DNA of 64,000 bases from Gammaproteobacteria bacterium (GTDB lineage: Bacteria; Pseudomonadota; Gammaproteobacteria; Eutrophobiales; Eutrophobiaceae), in NCBI GenBank assembly GCA_965222155.1, contig CBDCTH010000012.1, forward strand, positions 3,328,001 through 3,392,000, in the 5' to 3' direction. Positions 1 through 64,000 of the stretch are shown one piece after another. Position numbers and translations under genes: made by a program. A model generated the notes under the pieces. That model was not told where the DNA came from. It did not search any database and was given only the letters and a program-made list of their open reading frames with translations. How positions within the stretch are numbered: position 1 is the stretch's first letter; each line of letters starts with the position of its first letter.

Positions 1-55
1 ATAGACACAACCCGGTAAACCTGGATGCGTTTCCATGTGCGATCATTTGTTTCAA

Positions 56-1912
56 TCACTCATCATCACTGATGTAGTCAAGCAGGTTGGTATGGGTAAC
101 CGCTTGTCTGTCGTGAGAACCCACCAGGGTAGTGACGTCCATCCCGTGGGCCTTGATCCCTTCAGCCAGGGATACCGCCGAGTGGAAGGGAAGGATATTC
201 GCCGGTCGTTTCTTTCCCGCGCGCAGGTCTCGCGCCAAGCCGCTGACATAAAGGTCCCCCGCGTAGATAAGCTTCTCATTATCAACGAGCAAATACAGCA
301 TGTCCGAGACGTGTCCCATCTCCAGCGGATAGACGGTCACCGGTTGTAACGCGTCATCGATGCGATAGGGTTCCTCACTCGAAACGCCCACTATTTTCGC
401 TGTCGCGGGATTACGGTCCAATGCATCCTGCAACACCGTGGAAGGCGGACGAGATGTTTGAGCCTCGAAAAAATCGACTGCCGCTTCATGAACCACCAGT
501 GTCGCTCCGACAGCAGCGTAGGGGCGTACGCCTGCTCCGTGGTCGTTGTGATGATGGGAAACAATCAAATGGCTGATGGGTTTGTCCGGAAAGTGCTCTC
601 CAATCCAGGCGATGATCTCCTCGCCTTTCAGATCATTTTGTCCCGGTTCCATTACTACTATGCCATTCCCCTGTTCGACAACAAATGTATAAATTCCGTC
701 AATCGGGGACGCATAAAGGAGATACAGACCGGGGCTGAGTTCGATGGATTCGATGTCGGGTCTACCAACCCCGGCAAAGCCGAACATCAGCAGAGACTGG
801 CTGAGCCGTCGGGCCCGTGCGGCAATCTCCTTATTATGCTGGTATTCGATACCTTCGGGCGGAGTGAAGGCAGTACCGAAGTCCGGATTGACAGCCGCTT
901 CGCTTCGATTCACGTCTATACGCGGCGCTCCGCCAATCGACATTTGAAGCCGGTTGGGAAAATAGACCCCATCTATCGCCTGCCAATCGTGATAGTTGAC
1001 CTCCAAGGGTACATCACCATAGACGACATCCCATTCCATGGTCCTGAGTTTGCTGATGTGTCCCGTTTCCCTGTCGATAAACAGCGTGATCGGAAATACC
1101 TCATCTTCAATAACAAGCCGATGGTGAGCTGCCTCATCGATTTGCGTGCTTTCATGCCAGCGGCTGAGCCAGTCGTTGTCAACCTGGGTTTTTTCAACCA
1201 TGAGTTCGTGAAAACGGGTGTCTTGAGACCGCTGCAGCCATTCGTCGGTAACAATGAGCGTGCGTTTTCCCGTCTGTCTGACCCGATCAATCGTCACCGG
1301 GAAAACGTCAGCATCAGTGAACAAGCGACCTGTCGGCTGATCAGCATCTGCCGAGGCCAGGGTCGCTGACGAGGGATCGTTCAATACTTCCTTGAGGAGC
1401 ATATGCGGGTTGAGGAGCCGCTCAGTCTTGATCGTCCCGGCAATTTTGTCCGGGGTGGACGGTTTATCCTTTCTTTTCAGGATTCCCAGGAAGTCGTCTT
1501 CGTTCAGGTACCCTGATTGTCCAATGATGAGCTGGATACTCTCGCGCTTGTTGTAGCCGCCGCCCCTGGCAGGAAAGCTCGAAGTCGTATCAAGACGCAT
1601 CTGCCGTCCGGCGAGATCATGTCTGACTCTGACCGACGCTGGCAGAAGTTTCATGAGGCCGTGACCCGGCTCCGGCCCCTGTCCCATGATATGGTAATCC
1701 CGCTGTTCCAGGGCGGAAAACCCATTCAGGTTCGCCAGCGCCTCTTCCCCGCCGATACCACTCACGGCCAGGGCAATGACGTCTGATACGCCAGGCGATG
1801 CAGACCCGTTCGCAGTTTCTTCGGCTTTCTGGCAACCGGTTACGACAGAAAACACTGCCATGATCATCAGCACGCGCATCAAACCGTTCATTTTGTCAGT
1901 ATTTATGAACAT
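56..1912 (-). CDS. Exported lipoprotein with C-terminal MBL-fold metallo-hydrolase domain
   Basis: Lipobox-like VTGC after a hydrophobic stretch; SHHHNDH and GSH metal motifs; GGAGG RBS upstream of ATG at 1912. Confidence 0.75.
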   Translation of the reverse strand: MFINTDKMNGLMRVLMIMAVFSVVTGCQKAEETANGSASPGVSDVIALAVSGIGGEEALANLNGFSALEQRDYHIMGQGPEPGHGLMKLLPASVRVRHDLAGRQMRLDTTSSFPARGGGYNKRESIQLIIGQSGYLNEDDFLGILKRKDKPSTPDKIAGTIKTERLLNPHMLLKEVLNDPSSATLASADADQPTGRLFTDADVFPVTIDRVRQTGKRTLIVTDEWLQRSQDTRFHELMVEKTQVDNDWLSRWHESTQIDEAAHHRLVIEDEVFPITLFIDRETGHISKLRTMEWDVVYGDVPLEVNYHDWQAIDGVYFPNRLQMSIGGAPRIDVNRSEAAVNPDFGTAFTPPEGIEYQHNKEIAARARRLSQSLLMFGFAGVGRPDIESIELSPGLYLLYASPIDGIYTFVVEQGNGIVVMEPGQNDLKGEEIIAWIGEHFPDKPISHLIVSHHHNDHGAGVRPYAAVGATLVVHEAAVDFFEAQTSRPPSTVLQDALDRNPATAKIVGVSSEEPYRIDDALQPVTVYPLEMGHVSDMLYLLVDNEKLIYAGDLYVSGLARDLRAGKKRPANILPFHSAVSLAEGIKAHGMDVTTLVGSHDRQAVTHTNLLDYISDDE

Positions 1913-1996
1913 TTTTTCCTCCAGTGTTCGTTTCTTTGTTCCGTAGATCAACGGGTACGATGGAGCTGTCCCCGTTAACCGTACTTCGTACCTGTC

Positions 1997-2386
1997 TCAT
2001 ATCGAGGGTTTGATATTGGCGTTCAACTGCAGAAGGTTGCTTGGATCGTACTTGTTTTTCAGTTGTACCAATCGTTCATAGTTGCCCTGATAGGTCACTT
2101 TCACCTTATCCTGCTCTTCATCCATGATTTCGTTAACGTAAAAACTCTCAGCCGTAAATGGCTCCAGTGCGTCCCAATAGTCCCGCCCCCAATTTACAAA
2201 TTTCTCTGAATTCGCGGGGTCAAGCCAACTGGCGCCCACTTCCAGGTCCCACACCGCGTCGCGGTGCGGCCAGGCGGTCGCAGCGCGGGCTACCTGACCA
2301 ACGGCACCGCCAAAACGGACAAGCCGCATCGTATTAAATCTTCCGTCCGCATGATGCCAACGCTCCATGATGATATCGTTCATCAC
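1997..2386 (-). pseudogene. C-terminal (BBE domain) fragment of FAD-linked oxidase
   Basis: GGAV..AWPHR..NYERLVQLKNKYDPSN resembles the C-terminus of the 9793-11286 product; in-frame stop just upstream; no FAD-binding domain. Confidence 0.75.
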
Positions 2387-2597
2387 AGGGTCGAAGTTGT
2401 TACCGCGGGAGTGTCCGGGCTACTGGGCGCAATTCTCCTTTGGCTTGGGCTCAGGCCATTTCAGGCGGAGGCTGCCGTTCACTTGCGATCCAAATCAGAC
2501 TGAAAAGTTTACGAAAACTTTTTTTGCCACCTACAAAAACCCTGTATTTGTCTGGATTCCATGGCTGTTCAGGCGTTAACGGGAATTGCTGGCAGAA

Positions 2598-3851
2598 TTA
2601 CCACATCAGGTCGAACGGGACGGCCCACAGGGTGTCGTCGAACGGGATAACTTTATTGCCACGGTAGAGCACTACTCCACAAATAAAATCCGTTCCGGTA
2701 TGTGCGCGTAATTCCATCAAGCCCTTGAAGTCCGCGTGGACAACGGAGTCGCGCCCCTTGACTTCGATAGCGGAAAGGGCGCCATTTGGACGCTCCAATA
2801 CAAAATCCACTTCTTTTCCGTCACTTGTTCTGAAATGATGCAAGCCGATCAACTCATCCGATGCGGCCAATTGCTTCAGGAGTTCGCTCGCCACGAAGTT
2901 TTCCAGAATATGCCCGAAGACGTGGGGATCGCTGAGCGCAATTTTTTCAAGGTTGACCTGTCGCAGGTGACAGAGAAGGGAGGTATCGACGATGTAGCCC
3001 TTTCTTGACTTGACCAGCCGCTTTCCTATATTTCTGAACCACGGCTTGACATCGAAAGTCAGGAACATCATTTGCAGCAGTACGCGATAATTCCTGGTCG
3101 TTACCGCATTTTGTCCAATGTCACGGGCAATGTCGGCTTCATTGACAAGTCCGCCCGCCCTGCTTGCCAAAACCCGTAACAGGTTCGGCAGCACCCCCAG
3201 TTTTGCTATATACGCAAGCTGACGGACATCCCTTTGCAATATAGTCGTGATATAGCTTTCGAACCATTGCCGGCGCCTGCTATCATCCTGGTCCGTTATC
3301 TCTGGAAAAGTTGCCCGCTTGATAACGTTTACCAGGGACATTTTCCTGTTTATCGTGCGGGCATTGAAACTGTTGTTCATCAAGTGCCAAAGGAATCCGC
3401 CCTTGCCGTTGGTTACCTCCAGTGCTGAAAGTGGATAAAGGGTAAGAACGCTCATCCTGCCAACCAGCGCTTCAGAAAGTTCAGGCAGCGCCATGATATT
3501 AGCCGATCCGGTTAGAAGATAGCGACCATTGGCGCTGGCTTTATCGGCGAACCTTCCCTCATCAGCCAGCATCTTTAGAAAGCGAAACAGGCCGCGAACC
3601 AGTTGTGCCTCATCAAGAATCAGGCGCCCTTCATAGGCGCGCAGGAAACTTTCGGGGTTGGCTTCTGCCGCACCCAGCATGGTCGCTTCATCAAAGGTGA
3701 CATATTCGGCGGGCCACTCCCTGGCCGCAAGACTCTGCACCAGCGTACTCTTCCCGGCCTGTCGGGGTCCGTTGACGTACACTACCGGAAATCCCTGTAG
3801 TGCATCCAGGATATTTCGACCCAATTGCCGCTTTATCATGGCGTCGATCAC
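2598..3851 (-). CDS. AAA+ ATPase with DUF4143 domain
   Basis: GPRQAGKS Walker A, LILDEAQ Walker B, LTGSA, and C-terminal EVDFV...IEVK nuclease-like motif. Confidence 0.9.
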   Translation of the reverse strand: MIDAMIKRQLGRNILDALQGFPVVYVNGPRQAGKSTLVQSLAAREWPAEYVTFDEATMLGAAEANPESFLRAYEGRLILDEAQLVRGLFRFLKMLADEGRFADKASANGRYLLTGSANIMALPELSEALVGRMSVLTLYPLSALEVTNGKGGFLWHLMNNSFNARTINRKMSLVNVIKRATFPEITDQDDSRRRQWFESYITTILQRDVRQLAYIAKLGVLPNLLRVLASRAGGLVNEADIARDIGQNAVTTRNYRVLLQMMFLTFDVKPWFRNIGKRLVKSRKGYIVDTSLLCHLRQVNLEKIALSDPHVFGHILENFVASELLKQLAASDELIGLHHFRTSDGKEVDFVLERPNGALSAIEVKGRDSVVHADFKGLMELRAHTGTDFICGVVLYRGNKVIPFDDTLWAVPFDLMW

Positions 3852-3939
3852 TCACTTAAATTTTGTAAAAATAAATATGCCCTATATAAATACAAAAAGC
3901 AACTTTTATATCTACAAACAATTAGCGTTTAAACTGTTA

Positions 3940-4531
3940 ACCCGCATTTCTCACCAGTTCGCTTGTCGTCATCGGCTAGTTGTTTGCTGTCAATACGTTA
4001 TGATAATCTGCTCACTATATCAACATAACAGATTGCGCTTGATGCGTTCATTGCGCACATCCATGTACGCAACCCTGCGGGCGGCTGTTGCCGTGCAAAT
4101 CGGCTATCCTGCCGATTTGTCTCGCTTGTCTTTTTGCTGCGCTCCATCCCCCTGCTCAACTCCATACAGAGCCTGCCCCTGCGGTTGTAAGCAGGGGGGC
4201 AGGCTCTGGAGCGCCCCCTTCGGGCACTCTTCGAGTGTCCAAATCCATTCCAGATGGATTTGTGCCGCCAGCGGGCACGTGTTCATTGCGCCCATCCCCC
4301 TGCTCAACTCCATACAGAGCTTGCCCCTGCGGTTGTAAGCAGGGGGGCAGGCTCTGGGCGCAACCCTGCGGGCGGCTGTCGCCGTGCAAATTGTCTGTCC
4401 TGACAATTTGTCCCTCAACCGTAGCTACGGCTATGCTTTCGGTCCCCGTATCAAGTACGGGGCAGGCTCCGGCACCCGCTGGCGGCAAAAATCCGGCGCG
4501 ATCATCGCATCAACTGGTAAGAAATGCGGGC
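3940..4531. mobile_element. Non-autonomous MITE-like element containing nested REP-like palindromes
   Basis: Terminal inverted repeats acccgcatttctcaccagtt / aactggtaagaaatgcgggc flanked by TA; related inverted copy at 37621-37921. Confidence 0.75.
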
Positions 4532-5517
4532 TAACGGAGAATTTTCATCTCTTCAATAGGGCCGTTTCCTATCCGGGTACCCTCTGCGTAGGTTACTTCA
4601 AGCCACATACATCCTGAATTCGTCACCGGACCCGTATCCCATCTCCATATACTTCTTGGTGGCTGATCAATAAAAAAATCTTTGGTAATCGTCATATTCC
4701 TACCGGCGTCATCAGGGCCGTCCGACATCAGAACTTTCATATCGCCGTATAAAACGTAGATGAACCGCTGCGCTTTCTCGAAATAAGTTTTTTCAGGCGC
4801 GCGTGGATGTGTCCAGCCAGGTGGCGCGTAACGCAGCCTGGCCCGAAAGCCCCCTTGCCAATCATCGCTCAGCCACTTGACACTTACACCGGGAAGTTCC
4901 ACGTCTTCCTCCCATTCCATCGCCTCGGTGGTTGCCGTGTCCTGAAAATGGGCGTTAGTAAATTGTTTCACCTCGCGCCACTCATCACTGTAAATTTTAC
5001 TGTTCGGATTCAGGCTGATCGTCTTTCCACCTTCGGCGAAGAGTAATTGTAATGAGCCAGGGGTCACTTTCTGCCGCTGCATGGCGTCGGCGCGATTGCC
5101 GTGAACACTGTAAGCGGGTCGATCCATCCAGGTCCCGGGCCGCATATCGACCAGTGTCCCCATGGTTTGTTCCGGGCTGACGAATTCATAAAGAATAAAA
5201 TCTCCTTCGAGCACATAGCCCCATTCATGGAAGTCATGGTAATGGCGATCTTTGGTTTCAGCGTCCCAACCGGGTGAAAATTGAACATAGAACATAATTG
5301 CGCCGCTATCGTTCCTGTAAAGCAGTTTGCTGGTTGATGTTCCCTTTTTTCCCATGCGGAAGCGGTCGTCCCATTCCAATGCGTTGACATCAACAACCTG
5401 TAATGTCTTCCAGTCTGCCGAGGTTTCCTTATCCTGTGCTTGTACATTGCTGGATGTGAGGATGCAGAACAACAAGCTCATGCAAATTGTGATACCCGAC
5501 GGGACAATATTTTTCAT
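4531..5517 (-). CDS. Secreted bicupin-like protein (DUF4437-like)
   Basis: Signal peptide; HYHDFHEWGYVLEG...PAYSVHG cupin motifs; paralog at 8622-9647. Confidence 0.65.
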   Translation of the reverse strand: MKNIVPSGITICMSLLFCILTSSNVQAQDKETSADWKTLQVVDVNALEWDDRFRMGKKGTSTSKLLYRNDSGAIMFYVQFSPGWDAETKDRHYHDFHEWGYVLEGDFILYEFVSPEQTMGTLVDMRPGTWMDRPAYSVHGNRADAMQRQKVTPGSLQLLFAEGGKTISLNPNSKIYSDEWREVKQFTNAHFQDTATTEAMEWEEDVELPGVSVKWLSDDWQGGFRARLRYAPPGWTHPRAPEKTYFEKAQRFIYVLYGDMKVLMSDGPDDAGRNMTITKDFFIDQPPRSIWRWDTGPVTNSGCMWLEVTYAEGTRIGNGPIEEMKILR

Positions 5518-5587
5518 GAGGAAGGCCCTGTATTCTGTGTTTGTTATTTCCTGGAGAACTTATCTCATCTTGACAACAGCTTGTAGC

Positions 5588-5601
5588 TTATCAGATGATA
5601 A
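5588..5601. promoter_or_regulatory. Palindromic operator candidate TTATCA-GA-TGATAA between divergent genes
   Basis: Palindrome 12 bp downstream of TTGACA (5570-5575); motif recurs at 17817, 24719 and 42823. Confidence 0.6.
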
Positions 5602-5673
5602 ATAAAGAATATAATAATAGATTACAATCGATAAACCGAGCGAAAAAAGAGCACAGTGTAATTCAGAATATCT

Positions 5674-7254
5674 ATGGCTGACCTGAAAAAATTAAGGCGA
5701 AGAGAAATAATCAAATTTGCCGCGTTAGGGGCTGGAGTGGGCGCCTTGGGTGGTTTGAGTGGCAAACAAATCCGGGCCGCTGATGACAATGATAAAGTCC
5801 GGCTCGACATCCCTGATGCTGTTGTCGACATACTGATTGTCGGCGCCGGCAATGCCGGGATGCCGGCCGCGATCCAGGCAGCCGATCTTGGCGCCAAGGT
5901 CTTGCTGCTGGATAAAAATCCTTTTGTCGGCGGAATGTTGAACATCTCGGGTGGCCATATAAGCGGCGCCGACAGTAAAGTTCAGATCGCCAAAGGCATC
6001 GAGGATTCCCCTGCGTCGCATTATCGGGACGCCATGCGCATGGGCAGGTACAGGAATAACTCCGAGTTATTGAAGATTGCCGTTGAAAATGCGGCGGCGA
6101 TGATCGACTGGCTGGTTAAAATCGGTGTCGAATTCACACCTGAATCGCCTTTTCTCGAAGACGACCATGACCATTACAGTGCGCCGCGTACGTATGTGGG
6201 ACCTGACTATGCGCGGTCGCTTTTAGGACCCTTCTGGACAGAGTTGGAAAAACGTATCGAGCGAGGTGATGTAACGCTGCGACTGAATACCCGGGTCACA
6301 AGACTCATCAGGGATGATGCCGGCAAGATTATCGGCGTCGCAGTTGTTGATGGCGCCGGGAACAGTTCCAGGCTGATGGCGAAAGCAGTGATTCTGGCAA
6401 CGGGCGGTTACGGGGCCAGTGAAGAATTGAAGGAAAAATATAACCGGAAGATCGCAAAATCCAAGGTGATCTGTCTGTCACATGCGACCGGAGATGGCAT
6501 AGTCATGGCTGAACAGGTTGGCGCGAATTTGACTAACATGGACATTTTTATCTCCTTCCCGGGCACCGTAAAGGGTGCGTCCGGGCGCTTGCAACACCCC
6601 CCCGATCACTATATTGACGGCATTTGGGTTAACCAACAAGGTTTGCGGTTTGTTAATGAACACGCCGACAGTCCCGATGAAAGAGAGAGAGCCTTTCTTG
6701 AGCAAGCCGACTTAGGTTTCTTTTACGTCTTTGATGAGAGGATAAAGAATCGTGATAATCCGGGCGGACTGGATTGGACCCAAGAGCAACTGCGGCGTGA
6801 AATTTCGCGTGGGGTTGTCAAGAAAGCAGCGTCGATTCGGCAACTTGCTGCCAGGATCGGTGTCAATGCAAATCGCCTGAGCCGGACGGTCACAAAATAT
6901 AACAATTTTGTGACACGCGGTGTCGATGAAGAATTTAACAGGGTGAAGTTAGGCGATAAACTCACTCATAGGCCATTTTACAGTATTCCGATAACCGGCA
7001 GTATATTGATTTCTCATGGCGGGGTTTCAGTAAACCATTCACTACAGGTAACCGACAATAACGCTAAGGTGATTCCCGATCTTTACGCGGTTGGGGAAAC
7101 ATTGGGCTGCGCTCAAATGATGGGAAACGCAGTCTTGAGTGGAATGAGTGTCGGACCCGCGATCACTTTGGGGCGTATTGCGGCGAGAAATGCCTGTCAA
7201 TATGCACAATACCAGCAAGATCAAACCCAGGTTTGTGCGGAATCCAGCGCTTGA
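5674..7254 (+). CDS. Tat-exported FAD-dependent oxidoreductase (flavocytochrome c/fumarate reductase flavoprotein family)
   Basis: RRREIIK twin-arginine leader; GAGNAG FAD motif; ILATGGY; LYAVGE. Confidence 0.85.
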   Translation: MADLKKLRRREIIKFAALGAGVGALGGLSGKQIRAADDNDKVRLDIPDAVVDILIVGAGNAGMPAAIQAADLGAKVLLLDKNPFVGGMLNISGGHISGADSKVQIAKGIEDSPASHYRDAMRMGRYRNNSELLKIAVENAAAMIDWLVKIGVEFTPESPFLEDDHDHYSAPRTYVGPDYARSLLGPFWTELEKRIERGDVTLRLNTRVTRLIRDDAGKIIGVAVVDGAGNSSRLMAKAVILATGGYGASEELKEKYNRKIAKSKVICLSHATGDGIVMAEQVGANLTNMDIFISFPGTVKGASGRLQHPPDHYIDGIWVNQQGLRFVNEHADSPDERERAFLEQADLGFFYVFDERIKNRDNPGGLDWTQEQLRREISRGVVKKAASIRQLAARIGVNANRLSRTVTKYNNFVTRGVDEEFNRVKLGDKLTHRPFYSIPITGSILISHGGVSVNHSLQVTDNNAKVIPDLYAVGETLGCAQMMGNAVLSGMSVGPAITLGRIAARNACQYAQYQQDQTQVCAESSA

Positions 7255-7276
7255 ATCTCAGCCCTGCAATCTACCT

Positions 7277-8680
7277 GTGAGTATTCTTTCCTTATCCGCC
7301 GCCGACTTCAGCCTGGAACTAGACGTTGCTGTCATCGGCGCAGGCGCCTGCGGGTTATGCGCCGGTTTGGCCGCCAGACAGGCAGGCTCCGAAGTGTTGA
7401 TTCTCGAGCGGGATCCCAGTCCGCTGGGAACAACTGCAATGTCGACCGGACTGATACCGGGAGCCGGGACGTCATTTCAGCAAGCCGCAGGAATCCACGA
7501 CACGGCCGAACAGTTTGCACACGATGTTTGTGCAAAGACGGGTTTCAGGACAGATGAGAAAATCGTCCTGGCGCTCGCCAGGGAATCGGCCGCCACCATT
7601 GAATGGCTGGTCAATAATCAAAAAGTCCCTTTGTCCCTGGTCGACAGCTTTCTTTACCCGGGTCATTCGGTGATGCGTATGCACGGCACGCCAAATCGAA
7701 CCGGCTCCGAACTCATGGGCAGCCTGTGCAACGCGGCAGACAGGGCAGGCGTCGATATCCTCACCGAAGCATGTGCTACCGACCTGTTCGCTGATGAAGA
7801 TGGTCGCGTGCATGGGGTACGTTGTCGGAGGCCGGATGGTAAATATGAGGATTTAGCCTGCCGCGCTCTCATCCTCGCCTGCTGTGGCTTTGCCGGAAAC
7901 CCGGAAATGGTCAGCAGGTATATTCCCGAAATTGAGAATGGCGAGTTCTTTGGTCATCCGGGCAACAAAGGTGACGCGCTGCTCTGGGGCGAGGCGCTTG
8001 GCGCTGCGGTTGCCGACATGAGCGCATACCAGGGACATGCCGGCCTGGCAAAAGGTTACGGGATCCCGATTTTGTGGCCTACTATCGTCGAGGGCGGCAT
8101 CCAGGTCAATCAACAAGGCCGGCGTTTCTCCAATGAGGCGCGCGGTTACTCGGAACAGGCAGTCGATGTTCTTCGCCAACAGGATGCTGTCGCATGGACA
8201 TTTTACGATGAAAAACGCCATGAACTGATGCTGGAATTCGATGATTATCAGGATGCCATCTCGGCCGGCGCGATTCGATGCGGCGAATCCCTGGAAGCAA
8301 TTTGCGAGCAGACAAATTTACCTATCGATGCGCTGACGGAAACTCTGGCGGAAATTACCGGGTTGGTCGATAGTGATTCTACTGACAGCTTTGGAAGGAG
8401 TTTCAAGGGCAAGCACGTTCTGACCGCGCCCTTCTACGCGGTCAAGGTGACCGGCGCCCTGTTTCATACGCAGGGTGGCCTGAAGGTTGACGAAAACGGC
8501 CGCGTACTACGACCGGACGGCTCGCTATTTCCGAACCTCTACGCCGGCGGCGGCGCTGCCAGGGGCATATCCGGACCCGACGCATCCGGCTACCTGGCCG
8601 GAAACGGATTAATGACGGCGACTACCTTTGGTCGTCTCGCGGGGCTTGCGGCGGCTGCAAACGCGAGGGCGGCTCGATAG
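7277..8680 (+). CDS. FAD-dependent oxidoreductase (FAD_binding_2 family)
   Basis: VIGAGACG, HTQGGL and LYAGGG motifs; GTG start inferred. Confidence 0.85.
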   Translation: MSILSLSAADFSLELDVAVIGAGACGLCAGLAARQAGSEVLILERDPSPLGTTAMSTGLIPGAGTSFQQAAGIHDTAEQFAHDVCAKTGFRTDEKIVLALARESAATIEWLVNNQKVPLSLVDSFLYPGHSVMRMHGTPNRTGSELMGSLCNAADRAGVDILTEACATDLFADEDGRVHGVRCRRPDGKYEDLACRALILACCGFAGNPEMVSRYIPEIENGEFFGHPGNKGDALLWGEALGAAVADMSAYQGHAGLAKGYGIPILWPTIVEGGIQVNQQGRRFSNEARGYSEQAVDVLRQQDAVAWTFYDEKRHELMLEFDDYQDAISAGAIRCGESLEAICEQTNLPIDALTETLAEITGLVDSDSTDSFGRSFKGKHVLTAPFYAVKVTGALFHTQGGLKVDENGRVLRPDGSLFPNLYAGGGAARGISGPDASGYLAGNGLMTATTFGRLAGLAAAANARAAR

Positions 8681-9647
8681 GGCCGTGACCCACCCACGTG
8701 CCTTCGGCATAGGTAACTTCGAGCCACATCACGCCATTTTCCGTTAGCGGGCCTTCCTGCCAGGCCCAGATGCTCAACGGCGGCCGGTCGATGAAGTGGT
8801 CCTTCTTTACCAGGATGGTTTGATTGGCTTCGTTGGGACCGGCAGCTGTTCCTACTTTCAGGTCACCAAACAAGATGTAATAAAACCGTTGCGCCTTCTT
8901 GAAATAACTGCGTTGCGGCGCCTGTGGGTGTGACCAGCCGGGCGGCGCGTATCGAAGCACGGAGCGAAAACCGCCCTGCCAATCGTCGCTCAGCCATTTG
9001 ACGCTCACCCCCGGCAACTCTTTGTCTGCTTCCCATTCCATTTCCTCAGGGATTGCCGAGTGCTGAAAATGGGCATTGGTCCAATGTTTGACCTGTTTCC
9101 ATGAATCGTTATACCTGCGCGACTCCGGGTCCAAAGAGATCGTCTCGCCACCCGAGGCGAACGCCAGATGCACCGAGCTGGGCGGTATCTTCTGCCGCGC
9201 CATGACATCCGACCGATTGCCGTGAATACTGTATGCGGGTCTGTCCATCCAGGTGCCTGTTCGCATGCGCACCATAGAGCCCAGTTTTTGCACAGGACTG
9301 ACGAACTCATAATGTATGAAATTCCCTTCCAGCACATAGCCCCACTCGTGGAAGTCGTGATAATGCCAATCCTTCAAATAGGCATCCCAACCCGGGACAA
9401 TGTCCAGGTAAATCAAGGTGGCTCCATCCGCATTGGAATACAGCAGCTTCCCCTTACTCCTGCGGTGTTTGCCCATACGAAACCGGTCATCCCACTCCAG
9501 TGTCTTGACGTCTACCACATTCAGGGACTGCCAGACGCCATCAGACTCGTCTCCATGGACGGCAGTTGTAGTGGTGAAGAGGAGCAGGCAAAGTGACAGC
9601 GCCGTGCAGGCCAGGCGCAAGCATGGAATTCTATTCGGTTCAATCAT
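8622..9647 (-). CDS. Secreted bicupin-like protein (DUF4437-like), paralog of 4531-5517
   Basis: Shares long identical blocks with the paralog (HYHDFHEWGYVLEG, LPGVSVKWLSDDWQGGFR). Confidence 0.65.
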   Translation of the reverse strand: MIEPNRIPCLRLACTALSLCLLLFTTTTAVHGDESDGVWQSLNVVDVKTLEWDDRFRMGKHRRSKGKLLYSNADGATLIYLDIVPGWDAYLKDWHYHDFHEWGYVLEGNFIHYEFVSPVQKLGSMVRMRTGTWMDRPAYSIHGNRSDVMARQKIPPSSVHLAFASGGETISLDPESRRYNDSWKQVKHWTNAHFQHSAIPEEMEWEADKELPGVSVKWLSDDWQGGFRSVLRYAPPGWSHPQAPQRSYFKKAQRFYYILFGDLKVGTAAGPNEANQTILVKKDHFIDRPPLSIWAWQEGPLTENGVMWLEVTYAEGTWVGHGPIEPPSRLQPPQAPRDDQR

Positions 9648-9792
9648 GGTTTTGTCTTATCCTCGCTCTCATTTTAGCCCGGATATTGCACCAGATCGCT
9701 TGTCATAAACGGAAAGTCCAATGCTGTCAATGAGTTACTCACAGTTTATCACTTTCATCGCTGTCGTAAGCTGCGCTGGTTCAATATCCTGG

Positions 9793-11286
9793 CTAGCCGA
9801 CACTTGGTCGAACGTTTGAGTTTAACCTGAATAAATTTGTCGGATCGTATTTGTTCTTAAGTTGGACCATTCGGTCATGGTTGCCCAGGTAGTTGGACTG
9901 CGCCTTGCTTTGAGTTACCGCGAACTCATCGTTGCTGTAGAAACCATAGGTGAACTCCTCGACTCTTTTCCAGTATTGCCGGGCCCAACGCACGTGCGGC
10001 GCAGTTTCGGTCCCGCGTTTCCACACTGCTGCTACTGTCAGATTGTGGCTGGGATAGCGATGCGGAAAGGCCGTCGCCTCCGGGGCAATGCGTCCAACTG
10101 CGCCGCCTGCCTGCTGGAAGAAAGCCATGCCGCCGCGCTTCGGGTTTGACTCCAGGTTATCCACCAGTGCGTCGATGAGACCAGGGGAAATCTCAGTGGT
10201 AAAGCCGCTCTTCAGGTACTGGCCGGTCCCGCGCGGGTCGGTGTCATCGCTGTCGCGTTGTAAGACAACATAGTCGATGGCCTTGATGTCATCGCGCAAG
10301 GGTTTTCCGGCACGCCGTAATGGTTCGAGGACGCGCTCTGCGTGCTTATGAGGACCGGAATAGCACACGTTGAAATAAACCATGTGACCCATACCTGCAG
10401 GGGGCGCGAAGAGCACGATATCAGCGTACATCTCGTCGGGCATATCATGGCAGTAATCGGCATAGAACTTCAGGAGGTGCTTGGCTTGTGAATAGGGAAA
10501 GAAAATTTCGCCGCCAATCACCTGATGTTCCAGGGGATGAAGTTGAAACTCGAAGGAGGTGACCACGCCGAAGTTGCCGCCGCCACCACGGACGCCCCAG
10601 TAGAGATCCGGATTCTCCTTAGCGCTGGCGCGTCGAAACTGACCATCGGCGGTAATGATATCCACAGCCGTGACATTATCCGAAGCCAGACCGTACTGGC
10701 GCGCGAGCCGACCAAATCCACCTCCCAGGGTGAGACCGCCTACACCCGTGTGGGATACCGTCCCGGAGGTAGTGACCAGTCCGAAGGCCTGGGTCTCCTG
10801 GTCCAGGGCCGCCAGCAATGAGCCTCCGGCGACGCGGGCGCTACGAGCCAGTGGGTCGACCCGAACACCTCGCAGTGGCGACAGGTCGATCATAATGCCG
10901 CCGTCACAGCTGCCTTTGCCGGCAACGTTGTGGCCGCCACACCTGACTGCCGTAAGAAGGTTATAGTGGCGGGCAAAGTTCACGGCATCGCGAACGTCTC
11001 CGGCGCCGGCACATTGAGCGATGAGCGCCGGGCGTTTATCAATCATGCGATTGCGTAATTGACGAACTTCGTCGTAACCCTCACTGTCAGGCAACAACAG
11101 TCGCCCGCGCAAGCTGTTGCGCAGATCTTCAATGGCAGTCCTTTCCACTGAGACTGCATCACCCCCGCCCGTTACTGCACTGATCTCCGTCACCAACGGA
11201 TTAGCGGATACGTAACCTCGCCAGGTTGGAAATGAAACTGCCGCTACAGCAGCCAGGCTGGTTTGGCAGAATGTTCTTCGATCCAT
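9793..11286 (-). CDS. Tat-exported FAD-linked oxidase (FAD_binding_4 + BBE)
   Basis: DRRTF leader; RCGGHN; GGLTLGGGFG; KYDPTNLF. Confidence 0.9.
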   Translation of the reverse strand: MDRRTFCQTSLAAVAAVSFPTWRGYVSANPLVTEISAVTGGGDAVSVERTAIEDLRNSLRGRLLLPDSEGYDEVRQLRNRMIDKRPALIAQCAGAGDVRDAVNFARHYNLLTAVRCGGHNVAGKGSCDGGIMIDLSPLRGVRVDPLARSARVAGGSLLAALDQETQAFGLVTTSGTVSHTGVGGLTLGGGFGRLARQYGLASDNVTAVDIITADGQFRRASAKENPDLYWGVRGGGGNFGVVTSFEFQLHPLEHQVIGGEIFFPYSQAKHLLKFYADYCHDMPDEMYADIVLFAPPAGMGHMVYFNVCYSGPHKHAERVLEPLRRAGKPLRDDIKAIDYVVLQRDSDDTDPRGTGQYLKSGFTTEISPGLIDALVDNLESNPKRGGMAFFQQAGGAVGRIAPEATAFPHRYPSHNLTVAAVWKRGTETAPHVRWARQYWKRVEEFTYGFYSNDEFAVTQSKAQSNYLGNHDRMVQLKNKYDPTNLFRLNSNVRPSVG

Positions 11287-11536
11287 AGCTTCTTAGCCTC
11301 CGGTGGATTGCGCGGCGATGAGCACGACGAATCTCTGTAATTACAGGACAGGCCGGGTGTGAATCTATCCTATATTACCTGTTAGAATGTGATGAGAGAG
11401 ACAATAAAAGAGGTGCTCTTAAATGTCAAGTTTTCCATATACAAGGATTAATTGTTCATATATAAGAATATTGTTACACTATCCGGAACATAAATGAGAG
11501 TACCAAGATGGCAAATCAAACCAAACGGCTCAACCT

Positions 11537-12589
11537 GTGCAGGTTGCCATGATGATTACAGAACCGAAGGAACTGTCATATCCCTTCAGTGACAAGCCGC
11601 CGCCCGGCGAGCTTGTATTTGTCGCGCCCGGTGTGGCCTGGCTGCGAATGCCGCTGCCTATCGCCTTGAACCACATTAATCTGTGGCTGCTGGAAGACAA
11701 GGAGGGTTGGACGATTGTAGATACCGGAATCTCAAACGATGAAACCCGCGATCTCTGGGAGCAAATTTTTGCACGTCGTTTGAACGGTAAGCCTGTTACA
11801 CGTTTGATCGTGACACATATGCACACAGACCATGTCGGTCTGGCAGGATGGCTCGCCAAACGCTGGAACGTGGATTTGTGGATGACGAGCCTGGAATATT
11901 TCACCTGCCGCGTGCTGGTCGAGGACACCGGTAAAGAGGCGCCGGAAGAAGGTCTGCGGTTTTATTCCGAGGCGGGGTTTGACGAGGAATCCCTGGATAT
12001 TTACCGCAGTCGTTTCGGCATGTTCGGCTCATTTATCGGCGCGCTCCCCCAGTCATTCCATCGATTGGCCGAAGCTGACCGGCTGCGTATGGCCGAACAG
12101 GATTGGCAGGTTATAATCGGCCGCGGACACTCACCGGAACATGCGTGTCTGTTCTGTCCCGCGCTCAACCTGCTCATCGGCGGTGACCAGATCCTGCCCA
12201 GGATTTCATCCAATGTGAGTGTTCGACCAACCGAACCCGCCGCAAACCCGTTGCAGGAGTGGCTGGATAGCCTCAGGGAAATGCAAAAGTTTCTGCCGGC
12301 AGACGTCCTGGTTCTGCCTTCCCATGGTTACCCGTTTCACGGCGCACACCAGCGCCTGCAACAGTTGATTGATGGTCATGAAAGCGCACTGACCAAGCTC
12401 CACGAACTATGCCGGGAACCGCAACGTGCGGTCGATACATTCCCTGCTTTATTCAAGAGAGCCGTTGACCAACGCAGCTTGATCATTGCGACCGGAGAGA
12501 GTCTGGCCCACCTGAATTATTTACTTGAGAAAGGGCAACTGCGCGTGTATCGCGGCCAGGATGGGGTTAAACGCTATGCCAGTGCCTGA
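11537..12589 (+). CDS. MBL-fold metallo-hydrolase
   Basis: THMHTDH, GHSPEH and PSHG motifs. Confidence 0.9.
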   Translation: MQVAMMITEPKELSYPFSDKPPPGELVFVAPGVAWLRMPLPIALNHINLWLLEDKEGWTIVDTGISNDETRDLWEQIFARRLNGKPVTRLIVTHMHTDHVGLAGWLAKRWNVDLWMTSLEYFTCRVLVEDTGKEAPEEGLRFYSEAGFDEESLDIYRSRFGMFGSFIGALPQSFHRLAEADRLRMAEQDWQVIIGRGHSPEHACLFCPALNLLIGGDQILPRISSNVSVRPTEPAANPLQEWLDSLREMQKFLPADVLVLPSHGYPFHGAHQRLQQLIDGHESALTKLHELCREPQRAVDTFPALFKRAVDQRSLIIATGESLAHLNYLLEKGQLRVYRGQDGVKRYASA

Positions 12590-12604
12590 TGACCGGGGGA
12601 GAGG

Positions 12605-12628
12605 GGGGACGGATTTAAATCCGTCCCC
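12605..12628. repeat. REP-like palindrome GGGGAC(G/A)GATTTAAATC(C/T)GTCCCC, possibly a bidirectional terminator
   Basis: Perfect 24-bp palindrome between convergent genes; second copy at 37269-37292 with a compensatory change. Confidence 0.7.
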
Positions 12629-12633
12629 GGACG

Positions 12634-13545
12634 CTAACTTTGCACCATACTGCGTAATACCGAGCAAACCGCGGCGGTATCCTGTTGCCCGCGACCATCC
12701 TCGATCGCGCTTTGATACAACTTGGCACTGGCCGTAAAAAGCGGTGTGGTGACGCCGTATTTCTCTGCAAACTCGCGGATCAAATCCAGATCTTTCTGCC
12801 AGACATCGAGCTTCATGGTCGCGGGTTCGTACTCATCGCGAATCATCAACGGGCTACGTAACTCGAACACACGAGAAGTACCGCCGCCGCTGGCAATCAC
12901 TTCACAGAGCATGGTGAGATCGATACCGCAGCGCTCGCCCAATAAAACTGCCTCGGCCGCGGCCACATTGTGGATGGCAACCAGCAGGTTGGCGATGAGC
13001 TTTGCCCTGGTGCCGTTTCCGAACTCACCGAGATAATGGCCGGCTCTGCTGAAGTCCGCAAAGACGGGTTTACATTTCTCCCAGCTTGCAGCATCGCCGC
13101 TGGCGTAAATAGCGATATCACCGGTAACAGCCTGGGAGCCGGTGCCACTAATCGGGCAATCGAGTAAGGGTATACCTGCTGCTGCCAGCCTGTCCCGGTT
13201 GGCGGTTTTGCATTCCAGTGACAATGTGCTGAGCTCAGTCATAATGAGGCCGCCAAGCCGACCAGACTCGATGTTGACAATCTCAGTTACATTGTCATCA
13301 AGCGCCTGAGGGCCAGGCAGGCTCGAAAGCAGAAGATCCGACTTCTCAGCAACGTCTGTCGGAGTTTCGACGATAATGACACCCATCTCCCCGGCTTTCC
13401 GGCACTGTACCGGATACGGATCAAAGCCAACTACCTGGTGTCCGGCTTTTATCAGGTTACGGGCAAAAGCTGAACCCATGATGCCGAGCCCGAGGATCCC
13501 CACACTGCGCGGCCAACTATCACCTTGTTCGGTATGCTGCGTCAT
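12634..13545 (-). CDS. NAD(P)-dependent beta-hydroxyacid dehydrogenase family protein
   Basis: GLGIMG, DCPISG, KLIAN and KDL motifs. Confidence 0.9.
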   Translation of the reverse strand: MTQHTEQGDSWPRSVGILGLGIMGSAFARNLIKAGHQVVGFDPYPVQCRKAGEMGVIIVETPTDVAEKSDLLLSSLPGPQALDDNVTEIVNIESGRLGGLIMTELSTLSLECKTANRDRLAAAGIPLLDCPISGTGSQAVTGDIAIYASGDAASWEKCKPVFADFSRAGHYLGEFGNGTRAKLIANLLVAIHNVAAAEAVLLGERCGIDLTMLCEVIASGGGTSRVFELRSPLMIRDEYEPATMKLDVWQKDLDLIREFAEKYGVTTPLFTASAKLYQSAIEDGRGQQDTAAVCSVLRSMVQS

Positions 13546-14189
13546 AACTCACTTTTGACATTCAGACCTTTGAGCATCGTAGTCACACCCTGCGAGACTA
13601 CGGCGGAAAAGTCCTCATTGACCTTGCTGTGATAAATGTGTTTGCGTACCGCGTAGTAGAACAATCCCCCATGCAGCACCCATACCTGCTCCAGCTCGAG
13701 CTCTGTTATGGGTTTCTCCTGCACGGAAGGCAAGCCGCAATAGTCGCGCAGCTCTGCGCAAATCGGCTTCAGAAGCTTATCCTCCACGACCCGAATATAG
13801 CGACGATTGAGCCCCTCGCCTCTAAGCCCTGAAAACATGTAAATCCTGATCCATTCGTAACGATGGGTAGCGTCAGAATATTTCCCGTAAAACTCACAGA
13901 GGCGATCATGCAGTGACTTGGAACGGTCTCGTAACAACGAATACCAGGATGGATCAATGCGATTGATATAGACTTCATCGAAGACCCGCTCGATAAGATC
14001 CTGCTTGGTGGGAAAGTATTTGTATAGAAGTGGCTGGGTTATACCGAGGCGCTGCGCCAGTTCCCGTGTCTGTCCGGCAAAACCCACTTCGGCGAAAAAA
14101 CTAATCGCTTCCTTGACGATTTGTTGCTCCCGGTCGCTGGCCGAAAGCCGTCGGCGAACTGTGGCAGTATCTTTGAGTCCAGATTTCAT
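13542..14189 (-). CDS. TetR/AcrR family regulator
   Basis: N-terminal HTH ELAQRLGITQPLLYKYFPTK. Confidence 0.9.
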   Translation of the reverse strand: MKSGLKDTATVRRRLSASDREQQIVKEAISFFAEVGFAGQTRELAQRLGITQPLLYKYFPTKQDLIERVFDEVYINRIDPSWYSLLRDRSKSLHDRLCEFYGKYSDATHRYEWIRIYMFSGLRGEGLNRRYIRVVEDKLLKPICAELRDYCGLPSVQEKPITELELEQVWVLHGGLFYYAVRKHIYHSKVNEDFSAVVSQGVTTMLKGLNVKSEL

Positions 14190-14204
14190 AAGTTTGTTTT
14201 ATAT

Positions 14205-15467
14205 TCAACTCATCCAGCGTACCACGCCGGCGACACCATCCACGGCAACCATCGAACCATCGGGGATTCGTTCTGTCGCGTCAAGCACACCCAGAACCAT
14301 GGGTATGCCCCGCTCCCGGGCAAGAGAGGCAAAATGAGACGTGCTGCCACCCAGTTCCGCGACCACACCGGACACGCTCGGCAAGACGTGGCTTAATGCC
14401 GGTCCGGCTACCTTGGTGACCAGGATGTCTCCGGGCGCTACCCGGGTGAGTTCGCATTCACAATTCACAACGCAGGCGCGCCCGCTACCCCAGCCGACGC
14501 CGGCGGGATGGCCATTGAGCCGAGGGTGACGCAGCCAGATTTCATCGGGTACTGTTGCTGTGGCAACCTGCAGAGGCCGTGCCTGGAGGAGCTTGAAACC
14601 CAGGTCGTCCAGCGCCCACTCAATCTCTGTCGGCCCACCGATGACGTCTTCAGCGCGCAGCAGCAATTGGCCAAGCTTGATTGCCTGTTCTTTACTCAGA
14701 CATTGGCTCTCCACCAGGTCTCGTTCAACGCGCTGGGCGCCATGCACACAAGTAACCGCATGGAACTTGCGTCCGCACCGGGCCTCGCGCAGATTGCCGT
14801 CACGACTCAGCAGATATCTGTCCGGGACGATTTCACCCTGGGCAATTGCCGATCCCAATCCCCACGTGGCGCTCAACAGCATGTCCCCATCCGGCGTCCA
14901 GCTTAAGCCACCGCCGCTGACACGCGCCGCTACCAATGGTTGAATGATCAATGCCATTGCCGTAGCGGCAGGGTCCATGCTGTGCCCGGCCATGTAGCGC
15001 AATGCCCGGGTTGACCAGAGCGCCGACCAGCAGGCTCGCACCGCAGTGAAAAAGTCCTGCTGCTGCTCGATACCCAGGAAACTTTCAAACTGGCCGGCAA
15101 AATTTGAACCAGCGCGATCCTCAACCAGCGCCGAGGAACGGACCACATTCTCCGTCTTTTCAAACTCTTGCCAGGTCGTGAGCAGCGTGGCCTCAACAGC
15201 TTTTTCCAGGGCTCCATCCATCAACGCGAGTTTTATCCGGAGCGCGCAACGCCGGGCCTTCAAGCCCTCACCGGCAAACACCTCGCGGGCAACTTCCGTC
15301 AATCCAAGCGAGTCCAACTGCAGACGATAGGCCTCGGCATCCAGAACACTGCCGCCGGGCACAGGTAACCCGGCCTTGCCGAGTTTCGCCAGGTTTGCAG
15401 CCTTGGGACCGAAGCGATTGGGGTCGGCGGCTTCGTTCGAGTTCAGTGGAACCAGTAATTCTGTCAT
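14205..15467 (-). CDS. PEP-utilising dikinase-like protein (ATP-grasp + phospho-His swivel domains only)
   Basis: GPKAANL, VRSSA..ED, FAGQFES, IEWA, LQARP and GGSTSHFASLARE motifs. Confidence 0.85.
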   Translation of the reverse strand: MTELLVPLNSNEAADPNRFGPKAANLAKLGKAGLPVPGGSVLDAEAYRLQLDSLGLTEVAREVFAGEGLKARRCALRIKLALMDGALEKAVEATLLTTWQEFEKTENVVRSSALVEDRAGSNFAGQFESFLGIEQQQDFFTAVRACWSALWSTRALRYMAGHSMDPAATAMALIIQPLVAARVSGGGLSWTPDGDMLLSATWGLGSAIAQGEIVPDRYLLSRDGNLREARCGRKFHAVTCVHGAQRVERDLVESQCLSKEQAIKLGQLLLRAEDVIGGPTEIEWALDDLGFKLLQARPLQVATATVPDEIWLRHPRLNGHPAGVGWGSGRACVVNCECELTRVAPGDILVTKVAGPALSHVLPSVSGVVAELGGSTSHFASLARERGIPMVLGVLDATERIPDGSMVAVDGVAGVVRWMS

Positions 15468-16504
15468 GAGGCGTCGATCACTATTCTCAGGATACGGCTT
15501 GAGTTATGTTCGAATTCCATAAAGGCCTCCGGGGTAGCATGCAATGGATAGGTCGTCGAAACGAAACCAGCCACGTCTACCTGGCCTGATGCAACCAGAT
15601 CGATGGAGGGAGCCATGTCCCCAGGCAACAATGCGCGAGAACCGATGATACTCACTTCCTTGAAATAAAGCGGGAAACTGGAGAAGTCCGTTATTGTGTG
15701 GTGACTGACTGCGAACGCGGATAAACGACCGCCCGGTCGCAGCATGTCGACACTCGGGGCAAGGGTTCCTGCCCCCCCGGCGGTATCCACGACTACGTCG
15801 GCGCCCTCCCCACCCGTCAACCGCATCACTTCTTCCACGGCCTCTTCGACACCGGTATTGATGCAATGATGCGCGCCCGTCCCGGCTGCCATGTCCAGCT
15901 TCCATTGAGTCCTGGAGATTGCGATGACCGGATCAGCGCCGGAGAGCACAGCCAGCCGTGTATGCAACAGGCCTGTGGTGCCTTGACCTACTACAACTAC
16001 GGATTCTCCTGCCTGGATACCTACCCGGTTTTGCGCATGCCTTACCGTTGCCAGTGTTTCGATCAACGTAGCCTCGGCCAGGGGCAGGTGAGCCGGCAGT
16101 GGGTACACATAGCGACTCGCCAGACACACGAATTGACTCAGGGAACCTTCTACTTCGCGTCCGAACAACCCCGCGTTGCGGCACAGGTTCTCCCTGCCGT
16201 TCATGCACGGATCGCAATTCCCGCAGGCAATGATGGGGTTGATCAGCAGCGGCTGCCCTGGTTCAAGGCCGGCGACACCGGCGCCGACTTCGGCCACCGT
16301 TCCGGTGGCCTCGTGACCCATGACTACAGGATAGTTCACGCCAGGGTGGCGGCCGGTATAGATTTCAAGATCGGTACCGCAAACCGCAGTGGCGGCGACA
16401 CGAACCACTACTTCGCCGGGGCCGGCAACCGGCCTGGGACGAGACTGAAGCTCGATACGTCGCGGCGCCTGAAGTACGGCAGTCTGGGTTTGCGGGTAGG
16501 TCAT
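15464..16504 (-). CDS. Zn-dependent alcohol/polyol dehydrogenase
   Basis: CGTD, GHE and CGNCDPC..C motifs. Confidence 0.9.
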   Translation of the reverse strand: MTYPQTQTAVLQAPRRIELQSRPRPVAGPGEVVVRVAATAVCGTDLEIYTGRHPGVNYPVVMGHEATGTVAEVGAGVAGLEPGQPLLINPIIACGNCDPCMNGRENLCRNAGLFGREVEGSLSQFVCLASRYVYPLPAHLPLAEATLIETLATVRHAQNRVGIQAGESVVVVGQGTTGLLHTRLAVLSGADPVIAISRTQWKLDMAAGTGAHHCINTGVEEAVEEVMRLTGGEGADVVVDTAGGAGTLAPSVDMLRPGGRLSAFAVSHHTITDFSSFPLYFKEVSIIGSRALLPGDMAPSIDLVASGQVDVAGFVSTTYPLHATPEAFMEFEHNSSRILRIVIDAS

Positions 16505-16515
16505 TGATAATCCGT

Positions 16516-17784
16516 TCAGCGGTTTGCCAAAGTCGAGTACCCTGGTAAAGGATCGACAACGGTAATCTGCTCCACCGGGAAGTTGGAGATGATCTCAATG
16601 CTGTCATCGTGAACAATGAGCATTTCTTCAATGCGCACGCCCCACTCAAACTGCTTACCGTGTTGGGTCTCCAACGCGAACACCATGCCCGCTTTAATCT
16701 CCACCGGATGCTCCAGCGACCAGATGCGCGAAATCACAGGCTGATCGTACTGGGCCAACCCCAGCCCGTGACCCCAGAGATTCGCTGCCGCCTGATCCTC
16801 TTCCTCGTATCCCCATGCCTCCTTGGCCGAGGGCCACTGGGAGGCGATCTCCCGCGTTGTGGTGCCGACTTTCACCGCTTTGATGGAGTCATACAGCCAT
16901 TTAAGGGCGGTGGCATAGACGTCTTTTTGTTCCTGGCTTGGCTCCTTGCCGACGCAGTAGGTACGATAATAACAGGATTTATAGCCGTTCCAGGTCAGCG
17001 CCGCCAGATCCATAAAAACAATATCACCCGGCTTGATGATACGGTCGGAGAAATTCCGCCAGTTCGGCCATGTGTTGGGTCCCGATGACACGATAACGTC
17101 CTCGACATCTTCCATGCCGGGGATGGCATAAAGGAACTCCATAAGGTGGGCCGTCACGGCGTTTTCCGTGCGCCCGGGTTGCAGGAACTTCATACACTCC
17201 CAATGTGCGGCATCACCAATCGCGCCCACCATACGCATACATTCATGTTCATCGACATTCTTGATGGCCCGTGCCTCCATCATCGGAGTCATGCCATCAG
17301 TCCAGTCGATGCCGGCATCTTTAAACGCCTGAATCATATTAATGTCGACAAAGTCGACACCGAGCTTGCCACCCGCCACGTTACTCTTTTTCATTTCCTG
17401 GACGATGGCATTGGTGAATTTCTTCACCTGTTGTGAAGATGCCGCACCCGCGGCGCCTTTGATCCAGGCATAGGACCAGCGGACGTTTTCCTTCGGCAAC
17501 CAGGGTGAGTGACGCTCAACTTGCATCCCCACGTCGCCCTGTTCGAACAGCACCGGCGCATCGTCTCCGCACAACATCGCGTAACGCAGTCCCGGTTTCA
17601 GTCGATTCCAGCCGGGTGTCAGTGTGCTCGTGACATAACGGACATTTTCATCGTACATGAGCAGTAAGGCACTCAGGCCGTGGGCCTTCATACGCTCCCG
17701 CGCCCGCTCCAGGCGATACCTGCGCAGTCGGTCCCAGTTGATGCGTTGTTGCCAATCCAAACCTGCAATTCCAAAATTCGCCAT
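16516..17784 (-). CDS. M24 (Xaa-Pro peptidase/creatinase) family hydrolase
   Basis: GHGLGL, GMVFALE and GVRIEE motifs. Confidence 0.85.
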   Translation of the reverse strand: MANFGIAGLDWQQRINWDRLRRYRLERARERMKAHGLSALLLMYDENVRYVTSTLTPGWNRLKPGLRYAMLCGDDAPVLFEQGDVGMQVERHSPWLPKENVRWSYAWIKGAAGAASSQQVKKFTNAIVQEMKKSNVAGGKLGVDFVDINMIQAFKDAGIDWTDGMTPMMEARAIKNVDEHECMRMVGAIGDAAHWECMKFLQPGRTENAVTAHLMEFLYAIPGMEDVEDVIVSSGPNTWPNWRNFSDRIIKPGDIVFMDLAALTWNGYKSCYYRTYCVGKEPSQEQKDVYATALKWLYDSIKAVKVGTTTREIASQWPSAKEAWGYEEEDQAAANLWGHGLGLAQYDQPVISRIWSLEHPVEIKAGMVFALETQHGKQFEWGVRIEEMLIVHDDSIEIISNFPVEQITVVDPLPGYSTLANR

Positions 17785-17814
17785 AACCGTTCTCCAATTT
17801 GTACGTCCTGATCA

Positions 17815-17832
17815 AGTTATCATATGATAAAC
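17815..17832. promoter_or_regulatory. Perfect 18-bp palindrome AGTTATCATATGATAACT, operator candidate
   Basis: Lies in the divergent intergenic region of the TetR-containing operon. Confidence 0.65.
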
Positions 17833-17877
17833 TAATCTTTTAAAACAATCGATACATGACCTTTGGGGTAAGAGAAA

Positions 17878-19257
17878 ATGGCCGACACCAACCCACAATC
17901 TAAACCAGAGGCAGTATGGCCGGGCCTGGAAGCCGGCGTACCGAAGCCGCTCATGCCTTACAGTCCTGCTATCAAGGCGGGAGGCTGGGTATTCATTGCA
18001 GGACAACTCGCCAGTGACTTTAAGACGGGAATTGCGCCGGAAGCCAGACCCGGGAACCCTTATGTTGAAAACGAACTGGAACTACAGTCCCGCTATGTGT
18101 TAAATAATCTGACCAACACCATCAAGGCCACAGGTTGCGACATCAGCCGTGACATGGCCAGGATCTGGGAATGGTTTGTGTCGGCCGAGCCGACACCGGC
18201 AGCATTCGAGCGTGGTGATAATTGGACGGGGCTCTGTATTGATCCCTACCTGGCTATTCGCAGGGCCATGATCGATGGACCTTGCCCACCATCCTCTGCG
18301 CTGGGCGTACGAGAATTGATGTGCCTTGGTACCAAACTCGAAGTAGACATGATTTGTTTCGACGATGATGACGAATCGGTTTTCTACGGTTTGCCTGGAG
18401 ATCGGCAGTCAACATGCGCCGGTCATGCGCCGGCCCTGCGCCGCGGTGATTGGGTATTTCTGGCCGCTGAAAGCCCGGTGGATTGGGTCGGGGATAGTTT
18501 AAGCCCGACACATCTGGGGAAACCAACCGCCATTGCTGACAAGGCCCGGGTAAACCCGAATTATTGGATCGGTGAACCCGTAGAACGACAAACCGACTAT
18601 GTGCTTGAGAAGCTTGCCAACATCGCTGCCCTGGCCGGCGCTTCACTTGAGAACACGGTCAAGGCCGACGTTTATATCGGTCATCCCCAGGATTTTGCTG
18701 CCATGGACCGGGTCTGGCGCAGGTGGTTTCCTGAAAATCCACCGGCCCGTGTGGTCATTCCCTATATGGGCATGGGTGGTCGGGGTAGCCGGGTTGAGAT
18801 TGCCCTGACCTTGCTTGCTGATGATGCCGAACAAAAGAAACAAACCATCGAAACATCAGGGGCGCCGGAACCCCTGGGTCATGAGGCCCAGGCTATCAAG
18901 GCCGGCAACTTCCTGTTTTTCAGCACTCAGATGGCCTTCGACTGCGCCGGTAAACTGGCGGACGGCATGAGCCGCCACCCGAATTTTCCCTGGTATGGGT
19001 CGCCGGCACAGGCGCAGATGAGATATATGATGAAGAACGTTGCCGCTATCTGTGAGGCGGCCGGTACCTCGGTAGAAAATATTTGCCGGCGTGCCTGCTT
19101 TCATAGTGACCTTCAATGGTTTGCCGAGTCCATTGAGGAATGGGCCGGCTATTTTCCGGGCGACCGGCCCGCGTCCACCACCATCGGGCTGCATGCTCCC
19201 TTCGTGGTGCCCGGCGCCAATACCCTGCTGGATCTCATTGCCTATGTCCCCGAATAA
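17878..19257 (+). CDS. Triple-domain RidA/YjgF family protein
   Basis: Three repeats of a YS/A..A.(K/R).G..(V/L)F unit each ending in an (L/V)E(V/I)-like strand. Confidence 0.8.
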   Translation: MADTNPQSKPEAVWPGLEAGVPKPLMPYSPAIKAGGWVFIAGQLASDFKTGIAPEARPGNPYVENELELQSRYVLNNLTNTIKATGCDISRDMARIWEWFVSAEPTPAAFERGDNWTGLCIDPYLAIRRAMIDGPCPPSSALGVRELMCLGTKLEVDMICFDDDDESVFYGLPGDRQSTCAGHAPALRRGDWVFLAAESPVDWVGDSLSPTHLGKPTAIADKARVNPNYWIGEPVERQTDYVLEKLANIAALAGASLENTVKADVYIGHPQDFAAMDRVWRRWFPENPPARVVIPYMGMGGRGSRVEIALTLLADDAEQKKQTIETSGAPEPLGHEAQAIKAGNFLFFSTQMAFDCAGKLADGMSRHPNFPWYGSPAQAQMRYMMKNVAAICEAAGTSVENICRRACFHSDLQWFAESIEEWAGYFPGDRPASTTIGLHAPFVVPGANTLLDLIAYVPE

Positions 19258-19411
19258 ACCCGATGGATTTTGTACCGGCACAGCTTGAATCAATATGATT
19301 AGCTCGCATATCGCATCCAGCGCAGTGTGTGATGGTAGTAAAAGTGATATGATCACTGTAGCTTATTGACAGCAAAGAGTTTTCCGTTGATGACAAGCGA
19401 ATTGGTGAGAT

Positions 19412-21160
19412 ATGCGGGCTAGACAAGCATCAGAAGTTCGGGACGGAATGCTCATCGACTGGGATGTCATGATCGAAATGGATGATGGTCTGAAGCTGCG
19501 TGCGGATGTATTCCGTCCGGTCGAACAGGGACGCTACCCGGTGATCCTGAGCTACGGTCCCTATGCCAAGGGCCTGGCGTTCCAGGAAGGTTATCCCAGC
19601 GCCTGGCAGCGGATGGCGCAGGAGCATCCGGACGTTAGCGCAGGCTCAACAAACAAATATCAGAATTGGGAAGTCGTCGACCCGGAAAAGTGGGTGCCTG
19701 AGGATTATATCTGTGTTCGAGTGGACTCCCGCGGCTGTGGCTGTTCACCCGGCTACGTCGATCACTTTTCACCACGGGAGACCCAGGACTTTGTCGCGTG
19801 CATCGAATGGGCGGGTGAGCAATCCTGGAGCAACGGCAAAGTCGGTCTCAGCGGCGTGTCTTACTACGGTATTAATCAATGGCAAGTCGCCAGCAGACAA
19901 CCGCGTTACCTGGCAGCGATGTGTATCTGGGAGGGGGCTGCCGACTGGTATCGCGACATGACCCACCACGGTGGCATCTTGAGCACCTTCTGGGCCAACT
20001 GGTACGACATGCAGGTGAAAACCGTGCAATACGGCCTTGGTGAACGGGGTCCCAAAAGCCGAGTGACGGGCCAACTTGTGTGCGGCCCCGAGACCCTGAC
20101 TGATAAGGAGTTGGCTGGCAATCGTTGCGATTTCGGCGCTGATATTATTGCTCATCCCCTGGATGACGAATACCATCGCGCCCGTTCACCGGACTGGTCC
20201 AAGGTGACGGTACCGTTCCTGAGCGCAGGCAATTGGGGTGGCCAGGGCCTGCATCTGCGGGGAAATTTCGAGGGATTTGTGCGCGCCGCGTCGACTCATA
20301 AATGGCTGGAAGCTCACGGGCTTGAACACTGGACAGAATTTTATACGGACTATGGCGTGCAACTGCAAAAGCGCTTCTTCGGTTACTTTTTGAAGGGCGA
20401 GGATAATGGCTGGAAAACACAAGCGCCGGTTCACCTCAAAGTGCGGGGTATCGACGGCTTTGTTGAGCGTAGCGAGGACGACTGGCCAATCCCCAGAACA
20501 CAATGGACCAGGCTCTACCTGGCGGCCGGCGGGATGAGCCTGACTGTTACGCCGCCAGGTGATGGCGGCCGAATCAGCTTTGCTGCCCAGGGAGAGGGGA
20601 TCACTTTTTTTTCAGCGCCGCTGGAGGTTGACACCGAGATTACCGGGCCCTCCGCCGGTAAACTCAGGATATCCTCTTCGACCGCCGATGCGGACCTGTT
20701 CCTGGTACTGAGAGTGTTTGACCCGGGCGGCAGGGAAATCGTTTTTCAAGGCGCCATTGATCCCTGTACACCCATCGGCCAGGGTTGGCTGCGCGCATCT
20801 CAGCGCAAGCTGGATGAAACTCTATCTCAACCCTGGCGCCCTTATCACAGCCATGATGAGCGACAGCCACTGACGCCGGGTGTCCCCGTGGACCTGAATA
20901 TCGAAATCTGGCCTACCTCACTGGTGATCCCGGCAGGTTACCGCATCGCCCTGAGTGTAAGGGGCAAGGATTATGAGTGTCCCGATGCCAAGGGCGCGCG
21001 CCTGTCCAATTTCAAGAACGAGTTGCGTGGCTGCGGACCCTTCCTGCATGATGATTTACGGGACCGACCGCAGGAAATCTTCGCCGGGGAGACGACAATT
21101 CACATCGGGCCGGAGCAACCCGGCTACTTGCTGTTACCGGTTATACCAGCAAAAGATTAA
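19412..21160 (+). CDS. CocE/NonD family serine hydrolase
   Basis: VDSRG, WSNGKVG..GVSYYG nucleophile motif and GWLRAS. Confidence 0.9.
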   Translation: MRARQASEVRDGMLIDWDVMIEMDDGLKLRADVFRPVEQGRYPVILSYGPYAKGLAFQEGYPSAWQRMAQEHPDVSAGSTNKYQNWEVVDPEKWVPEDYICVRVDSRGCGCSPGYVDHFSPRETQDFVACIEWAGEQSWSNGKVGLSGVSYYGINQWQVASRQPRYLAAMCIWEGAADWYRDMTHHGGILSTFWANWYDMQVKTVQYGLGERGPKSRVTGQLVCGPETLTDKELAGNRCDFGADIIAHPLDDEYHRARSPDWSKVTVPFLSAGNWGGQGLHLRGNFEGFVRAASTHKWLEAHGLEHWTEFYTDYGVQLQKRFFGYFLKGEDNGWKTQAPVHLKVRGIDGFVERSEDDWPIPRTQWTRLYLAAGGMSLTVTPPGDGGRISFAAQGEGITFFSAPLEVDTEITGPSAGKLRISSSTADADLFLVLRVFDPGGREIVFQGAIDPCTPIGQGWLRASQRKLDETLSQPWRPYHSHDERQPLTPGVPVDLNIEIWPTSLVIPAGYRIALSVRGKDYECPDAKGARLSNFKNELRGCGPFLHDDLRDRPQEIFAGETTIHIGPEQPGYLLLPVIPAKD

Positions 21161-21178
21161 TGGGTACGCCCACGCCAC

Positions 21179-21241
21179 TCATGAAGCGGCGTCCGCGCTT
21201 ACCCAGTTAAACCGGCTGCGCATCCTCACGAAACGGTTTGC
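21179..21241 (-). repeat. Diverged duplicate of the amidohydrolase 3' end (direct repeat with 22268-22330)
   Basis: About 63 bp with 5 mismatches; includes the stop codon. Confidence 0.85.
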
Positions 21242-21396
21242 ATTGATCTTTCCCCTGAATCCAGTCCAAACCAATTGAGGAAAAATGGGTCATATCATGC
21301 TGTCAGTTGTGCGAACACAGCCAGCGGTGATCCGGTTCAGAGCGGGCCGGGAAATATGCTCTTGACAACATATGCTTTTTGGATCATATTTAAAGC

Positions 21397-21765
21397 ATGA
21401 ACTGGGAAGTCGGATTCGATCCGGCCTTCGATCCGGCCTTCGATGCCTTGCCCACCGCAGTGCAGGATGAGTTGCTCGCGCAAGCGAAGCTTCTTGAGAC
21501 ATTCGGACCGGCACTTGGCCGCCCAAGGGTGGACACCCTGAACGGATCGCGTCACGCCAACATGAAGGAGCTTCGCTTTCAGGCCGATGACGGGGTGTGG
21601 CGAATCGCTTTTGCCTTTGATCCCCAGCGGAAGGCCATCCTGCTCGTGGCTGGTGACAAATCGGGTGTAAACGAACGACGTTTTTACAGACAGCTGATCA
21701 AGAAAACGGACACCAGGTTCAATACACATCTCGACCGGCTGAAAGATGAAAGGAGGACAAGATGA
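21397..21765 (+). CDS. Type II toxin, RelE/HigB (Gp49-like) family
   Basis: GPALGRPRVDTLNGS..NMKELRF..WRIAFAFDP.R.AILL..GDK. Confidence 0.9.
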   Translation: MNWEVGFDPAFDPAFDALPTAVQDELLAQAKLLETFGPALGRPRVDTLNGSRHANMKELRFQADDGVWRIAFAFDPQRKAILLVAGDKSGVNERRFYRQLIKKTDTRFNTHLDRLKDERRTR

Positions 21766-22100
21766 AGACACTCACCGAAAGACTGGACAAACTGCCCCCG
21801 GCGCGCCGGAAGAAAGTGGAGGAGCGCGCCAAGGAATTGATCGCCGAAGAAATGTCTCTACGAGACCTGCGCAAGGCGCGTAAGCAGACGCAGATGCACG
21901 TTGCAAAGGAACTCGGGATCAACCAGGAGAATGTATCCCGTATAGAAAAGCGTAGCGATCTACTGATTTCCACACTCAGTGGCTACGTTGAGGCGATGGG
22001 AGGAAAACTGAGTCTCGTAGCGGAGTTTCCGGACAGACCGCCGGTGGCGCTCACTGGCATTGCCACGCTGGACGATGGGAAACCTACAGCTAAGATGTAG
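21762..22100 (+). CDS. XRE-family HTH antitoxin
   Basis: LRKARKQTQ..AKELGINQENVSRIEKR; ATGA overlap with the toxin. Confidence 0.9.
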   Translation: MKTLTERLDKLPPARRKKVEERAKELIAEEMSLRDLRKARKQTQMHVAKELGINQENVSRIEKRSDLLISTLSGYVEAMGGKLSLVAEFPDRPPVALTGIATLDDGKPTAKM

Positions 22101-22114
22101 CCCAGTTCAATCAT

Positions 22115-22210
22115 CAGGCGCTCTCGAACGTCGTGAACTGCCGCTCCCGCATCCCGGGTGAAATGGCTGTCCGACTGGCCAGGACCTTCGGTTCGACCAC
22201 GGAGATTTAT
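22115..22210 (+). pseudogene. HigA/VapI-like antitoxin remnant
   Basis: Hand translation QALSNVVNCRSRIPGEMAVRLARTFGSTTE; no start codon. Confidence 0.55.
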
Positions 22211-22267
22211 AAATCTGACTCGGAACGGACAAACAGCCCCCAAATCCCGGTTTGCGGGAACTGCTGA

Positions 22268-23722
22268 TCAGGAAGCGGCGTCCGCGCCTATCCAGTTAAA
22301 CCGGCTGCGCATCCTCACGAAGCGGTTAGCGTCACACTCATCCAGCAGTACCTGTTGCAAGGTATCCGAACGTTGCACGGCCTGATGCCGATCTACAGAG
22401 ACATGTTCACCATCGCGAACCACCGTCTGACCCTTGACCATTACCCTCCGAATCGAATCCGGGCTTGGTCCGTTGCCGAGGACGAGGTTGGGTATCAGGG
22501 CGGCCGGTGGGGACAACTGGGTTTCACCACGCCGGTCGATCAACAGAAGGTCCGCATCCTTACCCTGTTCCAGTGAACCAATATATTCGTCCATCATCAA
22601 CGCACGCGCGCCGCCAATAGTAGCAAGTTCAAGAGCCAGTTCAGCACTACCGTAAAGTATCTCGTCTCCTGTCCAGCGCGCCTTGGTGTCGGCTGTCAGC
22701 CGTCTGTGCTGGTCCCCCATACGCTGCGCCGTGAGGAAGGCGCGCATGGCAGCCCACAGATCGTGCCCGTAGGCCACGACTGGGCCGTCGACGCCAAGCC
22801 CACAGGTAGCGCCCGCATCCAGGTACTGGCGCGCATTAAACGTAACCAGGCCGAGTACCTGTTCCATATCCGGAACCAGGGCAATTGCCGCGCCGCGGTC
22901 ACGGATCAGTTCTGCCTCACCGGGTCGGAGGTTTTGCGCATGGGCAGCGATAACATTGGGACCGAGAATGCCCACGTCGTCAAGCCACTCAAATGACCCG
23001 CCTTCCCAGCCGCGCCGCTCTGCCAGGTATTTCTGGTCGAAAACGGCAGGGGCGTGGATGTCGAACTGACGATCGTGCTCATCGGTCCATTCCCACAGGG
23101 CTTTGAGTTGATCAGGTTCGCAGTAGGTAATACCGATGGTCGACGCGGTAACGGAGATTAATTCATCTTCCCATTCCGACTTGACGCGCTCAGTCTCAGC
23201 AAGACCGGTATCCAGGTCTTCCCGGAAACCATCCGGTACGGCATTGGCATCATTAATTGTAAGGCGCGCCATCCGACAACGCATACCGGTAGCGCGCACT
23301 GCAGCCAGGACACCATCGATTGAGCGTTTGTGCAGGTGGGTGAAATGGTCATCCGCGGTTGTCGTCACGCCGCGCCGAAGCAGGTCCAACAGCGGCGGCA
23401 TGGCAGCATCGTAGGAGCGCTGTTCATCACAGGCGCCTGTCATCGGATAATAAAACCCGAACAGACGTTCCTCGAAAGTGGTGCCTTCCGCCATGCCGCG
23501 GATACAGCCCTGGACGAGATGGGAATGGACATTGACCAGACCCGGCAGTACCAGGTAGCCATCGCCGCCAATCTCTTCATTCGCAGAAAAATCGCAGGTC
23601 TTCGATGGACCAACTGCGCTGATACGCCCTCCGTCAATGGCGACATAGCCATCCATATAGACATTCCGCGCCTCGTCCATGGTGATGATCATGCCTCGTA
23701 AGAGTTTGTCACAATGTGTCAT
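22268..23722 (-). CDS. Amidohydrolase family (MTA/SAH deaminase-like)
   Basis: PGLVNVHSH, GLGVDG and GSLEQGKDAD motifs. Confidence 0.9.
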   Translation of the reverse strand: MTHCDKLLRGMIITMDEARNVYMDGYVAIDGGRISAVGPSKTCDFSANEEIGGDGYLVLPGLVNVHSHLVQGCIRGMAEGTTFEERLFGFYYPMTGACDEQRSYDAAMPPLLDLLRRGVTTTADDHFTHLHKRSIDGVLAAVRATGMRCRMARLTINDANAVPDGFREDLDTGLAETERVKSEWEDELISVTASTIGITYCEPDQLKALWEWTDEHDRQFDIHAPAVFDQKYLAERRGWEGGSFEWLDDVGILGPNVIAAHAQNLRPGEAELIRDRGAAIALVPDMEQVLGLVTFNARQYLDAGATCGLGVDGPVVAYGHDLWAAMRAFLTAQRMGDQHRRLTADTKARWTGDEILYGSAELALELATIGGARALMMDEYIGSLEQGKDADLLLIDRRGETQLSPPAALIPNLVLGNGPSPDSIRRVMVKGQTVVRDGEHVSVDRHQAVQRSDTLQQVLLDECDANRFVRMRSRFNWIGADAAS

Positions 23723-23746
23723 TCGATTTTCCTCTTCATTGGAATT

Positions 23747-24694
23747 TCAGGGTTTATCGATTGTCCGGGCGACCCGAAAGCCGAAATTGTAGTAGCGCAT
23801 GTTTTTGCTGTCAGCCCCACCGAAGAAAAAGCCATAACGATTCGCTGAGCGTAAGAACCTTGGATCGTCGTGCCACGACGCGCCCCGCAAGATCGGGCGG
23901 GAGCAGTCGCCGGTCATCCATGCCGAACCATCAAGGGGAGCGCCGGTGTAAGAGTCGTTCCAGCAGTCCTCGACCCACTCTGCCACGTTACCCAGCATGT
24001 CGTGAAGGCCGAAAGCATTCGGCTGCAGCGATCCTGCGGGTGCGGTATAGGTGTGTCCATCCTGGCACAGAGCAACCTTCCAGCCGGGAAGGTCTGTCTC
24101 ACCAGTCAGATCAGCGCCATTGGCGTAGGTGCATCCATCATTTTCAGAGCTACCCCAATGCCTCTCACTCTGTGTGCCTGCGCGGGCCGCATATTCCCAT
24201 TCCGCTTCGCTCAGGAGCCGGTATCGCTCACCGGTCTTCTCGCTTAACCAAGCTGTATAGGCATGTGCATCATGCCAACTTACACAAACAACAGGATGAT
24301 CATCGGTTTGCGGGTATCCCGGGTTGCGCCAGCTGAGTGAACTGCTTTTTTCCGGCATCCTGCCCGTGCGCTGAAAACAACCATCTTCGCTCGTCATGCC
24401 GGTATCAATAATAAATTGTGCAAATTCACCCCGCGTAAGTTCGAACTTGCCGACGGCAAATGGCTTTGGAATGTGCACTTGATGTTGAGGTGCTTCATCA
24501 TTCTGTTGCTGTGTATCGTTTGCGCTTGCTCCCATCATAAATATGCCTGATGCAATGACCACCATTAATGGACATTGACTACAATCACGAAATTCTCTCC
24601 CCGGGGTAAGATTATCACTGGAACCGGCAAGCAATAAGGAAGATGAAAAGCCCAGAATGGAGAGAGTTGCAAATGTCAGAAATAGAGGTCTCAC
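23747..24694 (-). CDS. Formylglycine-generating enzyme (SUMF1) family protein
   Basis: PVVCVSW, RLLSEAEWEYAARAG, NAFGLHDMLGNVAEW and GFRVAR. Confidence 0.9.
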   Translation of the reverse strand: MRPLFLTFATLSILGFSSSLLLAGSSDNLTPGREFRDCSQCPLMVVIASGIFMMGASANDTQQQNDEAPQHQVHIPKPFAVGKFELTRGEFAQFIIDTGMTSEDGCFQRTGRMPEKSSSLSWRNPGYPQTDDHPVVCVSWHDAHAYTAWLSEKTGERYRLLSEAEWEYAARAGTQSERHWGSSENDGCTYANGADLTGETDLPGWKVALCQDGHTYTAPAGSLQPNAFGLHDMLGNVAEWVEDCWNDSYTGAPLDGSAWMTGDCSRPILRGASWHDDPRFLRSANRYGFFFGGADSKNMRYYNFGFRVARTIDKP

Positions 24695-24760
24695 GATGCG
24701 TATATGATTAACTCTTGTTTATCAAACGATAATTTTAATGCCAATTCTTTAATTGTAAAA

Positions 24761-25414
24761 CCCTAATCCCGCATTAGAAAGTGCGGGAATCAAAAAAGCC
24801 TTGTCTGTATGAAGTTATGAGATTAACGACTATCAGCCGATGGGTGCACAGACAAGGCTTATGCAAATCATACCGTACAGAATCGCAACTACCAACGATT
24901 GATTGACCGGGCGCGGTGGCCTAGTGTGTGTTGTCGAATGACTGCGGCAGATAGGGTTTTCGGCCTGGGTGGAGGAGCACTTTCCTGTGCCCGGCAGCAA
25001 TCGGGGTTACCGGCCCTCGGACGTAGTGTCCTTATGGATGCTGATGTTGCACGACGGGGCGCGTTGTCTGGAGGACGTTCGGCCTATCCGGCAAGACAAG
25101 GCATTGAGGAAGTTGTCAGGGTTGCGGCGGCTACCGAGAGCGGACCTGTTGGGGGACTGGTTGCGGCGCCTGGGCAAGGGCGAGGTTGGTATCAAGGCGT
25201 TGGTGGCAATGAACCGGCGGGGGGCGGGTCACCCATCCCTGTCTTATCGTCCTGACCACGTTAATCTGCCCGGTATGGTCCAAATCCAGCGTGAGCGCGC
25301 GATAACCTACCCTATACAAGGGTAAACCATGGCTCATTGCTATTGAGTAAGGCACTACAAATAGGCAGAATGCGCCTTGAATGACTGTTTCAAATCTCTA
25401 ACGCGGGATTTGGG
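24761..25414 (+). mobile_element. Internally deleted IS1380-family element with degenerate transposase
   Basis: Inverted ends ccctaatcccgcattaga / tctaacgcgggatttggg; remnant MQIIPYRIATTND..TGRGGL and GSNRGYRPSD..GARCLED..DWLRR. Confidence 0.75.
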
Positions 25415-25479
25415 ATCCTGGATGTTTTTGATAAGTTAAGGATAAAATAACACTTGCCAAAGAAAGAGGAGTATCGTCG

Positions 25480-26703
25480 ATGAAAATCGATCTGGAAATC
25501 TTGAAGAACGCGGTAGCCGGAACTGCTGCTGCATTTCGTTGTGTTACTGACTATCAACCAGCGGGGGGCGCAGGTGATAAAATATTTCCGCCGACTTACG
25601 CAGGTGGGAAATACGCAACCGAAGAACGCATCGACACTGAAACTGGAGAAGTTCGTAAATGCGTTCTACTGGATTCAGTACAATCGCAAGCTAACCGTAT
25701 GGAGTTGGCCTTGCTGGACGCGCAGCGCGCCGGCAAGGTGGACCTGCCATTGCTGCTGACTCGTTTCGACCAACCAGAGTTACCCAGAAAATTTACAGTC
25801 ACCAGCCTTGAAGCGCCTCACCGCATAGCCGACGCGTTATTTCGCGACAGTCTGCTGAATGGCACAATTTTTCGCAAGTCGGACAAAGGCAGACTGCTCG
25901 ACTCAGCAGATATACGCAATGCCACCGGGTTGTTCGGACTTTGCCCTACTGCTCTGGCGTTCGGGTTGTGGGATTCGGTAGGACCTCGCGGGCAGCTTGG
26001 GTGTAAATTTCAAAGGGCAATTGTATCGGAAATTGTGGGGTATGACGCGATCCCCGGAAAAAAAACGTCCAGCCGCCTTGACCCGGCTCAAATAATGCTT
26101 GACGCAGGCCCGCTATATGCACGGGAAGCAGCTGGAGATGATGCGCCGGATTGGACTCTGGATGACGGGTCTGCTGTAACTGAAAAATCCAAGCCTAAAA
26201 AAGTGGGTAAAAAAGGCAAAGGCAACCCATCAGACGTGCTTCATGGAAACATAGCACCAAGTGTTTCAGATGGCGGCTTCACCATATCCAAAGCAAAACA
26301 AACGACAACTTTATCTTTAGCTGTCCTGCGCCGTCTACGCTTCCCGCTCAACGGCGGCACAGACTCGGATCATGATAATATAAATCTGGCGGCACGCACT
26401 ACTTTAGCGGCTTTAGGTTTAGCCGCCGGCAGCCTGGCACGGGTCGATACAGACCTTCGTTCCCGGTGCCAGTTGTTTGCGGAGCATGAGCCGGTCTGGG
26501 TGCTGCTCGACCGTCCTGGAGAAATTGCCCAGGAATACGAGCTAGCCCCTGGTGACGCTCTCAATCTGCTCCAAGCGACAATTGCCGAAGCCAAATCTGT
26601 CGGCCTCCCCTGGGAGGATGAAATCGAGTTGACCCCGTCTCCTGATCTTGTTGAGTTAGTACGGCGCAGCCAGGAACTGGCAATCGCCCAGAGAACTGAC
26701 TAA
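25480..26703 (+). CDS. csb1: Type I-G CRISPR Cas7 (Csb1)
   Basis: KIFPPTY, LLDSVQSQANRME, APHRIADA, FGLWDS and LRSRC motifs; first gene of the cas operon. Confidence 0.92.
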   Translation: MKIDLEILKNAVAGTAAAFRCVTDYQPAGGAGDKIFPPTYAGGKYATEERIDTETGEVRKCVLLDSVQSQANRMELALLDAQRAGKVDLPLLLTRFDQPELPRKFTVTSLEAPHRIADALFRDSLLNGTIFRKSDKGRLLDSADIRNATGLFGLCPTALAFGLWDSVGPRGQLGCKFQRAIVSEIVGYDAIPGKKTSSRLDPAQIMLDAGPLYAREAAGDDAPDWTLDDGSAVTEKSKPKKVGKKGKGNPSDVLHGNIAPSVSDGGFTISKAKQTTTLSLAVLRRLRFPLNGGTDSDHDNINLAARTTLAALGLAAGSLARVDTDLRSRCQLFAEHEPVWVLLDRPGEIAQEYELAPGDALNLLQATIAEAKSVGLPWEDEIELTPSPDLVELVRRSQELAIAQRTD

Positions 26704-26708
26704 ATCCG

Positions 26709-29048
26709 ATGTTTGCCCTTGGCATCAACTACCTGAACGGGTGGTCGATGGCCGCTGCCGACGGCGCCGGAAAAGAACAGGCTGAATGGCCGCCCCATCC
26801 GGACCGGGTTTTCATGGCGTTGGCTGCTGCCTGGTTCGAAACGGACGAAGATCCTGTAGAAGCTGAAGCGTTACGCTGGCTTGAAACTCTACCTCCTCCC
26901 GCCATTGCCGCTTCAGGTGCGACCTACCGCAGCAGTTTTACCAGTTTTGTGCCGGTGAACGATGCCAGTCTCAGAAAGATACCCAATAGCAGAGAACTGA
27001 AAAAACTCAAGGCTGCCGGGCTCGCCCTGTTGCCAGAGTATCGCTCACGTCAGCCGCGCGGTTTCCCGGTTGCCATTCCCCATGACCCGACGGTGTACCT
27101 GATCTGGTCAGAAGCAGAATTGGGCATACATCGTCCGGCAATGAAAAAGCTGGCATTCAAGCTTACCCACATAGGACATTCTGCTTCTTTTGTGCAGGCT
27201 TGGTTAGAGGAAGATAGCAATGTTACCCAACACTGGGTACCTACAGATGGTATTGCCGACCACAGATTGCGAGTTCCTTCCACAGGCAGACTGAATCAAC
27301 TTGCCCAGGCTTGCAATCAAAACGAATGGTTCGCTTATCATGATCTGCGCAATGAAATAGAACGGGCAGAAGCAGACCACAAGGCCATGAAGCATCCACC
27401 TAGGGTACCTTGGGGAGATTTTCCGGACGCAGTATTATTGGTCGGCGAATCTGAGACCAAACAGCATACGGAATATCACAATGCCAAAACAGGCAATGCC
27501 GTTGCAGCCGGTAATCTTGTTAGCGATCTGGTTGACGATGGGGGAATTGCATCAGTCAAGACGCTGATTTCAGAATTCTGTGATAGCGGAAAGCTCACTC
27601 TGGTGAGCGCACACGCCCGGGAACGAGAAGGCATCAATGCAATTCCAATCGCTTTGGCAAGATTGCTCAGCGAGAGACTCGAAATAGAATATGAATCTAC
27701 CGTCGTACAGACAAATGTGGTATCTCACACAGGCGCAGATGGCTATGGACGTCTTGCCCGTCAGGCTCACTTTACTGGCAAACTCGATAGAGGAAACGAA
27801 TACATCATGGTAGATGACTTCATCGGTCAAGGCGGAACAGTGGCAAACCTGCGTGGCTGGATTGAGCAACAAGGCGGTAAGGTCATCGGCGCTGTAGCGC
27901 TGACCGGTAAGCCTTATTCTGCTAAACTAAGCCCCACACAGGAGCAATTAAATGAACTCAGACAACAACACGGCACGGATTTTGAAAAATGGTGGCGGGA
28001 ACACTTCGGCCACACCTTCTCTTGCCTTACTCAATCAGAGGCTCGGTACCTCACTCGCTCCCCGGACTTTGACACCATACGAAATCGACTTGCTGCAGCA
28101 AAGCAAAAAGGAGATAGCACAAGTGGTGTACGAAGTCCTCGCGAACAAGAAAAATACAAATCGGAACTGAAAACGCGTCTGCAAACCCGGTTCCCTGATG
28201 GGCAGCCTGTAACCCTGCGTCCGGGACCAGGTCGCTGGCAAGGGTACAGCAGACACCTGGAAGTTCCATTATCCACAGAAGCGCCCGGTTCGGTCTTTGA
28301 CCCCCGCTTTATCGTTCTCTGCATAAAAGGAAAACGCGTATCCTTGCCGACAACCCTTAAACTTACCGCGGCCCTGCGCGGTCTGCTGATGACCTGTTCT
28401 TCAAGCCAACCTCCACCGGAATGGTTTAGCGGCCACCGCTCGGATGGGACGCCGTCCACAGCGCCGCATATTGCATTGGTTCCTCTCCCTTTTGTTGGCG
28501 CCGAACATGCAGATGGGCGGATTATGGGTTTGGGTCTGATCCTGCCTGCAAAACTGGACCCGCATGATGCCAAAAACTGCCTTGAGACCTTCCTGCACGA
28601 TCCTGCTACGGGACTGCCGCATCAGCACACGCTCTTTGACGGTCAATGGTTCGAGAGCATATTGGAACTGGAAACGCGTGAACGTCCACCGAAAAATCTT
28701 ATCCCGCACACGTGGACCAAGCCGTCACGTGTCTGGGCCAGTGTAACACCGGTGGTTTTGAACAGGCATTTTAGCGGAGAGGACAAATTTCAAAGGGCCA
28801 CAGAAAGTGTAAAAGACGCTTGCGAACATATAGGATTGCCACAGCCTCGTGAAGTATTGCTGTCTCCCGTTTCTATGGTTGAAGGCGTCCCTCCTGCCCG
28901 GAACTATCCAAAGCTGATCCGTAAAAAAGATAACGGAAAACAAAGCCACAACCATGCAATCATCGTCTTTGACGAACCTGTGAACGGGCCGGTACTCATC
29001 GGCGCTGGCCGTTTCAGAGGATACGGACTGTGCCGTCCTCTGGATTAG
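26709..29048 (+). CDS. csb2: Type I-G Csb2 (Cas5-Cas6) with internal phosphoribosyltransferase domain
   Basis: EWPPHPDRVFMALAA N-terminus; WASVTP and GPVLIGAGRFRGYGLCRP C-terminus; insert at aa ~227-465 contains VDDFIGQGGT. Confidence 0.9.
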   Translation: MFALGINYLNGWSMAAADGAGKEQAEWPPHPDRVFMALAAAWFETDEDPVEAEALRWLETLPPPAIAASGATYRSSFTSFVPVNDASLRKIPNSRELKKLKAAGLALLPEYRSRQPRGFPVAIPHDPTVYLIWSEAELGIHRPAMKKLAFKLTHIGHSASFVQAWLEEDSNVTQHWVPTDGIADHRLRVPSTGRLNQLAQACNQNEWFAYHDLRNEIERAEADHKAMKHPPRVPWGDFPDAVLLVGESETKQHTEYHNAKTGNAVAAGNLVSDLVDDGGIASVKTLISEFCDSGKLTLVSAHAREREGINAIPIALARLLSERLEIEYESTVVQTNVVSHTGADGYGRLARQAHFTGKLDRGNEYIMVDDFIGQGGTVANLRGWIEQQGGKVIGAVALTGKPYSAKLSPTQEQLNELRQQHGTDFEKWWREHFGHTFSCLTQSEARYLTRSPDFDTIRNRLAAAKQKGDSTSGVRSPREQEKYKSELKTRLQTRFPDGQPVTLRPGPGRWQGYSRHLEVPLSTEAPGSVFDPRFIVLCIKGKRVSLPTTLKLTAALRGLLMTCSSSQPPPEWFSGHRSDGTPSTAPHIALVPLPFVGAEHADGRIMGLGLILPAKLDPHDAKNCLETFLHDPATGLPHQHTLFDGQWFESILELETRERPPKNLIPHTWTKPSRVWASVTPVVLNRHFSGEDKFQRATESVKDACEHIGLPQPREVLLSPVSMVEGVPPARNYPKLIRKKDNGKQSHNHAIIVFDEPVNGPVLIGAGRFRGYGLCRPLD
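27952..28170 (+). other. Overlapping +1-frame small ORF at the 3' end of the PRTase insert
   Basis: 72-aa ORF ending in an amphipathic LTPYEIDLLQQSKKEIAQVVYEVL helix; expression unknown. Confidence 0.3.
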
Positions 29049-29065
29049 ACCGAAAAGAAAGCCTG

Positions 29066-30568
29066 ATGATGCCCCCGACAGAATTACAGCCGACGGATTT
29101 TCTCGACTTTTTTATAGCGCTCTGGGGAGAAGACAAACCGCCGTTCGCCTGGCAGCAACAACTGGCAAACAGGGTATTGGAAAATGCGCCGGAACTGAAT
29201 AGAGACAAGTCAACTTCCGAAACGTCTGACAAACAAACACCAAGGTCGCCCTGGCCCGGCGCCATCGCCCTGCCGACCGCATCCGGCAAGACAGCTTGTA
29301 TGGATATCGCGCTATTCGCTTTGGCAAGTCAGGCCTGTCGAATGGCTGACAAGCAAGCTATGACTGCCCCGCGTCGCATATTCTTCGTGGTGGACCGACG
29401 AATGATCGTGGATGAGGCCTATGAACGCGCCCGATACCTGAGCAATAAACTGAAGCAGGCTCAAGAGGGCATACTCAAGCGCGTTGCGGACAATCTGCGA
29501 GTTATTGCCCGCGGGGAAACCACTGATTCCGACCAGGAACGGCCGCTGGAGGCTTATCTCTTGCGCGGCGGGATGTACCGATCCGAAGCCTGGGCGCGCA
29601 ATCCCCTGCAACCGATAATAGTTGCATCGACTGTTGATCAAATCGGTTCCCGTCTGCTTTTTCGCGCCTATGGCCGAAGTTCAGGAATCTGGCCTATCTA
29701 TGCGGGACTTATCGCCAATGATAGTTTAATCCTGCTGGATGAGGCTCATTGCGCTCGGCCATTTCTGCAAACCTTAAAAGCAATACAACGCTATCAGACA
29801 TGGGCGCATGAATCCTTGGGCCGGCCATTCTACCCTGTCGTTATGTCTGCTACACCGCCCCCGAATATAAACGATGTATTCGAGGATTTGTCAGAGGAAA
29901 AGTACAATCCCGAGCACCCGTTGGGCCGTCGCTACAGGGCTTCCAAGCCCACGAAACTTAATGTGGTAGAAGATGCCAAGGGAACGCAGGCAACAACGAA
30001 GTTAGCTAAAGCCATGGCTGATGCTGCATCAGACCTGATCAATGAAGAACGCCGCGCTATCGTGATATTTGTAAACCGTGTGGCCACGGCGCGGGAGACT
30101 TCCCGGTTGCTAAGCGCAGACTATGGAGAACGAGCTATCTTGCTAACAGGCCGCATGCGCCCCGTTGATAGAGACGCCATCGTGCGGAAGCATTTGCATA
30201 TTCTGCGATCTGACCAGTCCGCTCAGCGGTCACTACCGGAACCTCATATCGTCGTAGCCACCCAAACACTGGAAGTCGGCGCTGATCTTGACTTTGATGG
30301 CCTTGTCAGCGAATGCGCCAGTCTTGATGCGCTACGCCAACGCTTTGGCCGCTTAAATCGCACCGGCAGACCGATTGAAGCAAGAGCGACAGTACTCATT
30401 CGCGCCGACCAAGCTGACAATATGAAAAACAATGACGACCCTGTCTATGGCATGGCCCTGACCAAAACCTGGGATTGGCTACAGAAAAACAAGGATGAAA
30501 ACAATGTGGTCGATTTCGGCATTGCTTATCTTAATGAGAAGTTGCCTGCAGGCGAATGCCCTCACTGA
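29066..30568 (+). CDS. cas3: Type I-G Cas3, helicase part (frameshifted from the C-terminal part)
   Basis: LPTASGKT, DEAH, MSAT, ATQTLEVGAD and QRFGRLNR motifs. Confidence 0.9.
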   Translation: MMPPTELQPTDFLDFFIALWGEDKPPFAWQQQLANRVLENAPELNRDKSTSETSDKQTPRSPWPGAIALPTASGKTACMDIALFALASQACRMADKQAMTAPRRIFFVVDRRMIVDEAYERARYLSNKLKQAQEGILKRVADNLRVIARGETTDSDQERPLEAYLLRGGMYRSEAWARNPLQPIIVASTVDQIGSRLLFRAYGRSSGIWPIYAGLIANDSLILLDEAHCARPFLQTLKAIQRYQTWAHESLGRPFYPVVMSATPPPNINDVFEDLSEEKYNPEHPLGRRYRASKPTKLNVVEDAKGTQATTKLAKAMADAASDLINEERRAIVIFVNRVATARETSRLLSADYGERAILLTGRMRPVDRDAIVRKHLHILRSDQSAQRSLPEPHIVVATQTLEVGADLDFDGLVSECASLDALRQRFGRLNRTGRPIEARATVLIRADQADNMKNNDDPVYGMALTKTWDWLQKNKDENNVVDFGIAYLNEKLPAGECPH

Positions 30569-32126
30569 ATTGAACTCTCCCTCAGTCGACGCACCCGTTA
30601 TGCTGCCCACCCATGTCGATTGCTGGGCGCAGACCTCGCCGGCGCCACAACCCTCTCCCGACGTTGCCCCGTTCCTGCATGGTCCCCGTGAAGGCGCAGC
30701 GGATGTGCAGGTATGCTGGCGCGCAGATATGGATTTAACAAATGACGCAAGTCAAAAAGAGGCTATCGAATCATTGTCTCTATGTCCACCGAGCAGCAGT
30801 GAGACATTGCCGGTACCGTTCAACGTTTTTAAACACTGGTTAGCTGGAAATGACAAGGAAGACAACAGCGCTGACCTGGAGGGCTCGCAAACGGAAGCTG
30901 ATATAGACAAAACAAGCCCAGCGGCTGCCGACGCCCATGTAATCCGATGGTTCGGCGCTGATACAAAACTGGAATACATCACAGCAGATCCCGCAGAGAT
31001 ACGCCCTGGTGATGGTATCGTTATCCCGGTTGACCATCCGTATCCCAGGCATCGACTTGGTGACCTGCCAGAAGACGCAGACCTGGACGTGGGAGATCGG
31101 GCCTATAGATTAAATCGGGCAAAATCCATTTTGCGTTTACACCCGCGTCTGGTGGATAGCTGGTCTGTCCCTGATGAGATCAAAGACAGCGCCCGCGTAT
31201 TGCTGAACGACCTGCAACGAAAACAAGATGAAGACCCGGATGAGATAATCAGGTCATTGCACAGTCTGCTATCTGAACTTGCCAGTGTACCCGAACCATC
31301 TTGGTTATCTGAAGTCGCTGACGAACTCATGAATGAGTTTCCAGAGCAAAAACTGGGGCAGGCTTACCACATTATCAACGATAATCACCTCATAATCCGT
31401 GGACGCCGCCTGATCCTCGAACTCACACCTGAAGCTGATAGCTTCAGTGATGAGGACGATGTCAGCGCATCCGGCATTTCACACCGTAATGGCCAACCCG
31501 TCCGGCTTAGCGCGCATCTCCCCGGTGTTGAGAACTTTGCCCGCCGTCATGGGGCAGCTTGTGGATTGCCGGACGAGTTGGTTGAAGCCATCGCTCGCGC
31601 CGGCCTGTTACATGATTTAGGCAAGGCCGACCCTCGATTTCAATCGTGGTTGCGTGGTGGCGTTCCCTGGTTGGGAGGCGATCCGTTTGCCAAGTCTGCC
31701 GGGATACCAAAGACCCGTGAGGCCCGGCGGCGTGCTTATAAGAACTCCGGGTATCCGCGTGGTGGCCGACATGAATTACTGTCTGTACGTATGACCGTAA
31801 ACACCCCAGCCCTACTGCCTGAAAATAATGATCTGTGCGATTTGGTCCTGCACTTAATCGCCAGCCATCATGGATACTGTCGCCCCTTCGCACCGGTTGT
31901 AATCGATAAACAGAACGTGCAAGTCAATTTTGAGTTAGGTGGTCATCATCTGCACTGGCGCGGACCCACCGGTCTTGAACGTCTGGATTCCGGCGTTGCC
32001 GACCGCTATTGGCGACTGATACAACGTTATGGCTGGTGGGGATTAGCCTGGCTTGAAACCCTGCTGCGTCTGGCAGACTGGAGACGTAGCGAATGGGAGG
32101 AGACACATAATGATGACGGCAAATGA
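30555..32126 (+). CDS. cas3: Type I-G Cas3, C-terminal part with HD nuclease
   Basis: LLHDLGKAD, RHELLS, SHHG and RLAD motifs; a C-terminal HD domain is typical of type I-G. Confidence 0.88.
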   Translation, partial: NALTELNSPSVDAPVMLPTHVDCWAQTSPAPQPSPDVAPFLHGPREGAADVQVCWRADMDLTNDASQKEAIESLSLCPPSSSETLPVPFNVFKHWLAGNDKEDNSADLEGSQTEADIDKTSPAAADAHVIRWFGADTKLEYITADPAEIRPGDGIVIPVDHPYPRHRLGDLPEDADLDVGDRAYRLNRAKSILRLHPRLVDSWSVPDEIKDSARVLLNDLQRKQDEDPDEIIRSLHSLLSELASVPEPSWLSEVADELMNEFPEQKLGQAYHIINDNHLIIRGRRLILELTPEADSFSDEDDVSASGISHRNGQPVRLSAHLPGVENFARRHGAACGLPDELVEAIARAGLLHDLGKADPRFQSWLRGGVPWLGGDPFAKSAGIPKTREARRRAYKNSGYPRGGRHELLSVRMTVNTPALLPENNDLCDLVLHLIASHHGYCRPFAPVVIDKQNVQVNFELGGHHLHWRGPTGLERLDSGVADRYWRLIQRYGWWGLAWLETLLRLADWRRSEWEETHNDDGK

Positions 32127-33063
32127 TTCAGGTTCGGGCCTGCTGTTGAATGGACTTGATGGAGCTAACCCGTTGGCGTTCCTTGCAGCTTTAGGCGTGG
32201 TCGTTGTCTTGCGTAATAAATTTCAGGGCATACGTCTTGGTTGGAAAATGATAGAAGGAAGCTGGAAACCTTTTGTTGGAGGCTGTGGTGAGGATAAAGA
32301 TGAATTTTCGGGGGACCTTTTAGCTGTCCTGAAAAATATTTCGATGACCGCCTTCGATATCGATAATAAAATGCCATTTGACGCAACCAGATTTACACAT
32401 GGTCCCCATGGTCTCCAGTCAACTCAAAGTTGTGCTTCCATTGATAACCGTAGAAACGCCGACTTCCTTGTCGGCTTCGGCACTGAGCTGTATCCCTCAG
32501 AAAAAAATAGAGAGTTCCAGGATTCAAGTTTCAGGATGGTGCGTAGCGGAGACTCAGCAGGACAAGGATTGCCCTTTTATGCCAAGGCCATTCGAGAAAA
32601 AACGAACCTGGACCACATTCAACGTGCTCTATTCCGGACCTGGGACTACCAGGATCAATGCTATAGCCTGCGCTGGGACCCGATTGAAGATCAACGCTAT
32701 GCTCTGCGTTGGCAAGACCCGAGTAAAAAGTCAGGTCCGATTGCCGGACCAGGAACGATGCTGGCAGCCAATAGTCTGGCTATCGAGGCACTACAGTATT
32801 TTCCTGTCATACTGGTGGGAAAGCAGGCGCATACCACAGGTTTCCACGAATTCGGGCAACGCAAGACTTATTTTGTTTGGCCCATCTGGACACCGATGGT
32901 GAGTATGGACACCATTCGATCGCTGTTGGCCTTGGATGATCTTTCCAAAGAACCTGTGCCACGTTCATCACTTATCCAAAGAGGTATTGAGGAAGTCTAC
33001 CGCAGTCAGCGTATTCAACCAAATAAATATTACACCAATTTCATAGCGGCAACTCCCGCATGA
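32110..33063 (+). CDS. csb3: Type I-G large subunit Cas8g (Csb3-like, short form)
   Basis: GLDGANPLAFLAALG, LRWDP.ED.RYA and WPIW motifs; located after cas3. Confidence 0.8.
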   Translation: MMTANDSGSGLLLNGLDGANPLAFLAALGVVVVLRNKFQGIRLGWKMIEGSWKPFVGGCGEDKDEFSGDLLAVLKNISMTAFDIDNKMPFDATRFTHGPHGLQSTQSCASIDNRRNADFLVGFGTELYPSEKNREFQDSSFRMVRSGDSAGQGLPFYAKAIREKTNLDHIQRALFRTWDYQDQCYSLRWDPIEDQRYALRWQDPSKKSGPIAGPGTMLAANSLAIEALQYFPVILVGKQAHTTGFHEFGQRKTYFVWPIWTPMVSMDTIRSLLALDDLSKEPVPRSSLIQRGIEEVYRSQRIQPNKYYTNFIAATPA

Positions 33064-33099
33064 AATACTTCGTATAACTGTTACCCATCAGCCCGCAGC

Positions 33100-33342
33100 T
33101 TGTTTCAGGCGCATCACGCCGATTGCGCGCCGACAGCTTGACCCGCTCCAACAGCGGCCGAAACTGCTCCCAGTCTACCGTCTCCGCCAGGCGCAGTAAC
33201 AGATCACCCAGTTTAGCCAGCCGTTTGTCTTGGGGGTCAAAAAAGGAACCGAACAGATCTTGTGTCTTCATAGCGTCTCCATACCAACGTGTTGAAATCA
33301 GTCACCGATATTATATTATGGGCTGAATAAATAGAGGTTCCC
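33100..33342 (-). mobile_element. IS5-family remnant (left end plus transposase N-terminus)
   Basis: RLAKLGDLLLRLAETVDWEQFRPLL; end-like sequence GGGAACCTCT at 33342. Confidence 0.65.
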
Positions 33343-33413
33343 ATATAATTCAGTGAATATACTGGAAGGCTATCCTATCCTTGAAATCAGAATCCCAAAG
33401 GAGGTTATTGACT

Positions 33414-33623
33414 ATGGCGCTGAGTAGCAAACCGTTTGATTCCGTCCAGATGATGCGTCCAATCCGGGATGAACTTGATAAGCAGATCAAAGATATAACG
33501 TTTGAGCAGGAGCAAGCTTACATTCGTGAGCATCTATGTGGCGAATCCATGGGCGTTGTCTCCGACAGCAGTAAGAGAGATTCAACACAGCCCGGCCGCC
33601 TGCGATCAGAAAAATACGGATAA
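33414..33623 (+). CDS. Small hypothetical protein, antitoxin-like
   Basis: AGGAGG RBS; FDSVQMMRPIRDEL..ITFEQE. Confidence 0.5.
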   Translation: MALSSKPFDSVQMMRPIRDELDKQIKDITFEQEQAYIREHLCGESMGVVSDSSKRDSTQPGRLRSEKYG

Positions 33624-33654
33624 ACTGTGTTGGTTTAAGATTTGCGACAGATGA

Positions 33655-35391
33655 GTGTTGCCTAATCAGACATCCGTGCCCGAACAACTCATTCAGCAGG
33701 AACTACACCTGCCCTTTCCTGACCTTGCCGCCGACATGCCATTGCTGCCTGCGCGTATGGTCAATGAGTATGAATATTGTCCGCGACTGGCTTATCTGGA
33801 ATGGGTACAGGGTGAGTGGCAGGAATCATCAGATACCATCCAGGGGAAGTATCAGCATCGCCGCGTCGATAAGCCGGGTGGAAAACTCCCTGACCCGGAG
33901 AATGCTGAAGACGACCAGGAGTTTCATGCACGTTCCATTACGTTATCCTCCAATCGGCTTGGCATCATTGCAAAACTCGATCTGGTTGAGGGAGAAGGCA
34001 ATGTTGTCACACCTGTGGATTATAAAAAGGGAAAACGCCCCCACGTAGCGCAGGGGGCTTACAGCCCGGAACGCGTTCAGTTATGTCTACAAGGCATGTT
34101 GCTGACGGAACACGGTTATGAGTGTACAGAAGGGATTTTGTATTACGCAGAATCCAGGGAGCGGGTACGCGTGGCCTTCGATGAGGAGTTGAAAAATCAA
34201 ACCTTGTCCGCTGTTTCCGGTCTGCGTCTTATCGCAGCCGGCGGTCAAATACCGCCACCGTTGGAAGACAGTCCCAAGTGCCCGCGCTGTTCTCTGGTCG
34301 GCATCTGTCTGCCGGATGAGGTCAACTTCCTTAAACACCTGAAGACACAACCCAGGCCTTTGGCTGTCACACGGGATGACGGCATGCCCGTGTATGTCCA
34401 GGCTAACCGCGCATCTGTCAGAAAATCAGGAGAAACACTGGAAATATCCGTGGAAGACAAAGTGGTCAAGAAAGCCCGCCTGCCCGAAGTATCACAAGTC
34501 GTATTGATGGGTAATGTCTACGTCACCACCCCTGCTCTACACGAACTCATGCGTCGGGAAATTCCAGTCACCTGGCACTCTTTCGGCGGCTGGTTCCTGG
34601 GGCACACCATCGGAACCGGGCACAAGAACATCGAACTGCGCACAGCGCAATTCAAGGCAAGTTTTGATGAACGGGTGTGCCTGACCTTAGCCAAGGGTTT
34701 TGTGCGTGCCAAAATTCAGAACTGCCGCACCATTATGCGCAGAAACTGGAAACCCGAAGAAAAGCCGAAGCGTCTTCACGATCGGTTCCGTCAAGATATG
34801 GAACGCTCTGAACGAGTTATATCAACTGCGGAGTTACTGGGAGTAGAGGGCAACGCGGCTGCGCGTTATTTTGGGGAATTTCAAAATTTAATCAAACAGG
34901 ACAAGGAGACAAAGCAATTTGTTTTCCAGTTTGAGAAGCGTAATCGCCGACCGCCTGCTGATCCGGTTAACGCTTTATTATCCTATGCTTACAGCCTCCT
35001 GACGCGTACCTGGACGGTAACATTGACTTCAGTGGGGTTTGATACATATCGTGGTTTTTTTCATCAGCCACGCTACGGCCGTCCGGCTCTGGCTTTGGAC
35101 ATGATGGAACCTTTCAGGCCGCTGGTTGCTGATTCTGCGGTACTGATGGCGATTAACAATGGTGAAATCAGGCCGAGTGATTTCATAGTCGTTGCCGGTA
35201 GTGTCAATCTCACTGCGGACGGAAGGAAGAGATTCATCGGGACGTTTGAACGACGGCTTAGCCAGGAGATTACTCATCCTCTGTTCGGCTATAAAATCAG
35301 TTACCGTCGATTATTTGAAGTGCAAGCAAGATTGCTGGCCAGGTTTCTGCTTGGCGAATTAATTGAACTTCCCCAATTCACCACGCGCTGA
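33655..35391 (+). CDS. cas1: Cas4-Cas1 fusion
   Basis: [24 protein letters not shown] (Cas4); [25 protein letters not shown] (Cas1). Confidence 0.95.
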
Positions 35392-35396
35392 ACTGC

Positions 35397-35687
35397 ATGG
35401 ACGAACATCTGTATATTATTGCCTACGATATAGCCGATCAAAAAAGGTGGCGCTCCATATTCAAGCTGCTGAACGGCTATGGAGAGTGGCTACAACTTTC
35501 CGTCTTTCAGTGTCGATTATCCCGACGGCGTCATGCAGAACTGATCGCGACACTGGATGAAATTATTCATCACAAAGAGGATCATGTTATAATTCTGGAC
35601 CTGGGGATGGCGGATTCTGTTAGACCAAAGGTTGTGAGCCTTGGCAAGGACTTTCAGGCGGTGGAGAGAGAACCAGTGATTGTCTGA
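35397..35687 (+). CDS. cas2: Cas2
   Basis: YIIAYDI and LQLSVFQC motifs. Confidence 0.95.
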
Positions 35688-35889
35688 CACCCGACTGTCC
35701 TTTGCGAGCGCTTTAGTGATGCGTATTTTCCAGTCAGCCCTCGCATTATAATGTTCTTTGTCAATCAGACTGTTATGGGTAATAATTCACTGAAAAGGTG
35801 CATAGTGCATAGAAATTATGGCAGGCTGCTGAAACTGCTCGTCAGGACATATTATTATCCTTACGAAACAACGGATTGCCGACTGCGCT

Positions 35890-36070
35890 AATTCCGCCGC
35901 ATTAATGCGGCGGCCTCATTGAAGCGTCCTGAGCTGGGTTTCGCTGATCCCGTTGAGTCCTAATTCCGCCGCATTAATGCGGCGGCCTCATTGAAGCGAT
36001 CAGACTGCCGACCCAAAGAGCAAAAAGAACCTTAAATTCCGCCGCATTAATGCGGCGGCCTCATTGAAGC
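35890..36070 (+). CRISPR. CRISPR array with 3 identical 36-bp repeats, 2 full spacers and a truncated third spacer
   Basis: AATTCCGCCGCATTAATGCGGCGGCCTCATTGAAGC at 35890, 35962 and 36035; spacers of 36 and 37 bp; ~200-bp leader after cas2. Confidence 0.95.
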
Positions 36071-36094
36071 GCTACAAGTCATTGGCAATATTCT

Positions 36095-36279
36095 CTCTAA
36101 TCGCGCATTAGAAAGTGCGGGGATCAAAAAAGCCTTGCCTGTATGAAGTTGTGAGATTAGCGAGCGATAACATACCCTATTCAAGGGTAAACCGTGGCTC
36201 ATTGCTACTGAGTAAGGCACTACAAACAGACAGAATGCGCCTTGAATGCCCGTTTTAAATCTCTAACGCGGGATTTGGG
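36095..36279 (+). mobile_element. IS1380-derived MITE (~185 bp)
   Basis: Left and right ends of the 24761-25414 element joined directly. Confidence 0.8.
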
Positions 36280-36458
36280 GGAAAAGAAAGTATTGTAAAT
36301 GTGATAAAGAAACACGATATTGGTTCTTGAAGATCATTCGCATAAAAAAGGCAGAATGAAGTATTCTTAGCCATTGACACCGGAGTCAGTCAAAATAGAA
36401 TCCATAAATAAATAACAATACGTTCCATCTACCTAATTCTTGCGTAATGATGTGAAGT

Positions 36459-37205
36459 ATGAATAACGATGTCGTAAAGTCAGTAGGTCGGGTGCTAAGC
36501 GTCCTGGAACTGTTTCGAAACCAACAGGTTCCATTGACGGCAACAGAGATTTGCAAGCATCTCGATTATCCCAAGTCAAGTGCCGATGCACTGTTAAAGA
36601 GCCTGGTCAAGCTCGGCTATATTGCCCTGGATTCACAAACCATGCAGTACTTTCCGTCCCTGAGAGTAACCAAACTCGGGGATTGGTTGCCGGGCATACT
36701 CTTTGGCAGCGGCCAGACTCTGGATATGCTTGAGGAGTTGAGCAGCCAGACCCAGGAGACGGTTACTTTATCCATGCCAAACGCTTTGAGCATGCAATTT
36801 ATTACGGTTATTCCAGGCACTTTCCCAATTTCACTTACAGTGCGTGAGGGCTTCAATGTACCAATCTTCACAACCGCCGTCGGCATTGCCCAGCTTGCCA
36901 CGCGCTCGGACAAAGACATAAAGATATTGGCCAAACGCGCGAATCGCCGTTTATCCCAAGGCCGGAAACGAGTCGACCTGACTTCGGTCATGAGTGAAAT
37001 TGAAGCAGCGCGCGCCAAGGGCTATGCCGAAGCCTATGATCGCGTCCTGCCTGATACCGGAGCCATCGCAATGGCGTTACCTGTCAGTTTGCATGACCGC
37101 GCGCTGGTCGTTGGAGTAGGTGGGTTGGCCGGGCGAATCAGGAGAAATGAAATAACCTTAATACATCAAATGCGCCAGACCATACGACAATATAGTTACG
37201 ACTAA
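36459..37205 (+). CDS. IclR family regulator
   Basis: VKSVGRVLSVLELF HTH; TAVG; ARAKGYA. Confidence 0.9.
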   Translation: MNNDVVKSVGRVLSVLELFRNQQVPLTATEICKHLDYPKSSADALLKSLVKLGYIALDSQTMQYFPSLRVTKLGDWLPGILFGSGQTLDMLEELSSQTQETVTLSMPNALSMQFITVIPGTFPISLTVREGFNVPIFTTAVGIAQLATRSDKDIKILAKRANRRLSQGRKRVDLTSVMSEIEAARAKGYAEAYDRVLPDTGAIAMALPVSLHDRALVVGVGGLAGRIRRNEITLIHQMRQTIRQYSYD

Positions 37206-37385
37206 ACTATAACAACAGCGTCAAGTTTGCAGGTGCTCCCGCTAAATCGAGGTCAATACAGAAAGCGGGGGGACAGATTTAAATCTGTCCCCGTTTCCCT
37301 AGGAGAGAGGGTGTCTCGCCCTTCACGAGGGCAGGATGCCCTCGATCCCGTGAGTTAGCGGGAACTGCTGTCAAGTTTATATAAT

Positions 37386-37455
37386 AATTCTCAAACATGA
37401 ATATTATATCCATGTTTGAGAATTTATTGACAGGCCTCAACTTCCCTTTTACAGT
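37386..37455 (+). promoter_or_regulatory. 14-bp inverted repeat followed by a sigma70-like promoter
   Basis: AATTCTCAAACATG-N11-CATGTTTGAGAATT then TTGACA-N17-TACAGT (37427-37455). Confidence 0.65.
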
Positions 37456-37534
37456 ACGGATAATAATACAAACAGACGCACTCGGCGTACTGAATGCTCA
37501 TAGAGCAAACGCATACTTTTGAATCCCGGTTTCC

Positions 37535-37962
37535 GTCATTCTGGCGAATGCCGAGTAGTGGCACATGGATGTGCCGTCAACGGAGCGTAGGATGCAAATC
37601 CAGTGGATAAGTCTTCCTTAGCCCGGATTTCTCACTAGGCGATGCGATGACAAATCGGCAGGATAGCCGATTTGCACGGTGACAGCCGCCCGTAGGGTTG
37701 CGCCCAGAGCCTGCCCCCCTGCTTACAACCGCAGGGGCAAGCTCTGTATGGAGTTGAGCAGGGGGATGGGCGCAATGAACACGTGCCCGCTGGCGCAAAA
37801 AAGACAAGCAAGGGCGCATCAAGCGCAGTCTGTTATGGCTGGATGATGAACACATTATCATAACTCAATGAAATCAAACCTATATCTGTTGGCAACAAGC
37901 GGACTGGTGAGAAATCCGAGTTAGTACTATTTCGACTGGATTCTGGCATTCGCCAGAATGAC
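37535..37962. mobile_element. Nested repeat: MITE (37621-37921) inside a REP-like hairpin
   Basis: Outer 18-bp IR gtcattctggcgaatgcc / ggcattcgccagaatgac; inner element homologous to 3940-4531 and flanked by TA. Confidence 0.75.
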
Positions 37963-37993
37963 ACGGAGCAGGCTTCTTAACGGTTAAACATCT

Positions 37994-38881
37994 ATGAAGA
38001 ACGGCTATATCGACATTGTCTGTAACCTTTATACACATCGAACCGTGCAGGAAGGCCGCATCGGTATTGATGATGAGTTCAAACGACAGGTGCGCATGCC
38101 CGAGAACTTACGAAACGGCCTGAGCATTGAGGACTATCTTGAAAAAATGGATAGGTCGAACATCGAACGATCCCTGCTGATCGCCGTGCGGGCGGGGGAC
38201 TTGAATGTACGCGGGTCTCATGAAATACCTTACGATTACGTGCGGGAAATATGCCGGCAATACCCGGAACGGTTTTCGGGTCTTGCCGGAGTAGATCCGA
38301 CCCGCGGCATGCAGGGACTCAGGGACCTGGAGATCGGGGTACGCGAGTATGGGTTTGTCGGTGCACACTGGTACCCGCACTGGTTCGCGATGGCGCCGAA
38401 CGCTGCGCAGATCTATCCTTACTATGCCAAGTGTTGTGAACTGGACATCCCGATCATGATGCAGGTCGGCCATAATCTTATATATAGCCGCGATCGCCGT
38501 CTGCCGTCGGTCGGCAGGCCGATCCTGCTGGACCAGGTTGCGATCGATTTTCCCGAACTCAAGCTTATCGGTATTCACATCGGCATACCCTGGACCGATG
38601 AAATGATTTCAATGTGCTGGAAACACGACAACGTGTACACCGCCGGCGATGCTTATGCGCCGCGTTATTGGCCCGCCCAGTACCTGCACTACGCAAATAC
38701 GTACGGCCGTCACAAGGTAATGTTTGGTAGCGACTGGCCGGTGATTGATCCGGAGCGAGCTGTGGAGGAAGTTGCGAGACTCGATTTAAAAGCCGAATCC
38801 CGGCGCATGTTAATGCGAGACAATGCCTTACGTGTGTTCCGCTTGCCTGGTCACGAAAACCTCCCGGTAGGACCTGTGTGA
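37994..38881 (+). CDS. Amidohydrolase_2 family protein
   Basis: LAGVDP, HIGIPW and VMFGSDWP motifs. Confidence 0.9.
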   Translation: MKNGYIDIVCNLYTHRTVQEGRIGIDDEFKRQVRMPENLRNGLSIEDYLEKMDRSNIERSLLIAVRAGDLNVRGSHEIPYDYVREICRQYPERFSGLAGVDPTRGMQGLRDLEIGVREYGFVGAHWYPHWFAMAPNAAQIYPYYAKCCELDIPIMMQVGHNLIYSRDRRLPSVGRPILLDQVAIDFPELKLIGIHIGIPWTDEMISMCWKHDNVYTAGDAYAPRYWPAQYLHYANTYGRHKVMFGSDWPVIDPERAVEEVARLDLKAESRRMLMRDNALRVFRLPGHENLPVGPV

Positions 38882-40433
38882 GAATAAAGATGGTTGATGC
38901 TGTACGGAAAGACTTGCCCCGGACCTATTTCCCATTATCGCTGGCCAGCGGCATTCGAACTGCGATGTACCGCAATCCGGACAAGATCGCAGTGCAGGAT
39001 TCGAACAGTTCTCGCAGTTACCACCAACTGGTTGAACGGATTGATTGCATCACTCAGGGTTTTATTAGCGATCTTGCCCTGACCATGCATGATCATGCAG
39101 CGATACTTGCGGGTAACTCGATTGAATATATCGAAATTGTTGCCGGGGACTCACAGGCAGGCGTCGCCCTCGCTACCATTAGTCCCCGACTCAGCAGCGA
39201 CGAAGTGATATCGATCTGTGATGATGCGCAGGTGCGTGTCCTGTTTGTCGATGCCGCTAACGCAGAGCGTGTCCACGATTGCGAGTTTGCCAGCGTGGAA
39301 CGCATTATCCGGTTCGGGCCTGAACTTGAAACCTGGATATCTGCGTCAAATCCCATCCAGTCACCACCCCGGGTCCCGGAGGAGAATGTATTCACCATTC
39401 CCTACACATCCGGGACGACGGGTTACCCGAAGGGAGTGATGGTCTCACACCGCTCAAGACTCCTGACACTTTACGCGATGGCAGTAGAGTATGGTTGCTA
39501 CTCTTCGGACGACCGCTTCCTGACCGTCGCGCCGTTGTGCCATGGTGGAGGTATGGTATTCGCCCTGGCTGCAATCTATTTCGGTGGTTACACACAGTTG
39601 ATGAATCAATTCGATCCAGAGGCTGTATTGCGGGCGTTTAAAAACGATCGTATCAGCGGTGTTTTCATGGTACCCACCCACTTTCACGACATTTTTAAAT
39701 TGGGGGAACCACTGCTGGCAAAACAGCGCAATAACACATTGCAGGCAATCATTTCGAACGCGGCGCCATTACCACAATCAATCAAGGAAAGAATTGTTGA
39801 GAATTTCGGTACCGGACTGCTCCATGAAACTTACGGTTCTACAGAGGCAGGGATAGTTACAAACCTTCGACCTGAGGATCAATTACGCAAACAGAATTGT
39901 GTGGGTTTACCTTTCCCGTCCACGTTGGTAAAGATCACCGACGAGCAGGGTGAGGAGTGTGCAGAAGGTGAGGCCGGAGAACTGTTTTCATGCAGCCCGT
40001 TTCTGTTTAACGGTTATTGGAATAAGCCGGAGGAGACAACCGTCGCCTATCGGGATGGCTGGGTGACGGCAGGCGATATCGCACGCCGGGACAGGGAAGG
40101 TTACATTTATATCACGGACCGTAAAAAAGACATGGTAATTTCCGGTGGCATCAATATATACCCGCGCGAGATCGAAAACGTACTCATAGAATATCCGTCC
40201 ATAATCGAAGCAGGAGTGATAGGGGTGTGCCCGACGCCAAGTGGGGAGAGCGTCTGAAAGCGTTTATTGTTGTTGAGTCAGACGAGCAGTTCGAGGATGA
40301 TCAAGTCATCAGTTATTGCCAGAGTAAGCTGGCGCGCTTCAAAGTGCCGCGCGAATTTGAAATCATCGATGAATTACCGCGTAATAACGGAGGGAAATTA
40401 TTGAAGAAGGAGCTCAGGGAAAAAGCTATCTAG
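38878..40433 (+). CDS. Acyl-CoA synthetase (AMP-binding), frameshifted near 40226
   Basis: YTSGTTGYPKG, YGSTE and DRKKD motifs; an extra TG breaks GVPDAKWGE; C-terminus lies in ORF 40227-40433. Confidence 0.85.
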
Positions 40434-42057
40434 TCGTTCCTGAAAAACCCTGTTTCAATCCGCCATTGAGGTCGCCGGCCACCATGATAAGCAATTTGAG
40501 TTGCCCCACAAACGTAGCCACGCCCACAGGCGTGTCCCTTTTTCGAGACAAAAAAGCCTGAGCCTGTTCAGGACCAGGCGCAGGGTGTGACCGGCACAAC
40601 TCAACAGGACATTCAATTGGTCGCCGTCTGTCCCTGTCAGGTGATTGCGCCCCAACAGCCCATCGGCTTTCAAATGACCGATGACCGGTTCAATCGCCTG
40701 GCGGCGTTTGAGTGACCGTTTTAACCGCTGTGTCTTAATACCGCGCTTCTGCCCGGAGATGTACACCGTGGACTCGGTTTCATCATGCCCCCGATAACCC
40801 CGGTCTACAAACGCCTCGTCACTACTCGTCCCGGTCAAGCGCCGTACCTGTGCCAGGGCTTTCTTCAAGGTGTGCCCGTCATACGGACTGCCCGGCACGG
40901 CCATACCCCCCACCACAAAGTTACTCTTGTTCGTGGTGGCAATACTCGCCTTCACCCCGAATTCATTGCGCCCCTCCTTGGGCGCAACCCTTCGGGCGGC
41001 TTGCGCCGTGCAAATCGTCTGTCCTGACGATTTGTCATACCGCTTGTGCGCCTTCCCTTTACTGATACATTCCACCGCCGGGGCGTGCAGGCTGTACAGC
41101 TTGTGTTTATCCTGTTTCTGCTGGGCCAACAGTCGCTTGGCTAAGGCCAACTCGTCCGCAAACAGCGCCTGTCGGGCCGGATTGCCCGCGGTGTTACGCT
41201 CACTGTCACGTACTACCCGCCCCAGAGCCTGCCCCTGTATGGAGTTGAGCAGGGGGAGGTGCGTAACCGCTTCACCTCGCGCCGCAGCCGCCGATACTGT
41301 TTGGCATGACCATAGCGGTTTGCCTGTTGTAACGCCCGCGGCCCCTTGCGGGCATAGCTCTGACGTAATAGCACGCCCTGTTTGCGGCATAACCGCACCC
41401 ACCGCTCCCGTGACCGATTTAACAACTTGCTGTCCGTCGGACAGCTCACCGCCTTCTCCTGTACCGTGGTGTCCACCGTCACCCGTTTGAAGTCCGTCGT
41501 CTTCACTGCCTTGCTCTGCACCCCCAGCGCCACCGTCACCTGTAACATCCGCTCACACCCCGCCGCCCCAATGCGTTGGCGAAAGCGCGTCAGACTGCTC
41601 GGGTCCACCGGCGCCTCATGCTGAAAGTACACCGCCCCACAGACATACTGCCAATACGGATTCTCCACCCAGCCCGACACCACCGCCTCATCGGATAACC
41701 CATAACAATGCTTCAGATAATGCAACCCCACCATCAACCGGGTCGGTTTCCCCGGACAGCCGTTATCCGGGCAGTACAGCGGCCCGAACGCGGTATCAAA
41801 CACCGACCCGTCCACCAGGTCGGCCAACCGATACAATTCATGGCGTTGGTTGAGCATCGTGTCCAGGCGTTCGCGGAACAGGTCGGTTGAGGTGCGGGTA
41901 GCGGCGTCAGGTTGTCTGGGCGTCATTTTTGCCTCCGACATTGCAAGAAAATGAAGGTCCATGATACCAAAACCGGCACTATCAGTCCGGAAAAAATACT
42001 ACTTACATCAATATGATCAATGAATTAGAATGATTTATCGGGTTTTTCAGGGGCGAC
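40433..42057 (-). mobile_element. IS5-family insertion sequence with transposase disrupted by REP-like inserts
   Basis: TIRs gtcgttcctgaaaaaccc / gggtttttcaggggcgac flanked by TA; VDTTVQEK, DRGYRG and IEPVIGHLK motifs. Confidence 0.9.
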
Positions 42058-42243
42058 TATTTAGGCGCTGGCTGAAGTTCGGGGGGACGACACAATCCCG
42101 GCAGTGTCCAGGGTACCCGCCACGGCGCACGCACATAACGATGCCCGTCAAGATTATGCACGAGGTCAATAGCGCGTACCTGAGGATGGTCCTTTAACGC
42201 GCCGAGTTCGGCAAACTCAACTGCCCAGACGTTATCGTAACTC

Positions 42244-42774
42244 TCAAGTATTTTCAGCACTTGCTGAGTCGTCAGCTTGCAAGTGTACTTTTCCCACTCG
42301 ACTTTGAATCCAGTTCCAACGATCCATCAAATGCGATCCGTCAGGCTTCAATGTCCCGTCCACATGCAAACGAGCCAGGCGCTCTTCCCTTTCTGCATCG
42401 GTGTACCATGGCACACCATGCAAAACGACGCGCCTGACCCGGTCGCGAAAAGCAGTGGCAAATTCGCAGGCCTGGGAGGCGCCCGTGTGGTGGCCGGCCA
42501 CGACAACTTTGTCGACACCCACATGGTCGAGCATGTAGGGCAGCACGCTTGCATATTGTTCTATAGATGGCGGTGAGTCGGGGGTATCAGACATGCCGTA
42601 ACCTGGTGTATCGGGTGCGATAACCTGAATCCCGGCGTCAGTCAACATAGGAAAAACATTCTGGAATTGCAGCGAAGATTGGGGTGTCTGGTGCAAGAGC
42701 AATAATGGCAACCCGTCGCCGCCGGTTCGATAGTGAACCTGCCCCATGGGTGTGTCGACGTAAGCTTTACGCAT
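42244..42774 (-). pseudogene. Alpha/beta hydrolase, C-terminally truncated
   Basis: LLLHQTP, PDTPGYG and GHHTG motifs; only about 175 aa. Confidence 0.7.
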
Positions 42775-42908
42775 TGATGCTCCCACTCCTCGTATGAAAA
42801 CAATTATACGGTTGTCTCTTATTTATCAAATGATAATTAAATTGTCAATTCTTTTTATTCTCCATAGTTACCGGCGCCAAGGTAAGTGACTGTATAATCG
42901 AAAACATC

Positions 42909-43655
42909 ATGCAACTCATAACGGACCCGTTTTTTTACCTTATTGCCATACCCGCCGTACTGCTTCTCGGCATAGCAAAAGGGGGGTTCGCCGGGACTTT
43001 AGGCGCAATAATCGTTCCTCTGATGTCATTTGCCACTGACCCGATTACGGCTGCCGCCATCCTGCTGCCCATCCTATGTGCCATGGATATCTTTGCTGCC
43101 TGGAATTTTCGCCACAGTTTTGATGTTTCCCACCTGAAAATATTGCTTCCGGGCAGCGTCGTCGGCATTGCCCTTGCATCGCTCCTGATGGGTAAATTAA
43201 CGGAAGACCATATACGCATCATGGTCGGTGTCATCTCGATCGGGTTCTGCCTCAACCACTGGTTCAGGTTATCTGTACGGAGTAGTAAACCGGGGAAAGC
43301 AAGCGGCTTTTTTTGGGGAGGTGTTGCTGGTTTTACCAGCACCCAGGTCCATGCCGGGGGTCCGCCGCTGAGTGTCTACATGTTCCGCCAGGGCCTGAAT
43401 AAAAAAACATTGATCGGCACCATGGTGATGTTTTTCTTTTTCATAAACTACGTAAAACTCATTCCATACAGTTACCTGAATCTTTTTACTCCTCCGAATT
43501 TGATGACCTCCTTGATACTGATGCCCATCGCGCCGCTGGGAGTCAGGCTTGGTTATTGGTTGTTGAATAGAATCTCTGAAGAAGTAGTGTACAGATTTTT
43601 ATACCTGCCCCTTTTCATTCTCGGCGTGAAAATGATTATTGAAGGAACCCTCTGA
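42909..43655 (+). CDS. TauE/SafE (TSUP) family permease
   Basis: Hydrophobic protein; KGGF and HAGGPP motifs. Confidence 0.9.
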   Translation: MQLITDPFFYLIAIPAVLLLGIAKGGFAGTLGAIIVPLMSFATDPITAAAILLPILCAMDIFAAWNFRHSFDVSHLKILLPGSVVGIALASLLMGKLTEDHIRIMVGVISIGFCLNHWFRLSVRSSKPGKASGFFWGGVAGFTSTQVHAGGPPLSVYMFRQGLNKKTLIGTMVMFFFFINYVKLIPYSYLNLFTPPNLMTSLILMPIAPLGVRLGYWLLNRISEEVVYRFLYLPLFILGVKMIIEGTL

Positions 43656-43688
43656 CCCCACTACTATAATGAATATATTGATCTCCTG

Positions 43689-43835
43689 GTGGCAGCGGAA
43701 AAATGCGGTCACAGATTACCCAGAGACCAGTGTATGGCGGCTATTCCCACCTACGTGGCGGAAACGGATAAACAGGCCCACCGGGAAGCCAAGGCGCACA
43801 TGCAATGGCTGTTCAATACCGGCCTCAAGATAAAA
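43689..43835 (+). pseudogene. Luciferase-like (LLM) monooxygenase internal fragment
   Basis: YVAETDKQAHREA motif; no N- or C-terminus. Confidence 0.5.
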
Positions 43836-43882
43836 TCCAGTCATTACTGCCCGGCAGATACTAACCGAGTGGAAGAAATCAA

Positions 43883-44173
43883 ATGGCTGAAACATTTACT
43901 GAGTTTGACCCGGCTGAGTACCTGACCAGTCCGGAAGCGATAGCGGAATTTGTTACTGACGCCCTTGAAACCGGGGACGCCGGCTACATAGCCAAAGCTA
44001 TGGGCGTGGCGGCTCGCGCCAAAGGGATGGCAGAACTCGCCAGAGAAACAGGACTGTCGAGGGAGCAGCTTTACCGCTCTTTCAGCGAGAAAGGAAACCC
44101 GAGACTGAAAACCATGCTTACCGTCATGAAAGCCCTGAGCGTTGATATGATCGTCAGGCCCCATCCTTTCTAA
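43883..44173 (+). CDS. Addiction-module antidote protein (HI1420-like HTH)
   Basis: FDPAEYL..ARAKGMAELARETGLSREQLYRS..GNP. Confidence 0.9.
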   Translation: MAETFTEFDPAEYLTSPEAIAEFVTDALETGDAGYIAKAMGVAARAKGMAELARETGLSREQLYRSFSEKGNPRLKTMLTVMKALSVDMIVRPHPF

Positions 44174-44204
44174 TACTGCTTAAACACCATAGACATGAAA
44201 AAGC

Positions 44205-44790
44205 GTGATGTCGGGGCTGAAATACTCGAAGGCCTTAGTGATCCGTTTAAATAATATATCATGCCCGTATTGCGGCGTGATGCTCACTTGTGAAACGACC
44301 GATAAGGAGCATGTGATTGGGCGGCGCTTTGTGCCCAAGGGCAAACTAAACGGCAACTGGAATCTAGTCGTCAACGCCTGCCGAACGTGCAGTGGGATCA
44401 AGGCTGATCTGTAGGATGATATCTCGGCGCTCACTATGCAGCCCGATACCCCCGGACGCTTTGGCCATGATGCTCCAGTAGGAATGTTAGAAGCAGCGCG
44501 CAAGGCCAATAACTCGTATAGCCGCCGTACTAAAAGGCTAGTCAAGAACAGTCACGAGCAGTTTAAGGTACGCATGCCGTTCGGGCATCATGTGGACATG
44601 ACGCTCCGCTTTAGCGGGCCGCCACAGGCTGACGAAGATAGAATTTTTCACCTCGCCCAATTACAACTTATGGGTTTCTTCTATTGGATTACATACCAAA
44701 AGGACGACAAGCGCGGCTAATTTTGGCCTGGCGGTTTTTTTCCAGTCATGGCATCGAGTCGTACTGACTGGGGGAATGCCATGCTCAGTT
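44205..44790 (+). pseudogene. HNH endonuclease-like pseudogene
   Basis: CPYC..EHVI..NL..ACRTC; three ORF pieces in one frame separated by stops at 44412 and 44718. Confidence 0.7.
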
Positions 44791-44948
44791 CCTTCTCTAA
44801 AACGATACCTGCACTGACTGACTCATTCACTCGCGTTAACCCCCTTCCAAGTTTTGCACTACCAACCGTTACTGATAGAGTATTGTATTGCTGTCATACC
44901 ACCTATACCAACCACTGTCGATGTTCATATAACAATATGATCTCCCAT

Positions 44949-45138
44949 CCCTAATCCCGCATTAGAAAGTACGGGAATCAAAAAAGCCTTGTCTGTATGA
45001 AGTTGTGTGATTAACGACTATCACCCAATGGATGCACAGACAAGGCTTATGCAAATCATACCGTACAGAATCGCAACTACCAATGATTTATTGACCGGGC
45101 GCGGTGGCTTGGTGCAAATCTCTAACGCGGGATTTGGG
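44949..45138 (+). mobile_element. IS1380-derived MITE (~190 bp) with a different internal deletion
   Basis: Near identity to the first ~165 bp and the last ~25 bp of 24761-25414. Confidence 0.85.
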
Positions 45139-45247
45139 GTATTGACCTCGATTTAGCGGGAGCACCTGTGCCAGAACAACCCTGATTGACACAACTCCCG
45201 AACAATCATACAGTTCTCCTGCAACCCAAAGCCAGATAACTAATCCC

Positions 45248-45400
45248 ATGTCCAAAGAACTCATTGTCAGCCCTGTTTCGATTGACCTCGGCGCCAAAAA
45301 CACCGGCGTTTATTTTGCCCATTATCAGGCGGGCAGCTCGATTGAAGAGATCGAAAGGGAAGGCAAGGTCTACCAGCTTGAGAAAGATAAATTCACGCTG
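45248..45400 (+). pseudogene. cas9: Type II-B Cas9 N-terminal remnant (RuvC-I)
   Basis: SPVSIDLGAKNTGVYFAHY...GKVYQLEKDKFTL resembles the Francisella-type Cas9 start (IAIDLGVKNTGVF...GKVYEL..DSYTL, recalled). Confidence 0.8.
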
Positions 45401-45404
45401 TTCC

Positions 45405-45572
45405 TGTACTGTTACCATTGCCAAACGCGGGGTCAGTGTTTCCAGTGATTTGATCGAGGCGTTCAGCAGTCGAGGCATCAAGTTGTTTTTCCTGGATTTT
45501 CGCGATATTGCACATTCGGCCATCCTGGACCAGTCACAGCATGGCGTGGTGGCAGTACGCATGGCGCAGATG
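45405..45572 (+). pseudogene. cas1: cas1 internal remnant
   Basis: TIAKRGVSVSSDLIEAFSSRGIKLFFLDFR...VR.AQ resembles the Cas1 N-terminal domain. Confidence 0.65.
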
Positions 45573-45699
45573 GCGTTAGCCTGGCCGGCGAGCTGGCCAA
45601 AGCGCGCTGTTGGGCGCCCCCCTTGCCGCACCCGCAACTCTTCACCCGTTCGGGGGTTATCAGCGAGTGCGCCTCCAACCCCCGTGCCCATCGCCAGTC

Positions 45700-48600
45700 T
45701 CAGAACCGCAACACCAGGTTAATCCCCATGCGCTTGTCCGCACGTTCAAACTCGTACGCCCGATGTTCCCCGTAGGCATCGACCTCGAAGAGATCCGTCA
45801 CCTGCACGCGTAACCCACTGCGCAGGCGCCGCACCTGACTGGCCCGCAACGCCGCCTCCGTATAGGGCGTCAACAGCCCGCGTCCCGATAATGCTTCCAT
45901 CCCATAGCCCAACTGCAGCTCCATCCGAGCCGCCGGCTGTCTGTCGGCTTGCAAGCCCGACTGACCGCGGGGGCGCCGCGCATCCGCCCATACTCCCTCG
46001 GCCCCGGCAGACGGCAGCCCCCAGGTCGGCGCCAGGCGCAACGAGAAGCCCTGCCCCCGTCTCCCCGGGTCCACCTGCAACTCCACACTCGCCCCCCATT
46101 CCTCAAAGCCCGACTTCTCATGGGTCACCAACCAGTGCCCGCGCCCGCTGAGCCGGACCCCACTCGCCGCATTGCGGTATTCCAGCCCGGCGCCGACCTC
46201 TAGCCCTACGCCGTCCTCCGCATCCCCGTTGTCCCACCGGGCGCCAATCTCAACACTCGGACGCAAGCTGGCCGCATCAGAGAGGAGATGGTCACTGCTG
46301 GCCTCCAACAGCAGCCGCAGCCGCTGACTGTCTGCATCCAGCCCGGCCAGCCCCGCTACGCTGTCCGTCTCCAGACCCAGCGCAAACACATCCGCTTTCA
46401 AGGCCAGCGCCAGGTGCTCACTCAGGGAAGGCAACCGCGCCTGTAAGCCGCCGGCCACCATGTGCATGTCCAGGTCCGGCTCTGGCGCAAGCGTGCCCGT
46501 GCCCTTCAGCTCCAGCTCCCCTCGACCCAGTCCGGCTAACGCCCACACGCTCAGCGCATCCTGCGGCAACCAGTGCAGCCAGGCATACCCACTGGTCAGG
46601 CTGGCATCAATGTCCCCGTCCTCACGCGCCACGCCGTAATCACCGTCACTGCCAGTGTGTGAGACGATTACCCCGCTCTTGAACCGGTCTCGATGCCAGT
46701 CCAACCCCAGGTAGCCCGAGACCACCTCACCGGCCACCGACACGTCATCGTCTCTACCCTCAAATTGACTCAGCGACGCCCGCCCCCAGAGACTCCAGGT
46801 GCTCGCACTGCCCGCGGGCGCTAACGCCAATGAAAATGCACTGTTGTACCAGAACTCACGGGCGCCCAGCGTGCGTAGCGTGCGGCCCTGACGGTAGCCA
46901 TCACCTGCCAGGGCAGAGACCCCGCGCCGGCCCTGCTGCGTTGAAGCCCTCGCCTGATGAGCAGACTGCCGGCTGAACGCGGGGGCAGTTGTATCGCCCG
47001 GCTCGCTGGCGCTCACCGCAGCGGCGTCATCAAGCGTGATGTCCTGCCCCCCCAGGGTAAGCCGACGGGTGGGCGCCGCCTGCACCCGAGAGTGCATCAC
47101 GTCCACCACCTGACCGGCCAGCGTGCGTCCGAACCGCGCCAGCCAGTGCGTGGCCACCCGCGCCAGCGCCACGGCACGTTGCGGCGTCGCCGTCACCTCA
47201 TCGGAGACCGCCCCGGCACCGGCCGCGTTCACCGCTCGCACCCTGAAACTGTACGGGGTCCCGTTGACCAGACCCCGCAGCGTGTGCGACGTGGTGTCCG
47301 CGGCACTGTTCGGGATTCTCTGCCACGCTCCATAACTGCCGCTTCCGGCCCGTTGCTGGTAGTGCCAGTGGGTCACCGAGCTATCCTCAAGAGCACTCCA
47401 GGCCAACGTCACCTGCGCATCGCCTGCCGTCGCCCGCAACCCTGCCGGCTTCGCCGGTGCAGCCACCGGTGTCGCCGTCACCTCATCGGAGACCGCCCCG
47501 GCACCGGCCGCGTTCACCGCTCGCACCCTGAAACTGTACGGGGTCCCGTTGACCAGACCCCGCAGCGTGTGCGACGTGGTGTCCGCGGCACTGTTCGGGA
47601 TTCTCTGCCACGCTCCATAACTGCCGCTTCCGGCCCGTTGCTGGTAGTGCCAGTGGGTCACCGAGCTATCCTCAAGAGCACTCCAGGCCAACGTCACCTG
47701 CGCATCGCCTGCCGTCGCCCGCAACCCTGCCGGCTTCGCCGGGGGCGGGGCGCTGACCGTGACACTCACCGTGCCCGTCGCCCGCCCGCCGCGACTGTCT
47801 TCGATACTATAGGTAAAGGAGGCTGCACCGGCGGCGCCATCGTGGGTGAACACCAATTCCTCAATCGGGGCCTCCCCGGGCTCATCCAACACCCCGCCAA
47901 CCACATCCTGTACCGCGCTAATCACCAGGGGGTCGCCGTCCGCATCGGTGTCATTACTGAGTAAGGTCGCCGCCGCCAGGGTGACACTGCCACCCCAGAG
48001 GACAGCCGCCGTGTCTGCCCCTGCCACCGGCGCCCGGTTGCGACTCACCGTGACGGTCCGGGTGGCCACACCACCGGGGCCGGTGACCGTCAGCGTGAAC
48101 ACGGTCTCAGCTTCAGTGGGCGTCACCGTGGTAGTCCAGACGGTCTCGTCCTCGCCGAGCGTCCCCGAGCCCTGCGCGTCCCCCGCGGCGCTGTAGGTCA
48201 CCTCGATACCCGTCACCGGGCCGCCGGACAAGGCCCAACGCAAGGTGACCTGCTCACCCGCCATGACCGTCTCCGGTGCGCTGAAACTGTCTATCACCGG
48301 TGCCACACTATCCAAGACTGTGACCGTGGCGGTATCGGTGGCTGTGCCGGCGGCATTGGTGGCGGTCAGCATGAAGGTCTTCTCGCCGGTGTCCACCAGC
48401 GTCAGCGTGTGCGAGGTAGCGTCCGTTTCGAGCGTCACCTCTTGGTCGTCACCGTCATCGAAATACGACAGCGTCAGCGTCTCCGCCGCGCCGCCGCCCA
48501 GCGCCCAGTTCAGGGTCACGGTCTTGCCCACCGCGCTGGCACTGAAGCTGTCTATCACCGGCGCCGCTACGGTCAGCGCAATCGTCAGCGTCACGGTCGC

Positions 48601-50991
48601 CGTCGCTGTGGCGCCGGCGCTATCGGTAATGGTGTACTCAAAACTGGCGGTTGTCGGTGTGTCGGCGCCGTCGTGTTGAACGTCTATAGACGTAATCCGC
48701 CAACTTGAAGCCGGAGTGGGGCTGACGCTGATGTTGGCCGTGGCCTTGCTGACGGCTGTAATGCGCAGTGTATCCCCGTCCGCATCCCGGTCATTGGCCA
48801 GTAAGGTTGCGGCTGACAGGGTAACCCGACCACCCTGGTCCAGCGTTACCTCATCATCCCCGGCCACCGGTGCCGTGTTGCGAGAAGGCGGTGGTGGGGG
48901 AGGCGGCGTTGGCTTATCCAGCACGGTCACGGTGAGCGGGAATTCGCCCAGCTGCGCGCCTTCCTCGTCCTCGGGCGTCAGCGTGTAGGTGACGGTGCCG
49001 AGCGCATCGGGCGTCACCACGTAGCGGCCTTCCTCCGGGTCCACGTCCGCCGTCGTCCCGTCGGGCAGCGTCACGACCACGCGCACCACGTCCTGGCGCG
49101 GCGTCCATTGCAGGGCCGAACTCTCGCCCAGCTTGATGCTCGCCGGGTCCGCTATCACATTCGACAGTACCGCGTCGTCCGCCCAGGTCGGCCGCACCGG
49201 GGTGACGGTCACGGTGAGCGGGAATTCGCCCAGCTGCGCGCCTTCCTCGTCCTCGGGCGTCAGCGTGTAGGTGACGGTGCCGAGCGCATCGGGCGTCACC
49301 ACGTAGCGGCCTTCCTCCGGGTCCACGTCCGCCGTCGTCCCGTCGGGCAGCGTCACGACCACGCGCACCACGTCCTGGCGCGGCGTCCATTGCAGGGCCG
49401 AACTCTCGCCCAGCTTGATGCTCGCCGGGTCCGCTATCACATTCGACAGTACCGCGTCGTCCGCCCAGGTCGGCCGCACCGGGGTGACGGTCACGGTGAG
49501 CGGGAATTCGCCCAGCTGCGCGCCTTCCTCGTCCTCGGGCGTCAGCGTGTAGGTGACGGTGCCGAGCGCATCGGGCGTCACCACGTAGCGGCCTTCCTCC
49601 GGGTCCACGTCCGCCGTCGTCCCGTCGGGCAGCGTCACGACCACGCGCACCACGTCCTGGCGCGGCGTCCATTGCAGGGCCGAACTCTCGCCCAGCTTGA
49701 TGCTCGCCGGGTCCGCTATCACATTCGACAGTACCGCGTCGTCCGCCCAGGTCGGCCGCACCGGGGTGACGGTCACGGTGAGCGGGAATTCGCCCAGCTG
49801 CGCGCCTTCCTCGTCCTCGGGCGTCAGCGTGTAGGTGACGGTGCCGAGCGCATCGGGCGTCACCACGTAGCGGCCTTCCTCCGGGTCCACGTCCGCCGTC
49901 GTCCCGTCGGGCAGCGTCACGACCACGCGCACCACGTCCTGGCGCGGCGTCCATTGCAGGGCCGAACTCTCGCCCAGCTTGATGCTCGCCGGGTCCGCTA
50001 TCACATTCGACAGTACCGCGTCGTCCGCCCAGGTCGGCCGCACCGGGGTGACGGTCACGGTGAGCGGGAATTCGCCCAGCTGCGCGCCTTCCTCGTCCTC
50101 GGGCGTCAGCGTGTAGGTGACGGTGCCGAGCGCATCGGGCGTCACCACGTAGCGGCCTTCCTCCGGGTCCACGTCCGCCGTCGTCCCGTCGGGCAGCGTC
50201 ACGACCACGCGCACCACGTCCTGGCGCGGCGTCCATTGCAGGGTCGAGGTCTCGCCCAGCTTGATGCTCGCCGGGTTCGCTATCACGTTGGTCAGCGCCG
50301 GACCGCTCAGCTGCGCCACCGCTGGCGCGGCCAGTCCGGCCAGGGTCAATATGGTAGCGAGGGCCTGTAAGAGCCTGCGCTGAAAAGTCGGGGTCGAGCT
50401 GTTGGGGAGAGAACGAGGAGTGTAAGTTCCGGCAGCGGGGCTATGCGTTAGGCTTTGCGGAAAATGTGGGGGGGTGGATAAGTCTTTGTTATTATTATGT
50501 TTTATTATGTTTCCGCCTACATAGATTTCATCAGCTTTAACGATGCTCTGTAATAAATCGGCCTGCTTTGTCGCCATTTCCGCGCGAATTCGTTGCTGCA
50601 TATACCACGCTGTTTTCTGGTTCAGTTCTAAATCACGGGCTAATTGACCACTGGATAGGCTTTTCTTGGCATTCACCATTGAACGAATTGCCATAAACCA
50701 TTTTTGTAACGGTATTTTAGTATTGCAAAAGATGGTATTTGACAGAACGTTAAAGCTGCGCTTGCAAACGTGGCAGTTCCAGCGCCCCACTCTATCAGAG
50801 TCAGCTTTACGGGCAACATGAACGCTGGCACAATGTGGGCAGAACGGCTCATCACCCCATCGGACATTCTCTAAAAACTGAATGCAAGCTTCTTGATTGG
50901 GATGGCGGTTAGCACGGTGATTTAAGTTGACATTCATACCATTTTCTCCAAGAGGTAGGGAACTTATAGAACAACTTAAATCATTTGTCAA
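45700..50991 (-). CDS. Autotransporter adhesin (Ig-like repeats, cadherin-like domains, 2x FN3, beta-barrel) fused to an IS1595 transposase N-terminus
   Basis: NTAPVAGDD/LLANDRDADGD; FN3 YSFRVRAVN; WLARFGRT linker; terminal Phe; N-terminal CPHC..CKRSF..ARDL..DEIYVGG. Confidence 0.85.
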   Translation of the reverse strand: MTNDLSCSISSLPLGENGMNVNLNHRANRHPNQEACIQFLENVRWGDEPFCPHCASVHVARKADSDRVGRWNCHVCKRSFNVLSNTIFCNTKIPLQKWFMAIRSMVNAKKSLSSGQLARDLELNQKTAWYMQQRIRAEMATKQADLLQSIVKADEIYVGGNIIKHNNNKDLSTPPHFPQSLTHSPAAGTYTPRSLPNSSTPTFQRRLLQALATILTLAGLAAPAVAQLSGPALTNVIANPASIKLGETSTLQWTPRQDVVRVVVTLPDGTTADVDPEEGRYVVTPDALGTVTYTLTPEDEEGAQLGEFPLTVTVTPVRPTWADDAVLSNVIADPASIKLGESSALQWTPRQDVVRVVVTLPDGTTADVDPEEGRYVVTPDALGTVTYTLTPEDEEGAQLGEFPLTVTVTPVRPTWADDAVLSNVIADPASIKLGESSALQWTPRQDVVRVVVTLPDGTTADVDPEEGRYVVTPDALGTVTYTLTPEDEEGAQLGEFPLTVTVTPVRPTWADDAVLSNVIADPASIKLGESSALQWTPRQDVVRVVVTLPDGTTADVDPEEGRYVVTPDALGTVTYTLTPEDEEGAQLGEFPLTVTVTPVRPTWADDAVLSNVIADPASIKLGESSALQWTPRQDVVRVVVTLPDGTTADVDPEEGRYVVTPDALGTVTYTLTPEDEEGAQLGEFPLTVTVLDKPTPPPPPPPSRNTAPVAGDDEVTLDQGGRVTLSAATLLANDRDADGDTLRITAVSKATANISVSPTPASSWRITSIDVQHDGADTPTTASFEYTITDSAGATATATVTLTIALTVAAPVIDSFSASAVGKTVTLNWALGGGAAETLTLSYFDDGDDQEVTLETDATSHTLTLVDTGEKTFMLTATNAAGTATDTATVTVLDSVAPVIDSFSAPETVMAGEQVTLRWALSGGPVTGIEVTYSAAGDAQGSGTLGEDETVWTTTVTPTEAETVFTLTVTGPGGVATRTVTVSRNRAPVAGADTAAVLWGGSVTLAAATLLSNDTDADGDPLVISAVQDVVGGVLDEPGEAPIEELVFTHDGAAGAASFTYSIEDSRGGRATGTVSVTVSAPPPAKPAGLRATAGDAQVTLAWSALEDSSVTHWHYQQRAGSGSYGAWQRIPNSAADTTSHTLRGLVNGTPYSFRVRAVNAAGAGAVSDEVTATPVAAPAKPAGLRATAGDAQVTLAWSALEDSSVTHWHYQQRAGSGSYGAWQRIPNSAADTTSHTLRGLVNGTPYSFRVRAVNAAGAGAVSDEVTATPQRAVALARVATHWLARFGRTLAGQVVDVMHSRVQAAPTRRLTLGGQDITLDDAAAVSASEPGDTTAPAFSRQSAHQARASTQQGRRGVSALAGDGYRQGRTLRTLGAREFWYNSAFSLALAPAGSASTWSLWGRASLSQFEGRDDDVSVAGEVVSGYLGLDWHRDRFKSGVIVSHTGSDGDYGVAREDGDIDASLTSGYAWLHWLPQDALSVWALAGLGRGELELKGTGTLAPEPDLDMHMVAGGLQARLPSLSEHLALALKADVFALGLETDSVAGLAGLDADSQRLRLLLEASSDHLLSDAASLRPSVEIGARWDNGDAEDGVGLEVGAGLEYRNAASGVRLSGRGHWLVTHEKSGFEEWGASVELQVDPGRRGQGFSLRLAPTWGLPSAGAEGVWADARRPRGQSGLQADRQPAARMELQLGYGMEALSGRGLLTPYTEAALRASQVRRLRSGLRVQVTDLFEVDAYGEHRAYEFERADKRMGINLVLRF
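47186..47742 (-). repeat. Two identical FN3 repeats, 285-bp period
   Basis: Direct comparison of 47186-47457 with 47471-47742. Confidence 0.9.
48923..50290 (-). repeat. About five tandem 282-bp (94-aa) repeats
   Basis: Same motif at 48961, 49243, 49525, 49807 and 50089. Confidence 0.95.
50500..50991 (-). mobile_element. IS1595-family transposase 5' fragment
   Basis: Zn ribbon + HTH + first catalytic-region motif DEIYVGG; AT-rich relative to the adhesin. Confidence 0.8.
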
Positions 50992-51326
50992 GCCCTAATC
51001 TACTTATTTTTTAGGGATAAACAGGGTAACTGTATACTTTCAGATTCTGCCTCTGAGGACAGAAAACCAGCCGTAACACTCAGTCCGTCATGCCGATGCA
51101 GGCCGGAATCCAGTGAACAAACCAACCTTTTGTCATGCTGGCGAAAGTCCTCGCGCCGTCATTCGCATCGTCTCGGTGGGAAACAGGCGGTTACTGTTGA
51201 GTATAGGGTTGTTGCGTCGGGAGCTTGACACTACCACTCCTGCCGCTATACTTCCCTGTGACGCATTCATGCAATGGCGTCGCTATATTTTTGTGGCCAA
51301 CCGGGATAAAAAGGAGTGAAGGAATA

Positions 51327-51614
51327 ATGAACACAGTAACATTTGATACTCACCAGGCTGTAAAGGTCATCACGAACTCAGGATTAGACGACGTACAAGC
51401 CGAAGCGATAGTAACGACGATAAACAATGCTATGAATCAAAACCTCGCAACGAAGTTGGATATCGTGGCGCTGAAGGCCGACTTGGGGGCCGTGAAGGCC
51501 GACCTGGGGGCCCTGAAGATCGAATTAAAGGCTGAGATGCTGGTATTGAAATGGATGATTGGACTGGTGATAGCTGTTGAGGTATTGCCTCTTCTGAAAT
51601 CTCTTTTTGCTTAG
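51327..51614 (+). CDS. DUF1640/CCDC90-like coiled-coil membrane-anchored protein
   Basis: FDTH..QAEAI..LATK.D, heptad repeats and a C-terminal TM segment. Confidence 0.75.
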   Translation: MNTVTFDTHQAVKVITNSGLDDVQAEAIVTTINNAMNQNLATKLDIVALKADLGAVKADLGALKIELKAEMLVLKWMIGLVIAVEVLPLLKSLFA

Positions 51615-51698
51615 CCACCAGGATGGAAATTCGCGCTTCCCGGCAAGCTGATAAAATCAGCGGGAATTGCCGCACTTCCCGTACCTGAAATTGAGTCC

Positions 51699-52112
51699 TT
51701 GGTAATGCAGGTCTATAATGCCGCTATGTCCGCAATGGCTGAACGATTGACTCGGCTTCTCGCCTGCTATCCCCAGCTTAAACTGGCCATATTATTTGGT
51801 TCACAGGCAGCCGGACAAGCTACTCCCGACAGTGACATTGACCTGGGGTTGCTGTGTGATGCGCCGCTGTCGAGCAGTGCCAGGCTTGAACTCATGGAAA
51901 CGATAGGCGCTGAATTTGGTCACCCGGTTGATATTGTCGATCTGTACTACGCGCCGGAGCCTGTCCTGGGGCAGGTATTCAAAGGGAAAAGGCTGCTGGG
52001 CGAGAACACGGTTTATGCTGAGTTGTTGACGAAACACCTGATTAATACCGCCGATTTTGTTCCCCTGCAGCAGAGAATCCTGACCGAGAGGCGGGCCGCA
52101 TGGACCCGCTGA
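51699..52112 (+). CDS. Minimal nucleotidyltransferase (MntA-like antitoxin)
   Basis: LFGSQA..SDIDL..VDIVDL. Confidence 0.9.
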   Translation: MVMQVYNAAMSAMAERLTRLLACYPQLKLAILFGSQAAGQATPDSDIDLGLLCDAPLSSSARLELMETIGAEFGHPVDIVDLYYAPEPVLGQVFKGKRLLGENTVYAELLTKHLINTADFVPLQQRILTERRAAWTR

Positions 52113-52432
52113 TCAGCGCGGAAAAGCTGGAATCTCTACGCCGATGCCTCCAGCGGATACAAGAGAAAACACCGCCTGAAATTGAAAGTTTGAGGCAAAA
52201 CCCCGACGTTCAGGATATTCTGGTTCTAAATCTGACCCGCGCGGTCCAACTCTGCGTTGATATAGGCAGCCACATCGTCAGCGCATCGGACGAAGCCGCT
52301 CCAGGAACGATGAGCGACGTTTTCACCACACTCAACAAGCTTGGCGCTATCATACCAGTAACCTGCGAATCGATGAAAAAAGCCGTCGGCTTCAGGATTG
52401 ATAAATCTTGTTCAGGGAAATATCACGACTGA
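52100..52432 (+). pseudogene. HEPN/DUF86 (HepT-like) toxin truncated within the RX4-6H motif
   Basis: AVQLCVDIGSH..AVGFR followed by unrelated sequence instead of N..VH.Y. Confidence 0.75.
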
Positions 52433-52514
52433 TGAAGTATAGTGTAATCGCCGGAATATTCTGCCCGTTCAACCTCTAACATTGTGGCCTCGAATCTATA
52501 CCAATGGCTCAATT

Positions 52515-52916
52515 TTAAAGAGTTTGATAATCCTGTTTATAAAACCAGAACTCCATCTCCACCGCGGCGTTGAGGGGTAAGGCATTGACGCCTATGGCCG
52601 TGCGTGCCGGGAGGCGCATATCTGCGCTGATAACAGCTTCCCAGGATTTGTTAATCTCAGGAAACTGGTCGAATTGGGTCGTATAAATCGTTGCGCTGAC
52701 GAGGTTATCCAGAGACAGACCGAAATCAGGCAGGGCTTGCAGCAGGTTGTTGAGGATCTTTGCGGTTTCCGGACCGGCCCCGCCCGGTTCGAGTTGGCCG
52801 CTGTCCTTGTCCAGGGCGATCATGCCGGCGGTTTTATAGAACGGGCCCGATTTGACCAGCGGGCTGTAACGGAACCGGGGCGCCGGCAGATTTTTGGAAT
52901 TGAGTGCCTTAATCAT
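52515..52916 (-). CDS. RidA family protein
   Basis: YSP, PARTAIGV and LP..AAVE motifs. Confidence 0.9.
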   Translation of the reverse strand: MIKALNSKNLPAPRFRYSPLVKSGPFYKTAGMIALDKDSGQLEPGGAGPETAKILNNLLQALPDFGLSLDNLVSATIYTTQFDQFPEINKSWEAVISADMRLPARTAIGVNALPLNAAVEMEFWFYKQDYQTL

Positions 52917-52997
52917 GGTTTGTTATCCTCATGCTTGCATGTCTTCAGGGATCACAACAGTATTTCCCCGATTATTCAAGACTCTGTTGAACCGGAA

Positions 52998-55352
52998 TTA
53001 TTGAATTTTTCCCAGGGACCTCAGGATCTTCTCCGGCGTAAACGGTTGTGAAGTCACCTCTGCCCCGAAAGGCTCAAGCGCATCGTTGATCCCGTTCATG
53101 ATGGCGCCGCAGACGGCGATGATACCGGCCTCGCCACAGCCTTTTGCGCCCAGTTGCGTGGCTTTTGTCGGTGTCTCGATATGGTCGCACTCGATGTCCG
53201 GCATCTCGCTGGCCATGGGCAACAGGTACTCGAACATGTTGCCGTTCAACAACTGGCCGTTTTCATCGTAGATACATTCCTCATACAGACTTGAGCCTAT
53301 CCCCTGTACGACACTGCCGCGCATCTGCTCAACCACCAGTTTCTCGTTGATGATGCGGCCACAATCATCCACCGCCCAGACCTTGTTCAGTGTTACCAGT
53401 CCGGTATTGACGTCCACGTCCAGGGATACGCCCAGGGCGCAATTGGCGTAGACCATGAGCTGTTGGCGCTGGCTGTAATGACGGGTCACAATCAGTTCCG
53501 GCTCAAACTCCGCCGGCAGGGTATGCGTATTGAAATGGACGGTATTGCCGATTTCTGCCAGGGTGGTGACTTTCTCTTTCGTTTCCAGGTTAATCACGTC
53601 ACCGGCTTTAATGGTCAAGATGTCCGCCGGCTGTTCATGGACCGTGGCCGCCACTTCCAGGATCTTCTCGCGCATGTCCGTTGCCGCCAGCAGGCACGCC
53701 TCGCCGGCAATTGCCGTACCCCTGGATGCCCAGGTACCGCCGCCGAAGGGCGTTGTTGCGGTATCGCCCATGACGACGTTGATCTCGTCCATCGGTACGC
53801 CAAGCACGTCAGCGACGATCTGTGTAACCACGGCTTCGCCTCCCTGACCCTGGTCGGTCAACCCCGTTGCGCAGGAAATATTGCCGCCGGCCTCCAGGCG
53901 CAGAGTACAGGCGTCCCGGGAGCTGATCGGCGCGCCGCCCGCGGCATACAGGGCCGGGCTGGGCGAGGTGCCCTCTACGACGGTAACCAGGCCGATACCT
54001 TTATATACGCCTTTATCACGCGCCGCATCCCGTTCCTCCAGCAGTTTGTCGTAATCCATCATCTTCAACAGCTTGTCCAGCGACGCCTGTTGGGACAGGC
54101 ACTCAAGGTATTCTCCTGATATCCCGGTAACAGGATATGCGTCATCCTTGAATAAATTACGTTTTCTTATCTCGGCCTTGTCCATGCCTATCGCTTTGGC
54201 GGCCGCATCGACCAACCCTTCCGCCACCAGGCTGGCAACCGGCATGCCCACGCCGCGGTACTGGCCGGTGCTGACCTTGTTCTGGTAGACCAGCGAGGCA
54301 TTGGCGCGGTAGTGTTTCAGGTCGTAGGCCAGCGGCGTACAGATGGCGACCAGGAGAGGTTCGATCACACTGGTGCGGGGATGGATCAGGTAAGGCCCGG
54401 CGCCGGCCAGGTCATCCACTTCCAGGGCCTGGATTTTGCCGTCATTGTTGACTCCGATCCTTGCCTTGACCCGGTGTCCCCGGGCATGAATATCGGAAAC
54501 AAACGACTCCAGCCGATCGGCAACGAATTTCACCGGGCGGCGAATCAGCATACTGATGGCAGCGGTCGCAATCTCGTCGGAATAGACGTGCAGTTTCAGG
54601 CCGAATCCGCCCCCGATATCCGGGCAGATAATACGCACGTTTGCTTCATTCAATCCCAGTTGCTTTGCATAAATATAGCGTTGGATATGGGGAACCTGAC
54701 TGGTCAGGTACAGGGTCAGGTAACGTTTGGCAGGGTCATAATCGGCAATGGCGCCGCGCGCTTCCAGCGTAACACCGGTTTGCCGATTCACATGGAAAGT
54801 TTTCTCTACCACTACGTCAGACCCGGCCAGCACCTCATCCACTTCGCCCGTATCGATGTTGATTGACCAGGCGACGTTCGTTTCCAGCTCGGGATGAACC
54901 AGGGGCGACTCCGGCTTCAGTGCCTCCTCCGGGTCAACCACCGCAGGCAATTCCTCAAAATCCACCTCAACCAGTTCCGCCGCATCCTCGGCAACGGCTC
55001 TTGAATTGGCCACCACGGCTGCCACCGGTTCGCCCTGCCAGTGGACAACGTCTGTCGGCAGCGCGGCTTGTGGTACGGTTTTCATCTCACCCAGGTTGGT
55101 CAGTTGCGCGGTCCAGGGTTTACACACGGTTTCGATGTCCCGGCCGGTGATTACGTGACTGACGCCACTTATTTCCAGGGCTGTCGAGGTGTCAATACTG
55201 ACGATTCTTGCATGGGCGTAGGGGCTGCGGACAAAGCAGACGTGGAGCATTCCGGTTACAGTGATGTCATCCAGATAACGACCCCGGCCATGGATGTAAT
55301 TGAGGGAGTTCGGTCTGGGCGGACTTTGATCGATTATGTACGGATCAGGCAT
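52998..55352 (-). CDS. Xanthine dehydrogenase family molybdopterin-binding large subunit
   Basis: RSPYAHA, GGGFGLK, QYRGVG and GAKGCGE motifs. Confidence 0.92.
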   Translation of the reverse strand: MPDPYIIDQSPPRPNSLNYIHGRGRYLDDITVTGMLHVCFVRSPYAHARIVSIDTSTALEISGVSHVITGRDIETVCKPWTAQLTNLGEMKTVPQAALPTDVVHWQGEPVAAVVANSRAVAEDAAELVEVDFEELPAVVDPEEALKPESPLVHPELETNVAWSINIDTGEVDEVLAGSDVVVEKTFHVNRQTGVTLEARGAIADYDPAKRYLTLYLTSQVPHIQRYIYAKQLGLNEANVRIICPDIGGGFGLKLHVYSDEIATAAISMLIRRPVKFVADRLESFVSDIHARGHRVKARIGVNNDGKIQALEVDDLAGAGPYLIHPRTSVIEPLLVAICTPLAYDLKHYRANASLVYQNKVSTGQYRGVGMPVASLVAEGLVDAAAKAIGMDKAEIRKRNLFKDDAYPVTGISGEYLECLSQQASLDKLLKMMDYDKLLEERDAARDKGVYKGIGLVTVVEGTSPSPALYAAGGAPISSRDACTLRLEAGGNISCATGLTDQGQGGEAVVTQIVADVLGVPMDEINVVMGDTATTPFGGGTWASRGTAIAGEACLLAATDMREKILEVAATVHEQPADILTIKAGDVINLETKEKVTTLAEIGNTVHFNTHTLPAEFEPELIVTRHYSQRQQLMVYANCALGVSLDVDVNTGLVTLNKVWAVDDCGRIINEKLVVEQMRGSVVQGIGSSLYEECIYDENGQLLNGNMFEYLLPMASEMPDIECDHIETPTKATQLGAKGCGEAGIIAVCGAIMNGINDALEPFGAEVTSQPFTPEKILRSLGKIQ

Positions 55353-55836
55353 CGGCTTTCTTCCTTGCGATTTCTTCAATGGCGTCGACGATCGCATGAT
55401 AACCAGTGCAACGACAGTAGTTGCCCGACAGGAAGGCGCGGATCGATTCTCGATCAGTTGCCTCGTGGGTGTTCAGAAACTCCGCCGCACTAATCAACAT
55501 GCCGGGGGTGCAAAACCCGCACTGCGCGGCGTTATGTTTAAGAAATGCCTGCTGCAAGGACGCTATCTCACCACTGTCCGTTACTCCCTCAATGGTTTCA
55601 ACGGAATGACCGTGAGCCTGTGCGGCCAGGGTCAGACATGAGCGGGCAATTCGGCCGTCAAACCTCACGGTACAAGCGCCACAAATGCCCTGTTCGCAAC
55701 CCACGTGGGTGCCGGTCAGTCCGACCCGGTGGCGTAGAAAGTCCGCCAGGCTTTCCCGTGCAGGCGCCTCGGCCTCTACGAGTGTACCGTTAACCGTAAT
55801 CGAGACAGAAAAATAGGGTTCACTTTTAGCTGACAT
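55345..55836 (-). CDS. 2Fe-2S small subunit (CoxS/CutS-like)
   Basis: CEQGICGAC, QCGFC and CRCTGY motifs. Confidence 0.95.
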   Translation of the reverse strand: MSAKSEPYFSVSITVNGTLVEAEAPARESLADFLRHRVGLTGTHVGCEQGICGACTVRFDGRIARSCLTLAAQAHGHSVETIEGVTDSGEIASLQQAFLKHNAAQCGFCTPGMLISAAEFLNTHEATDRESIRAFLSGNYCRCTGYHAIVDAIEEIARKKADA

Positions 55837-55845
55837 TTCTTAGTC

Positions 55846-55915
55846 GTCGTTCCGGCGAAAGCAGAGTAGTGGCACAGGGATGTGCCATTTATGGACCAAA
55901 AGATGGAAATCCAGT
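55846..55915. repeat. REP-like element sharing the gagtagtggcaca.ggatgtgcc insert with 37553
   Basis: Same arrangement gtc.ttc.ggcgaa.gc + insert + aaatccagt. Confidence 0.6.
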
Positions 55916-55918
55916 AGA

Positions 55919-56779
55919 TTAATCATCCTTATACAATTCCTCTATAATCGTTCCCAAATAATGTTTCGCCAGATGTCGTTTCATCTCAACACTCATATAG
56001 CTGTCACCCGCTATTTCAACCTCATCATCCACAGCAGCGGTTGCCTGCTCGACCAGTTCATCTGTCAGCTTTTTATTCACCAGCAGCTGCGCGATACCGG
56101 TAGCCAGCACAGGCGTGTTGGCGACGGCAAAAAACACCGGGCTGAATGAAGTAAATACGCCATCTTCCAGCTCAGCATTGACCACCAGGCCGGTTGAGGC
56201 AAAATCCCCCCTGCGCCGCACAAATTCCCGGAAGCCACAGACGCTGGTTTGTTTGGCAATGGGAAACGAAATTGAGGTCAACAGGTCGTTTTCCTGCAAG
56301 TCCGTTTCATACAGGTCTTTGAAATAATCACGGGCGCGCGTGGTTCTTGTGCCCTGTTTGTTTTGTATGGTGAAACGAGCGTCCAGGGCCACACAGCAGG
56401 CCGGCAATTCCGATGCGGGATCGGCCAGTGACACGTTACCGCCGATCGTGCCCCGGTTACGGACAGCCGCATGGGCCACGTGCTCGATGGCTTTTGCCAA
56501 CAGCGGCGTATGCCTGGCGACAAGTTCTGATCGTTCAAGTTCTACGTGCCGGGTCAGCGCACCGGTACGCAAGAACGCCCCTTGTAGCGTGATTCCCTTG
56601 AGTTCATCCAGGTCATTGATATCGATAAGCACGTCGGGTGCGGATAAACGCATGTTCAAGGTGGGGTTCAGACTCTGTCCGCCCGCCAGTACCTTGGTAT
56701 AACCTGTCGGCCGTTCAAGCAAATCAAGGACCTGATCCACGGATTTGGCCCGGACGTAATTGAATTGAGCGGGCTTCAA
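55919..56779 (-). CDS. FAD-binding medium subunit (CoxM/CutM-like)
   Basis: MKPAQF, AGGQSL and RNRGTIGG motifs. Confidence 0.93.
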   Translation of the reverse strand: MKPAQFNYVRAKSVDQVLDLLERPTGYTKVLAGGQSLNPTLNMRLSAPDVLIDINDLDELKGITLQGAFLRTGALTRHVELERSELVARHTPLLAKAIEHVAHAAVRNRGTIGGNVSLADPASELPACCVALDARFTIQNKQGTRTTRARDYFKDLYETDLQENDLLTSISFPIAKQTSVCGFREFVRRRGDFASTGLVVNAELEDGVFTSFSPVFFAVANTPVLATGIAQLLVNKKLTDELVEQATAAVDDEVEIAGDSYMSVEMKRHLAKHYLGTIIEELYKDD

Positions 56780-56821
56780 TGAATGTCTCGGTGGGTCATA
56801 TTCGGGTTAAGCGAACTCATT

Positions 56822-57463
56822 TCATTGCCTGTTGCCATCCAGGGAGGCCAGCGCTTCAACTTCGTGCAGCTTCATAACCTCCGTGTATTTCATTTTCAGG
56901 TCAAACAGGTTGGCTTCGTGCTGTGCGATGGAACGATCTCCCACACAATCCTCGACGATCACGGGTTTGAAACCATGGCACATGGCGTCAACGGCCGAGG
57001 CGCGCACACAACCGCTGGTGGTTGCACCGCTGATTAATAAAGTCCTGATGCCCTTCATTGCCAGGTCAGAAGCCAGGTGCGTTCCGAAAAAAGCAGAGGG
57101 GAATTGTTTACGAATGATCAGGTCGCCGCGGGCAGGCGGCAGTTCCGGGACTACCTGGCTGAGGTCGGACATTTCGGTTAATTCCAGGCAACCCGGAACT
57201 TTGTCGGTAAACACGTTTGCGTCGGAACCGTCGTCTGCGTACACGATACGGGTAAAGCTGACCAGCCAGCCCCGTTTGCGGGCCAATGCCAGCAATGTCC
57301 GGGTTTTCTCGATGGCCGGCTTGATATTCCCCCCGCCGAATACCTCCGGATCAGCAAAGCTGTTGACGAAATCCACTATCAACAGCCCTGCAGGTGGCAG
57401 TAATTCCAGGCTCTTGCCAAAGCCCTGGCGATCATAAACTGTTTGCTCCGGTTGCTTACTCAT
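56822..57463 (-). CDS. Isochorismatase family amidase (N-carbamoylsarcosine/maleamate amidase-like)
   Basis: LIVDF, K..PSAFFGT and GATTSGCVRAS motifs. Confidence 0.88.
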   Translation of the reverse strand: MSKQPEQTVYDRQGFGKSLELLPPAGLLIVDFVNSFADPEVFGGGNIKPAIEKTRTLLALARKRGWLVSFTRIVYADDGSDANVFTDKVPGCLELTEMSDLSQVVPELPPARGDLIIRKQFPSAFFGTHLASDLAMKGIRTLLISGATTSGCVRASAVDAMCHGFKPVIVEDCVGDRSIAQHEANLFDLKMKYTEVMKLHEVEALASLDGNRQ

Positions 57464-58553
57464 AGAGGTCTCCTGCCTTGTCTTCAGGCGGGTCATTCTT
57501 GATATCAATGGGGATGGCCGCTGCGAAAGCGCGTCTCAGATCGGCGATGAATTGATTGATATGCGCCTCAGTCGTATCCCAGGAGCACATCAGGCGTGCA
57601 CCGCTGTCACCCGTGACTATGTGATAGATCCAACCATATTCCTGCATGAACCGGTGGATGGCTACGGGCAAGCTCACAAACACGGCATTGCTTTCCACCG
57701 GCGCCAGCAATTCGGCGTCAGCAAACTGTTCCAGTCCGGCGGCCAGCAAGGCTGCGCACCGGTTTGCATGTCTTGCGTGTTTCAGCCAGGCATTATCTTC
57801 AAGCAGGCCCACCCAGAGCGCGCTGAGAAAGCGCATCTTTGAGGCCACGTGACCGGCCTGTTTACAGCGGTGTCCGAATTCGACAGCCAGGGACTTATCG
57901 AAGAAAACAATGGCTTCACCAACCGGCAAGGCCAGTTTTGTCGCACCGAACGAAAGCACGTCCACTCCGGCCTGCCAGGTGATCTCTTTTGCCGTTACCC
58001 CCAACGCAGCGACGCCATTGGCGAACCTTGCGCCATCCATATGGAAGTGGAGATCGTTGTCATGCACCACCTTTCCGATTGCCTGTATTTCATCCACAGT
58101 ATAAACCGTACCCATTTCCGTCGATTGGGTTATGGACACGGCTTTATGTAACTGGTAATGAAAATCGAAGGGTTGTTGCAATACCTGGTCAATATCCCGG
58201 GGATGGATTTTGCCGGCATTGCCATCCAGTAATTCCAAGCCGGCGCCCCCGGAAAAAAATGCCGGGCCGCCACACTCAGCGGTGGCGATGTGGGAATGTC
58301 TGTGGCAGATAATCTTGTGTTGCGGCCGGCAGATGCCGGCCAGGGCCAGTGAGTTGGCCGCGGTTCCGGTGAAGACGAAATACACGTCGCAGTCCGTCTC
58401 GAACAGTTCACGGATGAGATCGGAGGCTTTTGCAGTCCATTCATCCTCGCCGTATGCGGCGGCAAACCCCTGGTTAGCATTGGCCAGTGCGGCCCAGGCC
58501 TCAGGGATTATTCCGGCCGTGTTATCACTGGCAAAGTGGTATTTCAGTTGCAT
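57456..58553 (-). CDS. ltaE: Low-specificity L-threonine aldolase family protein
   Basis: FASDN, GTAAN, HMDGARFAN and SFGATK motifs. Confidence 0.85.
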   Translation of the reverse strand: MQLKYHFASDNTAGIIPEAWAALANANQGFAAAYGEDEWTAKASDLIRELFETDCDVYFVFTGTAANSLALAGICRPQHKIICHRHSHIATAECGGPAFFSGGAGLELLDGNAGKIHPRDIDQVLQQPFDFHYQLHKAVSITQSTEMGTVYTVDEIQAIGKVVHDNDLHFHMDGARFANGVAALGVTAKEITWQAGVDVLSFGATKLALPVGEAIVFFDKSLAVEFGHRCKQAGHVASKMRFLSALWVGLLEDNAWLKHARHANRCAALLAAGLEQFADAELLAPVESNAVFVSLPVAIHRFMQEYGWIYHIVTGDSGARLMCSWDTTEAHINQFIADLRRAFAAAIPIDIKNDPPEDKAGDLYE

Positions 58554-59617
58554 GGGTAGTGGGTTTTAATCGATTTATCATAGGGACTACGCAAAATACC
58601 CCGCTCCGTGATGATGCCTGTGAGCAGGTCATTCGGCGTGATATCGAAAGCGGGGTTGCCGGCTTTCACGTTATCAGGCGCGGTCTGCCGGCCACACCAG
58701 TGAGTCACCTCGTCCGGGGACCGTTCCTCAATCGGGATGTCCTTGCCGCTTGCTGCATCCAGGTCAATAGTCGAATAGGGGAGGGCCACATAGAACGGGA
58801 TGTTGAAGTGCCGCGCCAGGACAGCCAGACCCAATGTGCCAATCTTGTTGGCGGCGTCACCGTTCGCGGCAACCCGGTCGGCGCCGGTGATAACCAGGTC
58901 GATCTTGCCCTGGGCCATCATGGTGGCGGCCATGTTGTCACAGATCAGGGTTACGTCAATACCGGCTTGCAGCAGTTCCCAGGTAGTCAAGCGCGCCCCT
59001 TGCAGCAAGGGCCGGGTCTCGTCCACAAATACCCGGAATTCAATACCTTCCCGGTGGGCCAGGTACATGGGAGCGGTAGCCGTTCCCAGTTCGGAAGTGG
59101 CCAGCAGTCCGGCATTGCAGTGGGTCAGGATGCCCATGTCTTGCTTGATCAACGGCTTGCCGGCCTCGCCGATATTCCGGCACAGACGCCGGTCTTCGTC
59201 ATGGATGCGGATTGCCTCTGTAAGCAGTTCTGCATGTATCTGCCTTGGACTTGCGTCGGACAGTTCCAGACCGTGTCTTAGCAGCCGCCGCAATGCCCAG
59301 CGGAGGTTGACCCCGGTAGGTCGGGCGGCTTCCAGGCAGCCCGCCTGTTTGTGCATTTCTGTGACAAAAGAATCCCGATCCAGGTGCAGCTTGTCGCGCA
59401 GGGCAATCACCAGACCATAGGCCCCGGCGATGCCGATGGCCGGGGCGCCGCGCACCTTGAGTTGCTGAATGGAAGCCCGGACCTGGGCGGCAGAATCCTG
59501 CCGTTCTTCAACGACCTCTCCGGGCAGCCGGGTCTGGTCAAGCAGGTATAATTCTCCATCCTGCCAGCGGATAGCTTGGGGGAACTTTCCCGAATGCTTA
59601 TCCCGGGTTTCTGTCAT
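58544..59617 (-). CDS. mtnA: S-methyl-5-thioribose-1-phosphate isomerase
   Basis: VRGAPAIG, THCNAG, ETRPLLQGARLT, NKIGT and NPAFD motifs. Confidence 0.93.
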   Translation of the reverse strand: MTETRDKHSGKFPQAIRWQDGELYLLDQTRLPGEVVEERQDSAAQVRASIQQLKVRGAPAIGIAGAYGLVIALRDKLHLDRDSFVTEMHKQAGCLEAARPTGVNLRWALRRLLRHGLELSDASPRQIHAELLTEAIRIHDEDRRLCRNIGEAGKPLIKQDMGILTHCNAGLLATSELGTATAPMYLAHREGIEFRVFVDETRPLLQGARLTTWELLQAGIDVTLICDNMAATMMAQGKIDLVITGADRVAANGDAANKIGTLGLAVLARHFNIPFYVALPYSTIDLDAASGKDIPIEERSPDEVTHWCGRQTAPDNVKAGNPAFDITPNDLLTGIITERGILRSPYDKSIKTHYPCN

Positions 59618-59852
59618 GGAATTTCAGTGTTTTTATTTTCAACGTGCCATCAATCTGTGTCAGTTGATGTGATCTATCCTGTCATGCAGGTATTATAACC
59701 GAGCAAGAGCACGTCTGATGCAGTAATTCCCCCGTGAACGGGTATGGAGGGCATGATAGTATCAAAGCCTGCTCCAGACTTGCCTTATGGAATAAGTTAT
59801 CCAGTATATCGTTCAGTTAAAGTCAGCGAGCTGAACCAGAGAGGAAATTACA

Positions 59853-60310
59853 ATGTCGAGTTGCTATGATGTTTTTGCAGAATGTGCTCGCGCTATTCGA
59901 GATGGTGAACTTATACAGGCCGTAAGTACGACCGATAAGGAATACCACTTTCAAAACTGGTTTCAAGCAAGGCTTGGATATCTTAACTTGGATTATGATG
60001 AACCAGGACGAAATACCTACCCTAAATGTACGTGGTTCCAACTCCTTTTGCGCTGACAACAGGGACTACAGGTGTTTATACTTTAATTGTGCCGGGTGAT
60101 TTTGTTACTGACCCAAGGTTTGAAAGAGTTGGTGATTTGGTACGAACTGAGGCTGAAAAGCTGGTTGTAGGCTATAGTTTTGATTTACACACCAATGAGT
60201 TGAAGTCCAAGACAGTTCCCAACTCGTCCGCAGGAAAAAAACATTGTTTCGCAGCATACAGGCTTAAAGATCAAGGGGGGAAACCTGTGGCTATGGCGGC
60301 TTATACATAA
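59853..60310 (+). pseudogene. Probable restriction endonuclease remnant with internal deletion
   Basis: Two short out-of-frame pieces joined at GRNTYP directly upstream of a DNA methyltransferase. Confidence 0.5.
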
Positions 60311-60325
60311 GGATGCACCATAACT

Positions 60326-62526
60326 GTGACAAGTTCAGTTGCAGCGGTTACTGATAATAAGAAATCTTTGGATCACACTTTTTCAGAGCATACCCCTGGG
60401 CCAAGCCCAGGGCAGGCCCTGGAAACATCGTTGGCCCAGGGAAAGGCTTTAGATAACGCCAAAGCTATTGAAATCGCGTTCCCTGTTGAAGAGATAAGCC
60501 GACTTGCAGAGCGTGAAAGCTACCGAAAAGAAATTTTCAGGCCGATCTATCATATCCATAAATGGTGGGCTAATCGGTTGGGTTCGGTTTTCCGTGGAGT
60601 CGTTTTAGGCGCCATTTCAGAAAGCAATTTTGATATATGGAAAGAATTTTATAAAAAACATAACTTGCAGAATAAGATTGTCCTGGATCCATTTATGGGG
60701 AGTGGCACAACTCTCGGCGAAACGGCAAAACTGGGCGCCAAACCCGTTGGTTGTGATATTAATCCCATAAGTACATTTGCCGTCACGCAGGCGCTGACTA
60801 CCGTTGATATTGATGAGCTGACGCGCACTTTTCATAAGTTGGAAAGAGAAGTAAAGCCGGAAATCGAACGTTATTACACAACCCTTGACCGGGAAACAAA
60901 TCATCCCATTCCCGTACTTTATTATTTTTGGGTGAAACTGGTTGAAGCGCCTGGTGGGGAAACCCTGCCGCTTTTTAATTCGTATGTATTCAGCAGGAAC
61001 GCTTATCCGAAACAAAAGCCGACCGCGCAAATAGTTTGTCCTTCATGCTGGTCTTTGAATGTGGGACGATATGATGCCACCTGTCTGGTGTGCCATCAAT
61101 GTCACCACGAGTTCAATCCACAAAATGGTCCTGCAAATGACCAATATATTACTGACAGTATGGGTAACAAGTTTAAGATTAAGAAACTGTTGCCGAAAGA
61201 TGGTCGACCGTTACAGCACAGGCTTTATGCAATAATGGCATTAAGGAAAAATGGTGAAAAAGTCTATCTGTCGCCAAATACTTATGACCACGACCTGGTG
61301 GAAGAAGCCAGGCAACGACTCGAAGAAGAAAATTTACCGCTGCCGAAAATGCCGGTACGGTCTGGTCATAATACCAATCAGGCACGAAGTTATAATTATT
61401 TGTACTGGAGAGATTTTTTTAACTCCAGGCAGCTACTATGTCTTGGTTTATTACTGCAAAAAATTCAGCAGATAAATAATGAAGTGATTAAAAATCAATT
61501 CCTTTGCTTATTTTCCAGCACCTTGGAATTTAATAATTTGTTTTGCAGTTTTAAAGGTGAAGGAACAGGTGCGGTGCGACATATGTTTTCGCATCATATT
61601 CTCAAACCTGAGCGAACTCCTCTGGAGAATAATGTTTGGGGAACTTCAAAAAGCAGCGGCGCATTTGCTTCTTTATTCAAATCCCGCCTGTTGAAAGCGA
61701 AAACCTACTTGCAAACACCTTCTGAAATTTATTTCCCCGAAGATATGTTTGGAAATATGGAGACGAAGTCACAATACCTCATAGCAAGTGACCCTGTTAA
61801 GCTGAAAATAACGGACTTATGGGAGGAATTCAGCAACCATCCTCATCAGGCAATGGTACTGAACGGAGATAGTGCTGAACTGCCAATTCCTGACAACAGT
61901 GTAGATGCCGTTGTTACTGATCCGCCCTACTTTGACTTCGTTCATTACAGTGAATTGAGTGATTTCTTCTTTGCTTGGCTTGCGCCGGTTTTATCAGAGC
62001 GTTACCCGTTTTTTAATCGAGCCAGCAGCTATCATGCAAGAGAAGTACAAAATAAAGACCCCGACGACTTTGCCACGAATCTGAGCCGCGTCTTCTGCGA
62101 GTGTTACCGTGTCCTCAAAGAGGACGGTATTTTATCGTTCAGTTTCCATCATTCCAGACCGGAAGGTTGGTCAGCGATATACAAGGCGTTACGCAACGCG
62201 CGTTTTCGGTGGTAAATTCTTATCCGGTCCATGCGGAAATGAAGGTTGCAAGCCCCAAAACGAGTGCCAAGGAACCTATTACCCTCGATATGATTTTAGT
62301 TTGTAAAAAACAGGAGAATGCTGTTTTCAGGATGTCTGAAGATAGCATGGAAAAAACATTGTTCAAGCAAATTAAACAGATGGAAAGTGGGGATGGTAAA
62401 TTCTCAAAATCAGATCGATTCAATATTCGGGCATCACTGCTTTTGGTTACTGCGTCAAGGTCCTCGATATCCAGCGAAGACCTTGAAAGGCTTATCAGAG
62501 AGAAAGAAGGACAGGAGGGTCGCTGA
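60326..62526 (+). CDS. Amino-DNA methyltransferase (DUF1156-like), frameshift near 62205
   Basis: HKWWA.R, DPFMGSGTT and TDPPY motifs; C-terminus lies in ORF 62101-62526. Confidence 0.85.
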
Positions 62527-62716
62527 TCCCGGAACGAGGGCAGCTTGCCCTCGTCGAGGGCGGGACGCCCTCGCTCCCAGGAAAATGTACAGGGTTATTG
62601 AGAAGTTACGCTTTTCTTGCAGGAGATTTCGTTTTCCGCCTTCCCCATGGTCTCCTCATCCCAGTGTTTAATGAATGCAAGATAAAAAATACATGACTGA
62701 TACTTCTTTTTATCTT

Positions 62717-63493
62717 TCATTTCCCGGTGAATCTGGCCTCTCTTTTCTCCAGAAATGCCGCAATGCCTTCTCTACAGTCGGCACTGTCGAAACACAAGTG
62801 CTGTAACGCGGCTTCCGCGCTGATAGCGTCTGCATAGCTGAGGGTCAGGGACTGACGCATCATATTTTTGGTTCGCGCCAGCGCCAGCGGTGCTTTACCG
62901 GCAAGCCTGGTTGCCCACTCCCGAGTCGTAGCCAGGAGGGCGTCATCCGCCACGACTTTGTTGACCAGCCCCAGTTCCCTGCAACGTGCGGCAGATAAGC
63001 GGTCATTATCAATAGCCATTTGATAAGCGTTCATATATCCCATGGCGCGGACCAGCAACCAGGTGCTACCGCCGTCCGGGATCAGGCCGATACTGCTGAA
63101 CGGTGAAAGCAGAAAGGCGTTTTCTCCTATTACTGATAAGTCACAGGCCAGGGCGTATGATAGGCCGATGCCGGCCGCAAAACCATTGATAGCGCTGATG
63201 ACGGGTTTTTCCATCTCCGTGATGTTGATCAGACTGGGCCTGTATTCTTCATTCAGTATCTGCTCAACCTCTGCACCGGTTTTGAACCCGGCCTTCAAAT
63301 CCGCCCCGGCACTGAAGCAGCGCCCGGCGCCGGTGAGTATGACGGCGCGGATCGTCTTATCGTTGCGAGCCTTTGCGGTCGCATCAACAAGATCCGACTG
63401 CATTTCCTTATCGAATGAATTGAGCGATTCAGGTCGATTAAGCGTTATAACCGCAACGGCGCCCTCGGTCTCATATAAAACGGTGTTTGTCAT
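62717..63493 (-). CDS. Enoyl-CoA hydratase/isomerase family protein
   Basis: LNRPE, FSAGADL, NGFAAG and GLIPDGG motifs. Confidence 0.92.
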   Translation of the reverse strand: MTNTVLYETEGAVAVITLNRPESLNSFDKEMQSDLVDATAKARNDKTIRAVILTGAGRCFSAGADLKAGFKTGAEVEQILNEEYRPSLINITEMEKPVISAINGFAAGIGLSYALACDLSVIGENAFLLSPFSSIGLIPDGGSTWLLVRAMGYMNAYQMAIDNDRLSAARCRELGLVNKVVADDALLATTREWATRLAGKAPLALARTKNMMRQSLTLSYADAISAEAALQHLCFDSADCREGIAAFLEKREARFTGK

Positions 63494-63563
63494 GTTAAAA
63501 TCCCCGATTCTAAGCGTTATTATTATTCACGAATTTGACAATGAGTCCATAGCATAAGGCAAT

Positions 63564-64000
63564 ATGGCCGTAGACGAACACAAAATATCGAAAAAAACGC
63601 ACCCATCAATCGATCCTGACCCGTTATTACTGACGCCTGGGCCGTTAACGACCTCCACCACTGTGAAAGAGGCGATGTTGCATGATTATGGGTCACGGGA
63701 TGTATATTTTATTGAATTGAGCCGGCGGGTTTGTCTGGAACTGCTGTCTTTATGTGATGCCCGGAAAACTCACCTGTGCATCCCTTTGCAGGGCAGTGGT
63801 TCTTTTGCGGTGGAAGCCATGATTGCGAATCAATTGCCCAGGGAAGGAAAACTGCTCAATCTGGTTAACGGCGCTTACGGCCATCGAATTACCGAGATCT
63901 GCCACTACCTGGGGAGGCAGGTTAACGTCGTTCAAACAGAGGAAGACCGGCCTGCGGACGTAGCCGGTCTGGACGAGGCATTAATTAACGATGCTGGGAT
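63564..64000 (+). CDS. phnW: 2-aminoethylphosphonate-pyruvate transaminase (partial, runs off the window)
   Basis: Hand translation LLLTPGPLTTS..VKEAML.D.GSRD..PLQGSGSFAVEA..NGAYG. Confidence 0.85.
   Translation, partial: MAVDEHKISKKTHPSIDPDPLLLTPGPLTTSTTVKEAMLHDYGSRDVYFIELSRRVCLELLSLCDARKTHLCIPLQGSGSFAVEAMIANQLPREGKLLNLVNGAYGHRITEICHYLGRQVNVVQTEEDRPADVAGLDEALINDAG

Follow-up and report, generated by a model that had tools for sequence, protein, structure and literature searches.

The window, by which the whole 64,000-nucleotide stretch of DNA analysed is meant, contains a chromosomal cas operon lying among metabolic genes. The operon is complete for type I-G, with csb1/cas7g, cas3g, cas8g, cas4-cas1, cas2 and a CRISPR array, and its csb2 gene carries an inserted domain of the phosphoribosyltransferase (PRTase) type. 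Coordinates of all features are collected in Table 1.

Table 1. Genes, csb2 segments and CRISPR array of the type I-G locus, with the evidence for each
Feature	Position	Strand	Evidence
csb1 / cas7g, 407 aa, Cascade backbone subunit	25480..26703	+	PF09617 2.8e-51; TIGR02570 1.1e-21
csb2, whole ORF, 779 aa	26709..29048	+	TIGR02165
Csb2 Cas5-like N-terminal part, aa 1-226	26709..27386	+	TIGR02165 profile 1-240; alignment with insert-less sisters
Inserted PRTase domain, KfrC / phrog_22413 family, aa 227-472	27387..28124	+	phrog_22413 and KfrC matches; profile search
PRPP-loop-type motif YIMVDDFIGQGGT with DD pair, aa 365-377	27801..27839	+	conservation; APRT alignment
Linker return limb, aa 473-520, including REQEKYKSELKTRLQTRFP	28125..28268	+	insert-less sisters resume here (alignment A3)
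Csb2 Cas6-like C-terminal part, aa 521-779, glycine-rich loop GAGRFRGYG	28269..29048	+	TIGR02165 second stretch
cas3g helicase-nuclease	29030..32126	+	TIGR02621 3.1e-123 and 5e-81 (two halves)
Short Cas8g-like / 'Cas3-extension family', 336 aa	32053..33063	+	PADLOC Cas8g PDLC01514 3e-77; NF049934 2.8e-58
cas4-cas1 fusion	33655..35391	+	NF049935 1.6e-252; Pfam Cas1, Cas4
cas2	35397..35687	+	PF09827 2e-18
Small CRISPR array, 3 repeats, 2 spacers	35888..36071	+	repeat search: 3 copies, spacing 72-73

On profile evidence, the csb2 product is classed as a type I-G Csb2, a Cas5–Cas6 fusion with both halves present. NCBIfam TIGR02165 (type I-G Csb2) matched the ORF at 1.3e-87 and 295.1 bits (cut-off 45) in two stretches, the first aligning aa 1–244 with profile positions 1–240 of 492 and the second corresponding to the Cas6-like half; Pfam PF09609 matched at 9e-25 and 87.8 bits (cut-off 21). 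The end motifs of Csb2 could be located (AEWPPHPDR, aa 25–33; WASVTP, aa 676–681; GAGRFRGYG, aa 765–773), and the Cas6-like part (aa 521–779) is 58–82% identical to related loci. Within this C-terminal half H687, H707, H747 and H749 are invariant across 26 aligned full-length proteins; the catalytic histidine in the Cas6 half of the studied Csb2 enzyme is reportedly H503.

The Cas5-like part terminates in the charged stretch YHDLRNEIERAEADHKA. Charged stretches are present on either side of the insert, as originally predicted, and in insert-less sister proteins a short linker joins the two directly. Alignment with these sisters put the extra segment at ~aa 226–483, and homology to phrog_22413 and KfrC put the domain proper at ~aa 232–469, compared with the aa 227–465 proposed earlier. 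Judged from these alignments, a domain of ~250 aa is placed at the tip of the hairpin that links the Cas5-like half to the Cas6-like half, and the insertion site is identical in all 26 aligned proteins. The original prediction of a complete PRTase-type domain, inserted in frame at the interdomain hairpin of an otherwise intact Csb2, was borne out by TIGR02165, the sister alignment and phrog_22413. Every motif that it named is present in the ORF; the PRPP-loop motif is among these, but its coordinates had been given as 27810–27839 and required correction at the 5′ end (Table 1).

As assembled in the window, cas3g appears as two ORFs (29030–30568 and 30495–32126) because of one extra base near 30554–30557. 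One base at 30554/30557 is missing from contigs of sequencing runs X1 and X2 and from 7/7 raw reads of run X4, and without it cas3g becomes a single ORF of 1031 aa. By short reads, the frameshift in the window is therefore an assembly error, and the insert coexists with an intact Cas3.

The mobile-element PRTase family

Matches to mobile-element proteins covered nearly all of the insert. The phage protein family phrog_22413 was matched at E 4.3e-62 over profile positions 13–238 of 242 (226 of 242), and IncP KfrC (aa 9–241) at 40% identity and E 7e-53, with 96% of the insert covered and the DD pair aligned. A profile search with the insert returned 2534 cluster representatives, 788 of them at E <= 1e-30; together with the phrog_22413 match, this places the pattern far beyond chance. 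Solved PRTases gave weak matches, the best at 2.6e-4 over 38 residues, and the insert scored below the PF00156 gathering cut-off (16.3 vs 26.3 bits); relatives within the family lie above it, P0121 at 29.8 bits and P0109 with a precomputed PF00156 assignment. The motif SHTGADGYGRL occupies aa 339–349. The motif YIMVDDFIGQGGT consists of a hydrophobic run, two acidic residues and a small-residue loop ending in T, as in the PRPP-loop motif of the type I PRTase superfamily, and it lines up with the PRPP loop in structures of APRT. By homology, the insert is assigned over its full length to a mobile-element PRTase family distinct from housekeeping-type PRTases. An origin from a housekeeping PRTase was considered and rejected, as the eight PF00156 genes of the genome encode different proteins and the mobile-element family is far closer. 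When PADLOC models of retron and ShosT systems were compared with the insert, PRTase_III-A aligned with 33 residues (E 0.0045), and a ShosT match was not obtained at E <= 1.

Matches to the insert profile include solo proteins of ~240 aa, MuF fusions and proteins of 2000–4700 aa with LPD37/38/39, ddrB-ParB and ART-PolyVal domains. In phage contigs, MuF/head-morphogenesis genes with the PRT domain lie downstream of terminase and portal, and 169 plasmid records matched, including annotated kfrC. Outside Csb2, the closest relatives are virion MuF proteins, polyvalent proteins and plasmid KfrC. The Csb2 insert is best described, from these relationships, as a captured copy that is carried in csb2 instead of in a phage, plasmid or conjugative element. 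In the PRTase passages of PMC5512222, the describers of the family call its role 'enigmatic' and note an arginine common to it and to ComFC-like PRTases.

Free-standing copies were also found near defence genes. In another I-G operon (L091/L092) a solo PRT gene of the Csb2-insert clade precedes cas3 by 15 bp, and a second lies directly after a csb2-like gene (L078). When the L091 solo protein was paired with Csb2 from the same operon (alignments A4 and A5), complex prediction gave no answer, with a score of 0.00 that speaks neither for nor against binding. Further solo copies are flanked by res and mod in type III-like restriction systems; the PRT domain has therefore been recruited more than once by host defence loci. 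Both the mobile-element affiliation of the domain (KfrC N-terminal domain, MuF fusions, polyvalent proteins) and its occurrence as a separate gene near I-G operons go beyond what had been noticed in the window.

Conservation and spread of the insert

Residues D369, D370, G373, Q374, G375, G376 and T377 of the PRPP-loop motif are invariant in 26/26 full-length proteins. Of the 41 family-conserved columns, defined by at least 85% conservation across 113 non-Csb2 domains, 40 have the same residue in the inserts, including K260, E305, N310, R348, D369, D370, T377 and E444. The D, D and T of the DD motif are 100% conserved in the 113 non-Csb2 domains, and R348, D369 and D370 reach 100% in the inserts; R348 is a candidate for the arginine that the describers place after the second strand. 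Median dN/dS, determined from 256 pairs of 52 coding sequences, is 0.199 for the insert, 0.186 for the Cas5-like part and 0.149 for the Cas6-like part. The insert, including its DD motif and PRPP loop, is under purifying selection, which answers the question originally raised for the DD motif. A methionine at its beginning is conserved and may be an internal start.

The fusion is not a singleton, as had been feared. Of 8000 candidates scored, 354 proteins (clusters) share the insert at E <= 1e-3; among the 120 of these 354 matches listed, all are 65–100% identical within the insert and 119 carry PF09609. The full fusion was present in 55 of 79 genome loci, spanning many phyla, and both junctions in the window are bridged by contigs of sequencing runs from two studies, the check on reads that had been proposed at the outset. 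A chimeric assembly was rejected on these three grounds.

In a quick tree of 135 PRT domains the Csb2 inserts form one clade (SH-aLRT 99), from which it is concluded that Csb2 took up the PRTase domain once. The insert has been cleanly lost in one locus (L063) and reduced by partial in-frame deletions in two others (L061 and L064), and it is absent from interspersed lineages, forcing at least four changes on the scaffold tree; it is therefore dispensable for Cascade. The CRISPR system as a whole appears to have been transferred recently between phyla. When the 1541 non-cas ORFs that surround the cas genes in the 79 loci were clustered, no gene was found that consistently accompanies the insert, and the commonest accessory cluster, an ATPase-like repeat gene present in 14 loci, shows no specificity for loci of this kind. 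Since neither a sensor nor a second effector gene travels with the insert, a signalling product is disfavoured.

Possible roles of the PRTase domain

The locus belongs to a widespread I-G variant whose PRTase was captured once. We tentatively favour, with somewhat less than even confidence, a reading in which this PRTase would serve as a target-gated, PRPP-using effector arm that adds to Cas3. The domain borne by Csb2 would bind PRPP and be catalytically active; as an enzymatic accessory to the crRNA-guided complex it would stay silent until Cascade engages a target, and would then bring about growth arrest or nucleotide-pool damage, supplementing degradation by Cas3 and not replacing it. Such an action would be similar to KfrC toxicity, which depends on the DD motif, and to the depletion of PRPP by retron Eco11. 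According to the KfrC sections of PMC8124265, overproduction of the protein slows growth and its PRT half alone could not be stably cloned; growth inhibition and nucleoid condensation depend on the DD motif, a DDT-to-AAA change removes toxicity, the partners KorB and VirD4 bind the C-terminal domain, and an I-TASSER model has a PRT type I fold. The corresponding passages on retrons and ShosT describe the Retron-Eco11 PRTase as depleting PRPP (PMC12746101) and ShosT as a PRTase toxin that requires PRPP binding (PMC11961720, PMC12961424).

An unlikely but serious alternative is that the domain acts as a sensor of ligands or as a module for nucleic-acid binding; it would bind PRPP, a nucleotide or ssDNA and so tune Cascade, Cas3 loading or spacer acquisition. 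PRTase-fold proteins can act as sensors or bind nucleic acid with the PRPP loop kept, as in the regulator PyrR and in ComFC, which handles ssDNA. The arginine shared with ComFC-like PRTases (PRTase passages of PMC5512222), the retention of Cas3 and the lack of a partner effector gene around the 79 loci are in keeping with a sensor. ComF was also found among the weak PDB profile matches to the insert (7p0h, E 0.13), and hhalign aligned the insert with the genome's ComF-like protein over 117 columns, at an E of 0.011 and a probability of 3.8%. This similarity is statistically weak, and direct reading of the insert revealed no cysteine pairs of the type seen at the N-terminus of that ComF-like protein. 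The family-conserved residues, DD pair included, are kept, which argues against a sensor, as does KfrC, whose toxicity depends on the DD motif and whose partner binding resides in the other domain (KfrC sections of PMC8124265).

Little weight is given to RNA-guided phosphoribosylation, in which a PRPP-using transferase at the R-loop would modify invader nucleic acid or a riding protein, and in which the phage and plasmid relatives would mirror the reaction at DNA entry. We know of no CRISPR system that uses phosphoribosylation as effector chemistry. Improbable to a similar degree is a role in counter-counter-defence, whereby the Cascade copy would act as decoy, competitor or neutraliser of an invader PRTase, its product or its partner, thus shielding the CRISPR complex. 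The nearest relatives outside Csb2, all virion, polyvalent or plasmid proteins, would suit such a role, as would the solo copies between res and mod; yet the mobile-element PRTases come with no evidence of anti-CRISPR action, every catalytic-type residue is conserved, more than a decoy would need, and the protein partners of KfrC bind its other domain (KfrC sections of PMC8124265).

That the PRTase replaces Cas3, as in the Cas3-independent abortive immunity first suggested, is very improbable. The two-ORF appearance of cas3g in the window as assembled would fit, but it is due to the one-base error described above. Cas3g adjoins csb2, the two halves of Cas3 share a reading frame in 61 of 63 related loci, and the HD domain is recognised (TIGR01596 2.8e-14); because of the assembly error and the intact frame elsewhere, 'Cas3-independent' is unsupported. 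It is scarcely credible that the insert is an artefact of chimeric assembly or a tolerated, functionless passenger: repeated loss and in-frame partial deletions do indicate that Cascade copes without it, but the insertion site is the same in 26/26 proteins, hundreds of clusters across phyla carry it, its dN/dS is 0.20, and contigs from two studies bridge both junctions.

Significance and comparison with known systems

Type I Cascades have long been held to act solely through recruitment of Cas3, and the few known exceptions carry nucleases. As had been supposed at the outset, no description of a Csb2–PRTase fusion was found in the main text of the papers searched, and the PRTase and CRISPR passages of PMC5512222 do not mention a Cas fusion. 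The fusion may give the RNA-guided complex a second activity; with its conserved and probably catalytic PRTase, such a Cascade would, if true, represent an RNA-guided enzyme of a different kind. It would link CRISPR interference with defence through nucleotide pools and abortive infection (retron Eco11, ShosT) and with PRTases delivered by phages and plasmids (KfrC, MuF fusions, polyvalent proteins). Since one clade is found fused to Csb2, free beside I-G operons and in restriction-modification loci, it offers a tractable entry to the function of a family of >2500 clusters. The apparent recent movement between phyla is of ecological interest.

Cas5-HNH and Cas8-HNH are type I Cascade subunits with a fused nuclease that replaces Cas3. 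The principle of an enzymatic domain within a type I Cascade subunit is common to these and to Csb2 here, in which the domain is instead a PRTase and Cas3 is retained. The canonical type I-G Csb2 of Thioalkalivibrio sulfidiphilus, as presented in the relevant sections of Shangguan et al. 2022 (PMC9638904), has the same Cas5-like and Cas6-like halves (TIGR02165/PF09609), and its operon likewise contains csb1, cas3g, cas8g, cas4-cas1 and cas2. In contrast to it, Csb2 here has ~250 additional residues forming a separate PRTase-type domain between the halves, the gene order is csb1-csb2-cas3-cas8g, and Cas8g is short.

The closest relative with experiments is the PRT domain at the N-terminus of KfrC from plasmids (IncP-1 alpha RK2-type, IncU RA3; KfrC sections of PMC8124265). 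KfrC is a plasmid stability and transfer protein, whereas the Csb2 copy forms part of a Cas protein encoded by a cas operon on the chromosome. The PRTases of polyvalent and MuF proteins (PRTase passages of Iyer et al. 2017, PMC5512222; phrog_22413) belong to the same family, with the DD motif and the conserved arginine, and have the whole ~240-aa unit in common with the insert at 35–52% identity; those copies enter with invader DNA, whereas the Csb2 copy belongs to a host defence complex. The effector of retron Eco11 (type III-A3) and ShosT are also PRTase-fold anti-phage proteins, with toxicity exerted through PRPP or nucleotide metabolism. They are of a different family from the insert, and they are triggered, in the passages on them, by phage helicases or antitoxin loss and not by a crRNA-guided complex.

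The type I-G locus and the position of the insert

The window contains a compact type I-G CRISPR-Cas locus, coordinates of which are collected in the table. The NCBIfam Csb2 model covers its csb2 product in two pieces, the first stopping at aa 244, which corresponds to position 240 of the 492-position profile, so that about 250 residues are extra. All motifs quoted in the original prediction, which placed a phosphoribosyltransferase (PRTase) domain inside this Cascade subunit, were found in the 779-aa ORF; the PRPP-loop motif is present, with its start at 27801 rather than at 27810. For placement of the insert, the window protein was aligned with nine sister proteins of related loci, seven of them insert-less. 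In these seven, the charged stretch following aa ~225 leads directly, through a linker of ~25–30 residues, into the segment preceding "RF..PV.LRP", and the extra segment of window Csb2 corresponds to approximately aa 226–483. Because the insert-less sisters join the flanking stretches directly, the alignment places the insert at the tip of the interdomain linker, which connects the Cas5-like half of Csb2 to the Cas6-like half, as these are described in excerpts of PMC9638904. The insertion site was the same in 26 of 26 aligned full-length proteins. A conserved methionine stands at the insert start (27384–27392; aa 226–228, A-M-K), and solo genes (L078, L091 and the cluster of protein P0122) begin at its equivalent or slightly before it; translation might conceivably also start inside csb2.

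Features of the window locus, natural deletions and solo PRTase genes
Locus	Feature	Position	Remark
Window	csb1/cas7g	25480-26703	
Window	csb2	26709-29048	779 aa
Window	cas3g	29030-32126	
Window	short Cas8g-like gene	32053-33063	
Window	cas4-cas1	33655-35391	
Window	cas2	35397-35687	
Window	CRISPR array	35888-36071	three repeats
L063	csb2, natural in-frame deletion	10001-11575	insert cleanly gone, both flanking stretches kept
L064	csb2, natural in-frame deletion	10001-11734	first 44 aa of domain remain
L061	csb2, natural in-frame deletion	10001-11938	~aa 50-180 of domain (catalytic core) gone
L091	solo PRTase gene, 257 aa	7980-8753	15 bp upstream of cas3; L092 is the same sequence in a second record
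L078	solo PRTase gene	9917-10783	directly after csb2-like gene
L096	solo PRTase gene	7713-8501	opposite strand; ResIII helicase gene and N6/N4 DNA methylase gene either side; also L097, L098, L100, L101

Immunity independent of Cas3, as had been proposed, was not borne out. As assembled, the window cas3g is split between two overlapping ORFs that differ in frame, but one base at 30554/30557 is absent from short-read contigs of two public runs (X1 and X2) and from 7 of 7 raw reads of run X4; the extra base at 30554–30557 is therefore probably a long-read assembly error. Its removal gives an ORF of 1031 aa, and the cas3 halves share one frame in 61 of 63 related loci (L025 and L044 have a frame change), which leaves the Cas3-independent reading unsupported.

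Transposase remains lie on either side of the locus. Upstream of csb1 is a 118-aa ORF (24969–25325), transposase-like in appearance and without a Pfam match; on the minus strand, DDE_Tnp_1 and DUF772 ORFs (40455–41962) overlap as if split by a frameshift. A 63-nt direct repeat (92% identical; 21179–21241 and 22268–22330) is located at the ends of two unrelated genes, for an S15 peptidase-like protein and an amidohydrolase.

Identity of the inserted domain

PRTase matches of the insert in general libraries were weak: PF00156 gave 16.3 bits, under its cut-off, adenine PRTase models E ~0.003, and solved APRTs E 0.03 (2.6e-4 with a profile). A profile of 20 inserts was searched against 1.84 billion cluster representatives, whereby 2534 were matched at E ≤ 1e-3, 788 of them at E ≤ 1e-30. 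Among the best 150 matches, which are 35–52% identical over the entire ~240-aa unit, only 5 had Csb2 flanks; the others comprised ~240-aa solo proteins, proteins of 350–900 aa, and giants of 1000–4700 aa. Eight of these matches were analysed with Pfam, which revealed Phage_Mu_F domains at N termini; two giants carried LPD37/LPD39 and ddrB-ParB/ART-PolyVal/LPD38, hallmarks of polyvalent proteins. On viral contigs the domain forms the C terminus of head-morphogenesis (MuF) proteins encoded after terminase and portal, or else lies within a 2410-aa protein, and phrog_22413, a phage family of unknown function, matched almost the full length of the window insert (4.3e-62). Plasmids gave 169 matching records, 146 covering at least 80% of the insert; on IncP plasmids the gene is annotated kfrC and adjoins kfrA/kfrB and korB, and aa 9–241 of this IncP KfrC show 40% identity to the insert, with the DD pair aligned. 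The family is the "PRTase of invasive elements" of Iyer et al. (PMC5512222); in excerpts of that paper it is set apart as a group of its own, marked by a DD motif and by an arginine shared with ComFC, and its role is called enigmatic. Of 41 columns strongly conserved in the wider family, the insert agrees with the family residue in 40.

Distribution, capture and loss

A word-indexed protein search with aa 225–520 (8000 candidates scored) returned 354 proteins at E ≤ 1e-3. The 120 matches listed are all 65–100% identical across the insert and 585–814 aa long, with PF09609, the Csb2 family, in 119. Source names give only "type I-U Csb2," and a search across 8.1 million PMC papers and 0.36 million preprints yielded no relevant paper on Csb2, type I-G or Cascade with a PRTase. 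Scanning one genome per species gave at least 555 matching stretches, of which 393 were confirmed and 79 loci retained. Sorted with the window's Cas proteins as tblastn queries, these comprise 55 full fusions, 7 cut, 2 with a partly deleted insert, 11 insert-less Csb2, 3 with the PRTase part only (including L065, so placed because its Cas6 part falls under the 45% threshold), and 1 unclassified (L072). The fusion is thus shared by many Csb2 proteins; carriers are labelled in their records as Pseudomonadota, Latescibacterota, Binatota, Nitrospirota, Acidobacteriota, Gemmatimonadota, Myxococcota, and others. Contigs from two studies bridge both insert junctions (X2 record 9; X3 records 17 and 18), although X1 and X2 may derive from the window's own sample and are not independent.

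When 135 domains are placed on a quick maximum-likelihood tree, the Csb2 inserts fall in a single clade (SH-aLRT 99). The solo copies L076, L078 and P0122 belong to it as well, and it sits within a set of solo proteins and one polyvalent protein. Together with the shared insertion site, this makes a single capture by Csb2 the simplest reading. A scaffold tree, built from Csb1 plus the parts of Csb2 that flank the insert (58 rows), has insert-less forms scattered among the others, starred branches forcing at least 4 changes, and L063 and L064 group with insert-bearing L010 (support 99). From this pattern and the deletions in L061, L063 and L064, the insert is judged to have been repeatedly lost and to be dispensable for Cascade. 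Inserts that are retained show purifying selection: over 256 non-independent pairs of 52 coding sequences (dS 0.1–1.2), median dN/dS was 0.199, similar to the Cas5-like and Cas6-like parts (0.186 and 0.149). L003, L014, L010, L049 and L034 span Latescibacterota, Nitrospirota and Acidobacteriota yet adjoin on the scaffold tree, with dS of only 0.3–0.5 (csb2, csb1), which points to the entire system having recently moved between phyla.

Solo copies and possible function

Solo genes of the Csb2-insert clade (67–69% identical in L091/L092 and L078) adjoin other, divergent I-G operons. In L091/L092 the order is PRTase, cas3, short Cas8g-like gene, csb1, and PF09609 csb2. In L018 and L053, domain remnants of 31–50 aa lie between a canonical I-G csb2 and cas4-cas1. 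A cluster of 12 solo proteins within the clade spans 188–301 aa (9 of 12 at 245–249 aa). In five metagenome loci, more distant copies, 48–58% identical to the insert, separate the res and mod genes of type III-like restriction systems; this gene order is kept though the loci are only 62–74% identical.

In L018 (13715–21436), and likewise in L013, L047, L049, L053 and L078, the PRTase-bearing system has beside it a second, canonical I-G system made up of cas3, an 832-aa Csx17-like protein, csb1, and a 556-aa csb2. The 721-aa Csb2 of L091 (13557–15722) has ~230 extra C-terminal residues (aa 494–720) resembling L029 stretch 1816–2541. Near PRTase-bearing csb2, a 526-aa ORF (L012 12264–13844; also L003, L009, L015, L034) carries a GGDD motif, which brings a Cas10-type cyclase to mind. 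Among genes around the cas loci, no accessory gene pointed to a signalling pathway.

Our tentative reading, somewhat short of an even chance, is that the insert is a tethered, PRPP-using enzyme on Cascade which, upon target binding, would supplement Cas3 interference with a growth-arrest or nucleotide-pool arm. The main rival, a sensor or ssDNA-binding module, seems unlikely, and a decoy against invader PRTases improbable. The tethered enzyme is favored by analogy with KfrC, retron Eco11 and ShosT. For KfrC of plasmid RA3, excerpts of PMC8124265 describe slower growth and condensed nucleoids upon overproduction, a PRTase half that could not be stably cloned alone, loss of toxicity upon DDT-to-AAA substitution, and partner binding located in the other domain. 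Two unrelated defence effectors with a PRTase fold, those of retron Eco11 (PMC12746101) and ShosT (PMC11961720, PMC12961424), act via PRPP, according to excerpts of those papers; the insert lies outside both families.
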